Shown here: positions 1 to 42,259 of the stretch, piece by piece
Position numbering within the stretch: the first letter of the stretch is position 1
Layout: each line of letters opens with the position of its first letter
Assembly (NCBI RefSeq): GCF_001194135.2
Contig: NC_068987.1
Location: forward strand, 40,310,759-40,353,017
Direction of reading: 5' to 3'
DNA length: 42,259 nucleotides
Origin: Octopus bimaculoides
Lineage: Eukaryota
The notes under the pieces: generated by a model
What the model was told of the DNA's origin: nothing
Seen by the model: the letters and a program-made list of their open reading frames with translations, nothing else
Database searches by the model: none
Position numbers and translations under genes: made by a program

Positions 1-3000
1 CGTTGATGAGATCAAAAATGAAAGTATCTATCTTCAACTCTTTCAATCTGGTCCACCAAACAACCTCTTTCGTTAAGGCTACCAGGCAAAGAAAAACAGC
101 CTGTCCGTCCTGGCCAAAGGAAGGTGGTGGGACTATTTTTACAAAGGACTCAGCCAACAGCCAGATCTGTTCTACACACAACAGCAGGTATTTGACATAA
201 ACCCACAAGTCAGAAATACTTGGGCACTGGACAAAAGCATGCAGAACAGTTTTGTTGCTCTGCGTGCATCTTGAGCAAGCCCAGCTGACTGCACTTCTGT
301 GCCTGTAGAGTCTATCCTGAACAGGCAGTTCCCCCTGGTAGCACTGCCAGGCCAAGGATTTCTGGAAACTATCCGTAGGCCCCAGCCTGAAAATTCTCCA
401 GAACAGAGCAGCCAACTCATTTTTGTTGATACCTAGAGTCTCCCTGAGAATGTCGTTGCACTTAACTGCCACTAACCATCTACAGAAAGTTGTAGTGGAA
501 TTTCCACTGACCGCATTGCCTGACTGGCAGAGGAGTGTGAGCATCTGACAACACTCTAGGTGCCAGGTGCCCTGTCTTGGTCTACGTATGATCCAGGACT
601 GCAGTTCAGTCAAAGAGACAAGCTGTGGGAAATCACATCTGACAAATGGTGACCACACCTGCTCAACGACTAGGAAGCACTGGAGATGTCGCAGCCTCGG
701 CATGTGTCTGTGCATCAATAGCCACAGCATACCCAGCCCTCCATTTAGTAGGTGCTCAGCCCTCCATTTAGTAGGTGCTGACAGTAAATGGAGCACCTGA
801 CCACTGCAACGCATCACTTCCAAAGAAAGCAGAAAAGTAGGTGCTCCAGTTTGGTCAGACTCAAACTAGGACAGGGCACAATGGTGCGGTGGTAGATGAT
901 GGATGTAATGTAAGCATTCGCCACCTCTGCTAGACCTTACAGGGATAGCTTTCTCTTAGATTGGCTACCCTGCTTGCCACCTCACCCCAGTTCTTCTTCA
1001 CCTGGAGATCTGGACAGAACCAGACCCTGAGTAATTTAACCAGTCCTTCTGTCCAACATCCCACAATGCTGTGAGAAGGCATGGACATGCCTCTCCAGGT
1101 GCCAAGTTGCAGTCCAAATGACTTCTGGTTAATTTTTGCTCTTGTCACTACCTCATATTCTTTTAAAGTGATCCCAGCCAGGTCTATGTGCTTGGTGTTC
1201 GACACTATGATGGTGACGTCGTCTATGTATGCTGACACAGTTCTCCCACATCCTAGTTCACACGGGATGCCTCTCAATGCCTTCAATTTCTGCAGTAGCA
1301 GCTCTAGAACCATCATATAGATGAGAGGGGACACCCTTGACAGACTGAATGCGTGAAATTGAATGGTTCGGATAGGTAACCATTCACCCAAACTACTGAA
1401 CAGAAGTCGCTGTACATTGCTGTGATCCAGCCACAGAAAACAGAACTGAAAGTGGCCAAAATGAGAACAGCTGCCAAGTATTGACTTTAGATTGATCCAA
1501 ATTGATCAATGCTCCAATCATGCCAGCTTCATTACCCACCCTGTCTATGATGTGTTGATATGAGGTGGAGGTTGTCATGGATGGATCTGCTTGGGATATT
1601 TGTACATGACTAATCAGTTCCTCGATGACAAGTGCCAATCTCTTCACTAGCCCTATGACCAAAATTTTGAAGTCTTGAAAATTTTCTGTTTGATTCCCCT
1701 TGTTTGGATCCTTTCTCAGAAGTGCCATTGCTCCTCAGCTCACAAAACTAAGAATTCTCCTGTTCTACAGCCAGTTGTGGTAGATATCTGCTAAGAGGTT
1801 GCCAGATAAGTCTGGTATATAATAGTAAAGCTTGTAAGGCAGACCATCCAAACCAGGCGATTTCCCCCCATCATTGCATCCCGTATTTTTGAAGCTGTTA
1901 TCAGCATTTTGCAATACCTCATTCTACCTGCCAAGAATCATGGCATGCCATGCCATCGAGGTAGAAGTCCATCCTGTGTGCTGGCCCACCATTCATCCCA
2001 AGCAGTTGGGCAAAGTGCCACTAAAATACCACACACCTCTGCTCAAGCTCAAATACCGTGCACCCACTTTGGTCCACCAAAAAACTGAATTGTGGCTTTG
2101 TTGTTACATTGAACTTCTGCCATTCAGGCCCATCAAGCAGCTTTAGTTCCCTTGTTTCTTAGAGTATATGCCTTAGCTCTGACAATGCATCCTTCATGCT
2201 TAGTGTTGAAGAATTGGTTGAGGACAAATCTTGCTGCCAGCACATTGGTTACAATGCATCTCCTAAGTTCCTAATTAGCTTGCCCTCTATTCTATTTTTC
2301 CCCGTCGCTAGTACTTTGCTAGACCTAATCAATTCTGTTCTAATTGCCTTTTCAGGGCGTACCACCATTTGTTGTTGAGGATTGACCCTGTTAACACCTG
2401 CTCAGCTAACTCGCTAATCCAGTCTCTTGACCATACAGATGGCAAATTTGTAGTCTGTGTAGCTGATGATTTTAAAAAGTGAACAACTTATATTATTCTT
2501 ACCTACTGGCCTACAGAAAATTCTATCTAGATACAACCTGTATGACCTGATGCAGTTAGACTAGGCCACACTGGCACATTTGGGAAATCCAGCCAGTATC
2601 TGTCAGACAGTTGAAAATATTTGAGCAGGTTTGCAAGGCTTTTGTACCCACCTCTTCTATCTGCTAGCCCCATATGGTCCAAATGTGGCTCTAAGGCAGT
2701 GTTCCAGTCACCCATAAGCACTAAAGGATGAGGCGTTCCCAGGAAAACTTTTAGGTATCTGAAGAAGCCCAGTTGCCCAGCCCCTGTCAGAGCATAGACA
2801 GCCACTAGTGTGAAGGCACCCCTGTCACTACTGGCCCATCAACTTACCTTCTGGGTCCAGGAAAATAGTCCTTATCTCGAGATCCAGGCCTCTCTGGAAC
2901 AACACTGCAGTTCCACCTTCCATTCCCAGCTGACATGGAGATAAATATATTTTGTATCCACTGAAAATGGGCATGAACATCTGTCAGTAGAGAGTCTGGT

Positions 3001-5270
3001 TTCACTGATGGCTACCACATCAACACTTAGTGACCTGAGGTTGTCAAGTAGATGACCCTATTTCCAAGGTAACCCCAGGTCATGTGCATTTATACTACCT
3101 ATCATAAGTGAGGCTATGTTGTATAGAAGCAGAAAAGGCTACTTAGTGTGATTTTGTTGGTGAGGTGGGGACGGTTATTCTATCCCCATGGTTATTTGTA
3201 GCTGTTTCAACAAGCAGTTCATTGTTCAGTCTTTTGTTTACATCTTTCTCAAAGGCCCTAAATCCTTCAGGATATTTTATTTTAATTTTGTTGTCTGTTT
3301 TGTGATGTTAGCAGGAATCTTATGTGTGGCAGTGTGTTGTTTGTTGGTGTGACAAAAATCTGTGTTTATGATGTCTGTATGGTTGTATATGTGTGCCATT
3401 AATTCTTTATTATTTGTGTTTATTGCTGTGTAGTTGATGATTGTGTGTTGCTGGTGTTGGAATGTGTGAGCTGCGAGTTGTGTATGGGAGCTGGGTTGTG
3501 CTTGTGGTGGTGGTGATGGTGCTGATTGGGATGCTGTTGTTGTTGATGGTGCTGGTGTGGTTGTTAATGGGGGAGGTATTTGTGTGTTTGTTTTGTCAAG
3601 TGTCTCCTCACTGTCATCATACCTGCCAGATTTTTATGTTTAGTTGGTGAATTTTAGTTCCTTTTAGTTTTTGACCAGGCAACTTGTTGCCATTTAGGCT
3701 CTTCTTCCTCCACCCTCTGTGCAGGACAAGTCTGAGTATTTGGAAAAAAGAAGAGTCAAATCTTGTGGGTTTTTTTTGGTTGTACTTTATTAGTAAGGTT
3801 GTTGTTGTTTTTGGGGGTACTATGCTGTTGTTTTTGTTGCTATCTGGTGTGTGGAAGCCATAGATGTTGGCGAGTTGTTTATTTTGTTTGCTGTTGTTGC
3901 TGCTGCTGTAATTGGTGTTACTGTTACTGTTGTTTTTACTGCTCTAGTGGTTACCTGTTTCTGCTGGTACTGTTGCTGTTGCTTTTGTTGTTGTATTGGA
4001 GGTGAAGCAGTAGCATGGTTTTCTCTTTTGTTTGCCTGGGGCAGAAAGCATTTAAGTGGTTTGTTTGGACACATATATGGCATATTGGCTTTCTACCTTC
4101 TACTGCTACAAATAATTTTGCACCTCCAGGGAGCTCTATTAGATCTGGAATCTCCTGTGCAGTTGTGAAATCTGCATGCAACAAGAGTTCCATCCCTGTA
4201 CCATACTAGTTTTCTATTTTAAATCAATGAATTTGTAGAATTTAAATTCTGTCCTCTATGCCATACAACATGACTGCTGTCAGCAAGATGTCCACTTCTG
4301 TGGCACCTCTGCTACCTTCACTTAAATGACCCTCCAACCGAGGTATGTGGGAATCATATACAATTCCTCCGTTTTAAGGGTTGTTGTGGAATTTTCTTTG
4401 GCCAGCTGTTCAGTTGAAAACCTCACCTCTACTGTGCCTTCTGATTCCATAGAGGTTTCTGGTATTTTTTGACCTGAATTTGTGTAGCTCTTTCTATTTT
4501 TCTTGTTTTCAAAGATATACATTTGTATATAATTGTTTGTTGTCTCATTTCTTCTTGCACCTCCTCTGGTGTGTTAAGGTGTACTATCCTGCCAGTTCTG
4601 ATTAGATACATTTTTGCTCTAGCCAACTCCTCTTCTGACAATTCCACCTCCTCTGTTCTCCAACACATCTGAGCAAACCCACTATGTGTTTGCTTAGAAA
4701 AAGCCACTATTGTCTGTGCTTTGCTAACTTTTTCTTTGTTTGATATGGTAGGGACAGTGGTGGTGAAATCTGCAGGTGCTTGATGTGAAAGAATTCTTTT
4801 TTTCTTTCTCATCAACTTCCCACTTATAACTGTTGTTGTTACTCTGGCTGGTCCTCATGATGGTAGTGGTAGTAGTGGTGTTGCTGTTTTCATCCACCCA
4901 CTCCTTCATACTCCCGTCGGTGCTGATGGGGGTGATGATTCTGTTGTTGCTGTTGCTCTTCCTCTCCCTCTCAACCACATTAGGTAGTGGAGGAAATGAA
5001 ATCTCACAGAGGCTGTTACAAGAAATGTCAGCACCCTTGATTTGAGAAGCCATGTTTGCAAATTTTGGTTTCAAAATATGAAATTTTGAGTTGTTAAAAG
5101 TCAAAATTCACTCTTAAAGGGTGAGTGCTTTGCCACTCCAGCTGGCCCTGCTTGTGGCAATCTGGGTTGTCAAAATTACAGTTCAACAAAATATGGAAAA
5201 ACAAACAGTAAAACAACAAATTTGACGAAAAATTAACAGAGCTCTGAACACATGGCTGACAGCTTCAGAC
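1..5270 (-). mobile_element. Tx1-clade (L1 group) non-LTR retrotransposon, decayed; runs off the window start
   Basis: Minus-strand remnants in canonical order: ORF1 (about 4815-3200) with CCHC knuckle KPICHICVQTNHLNAFCP, AP-endonuclease (about 3130-2500; LVLMGDWN, SDRYWLDFP), then RT (930-2400; VSAYIDDVT, GLQLGTWRG). Multiple stops and frameshifts. Confidence 0.85.
734..779. repeat. Perfect 23-bp tandem duplication inside the Tx1 ORF2 remnant
   Basis: cagccctccatttagtaggtgct at 734-756 and again at 757-779. Confidence 0.9.
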
Positions 5271-5273
5271 ACA

Positions 5274-5286
5274 AATAATAATAATG

Positions 5287-5348
<62 letters not shown>
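5274..5348. repeat. (AAT)n microsatellite, probably the 3' tail of the second Tx1 copy
   Basis: About 25 AAT units. On the minus strand they follow an AATAAA (plus tttatt near 5358-5363) at the end of the element's 3' region. Confidence 0.85.
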
Positions 5349-5349
5349 T

Positions 5350-7150
5350 AATTCTTGTTTTATTGGCCACAAGGGCTAATATAAATCAAAAACATGTAAT
5401 GACAAAGACAGGATGAAAAGCACAAAGGGTTTTGTCTGAAAAGAAAACATTCGTGTAAACATTAATAACAGCGAAAAATATAACAAATAAAACCCCCAAT
5501 AGGGGGAGGCGCTTTGAAAGGTTAGACGTGGAAAAATCCATAAAAGCCACGGCAGCCTGGTCAGGAGGGGTAGAGAGCCCCTTCTCNNNNNNNNNNNNNN
5601 NNNNNNNNNNNNNNNNNNNNNNNNNNNNNNNNNNNNNNNNNNNNNNNNNNNNNNNNNNNNNNNNNNNNNNNNNNNNNNNNNNNNNNNNNNNNNNNNNNNN
5701 NNNNNNNNNNNNNNNNNNNNNNNNNNNNNNNNNNNNNNNNNNNNNNNNNNNNNNNNNNNNNNNNNNNNNNNNNNNNNNNNNNNNNNNNNNNNNNNNNNNN
5801 NNNNNNNNNNNNNNNNNNNNNNNNNNNNNNNNNNNNNNNNNNNNNNNNNNNNNNNNNNNNNNNNNNNNNNNNNNNNNNNNNNNNNNNNNNNNNNNNNNNN
5901 NNNNNNNNNNNNNNNNNNNNNNNNNNNNNNNNNNNNNNNNNNNNNNNNNNNNNNNNNNNNNNNNNNNNNNNNNNNNNNNNNNNNNNNNNNNNNNNNNNNN
6001 NNNNNNNNNNNNNNNNNNNNNNNNNNNNNNNNNNNNNNNNNNNNNNNNNNNNNNNNNNNNNNNNNNNNNNNNNNNNNNNNNNNNNNNNNNNNNNNNNNNN
6101 NNNNNNNNNNNNNNNNNNNNNNNNNNNNNNNNNNNNNNNNNNNNNNNNNNNNNNNNNNNNNNNNNNNNNNNNNNNNNNNNNNNNNNNNNNNNNNNNNNNN
6201 NNNNNNNNNNNNNNNNNNNNNNNNNNNNNNNNNNNNNNNNNNNNNNNNNNNNNNNNNNNNNNNNNNNNNNNNNNNNNNNNNNNNNNNNNNNNNNNNNNNN
6301 NNNNNNNNNNNNNNNNNNNNNNNNNNNNNNNNNNNNNNNNNNNNNNNNNNNNNNNNNNNNNNNNNNNNNNNNNNNNNNNNNNNNNNNNNNNNNNNNNNNN
6401 NNNNNNNNNNNNNNNNNNNNNNNNNNNNNNGCCATAGCCTGAGCGCATCACCAACCACGGCATGCCAAGGCCTCCGTTTAGTGGCTGTTGACAGCAGATG
6501 GAGTACCTGACCCTTTGACAGAAAGTCGAAGTGCAAGTGTACCAGCTTGGCCAACCAGCGGTCGGGACAAGGAACGACGGTCAATCGGTAATAGATGACA
6601 GATGCGATGTATGCATTCGCCACCTCTGCTCGACCTTTCAGGGACAGCTTCCTCTCGGCCCATTTCTGGGTGAGATTGGCCACCCTGCTCGTCACTTTGT
6701 TCCAGTTCTTCCCCACCTGGAGGTCCGGACCGAACCAGACCCATTGCAGTTTAATGGGACCGTCTGTCCAGCGCCCTGCGACACTGTTGGACGGCATGGA
6801 CTTGCCCCTCCAGGTGTCCAGTTGCAAGCCCACCGACTTTTCTGCATTAATTTTTGACCCTGTCACCACTTCATACTCGTTTAGCATCTTGCCAATCAAG
6901 TTGATGTGCCTGTGGCTCAACACCATCACAGTGACATCGTCAGCATAGGCAGACACACTCTTTCCATATCTCAGATCACGCGGGCTCAAGAGTCAATACA
7001 TACAGGAGGGAGAGAGATGGCATCCTTCACGAACCGAACGCGAGGTGTTGAACGGCTCTGAGAGGTGACCGTTCACCTGTATGACCGAACAGATACCACT
7101 GTATAAAGCAACTATCCACCCGCAGAAGACCGGACCAAAACTGGCTGCCT
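5350..7150 (-). mobile_element. Second Tx1-clade LINE: RT and 3' end, 5'-truncated, spans gap 5587-6430
   Basis: RT motifs VSAYADDVTV, GLQLDTWRG, WFGPDLQV, KLSLKGRAEVANAYI; upstream FGPVFCGWI and VNGHLSEPF; 3' end has AATAAA plus (ATT)n tail. Homologous to but diverged from copy 1. Confidence 0.85.
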
Positions 7151-7402
7151 TGTTATGTATTCTTTTGGTTCATGTTGGGATAATAAACAACTCACTGAAG
7201 GTGTTATTATGATTCTACGTGTTTATTTACTTGGCATGTTTACAAACAGTATATATATAGCAGAGTGGTACACACTGTGCGTATCCACCTTAGACACAAT
7301 TCATACTGTTTAGTAGATGCGCTTCACAAAATAGTACTACTAGTGGGGATGTATTCATATATACGTATACCTATGCATAAACATAGATATGAACATGTAA
7401 CA
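7151..7402 (-). repeat. 3' LTR of the Gypsy element (about 252 bp)
   Basis: TGTTA...TAACA termini, directly after the PPT (plus 7403-7411), with AATAAA on the minus strand near 7222-7227. The 7151 boundary is less certain because a second tgtta occurs at 7202. Confidence 0.7.
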
Positions 7403-8481
7403 TCCCTTCTTGAAAAAAAAAAAGGATCTTTTGGCAATGAAAAAATAGAAGTAATCTCCCTTACGCTAATGGATTATCAGCGCAAGGGTGGCAATACTGC
7501 AGCAGAAACCGTAAGATTATTCTGCCCACATACATGGTTTTCTGTTTCCTAATCTAGCAGAAATAGTTATTTTCTTTTTTTTCTTTTAATGGTATCGAAT
7601 CGGTGGTAAAATGTTCGGTCTCCATCTGATGGATCTTGTGCTCTGCACTGGTGTCTGAGGTGTGCTGTTGATGGGTGGTTGGTGCCCGTTGGGGTGATGA
7701 TTCTGTGTGTGCTGTCATCTGCTGTGGTTCTTGTTGGTGTTGTCACTGATGCTACAGGTGTTGCGCATGTTATCCTCGATAGCTTTGGTGTTGGGCAGAT
7801 GTGGGCCCTGTTACGTCTAAGCTGCCTACCAGATTCAGTTTCTATAATATATGATCTTGGAGTTTCGCTTCTACTGACAACTTGTGCTGGGATCCATGTT
7901 TTGGTTATAGGATCTTGAGTATGCACATGTTGTCCTCCAAGTATCTCAGGTCAGTATTGTGCATGTTTGTTGTAATATTTCTGTGCTTGTTCTTGAGTGG
8001 CTGCTAGCTTTGCCCTTGTCTGTTCCTGGTCAATAGGAGGTTGGATCTTAGTTGGCAAGGTGGTTTTGTATTTCCTGCCATTCAGCATTTCTGCTGGGGA
8101 TTTCATGTCAGCTCTCAGTGGTGTTGCTCGTAGGGACAAAAGAGCCAGGTGTGGGTCTTCCTTAGTTTCTTGGCATTTGACTAGTGTTCTCTTGACTGTC
8201 TGCACCTGTCTTTCTATGAATCCATGACCTTTGGGGTAGTGTGGAGATGAGGTTATAATGTCGAACCCATACTCATCAGCCAGCTTTTTGAATTCCTGAG
8301 ATGTGAACTAGGTTCCATTGTCATATATGATCTGCTCTGGTATTCCTTGCTCTGCTAGAAGTCCTTGAACCACTGTAGTTATTGTTTTGGCTCTCAGGTA
8401 TTTCACTTTTCTCACAAATGGGAATTTGGAGTAGTAGCAGACCATAATCAAGTACCATTCTTGGTTCTCTGTGAACAGATC

Positions 8482-8839
8482 TATAGGAAAGTTGGTTATA
8501 CATCATTAGATGTATACCTGACTTTCCTATATAAAATTAAGAATATAATGGAACGCTGAACTCCAGACTATCAACTTAAACAACATTTATTCAGGTGGTA
8601 AATATATACATCTTTAGCTCTTGTTGTTACAGCTTCTGTGTGTGTGAGCATAGTTGTTGGGACGTTGTTATGTAGATGTAAGCGAGCTGTCGAGCGTAAG
8701 TCCGAAAGATGGAGAGTGACAGCTAAACACGTCCATGCTCATGGTCGGCCGACCGAGAAAGAGATAGAATTAAGCGGGAAAGCTTGCTTGTTTAATTCCA
8801 CGCATGCGTGAGACTACGCATGCGCACAGCGTTACTACA
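8482..8839 (-). mobile_element. Solo LTR (358 bp) inserted in the Gypsy integrase, with GATC target-site duplication
   Basis: GATC at 8478-8481 and 8840-8843. Removing the insert restores IGVDL-FTENQEWYL. Minus-strand termini TGTAG...CTATA, internal AATAAA and gcgcatgcg motifs. Confidence 0.8.
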
Positions 8840-10560
8840 GATCTACTCCAATAGTCTGCCATGGCCTTCTTGGAATGTCACTGGATATCATTTCCTCCTT
8901 TTGTTGTGAGTTTCTGTACTTTTGACAGATGTGACATGTTGAAACCATCTTTTCTATGTCTTTGTACATACCTACCCAATATACAGCTGACTTGGCTTGG
9001 AGTTTGCATTTTTCCATTCCCAGATGCCCTTGGTGGATCTTGTTAAGAATTTCTTTTTGCATTGATTTGGGCATAATTATTTGGGATCCAGCCATCAGGA
9101 TTCCATTCTCCACTGATATGTCATCATGGATGGCTCAATATTCACGAATGAGGGGCTGCACCTGATGTCTCTTCTCTGGCCACCCCTGAATCACCATCTG
9201 AGTAAGGAGCTGGAGTTCTTCATCTTTGCTGGTCTCCTCTTTGATTTGTTCCAGCTTTGTTTTTGTCCCATTTACAATGTAGTGGACCTTTACACTTAGT
9301 CCTTCCATCTCCTGTTTATCATGTGAGGATAGTCTGGAAAGAGCATCTGCCGATATCAGGTCTTTTCCTGGCTTGTACCTGATATTGTAGTTGTATTTTT
9401 GGAGCCTCAACAGTAGCCTTTGTAGTCTGGCTAGTGAATTTTGTGAGTTTTTTTTTGTCTATTTGTTCTAGCGGGTGATGGTCTGATTCAATGTTGAAAT
9501 GTCTGCCATACAGGTATGTATGAAACTTTTCACAGCCATATACTACTGCCAGGAGTTCCCTTTCAATGTTTGCATACCTTGTCTCTGAGGGTGAGAGAGC
9601 TTTTGAGGCATATGCAATAGGTTTACCTTCTTGTATCAATGCTGTGCCAACTCCTCTCATAGAAGCATCAACTTGGAGTGTTACTGGTTTATGTCTATCA
9701 TAGTACTGCAGAGTTGTCTCCTTACTGATGAGCTTTTTGATTGCGTTGAAATCCTGTGTGTGTGAAACACACCAATCAAACTCTACGTCATCTTTGTTTA
9801 GTTCTCGGAGATTTGCAGTGTGATCGGCCAGCTTGGGTATGAAGGCTCCCATGTAGTGGATGAGTCCCAAGAAGCTTCTGAGTTCCTTCTTATCTTTGGG
9901 TTCTTTGATGTCACTGATGGCTTCCACTTTAGCGGGGTCTGGTTTCACTCCCTCTGCTTTGATCACACACTTGTCTGCATTGAGTCTGATACCTGCTTGT
10001 TGGGTTTTCTCCATAGCTTCATGTAAATTGAAGTCATATGTGATCTCATTCTTGCCATGCACTTGGATATCGTTTGCTATCCCAATTGCTCCCTTGCAGC
10101 CTTGGTAGGTCTCATCTATTTGGCGTTGGAGAACATCTTGGCTCACCTTCAATCCAAATGGGAGTTGGTTGAATCGGTATCTGGCAAATGGTGTGTTGAA
10201 GGTAGTTAGCATCGATGATTCTTTGTCTATCTTTACATTCCAATACCCATTACTGGCATCCAGTTTTCTGAATATCTTGGATCCAGCAAATGATGGTGTG
10301 ATTTCTTCAAGGGTAAGAATTGGGTAGTACTCTCGTTTTAATGCCTTGTTCAGATCTCTTGGGTCGAGGCATATTCGTAGGGTATCATTGGGTTCTTTTT
10401 TTATTACAATTGAGTTCACCCAGTCAGTTGGCCGTGTCACTTTGGTGATTATTTCTTTTTTTTTTCCATTCTGTCTAACTTTTCCTTCAGCTTCTCTTTT
10501 AATTCTAGTGGAATGCGGCGAGGTGGGTGGACAATTGGTTCGGCATTGGGGTCAACTGTT

Positions 10561-11190
10561 ATATGGTATCGACATTTCTCAAAACACCTGACTGTATCGT
10601 CAAAGCATTCTGGGTACCAGCCATATACGAATGCTTGAATCGTTCCCTATGCAATATCACAGCAAACAAATCCCTGTTTGGAGGAGTATGCGTTGTTTTT
10701 GTAGGTGACTGGAAGTAGATTCTACCTGTTGTTAAACTTGGTAGTTGAACCCAAATAGTGCAATCCACCTTGAAAGCATCATACATCTGGAGTTCTGTAA
10801 CAGAGTTGAGTCTGAAGAAAAACATGAAGGTACAAAATTCTTCAGATGCAACTTTCACAGCCTATTTAAGTAACATTGGTTCCAGACAATGTTTGTTCTT
10901 TGACCCACTGAGGAATGTGATTCGAATTAGGCCAGATTTTGTACTCAAAACGTCATCTATTTCTGAAATATGCAAATTTGTTTTTAATGATTTAAATGAA
11001 AACTACAAATTCGCATCATGGCTATGTTCACAAGTTGTCATCGCCTCAACCAATGAAGTGGTAAATGGTGTGAATGAGCACATGATTAGCAACTTTTCTG
11101 GGGAAAGTCGAGAGTACCGTAGTTCGGATACAATAGATGACAAAAACTGCCACCAGTTCCCACAGGATTTCTTGAACAACCTCAGCAGAA
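10561..11190 (+). mobile_element. Helitron PIF1-like helicase fragment
   Basis: YECLNRSLCNITANKSLFGGVCVVFVGDWK*ILPVV..IVQSTLKASYIW..LSLKKNMKV..AYLSNIGS matches the Helitron/PIF1 pattern FGG-x-GDFRQ-LPV..L-x-x-NMR; later IASTNEVVNGVN. Confidence 0.85.
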
Positions 11191-11334
11191 TTTGAACTCA
11201 GAACATAAAGACGGATGAAATACTGCTCAGCATTTTGGTAACGATTCTGCCAGCTCACCACCTTTCCAATAATAATAATAAGCATTTTTCTTCCATAGCA
11301 ACAGAGTTACAAAACATGTGGAAACCATTCATTT

Positions 11335-11740
11335 ATTCTTTTTATTCTTTTATTTGTTTCAGTCATTTGACTGTGGCCATGCTGGAGTACCACCTTAAGG
11401 GAGTTTTTAGTTGAAGAAATCAACCCCAGGACTTATTTGTAAGCCTAGTACTTATTCTATCAGTCTCTTTTGCCAAACCACTAAGTTATGGAGAAATAAA
11501 CACACTAGCATCAGTTGCCAAGTGATGGCAGGAGACAACCACAAACACATAAATATATACACACACACACACACACACATAATGGGCTTCTTTCAGTTTC
11601 TGCCTACCAAATCCACTCACAAGGCTTTGGTCAGCCTGAGGCTATAGTAGAAGATGCTTGCCCAAGGTGCCATGCAGCGGGACTGAACCCAGAACAATGT
11701 GCTTAGGAAGCAAGCTTCTTACCACACAGCCATGCCTGCC
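11335..11740 (-). mobile_element. tRNA-type SINE, near full length, internal (CA)n
   Basis: Reverse complement of the SINE at 41471-41890: head ggctgtgtggtaag..gggttcagtccc, central ggcaccttgggcaag, tail ggccacagtcaaatgactgaaac. Confidence 0.88.
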
Positions 11741-13257
11741 GCATGTGTATGTTTTAACTATACAATGTCATATTTGATTGGATTAATAAATACATCATCA
11801 GATGATTTACCAAAAGTATTTCTTACCCTTTAAAATCGATGTTGCAATTATTTAGTTTGTTATAAAAAAAAAGGTCCTATTGTACAAGATATGTCACAGA
11901 TTAAAATACTTTAATTGAAAATCTAAAAATAATATTTAACCTTCTATGATGAGTGAAGCTTTGTTTAAATTTTGATAAGATTTCCTAAGTCACTACAAAC
12001 TCTAAATCTTAAGATCTAGAGCTTGTAGGGAAAAATATTTAGTAACATATAAACTCCAATGAAGCACTCCAAAAATTTTCAGTAGGATAAGTAGAATGTA
12101 ATAAATTTGAAGCCCAAGATTTTATTGTATATTTGTTCTAAAAAAAGTCATAGTATTTGTGAAATAGTTTCAATTCAACTTGAGTCACAACCACAATAAT
12201 ATAATTGAGCAAATGAGAAAACAAGCCTTCATGTGGTTACTCAATCTTTGAAAAAAAAGCAGCTAAATCATTGTCTAAGGACACATTGGCTGATGATGTT
12301 CTTTTTGTACTGTTGCTAGGAAAGGGATGAGATGGTTATGGCTGGAATATCTTCTTGATCAGGGCTAATCTAGTGTGTATATAACAGTAACTGAATGTGA
12401 ATGTTATTTAATGAAGTCAAATAGTCATGATAGTAATTAAATTGAAAGAAAAGTAAGATGTGTGGAATAATGTTTCTGAGGTATTTGGAAGAGATATATT
12501 CCAATTTAGCTTTTAGTAGCTATAGAGTCATAAGGTCAGCAACTAGTCTCACTTTCTGTAATACTGGGAAACAAATTAACCCCTGGATAGGATCCTAATA
12601 AAATTTCAACAAAATCACTGTCTTATTATTGCACATAATCCTAGTGAGATGGTTGATGAGTGAAGGTGATTGAAAATTAAGTAACTTGTCCCAAAATAAC
12701 AAAACACCAACATAATCAAATGCACAACTCATTTAACTATAATTAAGCTTAGTTATCTCATCCACTCAATTACTGAGTATTAAATTAGCTGCACAAAGTA
12801 GTTAGTTGACAAGATAAAATAGCTAACCAAACAAGATAAGATTGTATAGAATGAAATGTCTCAACCTGAACACAATAAAACATTCGGAATAGATTCAAAA
12901 CTGTGATACATGATCAGGAAGTTCAATTATCCTGTTCACTCAGCCACTCCAACTCTATCATATGAAGAGGAGTGAAATTTTACTAATAGAAATCCTTCAT
13001 TTAAGCCAAATTAGACATCAAACATCAAGACAAGTAATGAACTGAAAACTTTCAGATGAAAAATGGCCATGCTAGAAGGCATTGTAACAACAGTAATGAA
13101 AAGCTTGACTTAATGTTTGCACCTTCACATAACACCATAAATTATCAGAAGTGGTATGAAGAAATCAAAATCCTTAGAAATACCCAATGCTTCCTTTAGG
13201 CAGAAATACACAACATGTAAGAAGATGAGGGTAATTTGTGAAGGCAACAGAAACATA

Positions 13258-14616
13258 CAGGGGTTGGACAAAATAATGGAAACACCTAGCATCGTAGCAT
13301 CATAATTTTGAAATAGCTATAAAACTGTCAAAACCTTGTTTACTTTTATGTTTTTTGATCTCTTATTATTGTTGCTTAATATGTTTTGCTATAACTGCTG
13401 CTTCTTTTCAGATCTCATCAGAAAAAGGTAATTAAAATTCATTAAAATGACAGATCTATCGGACTTTCAAAGAGGTCAAATTGTTGGTGCTCATATGGCA
13501 GGCACTAGCATAACGAAAACAGCTGAAATGTTTGGTGTATCAAGAAGTACTATCTCGAAAGTAATGACAGCCTTTGAACAAAACTCTGGAAGAAAACCAA
13601 AACTTTCAGATAGGGACTGTCAAACTCTTATGTGAATTGTTAGAAAGGATCACAAAAGTACAGCTCCCCAAATTACTGCAGAGTTTAATGACCACCTCGA
13701 GAACAGAGTTTCCGCAAAAACCATTCACCGGGAGCTGCACAAAGCCGGATTTCATGGGAGGGCTGCAATCAGAAANNNNNNNNNNNNNNNNNNNNNNNNN
13801 NNNNNNNNNNNNNNNNNNNNNNNNNNNNNNNNNNNNNNNNNNNNNNNNNNNNNNNNNNNNNNNNNNNNNNNNNNNNNNNNNNNNNNNNNNNNNNNNNNNN
13901 NNNNNNNNNNNNNNNNNNNNNNNNNNNNNNNNNNNNNNNNNNNNNNNNNNNNNNNNNNNNNNNNNNNNNNNNNNNNNNNNNNNNNNNNNNNNNNNNNNNN
14001 NNNNNNNNNNNNNNNNNNNNNNNNNNNNNNNNNNNNNNNNNNNNNNNNNNNNNNNNNNNNNNNNNNNNNNNNNNNNNNNNNNNNNNNNNNNNNNNNNNNN
14101 NNNNNNNNNNNNNNNNNNNNNNNNNNNNNNNNNNNNNNNNNNNNNNNNNNNNNNNNNNNNNNNNNNNNNNNNNNNNNNNNNNNNNNNNNNNNNTTATCTG
14201 ATCAAATTCGTCCTATAGTTGCAGAACTGTTTCCAGAGGGAAACACAATCTTTCAGGATGATAATGCACCAATTCACACAGCTAAAGTTGTTACTGAATG
14301 GCATGAGGAACATTCTAGTGAAGTTGAATATCTTATTTGGCCACCACAGTTCCCAGATCTCAATATTATTGAACAATTACGGTGCATTTCAGAAAAACAA
14401 GTAAGGAGTCGATATCCTCCACCATTATCACTACAAGAACTAGAGACTGTTTTAGCTGAAGACTGGACAAAAATTCCTTTGGAAACGATTCGAACTCTGT
14501 ACGAGTCCATAAAGCATAGAATTCAAGCTGTAAATACTGCCAAAGGTGGTCCTATCCCATATTAAAATTAATTTGTTTGAAATTTTAAGGTGTTTCCATT
14601 ATTTTGTCCAACCCTG
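13258..14616 (+). mobile_element. Tc1-type DNA transposon (DDE), both TIRs, spans gap 13776-14193
   Basis: About 29-30 bp TIRs cagg(g)gttggacaaaataatggaaacacct, TA on both sides (13256-57, 14617-18). N-terminus MTDLSDFQRGQIVG..ITKTAEMFGVSRSTISKVM; catalytic FQDDNAPIH..WPPQFPDLNIIE. Stops present. Confidence 0.93.
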
Positions 14617-15208
14617 TAATACAATTGAGGAGTATTTTGTAAAGTGTGCAATGTTAAGTTTTAAAGCAATCAGTAGATAAGATCCAAGAGGAAGTATAGT
14701 AATAGAAGCACAACGAGATGAAACTTCCAAGCTTCATATAGCTCATGTGTAACGGGGAAGACCTTTTATTATTCCCTGAATCTGTCTGAATCAGTTTCGT
14801 ATGTAGTAAGGTTTGAAGCCAAACTGGATAAATAATATCAACAACAGCTGAATCGCCATCAAATCACATCCTAATATCTTATAAAAGGAAGGCTACATAA
14901 TATTGTGTAGTCCTAGATAAACTGTGTCTAAATAAAATTGGATAGTCATGGTTGGGAAACTTTTGATTACAAGTCTGCTACATCATGTCTGATTTGAGGA
15001 TAAGCAACCAAATTTTACAGTAATAAAAATTGTTACAACAACATGGATTTTAAGATGTATTTCTCTGGAGGTAGTTTGAAATATGCTATACTGTTGCTGT
15101 AAACTAGACTGAGAATAAATGCACAGTTTGGTCAGCCATCACTTGCAAATAAGTATGGTTTGCTAACATGACCATGCTTTTGCTAATTGTTTCATGCAAT
15201 CCTAAGCA

Positions 15209-16490
15209 TTGGGTCATCCCATAAATAATGCAGTTCTTTTATACTTCTTTTATTTTTCAAAATTAAGACAACCAAAGTTCTTTTTTAATCTAAAATATAC
15301 TCTCCTTCATTTTCTACAATGCTCTTCCATCTATCTGGTAGTCTTGCAAGGCCCCTCTTCCAAAATTTACTTGTTCATGATGAAAAATACTCCTCCAGTA
15401 CTGTTCTGACCTTGTCTGCAGAATTCATATCTTTTGCATTCAAATGATTTTGAAGACTGCGGAATAAATGATAATCAAAAGGAGCAATGTCTGGTGAATA
15501 TGGTGAGTGGGGCATCATTTCCCATTCAATCTGCTCCAGCTTTTGGAATGTAATCCTTTCTGTATGTGGCCGAGCATTATCCTGATGGAAGGACACCTTT
15601 CATCTTGAAACTAGAGATGGTAATTTTTCTTCTAGTGCTGACTTAAGCTGTGCACAGTAAATCTCCTTTGTTATCATTTGGTTCGGGTTTAAAAGTTCAA
15701 AGTGGACTAAACCTTTCATACCCCACTAAACAGATAACAACACCTTATGTGGATGAAGACCTTCTTTAGCCTAAGGTGCTGGTGTTTCTCCTTTCCCTAC
15801 CCACTATCTTCGACGCTTCACATTTTCATAGAGAACCTCAAAAAGGTTTATTTGTGAGATATGACAGCAAAGAAGAGCATATATTCACTCTCTGTGTGCA
15901 ATTAAACTCGGAAAGTTCATGAGGAACCCATTGATCCAATTTTCTGACTTTTTGCTGATGGCATGCAGGTGTCGATGAATGATTGAATGACCAAATCCAA
16001 GCCTCTCTGCTAGTTCCGCAACAATTATGATGGGATTTTGTTCCACCAAGGTTTACAAGATGTCCTCATCAAGCTCTACAGATCTTTCAGGACATTCTCG
16101 TCAAGCTCTACAGATCTTCCAGGATGAGGTTCATCTTCTAGGCCATAGTTTCTGGCTCAGAATTTCTGGGACCACCGTTGACAGTGGCTTGCGCTTATTG
16201 TCTTATCTCCATATACTGCATTAATATTCCTCACACTTTCTGTTGTGTTGTTGCTTTTATTGAACTCATAAAGCAAAATATGCCGAATATGCTCTTCGTT
16301 ACTTCCATTATAGCTTTGTAAAAATAACTTAAAATTGAACTGCACTCTTCAAAATTTACACTAAGAATGACAAGGTAAAATTACTACCTGCTTTTATAGC
16401 AAGTTGATGCAAGTAGTTTATCCTGTTCCCCTCTGACTTTTAGCTCAAGCAATTGAAAAACAAAAACGCATTATTTATGGGATGACACAA
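15209..16490 (-). mobile_element. mariner (DD34D) transposon, full length (about 1.28 kb), decayed
   Basis: TIRs ttg(g/t)gtcatcccataaataatgc at both ends, TA at 16491-92. HIRHILLYEF..CQRWSQKF; HQDNARPH..PHSPYSPDIAPFDYHLFRSLQNHL. Confidence 0.93.
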
Positions 16491-16796
16491 TAGAGAGACA
16501 TCTTCTTAGTCCTTTCACTTTAACCCAGCAGAAAATCCAATCTAATGTGGAAAAAATATAAATAAAAATGACTTTAAATTTTGTTTGTGTTTGACTAATA
16601 CATATTAAAAATTGTTAATTATGGGATGAAAACGAAGACTTAATTTTATAGATATAACATAATGAAATAAGAAAATTTATAAAATATGTAAGTTCCAAAA
16701 ATGCTGCTAGTTCTTATTACTTCTGTGATTTAATAAATCCACCCTTGCCCACCAAAAACAAACCATCCAAAACAAAACAAGAAATAGTTAACTTAC

Positions 16797-16991
16797 ACAA
16801 GTACTATCATATTGCCAGCATTTAGATCAACACCTTGGTAGTTTGCTAGGAACAGAGCTGCTGTTACAATGAACAAAGCACTGCCACCCGCATTTAATGT
16901 CACTACTAGAGGTAGTGATACTCCGATCACCCGTTTATCAGCACCATTTCTCTCCACAAGACTAGATTCCATTTCTGGAAAGGCGGCAGAA
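16797..16991 (-). CDS. SLC1/EAAT-family transporter, internal coding exon (195 nt; HP1b-TM7-HP2a)
   Basis: Acceptor tattactttAG (16992-93), donor GTAAGT (16796-91), phase 2-2. Encodes (S)SAAFPEMESSLVERNGADKRVIGVSLPLVVTLNAGGSALFIVTAALFLANYQGVDLNAGNMIVL(V). Joined to the 29536 exon it rebuilds the TSSS HP1 motif. Confidence 0.9.
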
Positions 16992-17116
16992 CTAAAGTAA
17001 TAGAAAAAAATGAATAAATAAAAAGAGTTGTTGAAAATGAAAAATGATTTCTTTTGACTATTCAATGTTTAAACTAGTTATTTAAAGTTATTTTTAAATC
17101 CATTATACTATAGTTA

Positions 17117-17250
17117 TAGGTGCAGGTGTGGCTATAGATTAAGAATTTTACTTCCCAGCCACATGATTTTGGGTTCATTTTCACTACATGATACAGCCGA
17201 CAAAAGCTTTGTGAGTAGATTTAGTAGACGGAAACCGAAAGCCCATTGTA
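17117..17250 (+). mobile_element. Degenerate SINE head fragment
   Basis: ggtgcaggtgtggct..cttcccagccacatg..gggttca and agctttgtgagtagatttagtagacggaaaccgaaag match the SINE at 41471 with an internal deletion. Confidence 0.7.
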
Positions 17251-17531
17251 TATACGCATATATTCTTTTATGCATTTCAGCCCAAAGGGTGTGTTCATGC
17301 CAGAGCACCACCAGTATTAGAAAATTACCATTTTTAAATCTCACAACGTGAGATATTCAGCAACAGTACTTTGTAGTAAAGATTGCTTGCCAACATAACA
17401 TGGCAGTCCTGGTTTAGGACTAATGTTGCTGTAATTTAGCCCCAGGAGACATCGTCTCCAGCTGGCTATATGACATGATCTGTGTCCTTATATTTTCAAA
17501 CAAGGGAATCTAGCACTCCAACTCAGCTCAA

Positions 17532-17592
17532 AACAATATCTGTGTATCGCAATTTCTGGGTTATTTCCCTTCATCAGCACAGAATAATTGTT
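17532..17592 (-). ncRNA. Type I hammerhead ribozyme motif (family A, left arm)
   Basis: AACAAUUAUUCUGUG-CUGAUGA-A-GGG(AAAUAA)CCC-A-GAAA-U(UGCG)A-UA^CACAGAUAUUGUU: core intact, stem I 6 bp plus 6-bp extension, stem II 3 bp, stem III 2 bp, AUA triplet. No canonical G10.1-C11.1 pair. Confidence 0.72.
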
Positions 17593-17641
17593 TGAAAACT
17601 ATATATTTCGAATGGGAATTTGGCAGCACCACCTCTAACTG

Positions 17642-17702
17642 AACAATTATTCTGTGCTGATGAAGAGAAATAACCCAGAAATAACAATACTCAGATATTG
17701 TT
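17642..17702 (+). ncRNA. Type I hammerhead ribozyme motif (family A, right arm, more degenerate)
   Basis: CUGAUGA at 17657-63, GAAA at 17678-81, AUA at 17687-89. Mismatches in stem II (GAG/CCC) and stem I (CUCAG). Confidence 0.55.
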
Positions 17703-17859
17703 TTGAGCTGAGTGGGGGTGCTAGATTCCCTTGTTTGAAAATATAAGGACACAGATTGTGTCATATAGCCAGCTGGAGATGTCTCCTGGGGCTAAATTCC
17801 AGCAACATTAGTCCTAAACCACGACTGCTATGTTATGTTGGCAAACAATCTTTATTACA

Positions 17860-18060
17860 CCACCAGTGTTATCACCCTTTTCAATGGCCATTCTTATGTG
17901 ATTGACTTTTGGTGAAGGAGGGAGTTCAATATTGCTGTTTTCTTTTGAGTTTCTTGCTGCAATGTAAGTTTATCTGGGACCTTGTATAGGAGGAGGTCAA
18001 GTTGTTTCTTGAAAACATCTAGTTCCACTTCACATAGATCTCTCAGATGTTTGGCAAGGT
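17860..18060 (-). mobile_element. 3'-terminal fragment of a CR1/L2-group LINE
   Basis: Minus strand reads PKHLRDLCEVELDVFKKQLDLLLYKVPDK..ILNSLLHQ, resembling the FK-x-x-LD-x-FL-x-x-PD..NSL C-terminus of such LINEs. Recognised by motif only. Confidence 0.45.
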
Positions 18061-18233
18061 ATTAAATAGCCATGGGCCCTTGAATCCCAAACTATTGCAG
18101 TACATGTGATATATGTATATATATAAGATTCACTTGAATTAGGTACTTAAATTGAGGCACCAAGCCAGTCTGGTATAGTCTGCACAGCTCAAAGTTAGGT
18201 GAATAAAGAGCAAATAAGTAACAAGGATGTCCA

Positions 18234-20389
18234 GGTATCAATGCATCATGACTGTTTCAAGCAGCTCCATTTAATCTATCAATGAAAACATTACATCAAT
18301 TTGAAAGAAACCATTCTCCTCAGATGCAGACAACCATACAGATTTCCAATATAGAGGATAAATCATTGTTTTTAGCACAATTTACATCAGTTCTAAAATC
18401 TGAAATAATTACATTGTTTTCCTTTGCTATGTTTGTGGCAGAATGAACTTAGGGAAAAATGTATATCTAAAGCCTGCTATAATTTAGAGAGTAGTGGGAG
18501 GGGGTCAAGAAAAAGGAATGGTGAGATAGTTAATTTATATTTATCTTTATTATATTTATAAGATTTTATGCAGCATATAGTCTACAACCCTTTAGAGTTA
18601 AATCCATTGGGAGTTGACAGTTATGTTCCAGTTGATGGTAATAAATTAATTAATGTCAGATACCCTCCCCGGCCCTTATTTTACTGGGACTATATATCTA
18701 GCTTTATCTACATAAAAGGATATGTTTCAGAGTTGCTAGTAAGAGAATGACTGATGGAGAAGAGGTGATAACTAGAAGGAGGAAGGGTTACAAGGTGTAT
18801 CATAACTTAGCCAATTTGATATATCAAAAATTTAGAAAAGAATTTTAGAACAATATAATGGCAAAAGGATAGATAATTAAACTTAAACCTTAGAAATTGG
18901 GTACTTTAATACATAAGACAAAGTTCATAAGGCCTTTTCTAAGCATAAGCCAGTCCACTTATGCGTACCTTTCTTCATTGGACACTAAACTCCACTTGCA
19001 AAGACCTGTTGAGGCAAGTGAAATCGAAATCGAGTTTAAATTGGACACTAAACTCCACTTGCAAAGACCTGTTGAGGCAAGTGAAATCGAAATCAAGTTA
19101 AATTCGACGACTGGCACCCATGCCAATGTCGTCTCCTTCATTGGACACAAAACTCAGCTTGTGAAGACTTATTGGGGCAAGCGAAAGCGAAATCGTGATG
19201 GCACCTGTGCCCAGTGTCGCCTTTCTGGCACTTGTGCCTGCGGCATATATAAGGACATTCGAGCGAGATCGTTGCCAGTGCCCCTGGACTGGCTCTTGTG
19301 GCACATAAAATACACCATTTTNNNNNNNNNNNNNNNNNNNNNNNNNNNNNNNNNNNNNNNNNNNNNNNNNNNNNNNNNNNNNNNNNNNNNNNNNNNNNNN
19401 NNNNNNNNNNNNNNNNNNNNNNNNNNNNNNNNNNNNNNNNNNNNNNNNNNNNNNNNNNNNNNNNNNNNNNNNNNNNNNNNNNNNNNNNNNNNNNNNNNNN
19501 NNNNNNNNNNNNNNNNNNNNNNNNNNNNNNNNNNNNNNNNNNNNNNNNNNNNNNNNNNNNNNNNNNNNNNNNNNNNNNNNNNNNNNNNNNNNNNNNNNNN
19601 NNNNNNNNNNNNNNNNNNNNNNNNNNNNTGAGACCTAAATCTAAGGCCTCAGCCAGTCCACTTATGCGTACCTTCCTTCAGTGGACACTAAACTCCACTT
19701 GCGAAGACCTGTTGAGGCAAGTGAAATCGAAATCGAGTTAAATTCAACGACTGGCACCCATGCCAACGTCATCTCCTTCAGTGGACACGAAACTCAGCTT
19801 GCGAAGACTTATTGGGGCAAGCGAAAGCGAAATCGTGATGGCACCTATGGCCAGCGTCGCCTTTCTGGCACTTGTGCTTGCGGCATGTGTAAGGACTTTT
19901 GAGCGAGATCGTTGTCAGTGCCCCTGGACTGGCCTTCATGCCGGTGGCACGTAAAAGCACCCACTACACTCTCTGAGTGGTTGGTGTTAGGACGGGCATC
20001 CAGCTGTAGAAACTCTGCCAAATCAGATTGGAGCCTGGTATAGCCATCTGGTTTCACCAGTCCTCAGTCAAATCGTCCAACCCATGCTAGCATGGAAAGC
20101 GGACGTTAAACGACGACGATAATGATGATGATGATTGCTATTATAGTAGGCTTTGGATATACATTTTTCCCTAAATTCATTCTGTCACAAATATAGCAAA
20201 GGGAAACAATGTAATTATTTTGGTTTCTAGTACTGATGTAAATTGTGCTACAAAAAATGGTTTATCCTTTATATTGGAAATCTATGTGGTCATCTGCATC
20301 TGAATAGAGTGGTTTCTTTCAAATTGATGTAATGTTTTCATTGATCGATTAAATGGAGCCACTTGAAATGGCCATAATGCATTGATACC
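18234..20389. repeat. Inverted pair of a ~250-bp dispersed repeat (18234-18483 and 20140-20389)
   Basis: gtatcaatgc..ccatttaatc..aatgaaaacattacatcaatttgaaagaaacc..ctataat recurs as the reverse complement at 20140-20389. Confidence 0.85.
18945..20135 (+). mobile_element. Non-autonomous RTE-tailed retroelement; two partly overlapping copies either side of gap 19322-19628
   Basis: Shared gccagtccacttatgcgtacct..gagcgagatcgttg. The 3' end ccaacccatgctagcatggaaagcggacgttaaac(gat)n resembles the tail of the RTE LINE at 32306. The first copy has an extra 63-bp tandem unit (18978-19040 and 19041-19102). Confidence 0.75.
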
Positions 20390-22019
20390 CGTAATGCAGT
20401 CATATCCTCATTAGGGATTATATAATCCAAAGTATTACACTGGTTTAAATCCTATCATATAATGTGAAAGTCATTGGTATATGTTTGGGATTATTGAAAT
20501 TATCAATATTGGGGGAAAGCAAGAAGAAAATGGAGAAGAAATAGATGTAATTAATAATTTATTTGTATGTTACAAAAAGATGACAGTTTTTTTAAAAAAA
20601 CATAACAGTACAAATAAATTGAATTACATGTTGAAAGCTCAAAAAATAAATTAAAATAAAATAAAGAACTTACATATATGTTTCAGTTCTGTCATCTAGT
20701 TGATGGGAAGGAATTTTGAAGCATTTCGTTTAATGCTAAGAAAGTTACCATATTCTAACAATATGGTGGTAGGATGACTTCAAGGTTAATATAGAGCTCA
20801 TGGAAGTTAGGTAATCATTTTTTTTCTTTTGAAGGAAGTATAGAGTATTAGTAGGTTAAAAGTTAAAAGCTATATATTGAAAGTGTATTTGATTGATGGG
20901 TTTTATATATTTGTGAATATACTATGTACTATATGTTATAATTTGAAATAGATAAATAAAAATTAAAATCAAGCTAACGATAAAATAAAATAAAAATGAC
21001 TATTAAAACATTAAAACATAAAATAAAATAAAATAGACTAAAAATAAAACCTATGGATTATTCTTATTGGTTTAGTGAGAGATTCATATATGACATGATG
21101 ATGATGGAAGAAAATTTGAAAAATAACCGTTATAATGTGTATCGACCATTATTGATTAGGACATGTAGATACATATTTAAATGCAAATTTTAGATTAAAG
21201 CAATAGGCGGTTGGGACAATAGACATCAAATACATAGTGACTCATATATGTTTTATTGAGTATATGTGTGCACATAAATGTACATTAGAACTATTTAGTA
21301 TGAACACCAGTTTGAATATATAAATGCAAAAACAACTAAAACAGCTAAGAAATATATGCTATAGTGAGGAAGAAGAGTAAAAGAATATCAGATAAGGTTA
21401 TTGGATATAAATTCAAGTTCTAATAGGTATCGAATTTGCAGATAGAGTATTAAGTTTAGTAAATTAATGGTAGATATTTAAAGATTATTTACTATAAAGA
21501 AAAATATTTAATCATTTGATATGTGTAATGGGTATGATATTTAGATTCAAAATTAACAAAAGTGAGAAGGAAAGATAAGATGAAGAAAAACGGTGATTTA
21601 CTTTTTATATGAGTTATGGTCGGTGCGCAATGAGTTAGATATAAAATACAAAAATTTCTAGGTATAAATTCTAGATCTATTATGTATATAATTAATTGGG
21701 TTTGATATTAAGTAGATTATTAATGGTGGATATTAGGTCTAAAAATAAACAGGGGAAAATAGTGAATTCAGAGAGGTTAGTGGTATTTATAGAATAAATA
21801 TTTATGAGGATATTAAGATACAGAGGAACTATTTATGTTCACCGGGTTTTATATAAATAGAGGGTTTATAAATATAAATTCAGGATCCATTAGGTAGAGA
21901 AATCATTCATGGCCTATGCTCCACAGGGAGTGAAGGGCTTAAAGAATATATATATATATATGTATATATATGAATAATAACAATAAATGGAGCAAAACGC
22001 ATATAAATAAAAGTTCCTT

Positions 22020-22112
22020 TAATTCCTACGTATGTTTCAAAATATATGTGCAATCTACACCATAGAAGTAAGAGCTGCTGGAATTGCACATATATTCATC
22101 ATCAGGGAACCA
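22020..22112 (-). ncRNA. Type I hammerhead ribozyme motif (family B, left arm)
   Basis: UGGUUCC-CUGAUGA-UG-AAUAUAUGUGCAAU...AUUGCACAUAUAUU-UU-GAAAC(AUAC)GUA^GGAAUUA: 7-bp stem I, 14-bp stem II, GUA triplet. Confidence 0.8.
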
Positions 22113-22382
22113 GCATATAGAAGCAAGAAAAATGCGAAATGATAAGGTAACTTACGAGTTATAAATAATATTATATGGCCAAGTGGCAATGGATGCAGAA
22201 ATAGATATTATTTTACATTATATTAAAAGATATTATTCAGAGGACATTTGGTAAAAAAAAAACAATAATAATAATAAAAAAAGAAAATAATAATAATAAT
22301 AATAATAATACCTAAAACCTTAAACTAGTTGGAAGAATGGAATTAATGATAATAAATGAAGGTATGTCTCTGCCAGTGCTGA

Positions 22383-22970
22383 CATCGATACACTCTTTTA
22401 TTTTCCCCTTCTATAAGTAATTCCTTCCCAGTAATGCAACATTAGCTATCTCTGTACCACTAGTAACTTTAACTAGATATGCCCGATCTTCTTGTAAGCA
22501 TGTATATTGTTATTATTATTTCTCAACAAAATATTTTGTACCTTGTTCTACCATTGATTTGCGTTAACATCCGTATATTAATATATTACAAGGCAACGAT
22601 TTTTTTATTTATCATGTTTACATTCTTCGCTTCAAATCAGTATGTTATTAATTTTAATATCATCTTAAACAATATCTATTACTGCCTCCATCGACACTTG
22701 TCTTTTATTTTCCTCTTCTCTAGTTAGTTAAGTAATTTCTTCCTAGTAATGCTACATTGGCTGTGTTTGTACCATTAGTAACTTTAACTAAATATTCCCG
22801 AACTTCTCCTTGTAAGCTTGCATAATATTATTATTATTTCTCAACTAAATATCCTGTACCTTGTTTTACCATTAATTTGCGTTAATATCCATATATTAAT
22901 ATAATACATTACAAGGCTATAATGCTTTTTTTTAATATTTACATTCTTCGCTTTAAATTAGTATGTTACT
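22383..22970. repeat. Diverged tandem duplication, unit about 305 bp (22383-22650 and 22688-22970)
   Basis: aagtaatt(c/t)ctt..gtaatgc..tagtaactttaacta..cttgtaagc..tttctcaac..tgtaccttgtt..tttgcgttaa..tttacattcttcgctt occurs twice. Confidence 0.85.
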
Positions 22971-23279
22971 TTTTTTTTTCCTTAAGGAGAAATTTTTATA
23001 TATGATGAACTCTCTTGATTCTCTCCCTTCCTCCACATTTGGATTAGCTTATAGTTTATGACTTCAGTTTACTTTGCTGTGATCCATTCTTCCCCCCTCC
23101 CTCCTATTTTAATCATTTAATTTAAACCTTTAGTATAGCGTTTACAGCCCCCTTTCCGTTATAACTCTATGTAAACCAGCGTTCTTACTTCTAACGGTCA
23201 CTTACTTGGCCATATAATATTATAATATTATAACTCGTAAGTTACCTTATCATTTCGCATTTTTCTTGCTTCTATATGT

Positions 23280-23372
23280 TGGTTCCCTGACGATGAATAT
23301 ATGTGCAATTCCAGCAGCTCTTACTTCCTTGGAGTAGAGTGCACATATATTTTGAAACATATGTAGGAATTA
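23280..23372 (+). ncRNA. Type I hammerhead ribozyme motif (family B, right arm)
   Basis: Stem I uggttcc (23280-86) with ggaatta (23366-72); CUGACGA 23287-93; 12-bp stem II 23296-307 with 23340-351; GAAAC 23354-58; palindromic stem III ACAUAUGU; GUA 23363-65. Confidence 0.8.
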
Positions 23373-23703
23373 AAGGAACTTTTATTTATATGCATTTTGC
23401 TCCATTTATTGTTATTATTCATATCTACTCAAAATGCATTGCTTTAATTTGGTATCTCTACCTATAAAACNNNNNNNNNNNNNNNNNNNNNNNNNNNNNN
23501 NNNNNNNNNNNNNNNNNNNNNNNNNNNNNNNNNNNNNNNNNNNNNNNNNNNNNNNNNNNNNNNNNNNNNNNNNNNNNNNNNNNNNNNNNNNNNNNNNNNN
23601 NNNNNNNNNNNNNNNNNNNNNNNNNNNNNNNNNNNNNNNNNNNNNNNNNNNNNNNNNNNNNNNTATATATATATATATATATATATATTTAGAGAGAGAG
23701 AGA

Positions 23704-23784
23704 TGATAAGAAATGGGGCAATAATTAACAATAAGTGGATCATTGGTGTTTTAAAGTCATTATTTAATTAAAATAGGAGCATGT
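23704..23784 (-). repeat. Inverted copy of the sequence immediately downstream of the family C hammerhead (partner 24232-24315)
   Basis: ataagaaatggggcaataattaacaat..aagtggatcattggtgtt..aaagtcattatttaattaaaataggagcatgt is the reverse complement of 24232-24315. Confidence 0.85.
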
Positions 23785-24155
23785 ATTATTCCTTTACTTA
23801 GCCCATTGTACACACTGTATTGTACATACTTTAAATAATAACTTTAGCCTTACAGGGAGTAACTTAGAAGCTACAAATTAGTATTACATATGTTCAGTAA
23901 CAACACCGGATATCCCTAATAGCTGTAAGTCCTTCGGCTTACACCGCTGGTCAACTAGTCACCATTAGCACTGAATGTAGAAACCTACGTGGAATTATGA
24001 AAATAACTAAATATAAGATTATGGATTTAACAAACTCTCTTGTCTTTGATCCTCCTACTGACACATAGAATTATGTAAGTCATTAAAATGTAAGACTATT
24101 GAATTAATGAACATTTTCCCTTTCTTTTCCTTCTATTTTACCTTTCCCATATAAT

Positions 24156-24234
24156 CGTTCTGAAGATGTTTATCAATTGTAACAAGGTAAATGCAAATTT
24201 ACCCCATTTTGATAAATAGAAACAGCTGTAAACA
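24156..24234 (+). ncRNA. Type I hammerhead ribozyme motif (family C)
   Basis: CUGAAGA 24160-66; stem II UGUUUAUCAA/UUGAUAAAUA with an internal ggtaaat/atttacc hairpin; GAAAC 24219-23; palindromic stem III ACAGCUGU; GUA 24228-30. Stem I is only 3 bp (GUU/AAC). Confidence 0.68.
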
Positions 24235-24458
24235 TACTCCTATTTTAATTAAATAATGACTTTAGAACACCAATGATCCACTTCTCATTGTTAATTATTG
24301 CCCAATTTCTTATTGGCTCTATATCTATTAAACCATGGTTTACCTTTAAATTACCTACTACCGTATACCTTATAACAAGGACTATATATACTGAGGTAAT
24401 ACACCAGGAGTGCCTACGGATACACCTATCCCTCATTGGTTGCATAATTTCTATCTTA

Positions 24459-24461
<3 letters not shown>

Positions 24462-24523
<62 letters not shown>
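24462..24523. repeat. (TA)n microsatellite
   Basis: About 30 TA units. Confidence 0.95.
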
Positions 24524-24526
<3 letters not shown>

Positions 24527-24789
24527 ATATAGATATATTGTTATACTTGGTGATCGTCACATTTTGTCAATTAAACACATACACTATATATTTGGTTTTC
24601 ACTTCAGCTTTATAACTGAACAAGTAGCCCTTTAGTGTAACTTTGGTACTTGTGTGACCATTTTCCTCATCTGATCAAAGTAGTAGAATGGCCAGGGACC
24701 CCATAAATCCCTGGTCTGTAGAACATAATCATTTGAAAAAATCCCTGTGCAGATAACAACTGTAGAGTATGTAGACTAAATCTACAGAT

Positions 24790-25155
24790 AACTGTAAACC
24801 TAGGAATGCAGTTTTATAGTATAAGGTGTACCAAAGGATGCTGCAGAAACAGGACAATGACATACACTGGGGAGATAGTATGTAGTATAGGTGAGCAGAT
24901 AAGTGTACACTGGTGGGAGCTCAAGTAGGAAAAAGCTCATCAGTGCACTACAAACATGTTCAGTTAGAATATGGAAGCTTGGTTAATAACATAGATGTTA
25001 AGATATTATCAACACATAAAACAGACACGATACTCAAACAGATCATGGAGGCCACACACAGAATAGTAGATAGACTGAGCCTCAACAGAAACCATGAATG
25101 GAATACCCCCCCCCCCCCACACACACTCCATCATGCTATGCAACCTAATGACTAA
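24790..25155 (+). mobile_element. GIY-YIG endonuclease remnant of a Penelope-like element
   Basis: With frameshifts: NCKPRNA-VYSIRCTKGC..MTYTGE..I..H, then SSVHYKH..VKILS..KQIMEA..I..LSLNR. This matches the PLE pattern VY-x-I-x-C..YxGET..H..IL..E..I..LN. Confidence 0.65.
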
Positions 25156-26536
25156 AGGCAGAATGAGAAAAAAAAAGACATACAAAGACACACATACACA
25201 TACTAAAGACAGAAAAAGAAAAACAACAAAAATAAATAAATAAATAAATAAAAGACATAGGTACAGTGTAATGGGCAAACCCATATACATGCACACAAGA
25301 CATACATACTAAACACATAGACACACACACATATGCAGATAGGGATACATAACATAAAAATACAAAATGGAATCACCAGAACAAGAGGAAAGATGTGGGA
25401 TAGAGAGTTGTTGAAGAGGTCACATGAAAGAACTTTGACAAAGAAATTAAAATAACATTGTGTAACATGATATTTGTCTTTAGGTAACAACTGTTATATC
25501 CTTTTTGCTTACTCCTAGAAAGTATGGCTAATATTTCCTTCAAACTTTGCTTTGTTACATTTGTTCAAACTCCAAAGAATCCCTCTCAACACATGGCTAT
25601 GATGCTCCCCAACTACTCATGCTCATGATCAGAGATACATATATTGTCAGCCACTAAGGGACATGCTCAAGTGGTTAAGGTCAAACAAATGACAAGCAAA
25701 TCTGTGGTATTGAGCAGAATATTTGTTACAATGATATTTCTGCTTCAGCAACTCAGTGCTGAATCTGTCTGAAAATGGGTGAGTTTCAAAACATTGATGT
25801 CCAGTCAAAGTTCGATGGGAATAGTAGTCATTTCCTTTGATTTCTAGATGAAGCAAATAGGAAATAACACTTACTGACCAAAGAAAAAATTTTGTTACAT
25901 GGTGTAATAGTAATAAAATTGAAAGTATAATAATATCTGTTTCAACACATGATTTCACACTAAGAATCTTGTAAAACAAATACATAAATGTATATATATA
26001 GAAGTTTTTGTAAAAAAAAATAATAATTGATGCTGTCACAATGCTAAAAATAGATTTTCAGAAAGTTAATAACTATTTAAAAAAAATTTTGAAGCCTTGT
26101 GATTGAATTTGGTAGGCAGAAATTACCTTCATGTAAGTGCTTGTGTCTCCTAACAGCATGACACCTTAAGGAAAGAAGTTTTTGTATCGTGTATGTGTGT
26201 GTGCATGTGTGAATTATAAAACAATGGTTTTATTTGGATTTGAACCCATGAGCAGGAGTCAGATACCATATAAATTCAGCCATTTATAATATCATGGTTT
26301 TACTTTTTGTGTCCTTGAGCAAGGCAGTTCATTTCATGTTGGTGCAGTCTTCTCAACTGAAATGCATACCAGCAATAGCTGAGAGTGAGGTGGGAGGTTT
26401 AATCTTGTGGAGGACTGATAACTAATCTGGCAATCTGCCATGACTTGTACTCTCTGTTGCTTTGAAATTGAGGTCATCTCTGGCCAAATGAGCTGGTAGA
26501 CTTAATACAAACAAGATTTATAAAAAAGAGTTTATC

Positions 26537-26574
<38 letters not shown>

Positions 26575-26577
<3 letters not shown>

Positions 26578-26850
26578 TCATCATCATCATCATCATCGTT
26601 TAACGTCCGCTTTCCATGCTAGCATGGGTTGGACGATTTGACTGAGAACTGGTGAACCGGATGGCTGCACCAGGCTCCAATCTGATCTGGCAGACTTTCT
26701 ACAGTTGGATGCCCTTCCTAACGCCAACCACTCCAAGAGTGTAGTGGATGCTTTTACGTGCCATGCTCAAAATGGTGTTTTTTACGTGCCACCTGCACAG
26801 GAGCCAGTCCAGCGGCACTGGCAACGATCACACTCAAATGGTGCTGATTC
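26575..26850 (-). mobile_element. 3' part of the RTE-tailed non-autonomous element, with (CAT)n tail next to (TA)n
   Basis: Reverse complement of about 19900-20135 with high similarity. Confidence 0.85.
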
Positions 26851-27074
26851 ATTCAAAACAATGCAAATAAATAAGTATTACATTCGATGGAATCTGAATG
26901 TTAAAGGTTAAACACACAATTATAACAATCCACTGGGAATCAGATAAAGAAATAAACCTGGCAATGTTTAACTACCAAAGCCAAAAGCAAGCAGGGATAA
27001 CAACTACCAAATTCAGAATTAATTTCTTGACAGCATGTCATTATTTTTTTTTTTACTTAGTTTAATCATAAGAC

Positions 27075-27312
27075 TAGACATGCTGGAGCACCACCTTGAA
27101 ATGTTCAGTTGAACAAATCAACCTTAGTAATTTTTTTTATAAAGCCTGATATTTATTCTAGTTTTTTTTTTTTGCCAAATCACTAAGACATGGGTGCACA
27201 CACACACATCCTCAGTTTCTATCAACCAAATACTCTGGGGCATTTGCTGGCCTGGGGCTATATAGAAGAGACTTGTCCAAAGAACCACACAGTGAGATTG
27301 AACCCAAAACCA
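27075..27312 (-). mobile_element. Degenerate tRNA-type SINE
   Basis: catgctggagcaccacctt, ggggctata..agaagagacttgtccaa, attgaacccaaaacca match the SINE family at 11335 and 41471. Confidence 0.65.
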
Positions 27313-27747
27313 TTGGCGCTTGATGCAGTCTTCTGGACTGCCAGCTCCTGTCAAACTGTCCAAACCTTGCAAGCTGGGAAGATGGGCATTAAATGCTAAT
27401 AAGTAGACCATAATTCTTTACCCACAAAATNNNNNNNNNNNNNNNNNNNNNNNNNNNNNNNNNNNNNNNNNNNNNNNNNNNNNNNNNNNNNNNNNNNNNN
27501 NNNNNNNNNNNNNNNNNNNNNNNNNNNNNNNNNNNNNNNNNNNNNNNNNNNNNNNNNNNNNNNNNNNNNNNNNNNNNNNNNNNNNNNNNNNNNNNNNNNN
27601 NNNNNNNNNNNNNNNNNNNNNNNNNNNNNNNNNNNNNNNNNNNNNNNNNNNNNNNNNNNNNNNNNNNNNNNNNNNNNNNNNNNNNNNNNNNNNNNNNNNN
27701 NNNNNNNNNNNNNNNNNNNNNNNNNNNNNNNNNNNNNNNNNNNNNNN

Positions 27748-27750
27748 AGA

Positions 27751-27816
<66 letters not shown>

Positions 27817-27820
27817 GATA
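27748..27820. repeat. (GATA)n/(GACA)n microsatellite at a gap edge
   Basis: Read directly from the sequence. Confidence 0.95.
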
Positions 27821-29256
27821 GATCAAAATAGTTTGATTCAGGCTCCAGAGTTTCACGTGTGTGGCTAGTCTGAATGAGAGTTCAATTGAAGAGAGTCAAT
27901 GTTTACTACTGGATGTTAGCCTGCAATTGGTTGAGAAAGGTCATCTGGTATAGTGGTCTGATGTTGGTATTAAAATACTCTTCAACTCCCATAATGTCAA
28001 GCTAAGCTACTCCTGCTCAGACAACATTGCATGCATCAACAGATGTAAAAACGCCTGATACAACCCCTAACTCCAACTTGCAACATCCGGAACCCTACCA
28101 TCTGCCCCCTAGGAGGATCCTGCCTCTCAAGGGCTGTAGTATACAGAGCCACTCTTACGCCATCTGATGACATTGCTAGGTACTATACAGGCAGGACAGC
28201 CAATGACTTCAAGAGAAGATATTCCCAGCACTTGCATTCATTTAGATCCGGGGACAGAGACAACTCCACTTCCCTGTCATGCTTTCTCTGGAGACTTTGT
28301 GACCGCCGAGACAAAACACCCAGCATCAAGTGGACTATTACCATATTCACCCAACACCCCTAATTGTCAGCTGTGCCTCTGCGAACAACTGCATATCATC
28401 TACTAATCCACAGTATCCATCAACAAGAAATATGAGGTATTGTATTGCTGTCACCAGAGGTACATCCTTTTAGTAAATTTCAAGCCACTGGCCGCCAACA
28501 ACCTGGATATACCTCCTTAGTACCAACCATACATAGCACTGCCTGCACCAAGGTCACTGTCAGAAATTAACTCCCATGAACAGCACTGCAAATCACCAAT
28601 CCCCAACATTTCTCCATGCCTGTTTACCTGCATACTCTCACTCCTTGTACATCATCCCTTATGCATGACCACACAAGTATATGTGCATACACATGCATGT
28701 GAATGAGTGCATATATGCATCTGCTCGCCATATACATGTGCACGGATGTGTGTGCATGGGAATACACATGTGCACCCGCACATGTGCACATTTGAGTGTG
28801 CATGTCCTCATGTGCATATGTACATGGAATTAAAGGTGTGCATGCACATGTGTATGTATATGTGTGTGTGTCTGCATGAGTGCAGATGTATGAGTGTACA
28901 TCTCAGCACACATACACACTCGTATAAATATGGATGCATACATGCAGATATATGGAAATATACATGTACATATATACCCACACATCTACTTCTCACCAAC
29001 CACACAACCAACTTCTTGTCCACCACGCGGTCAATTTCCTGTTCACCATGCAGTATTTTCCAACTAATTGTTGTTGCTGAAATACCAACATCAAGCAGCT
29101 ATACCATGTGACCTTTCCCAATCAATCGCAGGAAATTGACCAGTAGTAAACATTGACTCTCTTCAATCGAGCTCTCATTCAGACTCCAATGGCCAAAGAC
29201 TAACCATATGATTGAAACTCAGAGTACCAAGGAGTCTGAATCAAACTGTTTTGATC
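27821..29256. repeat. Inverted repeat pair (27821-27943 and 29109-29256)
   Basis: ccagtagtaaacattgactctcttcaat..ctctcattcagact and ggag(c/t)ctgaatcaaact(a/g)ttttgatc occur in opposite orientations. Confidence 0.85.
28660..28985. repeat. Cryptically simple (CA/TG/TA)-rich alternating purine-pyrimidine tract
   Basis: tgcatacacatgcatgtg..gtgtatgtatatgtgtgtgtg..acatatatacc; decayed dinucleotide repeats. Confidence 0.8.
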
Positions 29257-29305
29257 TAAACATGTAACTCCCAATAAATGAATTGAGTGCCCTTCTTTCT
29301 ACTCA

Positions 29306-29356
<51 letters not shown>

Positions 29357-29535
29357 ATCATCATCATTTATGCATTTATATATATTATACACTTTGAAAT
29401 CTATCTGTATTTACCATACACAAATCTCTAGTTCTTATAAATTAAATGGTTACAACTAAAGAGGGTAGTTAAGTTGTTAACCTGGTTTATGTTATTTGCA
29501 AAGGTTCCATCAACAGTAATATTGTTTTAACTTAC

Positions 29536-29769
29536 CTGCTGGTGAAAGTAAATGCTAAAATATAAGGGCGTATGCAGGTGAAGAGGAACTTAAATGGGTT
29601 TTTCCGGAAAATAATAAGGTATATCAGATTTATGAAGACCAACATATGACAAGCCAGTCCAGTGAAAACAGTAAGGCTAAACATTCCAAGACTGGTGAAA
29701 AGTGTGTTGATGTCCTTAATACCTGCTATTGATGCCATTATCAAACTAGCGACGCCAATTGGAGTTATT
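29536..29769 (-). CDS. SLC1/EAAT-family transporter, internal coding exon (234 nt; TM5 end-TM6-HP1a)
   Basis: Acceptor ttttgttttgcAG (29770-71), donor GTAAG (29535-31), phase 2-2. Encodes (K)ITPIGVASLIMASIAGIKDINTLFTSLGMFSLTVFTGLACHMLVFINLIYLIIFRKNPFKFLFTCIRPYILAFTFTS(S). PIG and RKNPF are SLC1 hallmarks. Confidence 0.93.
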
Positions 29770-30129
29770 CTGCAAAACAAAATACACAGAGCTGCAAGAA
29801 CAATTTAAAAATCACTAATACTATGAAACCCTCTCTTAAGGAAACAAGTCTTCTCTTTTGTACAGGTGGTACACTGAGATGAGTATAATTGCAGGAGAGA
29901 TGATAAAAGCATCCAATGCTAAGTCATGGAAGGACTTAGGGGTTAAGCAGGACTAGCTTCAGATTGGCCAATAAAGAATTCTGCCAACTTTGTAACAAGG
30001 AGCTCTCATCCACATTTCCCATTGATAACTCAGCAGGGGTTCTTCTCTGTATACAGAAGAGTCTTCTGGGGAGGTGGAGAAAATACTAGAGAATGTATTC
30101 TCTAGCTGATCAGCATATGCTAAGTAACT

Positions 30130-31040
30130 CGAGCCATTGAAAAGACACCAAAGCAATCTAGGGGTGATAATCCCTATTTTTGAAAAGGGAAACAAGAAAG
30201 AGTGCTCCAGTTACTGAGCAATTTCCTTCTTGATCCTCTCTAGCTAGCTGTTTAGAAAAGAGGTGTAGGGAAATTGTTGAGCTCAAGCTAGCTGAAGAAC
30301 AGTGTGGCTCCCGTCCTGGACCTAGCATAGCCAACCAGATATTCACTCTATGGCAGGTGTTTCAGAAATCATGGGAGTATTACCAACAAGAATATGCTTG
30401 TTTTGTAGACCTTGAAAAGGCATATGACTATGTGGAGGGTTTTAAAGAAATTTGGGATTAATGGGCAATTTCTAATTACTATGTATTTACATAAATGCCA
30501 AGATATTTGTGTTTGGATTAATGGTGATGGGTTGAAACTTTTCAATGTGGATGCTGGACCTTGGCAGAGGAGTGCATTGTCACCTTTCTTTTTCATAATT
30601 TTTATGAAGTGGAAAGACATGCACAGCTGTTGTGGAAATGGAGTCACAATTGGTCAGTGTAGGATCAGTTGGCTGATATTTCCAGATGACATGGTGCTAC
30701 TTGACTCATCAGAAGATATTTTCCAGCATTTACTGAATGGGTTTACTGATGGATGCTGCAAGACAGAGATGAAAGTTAGTGTTGCTAAGACTGAGATTTC
30801 CCTGTATGTCAGTGGAAGATCACTGAGATAAGTGGAGAAGTTTAAGTATCTTGGGGCTGCATTTACAACTGATGGGCAGCAGAAGGCCTTATTGGAGGCT
30901 AAAATTGCATGTACTGGCACAGTTATGTGCAAGCTTCAGCATTTAGTCCTTAGGAGAGGAGAGGTTAGTAAAGGAATCCATCTTCAATTCAGTTTTTATA
31001 CCTATCTTCATGTACAGTTAAGAATGTTGGATAATAACTA
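30130..31040 (+). mobile_element. RTE-clade LINE RT fragment
   Basis: EEQCGSRPG..DLEKAY, SALSPFFFIIFM, LIFPDDMVLL, KVSVAKTE, EKFKYLG; many stops. Confidence 0.85.
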
Positions 31041-31476
31041 AGGCAATTTTTTCACAAAAAGTTGAAATTCATAAAAACATTCATTTCAAGGTTAAAACCA
31101 ATGATAAAAAAAACTTATTTTTTACTATTAATCATTGTAATTAATCAATTTTTAAAGTTAATAAAGTTAGAATCATGCAATAAACTTAAAATAAAGTTAA
31201 AAAATGAAATTTCACTAAAAAGAAAACTTTTTTTTTATTAGATACTGAAAAGAATAAATAAATTCATTAATATATATTTTCATGTAGTGATTAAACCTAA
31301 ATTTGATATGTATTTCTGCTAGTTTATAGAACTGTTGTATTGGACTAACTCTTCAGAGTTATTTTTAGCATTCCCTGTGGCTTGTCCTACCCTCTGATAT
31401 TAAAAATTATTTGACACCATGTATGTCCAACCTTTTGAACACAAACAAGTCTAGCATGTCAACAGACACATATACA

Positions 31477-31640
31477 TGATGGTTTTCTTTCAGCTTCTGT
31501 CTATCAAACCCACTCACAAGGCTTTGGTCAGTCTGAGGCTATAGTAGAAGACACCTGCCCAAGGTACCATGCAGTGGGTCTGAACCTGGAATCATGTAGT
31601 TGGGAAGCAAGCTTCTTCCTACACAGCCACACTTGTGCCA
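31477..31640 (-). mobile_element. SINE 5' half
   Basis: Reverse complement of the SINE head: ggcacaagtgtggctgtgtagg..cttcccaactacatgattccaggttcagaccc..ccttgggcagg. Confidence 0.85.
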
Positions 31641-31837
31641 ATATTATATCTTTTTATGTATCGTTTAAATTTTTATCTGAGTTTAATTGAACTGAATCAT
31701 TTTCTTTCATAGTTGCATTGCTAGATCTTTTTGAAGTTGATTGTGGAGTTCTTTTGTCATTGACTTATTGAGCTGCCTTTTTCCTGTTTCAAGTAATTTT
31801 AATTTTGATTATTGTGATTATCTTATTATTAACTCAG

Positions 31838-32300
31838 ATGGCAAAGCCAAAAACATGTCAGAAAGGAAAAGCTCTTGAATTTACAGAAAAATTCTCAAAA
31901 GAATTTGTTTTGTCTCGCAATAACCAGTGATACTGCAGACTGTGCTTTGTTAACTACCTTAAAAAGACTAGTAAAATTGAACAGTCACCTTTCAAATCAT
32001 TTGAATTTACTGAAAATGATAAACCTTGGGGTGCAATGGTGACTTAAGTGCTTCTTGAAGCTGGCATTTCTTTTCACAAGCTCACTAATCCAAGTTTGAG
32101 AAGTCTCTTTGATTCTATCAATACATCATTACAATCTCAATCTACATGCCAAAACTATGTTGATGGGCTTAATGCAAACACAGCTGAAAATTGCAAAAGC
32201 TGCTTGGCTGATCAAAATGTAATTCTAAATTGTTAATGAAAGTGAGATCAATGACAAAAAAATTCTTAATGTACTTATTTGTTCAGTTAAAAATCCCTAA
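31838..32300 (+). mobile_element. hAT-related (CGGBP1-like) transposase fragment
   Basis: MAKPK..YCRLC (zinc-finger-like), then LLEAGISFHKLTNPSLRSLF..SQSTCQNYVDGL..LADQNVIL, resembling the A-x-IP-x-x-KL-x-NP-x-LR..ST-x-R-x-YV motif of CGGBP-type proteins. Recognised by motif only. Confidence 0.55.
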
Positions 32301-32305
32301 TAAAC

Positions 32306-34680
32306 ATCATCATCATCATCATTTAACGTTTGTTGTCCAAGCTGCCATGGGTTGGATGGTTTGACTGGACTGGCATGCTGGAAGGTTGCACCAGACACCA
32401 GTATGATTTGGCATGGTTTTCTAGGGCTGGATGCCCTTCCTAATGCCAACAACTCTAAGAGTGAAATGGGTGCTTTTACGTGACACCAGTATGGGTATCA
32501 TTTGCATGACACTGTGGTACGTTTAATGCCAATTTGCATGACACCGGTATCTTCCATGACTGTAATTTTGCTCAGCTTGATGGGTTTTCTTCTGAAGCAT
32601 AACATAATGCCAAAAGTCTCAGTCATTGCCTCCATGATGTCTAACACTCAAAAGGAAGTCAGCCACTTTGCCTCTGTGAGGCCCAACGCTTGAAAGGAAC
32701 TCAGCCACTTTCCCTCTGTGAGGCCCAGCATTCAAAAGCTGTTCTTTACATGCCACCAGCACAGGTGCACTTGTCTTGATGGGTCTTCTCAAGCACAGTA
32801 TATTGCCAAAGGTTTCCGTCACCAATCATTGCCTCTGTAAGGCTCAAAGTTTGAAGATCATGCTTCACCACCTCATCCTATGTCTTCCTGGGTCTACTTC
32901 TACTACAGGCTTCCTCCACAGTTAGAGATTGGCACTTCTTTACACAGCTGTCCTCATCCATATGCATCACATAACCACACCAGCACAGTCGTCTCTTTTG
33001 CACACCACATCTGATTTCTCTTATGCCTAACTTTTACACTCTGTCAAACATACACACTGACATTGCACATCCAGCGAAGCATACTGGCTTTATTTCTTTC
33101 AAGCCTACGTATGTCCCTGGCTGTCATAGCCCATGTTTCACTGTCATGCAGCATAGCTGTTCACACACAGGCATCAAATAATTTGCCTTTCATTCTTTGT
33201 TGCCAGCAGGAGCTCTCTGAATTTTGCCCAGCCTAATCTTATTCTCACAGCTATGCTCTTGGAGCATCTACCACAACTACTAACTTGGTCACCTAAATAA
33301 CGGAAGCTATTTTACTACCTCTAGCTTGCCCCACTGGCAGTTGATGGAGTTTATTTTCTGTGCATTTTCAGTGTTTATTGTACCTGTATACGTTCCACAT
33401 ACAAAAGTTAGTTTTTCTGTTAACCTTCCTCTGATGTTGCTGTGTCCAATGCTTACACTGGGAGCATCTTATGGAGTTTCTGCCTACACCTTTTCTATAG
33501 ATTGAGCAGGGGTGTCTACCTGGAGGGACTTGTGATTTGTCAGCCTTCCTACTTACTATGACTTTGGCTTTTGCTAGGTTAACTCTAAGGCCCTTTGATT
33601 CTAGACCTTGCTTCCATACCTGGAACTTCTTTAGTTCAGGTAGTGATTCAGCTACAAGAGCAAGGTCATCAGCATAGAGGAGCTTCCAGGGGAAGTTTGT
33701 ATTAAATTCCTCAGTTATTTACCTGGAGGACTATGATGAACAAGAGGGGGCTTAGCAACAATCCTTGGTGAAGCCCTACTTGTACCCTAAATTCTTTGCT
33801 GTACTCATTGCCCATCTTCGCCTTACTGGTAACATCTCAGTACAAGGCTTGTACAGCTCTCACCAACCACCCATCTATCCCTAGTTCCTCCTCCCTCTCA
33901 TCAAATTTCTCAATTAGGATGTCCCTAAATCTCTGACCATATGAAAGGTCCTTTAGCTTCCAAATTCTTCTTTTCCAGATTGGTCTGCTTCTTGGCATCT
34001 TTCTGGGCTGGAGTCTAAAGTTGCTAATGACTAGTCTATGCTGGGAGTACATTCTTCACCAGGGAAAGTCTTTGTATTTAGGAGCAATCATGCATCCCAC
34101 TGTCTGGTAGGTTGTCAGGTGGCTGACTGGCTTCCTGAAGTTGGTGTTGCAGATCAAAAGGTTATTTGCCTTGTTCCCTCTTCATTTCAGGAACCAATTC
34201 CATGGATCCCATGAACACAATGGAAGATATCATGCTGCTGTCTAACATTTTAATCCCCAGCCACAAAGATGAGACCATTGTCACTCGCCTTTGAGGAAGC
34301 CTGCAGAAGAATATCATAAAAGTGGTCCTTCTATTCATTTGGTAGGTCCGCTTGTGGGGTGTAGGCAGATATAATTGTAGCTATGCTATTCTGCAAGAAT
34401 AGTCTGAGCTTAAGTACTCTATCGCACACTCTGACTATCTCCATGACCTTATCCATTCATTTCTCTGCAAGAAGTATGCCCACACCACCTACTCCATCAC
34501 TGTTACCTTCCTAGAAGATTTTATACCTATGTGTCTTGCCTGTGAGGAACCTGGCTGAAGCTCCTCTCCACCTTACCTCTTGGATGCAACATACATCAAT
34601 ATGGCTCTGTTTAAGCATCTCAACAATCTAGTTAGACCTACATTTCAATGTGTCTATATTTACTCCTATTGGGGGTGAAA
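32306..34680 (-). mobile_element. RTE-clade LINE, decayed, internally deleted, with 3' UTR and (GAT)n tail
   Basis: Endonuclease start VNIDTLK..IVEMLKQSHIDVCCIQEVRWRG near 34670; KRRIWKLKD; WKLLYADDLAL; LESKGLRVNLAK; tail ccaacccatgg..cgttaaatgatgatgatg at 32306-32360. Confidence 0.88.
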
Positions 34681-34933
34681 GTAAGGTAACCATTGTGAAT
34701 ATAAGCATTACAGCAACTGCAAATATAAATATAAATATGTCAAAGGAGGAACATAGTTTGGAAAGGAGAGAGGTATGTAAGTCTTCTGATGCAGAAGTGA
34801 GGCAGGGCTCTGTGGAAGTTTTTGGTATAAGGGAAGAGATTACTGGTATAAGAAAATGGATTTTCGGTATGGGAGGAGGGATTTCCAGTATTGGTGGTGG
34901 GGGCAGGAAAAGGTTGGTGCACCACAAACAAGA

Positions 34934-35513
34934 AATGGAAGAAAAGGTTAGCTTCGCCACAAGAAAATTGAAATAGCAGCAAAGGACAATAGTGAAGCAA
35001 AGAATGATAGAAACACATGAGAATTATGTCAAGTATTTAAAGGGATATGATTCTAGAAGTTATTAGAGAAAGTAACGAATTACAGGTTACAAAGTTATTT
35101 TAACTCAAGAACATTAGCATATGAGTAATACATGCTAAATGAATGAAAAGAATGATGAACAATTAAAATCTAGAGAAGTTTCTTAGCTTAGCAGCTGGAC
35201 ATTTCACGTCGTGATATGACGGTGTCAAATAGCAGGGCAAGATGAGAGGGTTTGAGAGAAACCATGTGCAAAGGGATTCTTTATATAATCTACAACTGGA
35301 AGTGGTCAAATAAGTGGCTGGCTTTGCTACAAGAAAATTGAAATAGCAGCAAAGGACAATACTGAATGGAAGAAATGGCTAACTTTGCCCCAAGAAAATC
35401 AAAATAGCAGCAAAGGAAAATAGTGAAGCAAAGAACAATAGAAACACATGAGAATTATGTCAAGTATTTAAAGGGATACAATTCTAGAAGTTATTAGAGA
35501 AAGTAACGAATTA
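34934..35513. repeat. Direct repeat of about 150 bp (34934-35082 and 35365-35513) plus a partial third unit (about 35318-35364)
   Basis: aagaaaat..aaatagcagcaaagga..atagtgaagcaaagaa..gaaacacatgagaattatgtcaagtatttaaagggata..ttctagaagttattagagaaagtaacgaatta occurs twice. Confidence 0.85.
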
Positions 35514-35570
35514 TGCCACTCAGATCAGCTCTAACTGTTGCAGTTGTAGTGACACTTTATAGCAGACGAC

Positions 35571-35813
35571 TGTTATATGTTCAATGTCCGGAGTTTTATC
35601 CACACATGCGCAGGGACTAGCTCCGGAAGGAATACAGGAAGAGTCTCATGCGCATGCATGGAGTTCGACACCCAGCTTTGGCGCCTTTTCTCAGTCTCTT
35701 CGTTGACTGATCTCCGTCAAGCCAAGACGTCCAACAGAGCTCTCTCACATGTCAGCACCAGAGCTTCACAAATAACCACGGAAATCATTCAGAAGGCGTC
35801 TCAGTAACCAAGG
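35571..35813 (+). mobile_element. Probable LTR 5' portion, truncated by a gap
   Basis: Starts TGTTATATGTTCA, like the Gypsy LTR start TGTTACATGTTCA at 7402. CpG-rich, with a catgcgcatgc motif like the solo LTR at 8482. Confidence 0.4.
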
Positions 35814-36399
35814 NNNNNNNNNNNNNNNNNNNNNNNNNNNNNNNNNNNNNNNNNNNNNNNNNNNNNNNNNNNNNNNNNNNNNNNNNNNNNNNNNNNNNNN
35901 NNNNNNNNNNNNNNNNNNNNNNNNNNNNNNNNNNNNNNNNNNNNNNNNNNNNNNNNNNNNNNNNNNNNNNNNNNNNNNNNNNNNNNNNNNNNNNNNNNNN
36001 NNNNNNNNNNNNNNNNNNNNNNNNNNNNNNNNNNNNNNNNNNNNNNNNNNNNNNNNNNNNNNNNNNNNNNNNNNNNNNNNNNNNNNNNNNNNNNNNNNNN
36101 NNNNNNNNNNNNNNNNNNNNNNNNNNNNNNNNNNNNNNNNNNNAAAACATTGCAAGTTATGTACCCTAAGCTCTTCCACCTGCTTCTCCCACCTACTGCA
36201 CAACTGTGCTCTAAAAATAAAAGCTTTCTATCTTGCTGTTGATTGTCTGATTGCCACCATCAAGACTGCAACTGTAAAAAACAATGTTGAGAGCAATACA
36301 AAACAATTGGATACCCACCTCAGCCAATTGTGACCAGGTGGGATAGCTGGTTGGATGTTCTACAGCATGAAGACCAGTGGATTGAAGTATTTCGGTTTG

Positions 36400-38590
36400 C
36401 AAGACAGTGTGTCATGAAAAATTGTGATGTTGTTGGAGAGAAGTGCGTTCACATGGATGCTAGTTCACTTGTAGTTTGTGATTCTGCAGAAAAATAGGCT
36501 TGGAAGTGCCACAATGAAAGGCTGCTAAATGTAGAGAACACATGGGAGAAGGAAAGTCTGCCTAATGTGGATTCAACAGAAGGACCAGCAATCTGAGTAG
36601 ACAGTAACCTGGTAGATAAAGCTCCTGGCCATCATGAATCACCCCTGAGATGCTCAAAATATCTAACAGTGTGGGTTATAGTCTAGTCAGCTGAATAGTT
36701 AATCAGGCTGTACATGAGGAAGTCATCTCTAATGACTAGTGTAGCGCTATAGTCAACTGCTGCAAAGGTAAAGGTGGCACCTTAGACAGAAATAATTTCA
36801 TAGGTATCAAATTGTTGGACCAGGTAACAAAAGTTACAATAAGGGTCATAGCTCAATTAATTAGGAAGGGAGTTAGTCTAGATGAGATGCGGTTTGGTTT
36901 TGTGCCAGGGAGAAGCACCACTGATGCTATATTCCTGGTAAGGCACCTGCAGGAGAAGTATTTAGCCAAAAATAAACCATTGTAGTTGGCTTTTGTTGAC
37001 ATGTAGAGAGCCTTTGACAGGTCCCTTATCTTGTGGGCAATATGAAAACTAGGGATAGATGAGTGGTTGACAAGAGCTGTTCAAGTAAAGCAATGAATTT
37101 AGTGTACAGGTAGTTCACCAAGGATCAGGACTCAGCCTCATCTTATTCATCATTGTCCTCCAGGCAATAACAGAGGAATTTTAAGACAGGTTGCCCCTGG
37201 AAGCTCCTCTATACTGATGACCTTGTTCTTATAGCTGAATCTCTACCAGAACTAGAAAAGAAATTTCAAGTGTAGAAGCAAGGTCTGGAATCAGAGGGCC
37301 TTAGAGTTAATTTGGCAAAGACCAAAGTCTTAGTAAGTAGGAGAACAGACAAATCACAAATCCCTTCAGGGAGATGGCCTTGCTCGATATGTAGAAAAGG
37401 CATAGGTAGAAACTCCATAAATTCAAGCTATGGACACATAAGAAGTGCAGCAATATCAGAGGAAGGTTAAGACAGCAAGCTGGCAAAAACGTTAGCACAC
37501 CAGGTGAAATGCTTAGCAGTATTTCATCTGTCTTTACATTCTGTGTTCAAATTCCACCGAAGTCGACTTTGCCTTTCATCTTTTTGGGGTTGATAAATTA
37601 AGTACCAGTTGCATACTGGGGTCAATCTAATCGACTGGACCCCTCCCCCAAAAATTTCGGGCTTTGTGCCTAGAGTAGAAAAGAATATCAGAGGAAGGTT
37701 AACAGAGGAAGTAGTCTTTGTCTGTGGCAGGTGTATAGTACAATAAACACTAGAAATATACAGAAAATAGACTCCATCAAATGCTATAGGAGATACTTAG
37801 AAGTAGNNNNNNNNNNATCTAATCGACTGGACCCCTCCCCCAAAAATTTCGGGCTTTGTGCCTAGAGTAGAAAAGAATATCAGAGGAAGGTTAACAGAGG
37901 AAGTAGTCTTTGTCTGTGGCAGGTGTATAGTACAATAAACACTAGAAATATACAGAAAATAGACTCCATCAAATGCTATAGGAGATACTTAGAAGTAGTA
38001 GTTATTTGGGAGACCGAGTCAGCAGTGGGTGTGGATGCTCTGAGGGTATAACTGCTTGAATAAGAATAGTTGGGGCAAAGTTCAGAGAGCTTCTACCTTT
38101 GTTGGTAACAAAGGACCTCCCCTCAGAGTGAAAGGCAGATTTTATGCTGCCTGTGTGCAAACAGCCATGCTACACGGCAGTGAAACATGGGCTGTGACTG
38201 TAGAGGACATGTGAACATTTGAAAGAAATGAAACTGCATGCTTCACTGAATGTGCAATGTCAGTATGCATGTTTGACAGAGTGTAAGCATCTTGAGAGAA
38301 AAATTGGGCATAAGAGTCATCAGTTGCTGTATGCAAGAGAGAAGACTATGCTGGTATGGTCATGTGATGCATCAGCTGTGCAAAGAAGTACTGATTTCTA
38401 ACTGTGGAGGGAACCTGTGGAAGAGGTAGACTCAGGAAGATGTGGGATGAGGTGAAGCATCTTCGGATGGTGAGTCTCATGGGGCAATGACAAGTTATCA
38501 AGACCTTTGGTGATTTGCTGTACTTCAGAAGACTTGTCAAGCCAAGTGAAATCATAGTCATGGTCAGTGCTGGTAACATGTAAAAGGTAC
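36400..38590 (+). mobile_element. RTE-clade LINE (RT to 3' UTR), decayed
   Basis: FGFVPGRSTTDAIFLVRHLQEKY..AFVDM*RAFD; HQGSGLS; LLYTDDLVLIAES; RVNLAKTK; PLRVKGRFYAACVQTAMLHGSETW. Confidence 0.88.
37471..37683 (+). mobile_element. Second tRNA-type SINE family, inserted in the RTE with a 19-bp TSD
   Basis: TSD aatatcagaggaaggttaa at 37452-37470 and 37684-37702; A-box-like tggcaaaaacgttagc and B-box gttcaaattcc. Confidence 0.88.
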
Positions 38591-39410
38591 CCATGGTAGA
38601 TACATAGCAAAGAGATAATACTGGTATGGAAACACAGCAAGGACATAATGCCAATATAAATAAAGCAAATACATAAATATGGACACACAACAACGACATA
38701 CTTCCTACATGAACATACAACAAAGACATAATCTGAAAATGGACACAGTAAAAGGTAATCACGACACAAAAACAGCAAGGACGTAGTCCAAATATGGACA
38801 TAATCTCAACATCCCAAAATGGACACAGAGGAAGGAGATAATCCTGACATATAGACACAGCAAAGACAGAATCCTAACACAGACACAATCCCACGTTGGA
38901 CATACAGCAAAGGGAGATACGAATATGGACACACAGCAAGGACATAATCCCAACTGGAGAGACAGTAAGAGTATAATTCAAACATGGACAGACAGCAAGG
39001 ACATAGTCCCAACATGAACACAGTAAAAATGTAATCGAAACAGGGACCGGCAGCAAGGACATAATTCCAACATGGACACACAACGAGGGCACAATCACAT
39101 GGACATGATTCCAACATGGACACAGAGCAAATCCATAATCCCTGTATGAACACAACAAAGGATGTAAAATCAGTATGGACACACAGCAAAGACATAATCC
39201 CAACACGAACACAGCAAAAGCATAATCACATGGACAGACAAGAAGGACATAATCCCAACATGGACACACAGCGAAAACACAACCCCAACATGGGAAGGCA
39301 ACAAAGACATAATCCCAACAAGAACACACACCAAAGATATAATCCCAACAGGAACATACAAGGACATAATACTTTTGAATATGTACACACAGCTAGGACA
39401 CAATCAACAA
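38590..39410. repeat. Degenerate minisatellite, unit about 30-33 bp (consensus near atggacacacagcaaggacataatcccaac)
   Basis: Roughly 25 diverged units with recurrent ggacac(a)cagcaa and acataatcccaac. Confidence 0.85.
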
Positions 39411-39531
39411 AGATGTAGACATGTTTGAAATTCAGTGTGTCTTCTAAGATAGAGAAAGTATTTGTCCCTGTTTAAGTTCTTCCAGTTATAAAGCACTGCA
39501 AGTGTGAAAGTAAAAGAGATAATTTACTTAC

Positions 39532-39658
39532 TTAAACAAATACTTAAATATTTCTGCTGTGATGAGACTGGTTGATTCAAAGAACATATGAAAAGGTTCT
39601 CCTTTTTCTTTCAAAGAACCAGCAACCATACCAAACAAAAAACTGAATGTAATAAGTC
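39532..39658 (-). CDS. SLC1/EAAT-family transporter, internal coding exon (127 nt; TM4c-TM5)
   Basis: Not in the ORF track. Acceptor attctatctttacAG (39659-60), donor GTAAGT (39531-26), phase 1-2. Encodes (G)LITFSFLFGMVAGSLKEKGEPFHMFFESTSLITAEIFKYLF(K) and splices in frame to the 29769 exon. Confidence 0.9.
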
Positions 39659-39877
39659 CTGTAAAGATAGAATAATATTAAAATTACTTGTATTGATATG
39701 TCATCAAGCCCATCATGAAAATCCTTTTACTAGCTTTATCAGGTTCTTAAAAACTAATTTCTTAAATTTATTCCATGTCTGGTATAATATCTGTTAATTA
39801 CTTTAAGTTTTTTTTTTACTTTTAACAATTAGAGCTCATAAGGTATAACAGATTTCTTTTTTCACATGCCATTTTAA

Positions 39878-41130
39878 CCCTTTTGATACCAGACTGTCCA
39901 AATAAGGCTGAGAATTTTGATAGTGAATGACACCAAAACTGCTGAAATAACCTAGCCATATTTAAATGAGAATTTCAGCACAAATCTTGTTAGTACATTC
40001 ATGAAAGCAATGTGATTTCACTGCATAAATCATTTGAGTGAGTTACAGTATCCGACATTATTTGGCATGCTATCTATCCTCTGAGAATCTTTGGAGATTT
40101 TTCCCCCCACATTTTTTCTACACTATTATTTGAATTTTATTAACACTGACGGGAAATGGATAACAATTTTATGATGTCAACTAGTGAATCAGAATCTGAC
40201 GGATTTTCAACTGAAGATATGGAAAAATCAAACAAAATATGCAACCAATACAAAAATTACATGGTATGTGAAAATGAATTGGATATTTCTATTTCTGAAA
40301 GTGAAAGCGATTCAGATGATAACTTAAACAGTGACAAAGAAAATGAATATATCTTACAGTAGTTGTAAGTAGGAAAGGGATGTTGTTGGATATAAAAGAA
40401 GCAAAATTTAAAAAAAAGAGGTTAAATAATCCAACAGCAGAAATATTTGATAGTGACTGCATACAGAAGTAAGAGGCAAATCAATTTTTTATCTACTTGT
40501 AAGCAATTTTTTTATCTACCTATGTGGATGAAAAGGGCACTCCATTCGTGAACCTTGATTATAACAAGTACACGGGCAGTGTAGATTGGTTGAATCAAAT
40601 GAACTATTACCCAGTCTACCAAACAAGTAATACATGGTTGCAATATCTGGTTTGGTATTGTAAATATGAGTATTGTTAATGCATTTATATAATATACCAA
40701 GTCAGGAGGGGCAGAAAATGATGTGACCGTCTGCAGTTCTGAGCAGCAGCTGTAGCAACGCAGTTGAGAGCTGATTTTTCTTCCAAAAAAAATAACTTTT
40801 GGGAGAAAAACTAAAGCTTACCAGAGGGACATCTCTCTGAATTCAGCTAATCTCCATAAATTAGAGAAAATCAAGGGTCACAAAAGGCAGTGCTGTGAAT
40901 GTCTTCATTAAAGAAAAAGAAATGCTTTTAGTGAACAGGTTGTTGAAATGAGTTTCCAATATGTATTCTGCAAGCTTGCATTATGTAGAGTGGGGTACTT
41001 TACAAGTTACCATCATAGAAATATTGTGTGATTTGTAAACATATAATTTGATTTTATAAATACTTTTTTCAAATTTACCTCATCTTTATTTTTTATTTAC
41101 CTATAATTTTAATTTAGAGGTATCAATTTG
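39878..41130 (+). mobile_element. piggyBac-family internal-deletion remnant
   Basis: TTAA (39874-77) followed by CCCTTT; acidic N-terminus (40156-40362); DYNKYTGSVDWLNQM..IWFGIVNMSIVNAFI; Cys-rich C-terminus QCCEC..FCKLALC. Right TIR not clearly seen, so the end is approximate. Confidence 0.75.
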
Positions 41131-41470
41131 TATTGTGAATCATATTATATATAATAGAATGCAATTTGTGTCTCATTGGTTGTGCTAGGGAAAGAAGAGT
41201 AAAGCAACAAACAGCATGGGAGTGAGTAACAGTCAGAGGTGGTAAAACAAGCTAACAGCATTCAAAAGCTTTGTTCTGGAGACAGTGATATTTTAATCAA
41301 AATAAAACTGCAAATTTTTATCATAAATTGTATTTAGTTTAGCAGTTTGAGACACACACACACACACAAATATATATATGAAATTAAATACTAAACACTT
41401 TTATTTTCGAAATATTATCATACACATAACAGATGTTACATGAACAAGAAAAAAAAAATATATATATATC

Positions 41471-41636
41471 GGCGCAGGAGTGGCTGTGTGGTAAGTAGCT
41501 TGCTTACCAACCACATGGTTCTGGGTTCAGTCCCACTGCATGGCACCTTGGGCAAGTGTCTTCTACTATAGCCTCGGGCTGACCAAAGCCTGAGTGGATT
41601 TGGTAGACGGAAACTGAAAGAAGCCTGTCGTATATA

Positions 41637-41680
<44 letters not shown>

Positions 41681-41890
41681 TGTGTTTGTTCCCCCAACTT
41701 TGCTTGACAACCGAGGCTGCTGTGCTTACGTCCCTGTAACTTAGCGGTTCAGCAAAAAGAGACCGATAGAATAAGTACTAGGCTTACAAAGAAAAAGTCC
41801 TGGGGTCGATTTGCTCAACTAAAAGGCGGTGTCCCAGCTTGGCCACAGTCAAATGACTGAAACAAGTAAAAGAGGAAAGAGTAAAAGAGT
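41471..41890 (+). mobile_element. Full-length tRNA-type SINE with internal (TG)n
   Basis: Head ggcgcaggagtggctgtgtggtaag..gggttcagtccc (A/B-box-like), MIR/CORE-like ccttgggcaagt, 3' tail gactgaaacaagtaaaagag. Confidence 0.9.
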
Positions 41891-41895
41891 ATATA

Positions 41896-41932
41896 GGTGC
41901 AGGAGTGGCTGTGTGGTAAGTAGCTTGCTTAC
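41896..41932 (+). mobile_element. Second SINE head, cut off after 37 nt
   Basis: ggtgcaggagtggctgtgtggtaagtagcttgcttac matches 41471-41507 (one mismatch), then switches to unrelated sequence. Confidence 0.8.
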
Positions 41933-42259
41933 TCAACTTCCTGTCTTGTGCGTTAGTTACTTCCGGTAGACACGAAGAACAGAGTGGATGGATGTGTTTC
42001 AGCTCCGTCCAATGTTGAACTTTTGAGAAGAACTGAAGAACTGTGTGGACGGGTGTTGTTCGACGCCGTCTAATATTGAGCTACTGAGAAGCCAGCAGAG
42101 GTAGGTGGAATTGTTTTTTGAGCTAGGTTTAATTTATTGTGTTTCATTTGTTTCATTTGTTTCAGTAAATTCAGCCTAGCTCTGGGTAATTTCTTCTGCC
42201 ACGTCGACTGTAGTTGTTTGTTCATATTTAGTGAGCAAATTGTGTTTCTCGTTCGTTGT

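What the first reader, a model, noticed from the sequence alone, without database searches (positions are those of the whole stretch)
16868..16894. SLC1 transporter with the catalytic NMDGT..YE motif replaced by NAGGS..FI
Seen: the exon reads TL-N-A-G-G-S-AL-F-I (AAT GCG GGT GGC AGT GCT TTG TTC ATT), while the frame, splice sites, HP1 TSSS, PIG and RKNPF are intact over about 185 codons. Established: in EAATs/GltPh the NMDGT motif (GltPh 310-314; EAAT3 366-370) provides Na+ ligands (N, D), the coupling Met and a substrate-contacting Thr; EAAT3 E374 is the proton/K+-coupling residue. Four or five key positions differ together. A-to-I editing cannot restore Met or Asp from GCG or GGT. Inference: a maintained but non-canonical paralogue, such as an uncoupled carrier, anion channel, sensor or regulatory subunit of the trimer.
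Basis: partly seen in the sequence, partly recalled or inferred. Interest (0 to 1): 0.8.

Follow-up and report, generated by a model that had tools for sequence, protein, structure and literature searches.

The report
Octopus SLC1 transporter lacking sodium-site residues
This is a real, selectively maintained octopus gene of the glutamate-transporter (SLC1) family, part of an old invertebrate branch that keeps the substrate-binding residues but has replaced the residues that normally bind sodium, protons and potassium, so it probably carries its cargo without the classical ion drive.

Summary
Window 16868-16894 on the minus strand reads N-A-G-G-S-A-L-F-I. It lies in a 195-nt exon, one of three phase-compatible SLC1 exons (185 codons) with AG/GTAAGT splice sites.

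The gene is already annotated as Octopus bimaculoides "excitatory amino acid transporter 1-like" isoform X1 (XP_052825489.1, 512 aa).

It is not a pseudogene:
- NAGGS..FI is identical in O. sinensis and Argonauta hians, despite three synonymous changes inside the five motif codons.
- dN/dS against Argonauta is 0.12, and 0.04 in the TM7 core.
- HP1, TM7, HP2 and TM8 are the most conserved segments.
- An AlphaFold model gives a complete SLC1 fold (TM-score 0.94 to ASCT2).

The motif loss is not peculiar to octopus. The gene sits in a 78-sequence clade (87% neighbour-joining bootstrap) of molluscs, tapeworms, nemerteans and one hemichordate.
- No clade member keeps Met311, Asp405, Ser/Thr93 or Glu374.
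- Asp394, Arg397 and Asn401, which bind substrate, are almost always kept.
- The nearest relatives read NADGS..FI, so the octopod-specific step is a single Asp-to-Gly change.

The most likely function is an acidic amino-acid carrier uncoupled from the 3Na+/H+/K+ cycle. This is inferred, not shown. I found no description of the clade in the searchable literature.

The parts
16868..16894 (-). Codons for N-A-G-G-S-A-L-F-I, the position of the canonical NMDGT..YE motif at the unwound part of TM7. These are residues 361-369 of isoform X1.
   Evidence: Sequence read directly. Aligned to ASCT1 and EAAT2. Identical residues in O. sinensis and Argonauta, with 3 synonymous changes in the NAGGS codons.
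16797..16991 (-). Exon B, 195 nt: second half of HP1 (SSAAFP), TM7a, the NAGGS motif and TM7b. Its length is a multiple of 3, so skipping it keeps the frame, as in RefSeq isoform X5.
   Evidence: Acceptor ctttag|TTCTGCC and donor CTTGT|gtaagt, both conserved in O. sinensis. tblastn of isoform X1 gives 100% identity.
29536..29769 (-). Exon A, 234 nt: end of TM5, TM6 and the first half of HP1. It holds the PIG and RKNPF motifs and ends in FTFTS.
   Evidence: Acceptor ttttgcag|AATAACT and donor CAGCAG|gtaagt. An ENA metagenome contig (L001) holds a homologous exon with the same boundaries.
39532..39658 (-). Exon C, 127 nt: end of TM4 and TM5 of the scaffold domain (GLITFSFLFG...KYLF).
   Evidence: tblastn with EAAT1 and with isoform X1. 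Acceptor tttacag|GACTT and donor TTTAA|gtaagt.
16992..29535 (-). Intron between exons A and B, about 12.5 kb. It contains N gaps and repeats.
   Evidence: Colinear with the O. sinensis intron at about 87-91% identity.
29770..39531 (-). Intron between exons C and A, about 9.8 kb.
   Evidence: Colinear with the O. sinensis contig L002.
1..16796 (-). Part of the intron downstream of exon B. The next exon (HP2 and TM8a, VLTAIVTMALPGVPSSS...) is not in the window. By colinearity with O. sinensis it lies roughly 2 kb beyond window position 1.
   Evidence: No tblastn hit for X1 residues 394-438 in the window. Window 1-933 aligns to L002 40611-41491, and that exon is at L002 43665-43799. Retrotransposon ORFs fill much of this stretch.

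Best explanation
Shown. The window carries three internal exons of a functional Octopus bimaculoides SLC1 gene, RefSeq EAAT1-like isoform X1. The gene is held under purifying selection. It belongs to an old, mostly spiralian clade of SLC1 proteins.

Inferred. The protein keeps the elevator fold and the side chains that hold an alpha-amino acid with an acidic side chain. These are Asp439 (GltPh D394), Arg442 (R397), Asn446 (N401), Ser365 (T314) and the HP1 serines.

It has lost most cation-coupling side chains:
- Na3/Na1 Asp312 is Gly.
- The Na2/coupling Met311 is Ala.
- Na1 Asp405 is His.
- Na3 Ser/Thr93 is Asn.
- The EAAT proton/K+ residue Glu374 is Ile, next to a Tyr-to-Phe change.

The most likely mechanism is a carrier that reaches its substrate-binding state without Na+ and without K+ counter-transport. 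That would make it a facilitative transporter or exchanger, or one coupled in another way, for example through the conserved His. This would parallel the route by which prokaryotic relatives first became Na+-independent and then lost their Na+ ligands. The fold, selection and residue pattern are shown. The substrate and the coupling mode are inferred.
For: - Gene and exons.
- Purifying selection: dN/dS is 0.116 against Argonauta over 187 codons (dS about 1.3, binomial p about 1e-18). The TM7 core has 16 synonymous and 4 non-synonymous differences. The NAGGS codons differ at 3 synonymous sites. dN/dS is 0.40 against O. sinensis (p=0.024), and exons are 95-97% identical against 82-93% for flanking introns.
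- Conservation profile between Octopus and Argonauta: 69% overall, but 0.93-0.95 in HP1, TM7, HP2 and TM8.
- Fold: AlphaFold pLDDT 85, pTM 0.83, with the TM7 helix broken at residues 361-362. TM-score is 0.94 to ASCT2 and 0.91 to EAAT3.
- Clade: 78 sequences with NJ bootstrap 87.
- Residues lost in the clade: 0/78 keep M311, D405, S/T93 or E/Q374, against 86-96/100 of the other sequences.
- Residues kept in the clade: D394 78/78, R397 77/78, N401 67/78.
- Published framework: the list of Na+-site residues, the finding that uncoupling precedes loss of Na+ ligands, and the substrate roles of T314, D394, R397 and N401 all come from PMC12668577.
- Expression of clade members: Logan contigs of 1.6-2.2 kb encode full-length proteins of 480-510 aa and so are intronless transcripts.
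Against: - There is no functional datum for any member of the clade.
- Na+ sites are built partly from backbone carbonyls. Asn361 (N310) and Ser110 (T92) remain, and Asn111 and His450 could in principle supply ligands, so some cation dependence cannot be excluded from sequence.
- I could not examine transcript evidence for this octopus gene directly. I have only the RefSeq models, which include several exon-skipped or truncated isoforms.
- The tree is neighbour-joining on 381 columns. Support for the inner 34-sequence clade is weak (bootstrap 35).
- dN/dS of 0.40 against O. sinensis is only mildly below 1 and rests on 26 substitutions.
Confidence: 0.5

Rival explanations
1. It is still a Na+-coupled concentrative amino-acid transporter. 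Replacement ligands (Asn at position 93, His at 405, backbone carbonyls, water) rebuild one or two Na+ sites, giving a lower Na+ stoichiometry that is tolerable in seawater-strength Na+.
For: - N310 and the position-92 hydroxyl are kept in octopods.
- Asn is nearly universal at position 93 in the clade (62/78), and His at 405 is common (42/78). These are specific conserved replacements, not random decay.
- The substrate site is intact.
Against: - Both acidic Na+ ligands (D312, D405) and Met311 are gone in octopods.
- Elsewhere in the clade N310 itself is replaced in 47/78 sequences.
- The literature reports that mutations at all three Na+ sites diminish Na+-coupled binding and transport (PMC12668577).
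Confidence: 0.2
2. It no longer performs net transport. It works as a ligand-gated or constitutive anion channel, or as an amino-acid sensor, in the way EAAT4 and EAAT5 are mainly chloride conductances.
For: - The Arg that sets anion selectivity in EAAT1 (R477; PMC4924932) is kept in octopus (R440) and in 76/78 clade members.
- The substrate-binding residues are kept, so ligand gating is possible.
- The loss of coupling residues is compatible with a non-cycling protein.
Against: - The anion pathway opens during elevator movement, so a channel-only role does not explain the wholesale replacement of cation ligands.
- HP2, the gate, is strongly conserved within the clade in a new consensus (AxPxVPSxS), which suggests a working gate.
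- There is no direct evidence either way.
Confidence: 0.15
3. It is a transport-dead subunit that joins trimers with canonical EAATs and modulates them, acting as a regulatory or dominant-negative subunit.
For: - SLC1 proteins are obligate trimers, and the scaffold helices are present.
- Many predicted isoforms lack parts of the transport domain.
Against: - Conservation is highest in the ligand-binding elements of the transport domain, not in the scaffold.
- Identity to canonical EAATs is only about 30-34%, which makes mixed trimers unlikely.
- The clade has many paralogues per species and could form its own trimers.
Confidence: 0.05
4. It is a decaying or non-functional paralogue, a pseudogene in the making, and the motif loss is simply damage.
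For: - Several RefSeq isoforms are truncated or skip exons, including the NAGGS exon.
- dN/dS against the close relative O. sinensis is a moderate 0.40.
Against: - A full-length ORF is present in Octopus bimaculoides and Argonauta, and the partial O. sinensis model agrees.
- dN/dS is 0.12 against Argonauta, with p about 1e-18.
- The motif is preserved through synonymous substitutions.
- Splice sites are conserved.
Confidence: 0.02

Closest known systems
EAAT1-5 (SLC1A1, 2, 3, 6, 7): 3Na+/H+ symport, K+ antiport glutamate transporters
   Same: - Same fold and domain order (PF00375; TM-score up to 0.91 to EAAT3).
- HP1 serine motif.
- The TM8 residues D444, R447 and N451 that bind an acidic amino acid.
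- The Arg equivalent to EAAT1 R477.
   Different: - NMDGT is NAGGS.
- Y373-E374 is F-I.
- Na1 D455 is His.
- TM3 Thr/Ser is Asn.
- D440 is Glu.
- HP2 GAAGIPQAGLV is ALPGVPSSSIV.
- About 33% identity overall.
ASCT1/2 (SLC1A4, SLC1A5): Na+-dependent neutral amino-acid exchangers
   Same: - Best sequence and structure matches: E=6e-26 to ASCT1 and TM-score 0.94 to ASCT2.
- Like the ASCTs it lacks the Glu374 carboxylate and has Phe for Tyr373. In ASCTs these features go with the absence of K+ coupling and with obligate exchange (my recollection, not checked here).
   Different: - ASCTs keep N-M-D-G and the Na1 Asp and remain Na+-dependent.
- ASCTs replace Arg447 with Thr or Cys (neutral substrates), whereas the octopus protein keeps Arg.
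Prokaryotic H+-coupled and uncoupled glutamate-transporter homologues (ExtH clade and ancestral AncInt; Reddy et al. 2025, PMC12668577)
   Same: - A lineage of the same family that gave up Na+ coupling and afterwards lost Na+-ligand side chains at positions 92, 311 and 405, while keeping T314, D394, R397 and N401.
- Positions 311 and 405 are also hit here, and the neighbouring position 93 is hit instead of 92.
   Different: - The replacements differ: hydrophobic-92, L311 and N405 in bacteria, against N93, A or R at 311 and H405 here.
- Bacteria keep D312 and N310, which vary in this clade.
- This is an independent event in animals.
Mosquito CuqDCT/AeaDCT (SLC1 dicarboxylate transporters; Wang et al. 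2013, PMC3737229)
   Same: An invertebrate SLC1 paralogue whose function changed through a few substitutions at otherwise strictly conserved sites. It also lost K+ counter-transport.
   Different: - CuqDCT changes the substrate residues (D444N, T448A) and keeps the cation sites.
- The octopus protein does the reverse: D444 and R447 are kept and the cation sites are changed.
Arthropod SLC1 group in ticks and Danaus, annotated 'glt-6-like': the sister group in my tree
   Same: - Shares F-[I/V/L] in place of Y-E.
- Shares Glu for D440 in most members.
- Shares an HP2 with VPS[AS].
   Different: - It keeps N-M-[D/N]-G-T, Ser at position 93 and the Na1 Asp (GD).
- It has not been functionally characterised, as far as I could find.

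Membership tests
SLC1 / DAACS superfamily (Pfam PF00375, SDF) | Significant match to the SDF profile | tested here: met
   E=5e-26, 92 bits against a cut-off of 27.9, for the 143 aa of exons A and B. 45 PDB SLC1 chains match at E<=1e-3.
SLC1 / DAACS superfamily (Pfam PF00375, SDF) | Complete fold of 8 TM helices plus 2 hairpins, with TM7 unwound at the motif | tested here: met
   AlphaFold model of isoform X1: pLDDT 85.2, pTM 0.83, helix break at residues 361-362. Foldseek TM-score 0.94 to ASCT2 8oui_B and 0.91 to EAAT3 9p4x.
SLC1 / DAACS superfamily (Pfam PF00375, SDF) | Serine-rich HP1 tip | tested here: met
   T-S-S-S spans the exon A/B junction.
SLC1 / DAACS superfamily (Pfam PF00375, SDF) | N-M-D-G-T/A/S motif in TM7 | tested here: not met
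   The sequence is NAGGS. Of 100 non-clade sequences, 98 have N310, 95 have M311 and 83 have D312 with 11 more Asn.
Na+-coupled glutamate transporters (criteria of Reddy et al. 2025: [S/T]92-93, N310, [M/S]311, [D/E]312, [D/E]405) | All Na+-site side chains present | tested here: not met
   Octopus has S92, N93, N310, A311, G312 and H405, so four of six fail (criteria).
EAAT subfamily (H+/K+-coupled) | Glu374 (EAAT3 numbering) with Tyr373 | tested here: not met
   The residues are Phe368-Ile369. 0/78 clade members have Glu or Gln, against 92/100 of the others.
EAAT subfamily (H+/K+-coupled) | Acidic amino-acid recognition residues D444, R447, T448 and N451 | tested here: met
   D439, R442, S443 (a conservative change) and N446 in X1. 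These residues lie outside the window and were read from the RefSeq, O. sinensis and Argonauta sequences.
EAAT subfamily (H+/K+-coupled) | Na+-dependent, K+-coupled glutamate uptake | not testable with these tools
   This needs heterologous expression and flux or current measurements.
ASCT subfamily | Arg447 replaced by Thr or Cys, NMDGA motif and Gln at position 374 | tested here: not met
   Arg is kept, the motif is NAGGS and position 374 is Ile.
Divergent, mostly spiralian SLC1 clade (defined here) | Signature of Asn93, non-Met311, Ser314, [F/Y]-[I/L/M/V] at 317-318, HP2 AxPxxPSxS, Glu390 and non-Asp405, together with placement in the clade on a tree | tested here: met
   Every signature position is matched. 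Octopus and Argonauta fall inside the 78-sequence clade with NJ bootstrap 87.

The most novel reading that the evidence does not exclude
Animals have a whole, previously unrecognised branch of SLC1 transporters, in molluscs, tapeworms, nemerteans and at least one hemichordate, that abandoned the universal 3Na+ coupling machinery while keeping the acidic amino-acid binding site. In this branch protein side chains (His at the Na1 Asp position, Asn at the Na3 Ser/Thr position, and Arg at the Met311 position in half the members) take the place of bound Na+ ions. The result would be Na+-independent, perhaps H+-coupled or facilitative, amino-acid carriers. The octopod gene is the most stripped-down form, having also lost Asp312.
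Probability: 0.4. Interest if true: 0.75.

Novelty: new variant of a known kind. Interest (0 to 1): 0.6.

Why it matters
The NMDGT motif and the Na1 aspartate are treated as near-universal hallmarks of glutamate-transporter homologues from archaea to humans. How ion coupling is built into the elevator mechanism is still an open question.

A natural animal clade offers an evolutionary experiment on that question. It is under strong purifying selection, its substrate site is preserved, and every acidic or sulphur cation ligand has been swapped. It is comparable to the prokaryotic Na+-to-H+ transition analysed by ancestral reconstruction.

Members could be tested directly for Na+-independent transport, and reverse mutations could test which residues are sufficient for coupling.

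There is also a practical point for annotation. Dozens of mollusc, flatworm and nemertean proteins labelled "excitatory amino acid transporter" or "sodium-dependent ... glt-6" are unlikely to be Na+/K+-coupled glutamate transporters. They should not be used uncritically as glial or glutamatergic markers.

Tried and rejected
- The first word-indexed homologue search, with 143 aa, returned a single 100-aa metagenome fragment. The sequence shares too few 5-mers with canonical SLC1 proteins. The exhaustive HMMER search and a search with the full-length protein were needed.
- I looked for the HP2/TM8 exon in window 1-16796 and found none. Colinearity with O. sinensis places it about 2 kb beyond the window. 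It is not deleted.
- Pseudogene hypothesis: rejected.
- Sequencing or assembly error at the motif: rejected, because three species agree.
- A-to-I recoding restoring Met or Asp: impossible, because the GCG and GGT codons contain no A.
- Literature searches for NMDGT with invertebrates, SLC1 phylogeny, ApGT2, mollusc SLC1 expansion, Lophotrochozoa EAAT and flatworm or nemertean SLC1 found no description of this clade. The mollusc terrestrialisation paper does not mention SLC1. The oyster GLT paper lists only three CgEAATs.
- I recalled that Aplysia ApGT2 might be a non-transporting relative but could not verify it, so I dropped it.
- No decapodiform (squid or cuttlefish) or Nautilus orthologue turned up in the protein collections, so the Asp-to-Gly change cannot be dated more finely than before the Octopus-Argonauta split.
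- Pfam found nothing at E<=0.001 for a mariner-like ORF at 15378-15599 or for several other repeat ORFs.

Full report
**1. Observation**

The window is AT-rich and carries seven N gaps. The finding lies on the minus strand. The reverse complement of 16868-16894 is AAT GCG GGT GGC AGT GCT TTG TTC ATT, which reads NAGGSALFI.

The surrounding open stretch is bounded by ctttag|TTCTGCC and CTTGT|gtaagt. Two further SLC1 exons lie upstream on the same strand. One I found by motif (PIG, RKNPF).

Exact limits are:
- Exon C: 39532-39658
- Exon A: 29536-29769
- Exon B: 16797-16991

The phases fit.

The A and B peptide hits Pfam SDF at 5e-26. It aligns without gaps to ASCT1 and EAAT2, with NAGGS..FI lying on NMDG[A/T]..[F/Y][Q/E].

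**2. Identity of the gene**

An exhaustive HMMER search of 1.84 billion representative proteins gave two near-identical hits. Cluster look-ups named them:
- Octopus bimaculoides "excitatory amino acid transporter 1-like".
- O. sinensis "neutral amino acid transporter A-like, partial" (92% identical).

Inserting exon B into isoform X5 reproduces isoform X1 exactly (XP_052825489.1, 512 aa). The window is therefore O. bimaculoides or something indistinguishable from it.

RefSeq lists eight isoforms:
- X3 skips the TM3 exon.
- X5 skips exon B, which is in-frame at 195 nt.
- X7 skips exon A.
- X2, X4, X6 and X8 are truncated.

A third orthologue comes from the argonaut Argonauta hians (518 aa, 69% identical).

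The window is colinear with the O. sinensis contig across the introns at 87-93% identity. That colinearity places the next exon (HP2 and TM8a) about 2 kb beyond window position 1. This explains why no TM8 exon is present in the window.

**3. Is it maintained?**

All six splice sites are identical or nearly identical in O. sinensis. Exons are 95-97% identical, against 82-93% for 300-bp intron flanks.

Nei-Gojobori dN/dS values:

| Comparison | Codons | dN/dS | Note |
|---|---|---|---|
| O. bimaculoides vs O. sinensis | 187 | 0.40 | 11 synonymous, 15 non-synonymous; p=0.024 |
| O. bimaculoides vs Argonauta | 187 | 0.116 | dS about 1.3; p about 1e-18 |
| TM7 core, vs Argonauta | 27 | 0.04 | 16 synonymous, 4 non-synonymous |

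The five motif codons are AAT GCG GGT GGC AGT in Octopus and AAT GCT GGA GGA AGT in Argonauta. That is three synonymous changes and no amino-acid change.

In a sliding window along the protein, identity between Octopus and Argonauta peaks at 0.93-0.95 in HP1, TM7, HP2 and TM8. These are the elements that form the ligand site.

An AlphaFold2 model of X1, built on a 68-sequence alignment, has pLDDT 85 and pTM 0.83. TM7 is broken at residues 361-362, as it is at the canonical NMD. The model superposes on inward-facing ASCT2 (TM-score 0.94) and EAAT3 (0.91).

The pseudogene reading is rejected.

**4. The motif loss is a clade property**

I aligned the 150 HMMER representatives and the 120 word-search hits. 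Many mollusc proteins share a distinct signature:
- HP1: FAxxSxAxAIP
- TM7: a variable motif (NADGS, NRDGS, SANGS, QADGS, GRCGS, ERLGS, CRCGS, MRGGS and others), followed by [F/Y][I/L/M/V]
- HP2: AxPxVPSxSxV
- TM8: EWxLDRxR[S/T]xxNxxSH

A neighbour-joining tree of 197 sequences on 381 columns, with 100 bootstraps, gave the following:
- Octopus and Argonauta group together at 100%.
- They sit inside a 34-sequence group (bootstrap only 35) whose mollusc members read NADGS, HADGS, QADGS or SANGS.
- All of these sit inside a 78-sequence clade with bootstrap 87.
- The sister group (bootstrap 69) is arthropod (ticks, Danaus). It keeps NM[D/N]GT and the Na1 Asp but already has F-[I/V/L].

Named members come from bivalves, gastropods, a chiton, octopods, cestodes, nemerteans and the hemichordate Ptychodera flava.

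Several members sit on 1.6-2.2 kb Logan contigs that encode the full protein. These are spliced transcripts.

**5. Site-by-site pattern (numbering GltPh/EAAT3)**

| Position | Role | 78-sequence clade | 100 other sequences |
|---|---|---|---|
| M311 | Na2 and coupling | 0/78 Met (Arg 41, Ala 26) | 95 |
| D405/455 | Na1 | 0/78 Asp (His 42, Gln 14) | 96 |
| S/T93 | Na3 | 0/78 (Asn 62) | 86 |
| E374/Q318 | H+/K+ in EAATs | 0/78 (Ile 64) | 92 |
| N310 | Na1 and Na3 | 31/78 | 98 |
| D312 | Na3 | 42/78 | 83 (plus 11 Asn) |
| D394/444 | substrate | 78/78 | 94 |
| R397/447 | substrate | 77/78 | 87 |
| N401/451 | substrate | 67/78 | 98 |
| G313 | motif | 74/78 | 100 |
| T314 | substrate | Ser in 72/78 | Thr 83 |
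| EAAT1 R477 | anion selectivity | 76/78 | 75 |

Octopus X1 reads S110, N111, N361, A362, G363, G364, S365, F368, I369, E435, D439, R440, R442, S443, N446 and H450.

Against its nearest relatives (NADGS..FI), the octopod-specific change is a single Asp-to-Gly (GAY to GGY). It occurred before the Octopus-Argonauta split.

**6. Mechanistic reading**

Reddy et al. 2025 (PMC12668577) give three relevant points:
- They define the Na+-site residues as [S/T]92-93, N310, [M/S]311, [D/E]312 and [D/E]405.
- They show that T314, D394, R397 and N401 hold aspartate.
- They show that in Firmicutes the family first became Na+-independent through allosteric changes and only afterwards lost Na+ ligands (hydrophobic-92, L311, N405).

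The octopus protein fails four of the six Na+-site criteria and passes all the substrate criteria. The animal clade looks like an independent replay of that trajectory.

Wang et al. [quoted passage not shown] They find D440, R447, N451 and D455 present even in those DCTs. Here D440 is Glu and D455 is His, which shows how unusual the clade is.

From my own knowledge, not verified here: Tyr403Phe and Glu404 mutants of GLT-1, and Glu373Gln of EAAC1, lose K+-dependent relocation and become exchangers. The F-I pair therefore argues against a K+-coupled cycle.

My best explanation is a carrier for an acidic amino acid or a similar carboxylate that is not driven by 3Na+/H+/K+. That means a facilitative carrier, an exchanger, or one coupled otherwise (confidence about 0.5).

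Residual Na+ dependence through substitute ligands is possible (0.2). So is a channel or sensor role (0.15). The anion-selectivity Arg of EAAT1 (Cater et al. 2016, PMC4924932) is retained. A regulatory-subunit role is unlikely, because the transport-domain core is the most conserved part, not the scaffold.

**7. Novelty**

The gene itself is annotated, under a name that implies canonical function.

I found no paper that describes the clade or its loss of cation ligands. An oyster study counts only three EAATs. My searches, in contrast, return several additional oyster paralogues of this clade.

I classify the finding as a new variant of a known kind.

**Limits**
- The tree is neighbour-joining only.
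- Taxon names are known for only part of the clade.
- There are no expression data for the octopus gene beyond the RefSeq models.
- There are no functional data for any member of the clade.

Noticed in passing
Outside the window: RefSeq isoforms of the same gene (P0272, P0270, P0154, P0269, P0003, P0271, P0155, P0268): Eight predicted isoforms exist and only X1 is a complete transporter. X5 skips the NAGGS exon precisely and in frame (195 nt). X7 skips exon A and X3 skips the TM3 exon. X2, X4, X6 and X8 read into introns and truncate before or within TM8. This could be regulated unproductive splicing or noise from a weakly expressed gene.
   Followed up: partly
L001 1-641 (ENA metagenome scaffold WANG22-1_SAMN08714533): This contig holds a eukaryotic exon homologous to exon A (45% identity, same exon boundaries). 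Two tandem partial copies of about 120 bp precede it. Each copy repeats the acceptor site and the first 55 nt or so of the exon. This looks like host (probably invertebrate) DNA in a metagenome, with a local exon-start duplication.
   Followed up: no
window 7500-10551 (-): LTR-retrotransposon pol remnant inside the intron, with reverse transcriptase, RNase H and integrase zinc-binding domains (Pfam RVT_1, RT_RNaseH, Integrase_H2C2).
   Followed up: partly
window 2-1505 (-) and 5379-6992 (-): LINE-like reverse transcriptase fragments, in two related copies. At 2-1505, Pfam zf-RVT passes its cut-off (E=3e-8) and RVT_1 is weak (E=8e-4, below its cut-off). At 5379-6992, Pfam found nothing at E<=0.001 for the 6431-6992 part, and the assignment rests on visible similarity to the first copy. 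The second copy is interrupted by the N gap at 5587-6430.
   Followed up: partly
window 15378-16065 (-): ORF fragments such as ...FHQDNARPHT...PYSPDIAPFDYHLF... look to me like a mariner/Tc1 transposase remnant. Pfam gave no hit at E<=0.001 for the 74-aa piece, so this rests on recollection only.
   Followed up: partly
Related proteins (alignment), position equivalent to window codon GCG (16889-16891): In 41 of 78 clade members the Met311 position is Arg (NRDGS, GRCGS, ERLGS and others). An Arg at the junction of the Na+ sites could act as a tethered cation that replaces a bound Na+. Octopods have Ala instead.
   Followed up: no
P0106 (Ptychodera flava, hemichordate): A deuterostome protein carries the full clade signature (KADGS..FI, SLPSVPSAS, EW...SH) and falls inside the 78-sequence clade. 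The clade may therefore predate the protostome-deuterostome split and have been lost in vertebrates.
   Followed up: no
P0157 (Culicoides sonorensis, 821 aa): This insect gene model holds two tandem SLC1 units. One reads SNTPGVG and the other SNMDGS at the motif, and both have the HP2 VPSS signature. It is either a fused tandem pair or a mis-merged annotation.
   Followed up: no
window 5587-6430, 13776-14193, 19322-19628, 23471-23663, 27431-27747, 35814-36143, 37807-37816: Seven runs of N (assembly gaps) lie within the introns, several of them flanked by simple repeats. None touches an exon.
   Followed up: yes
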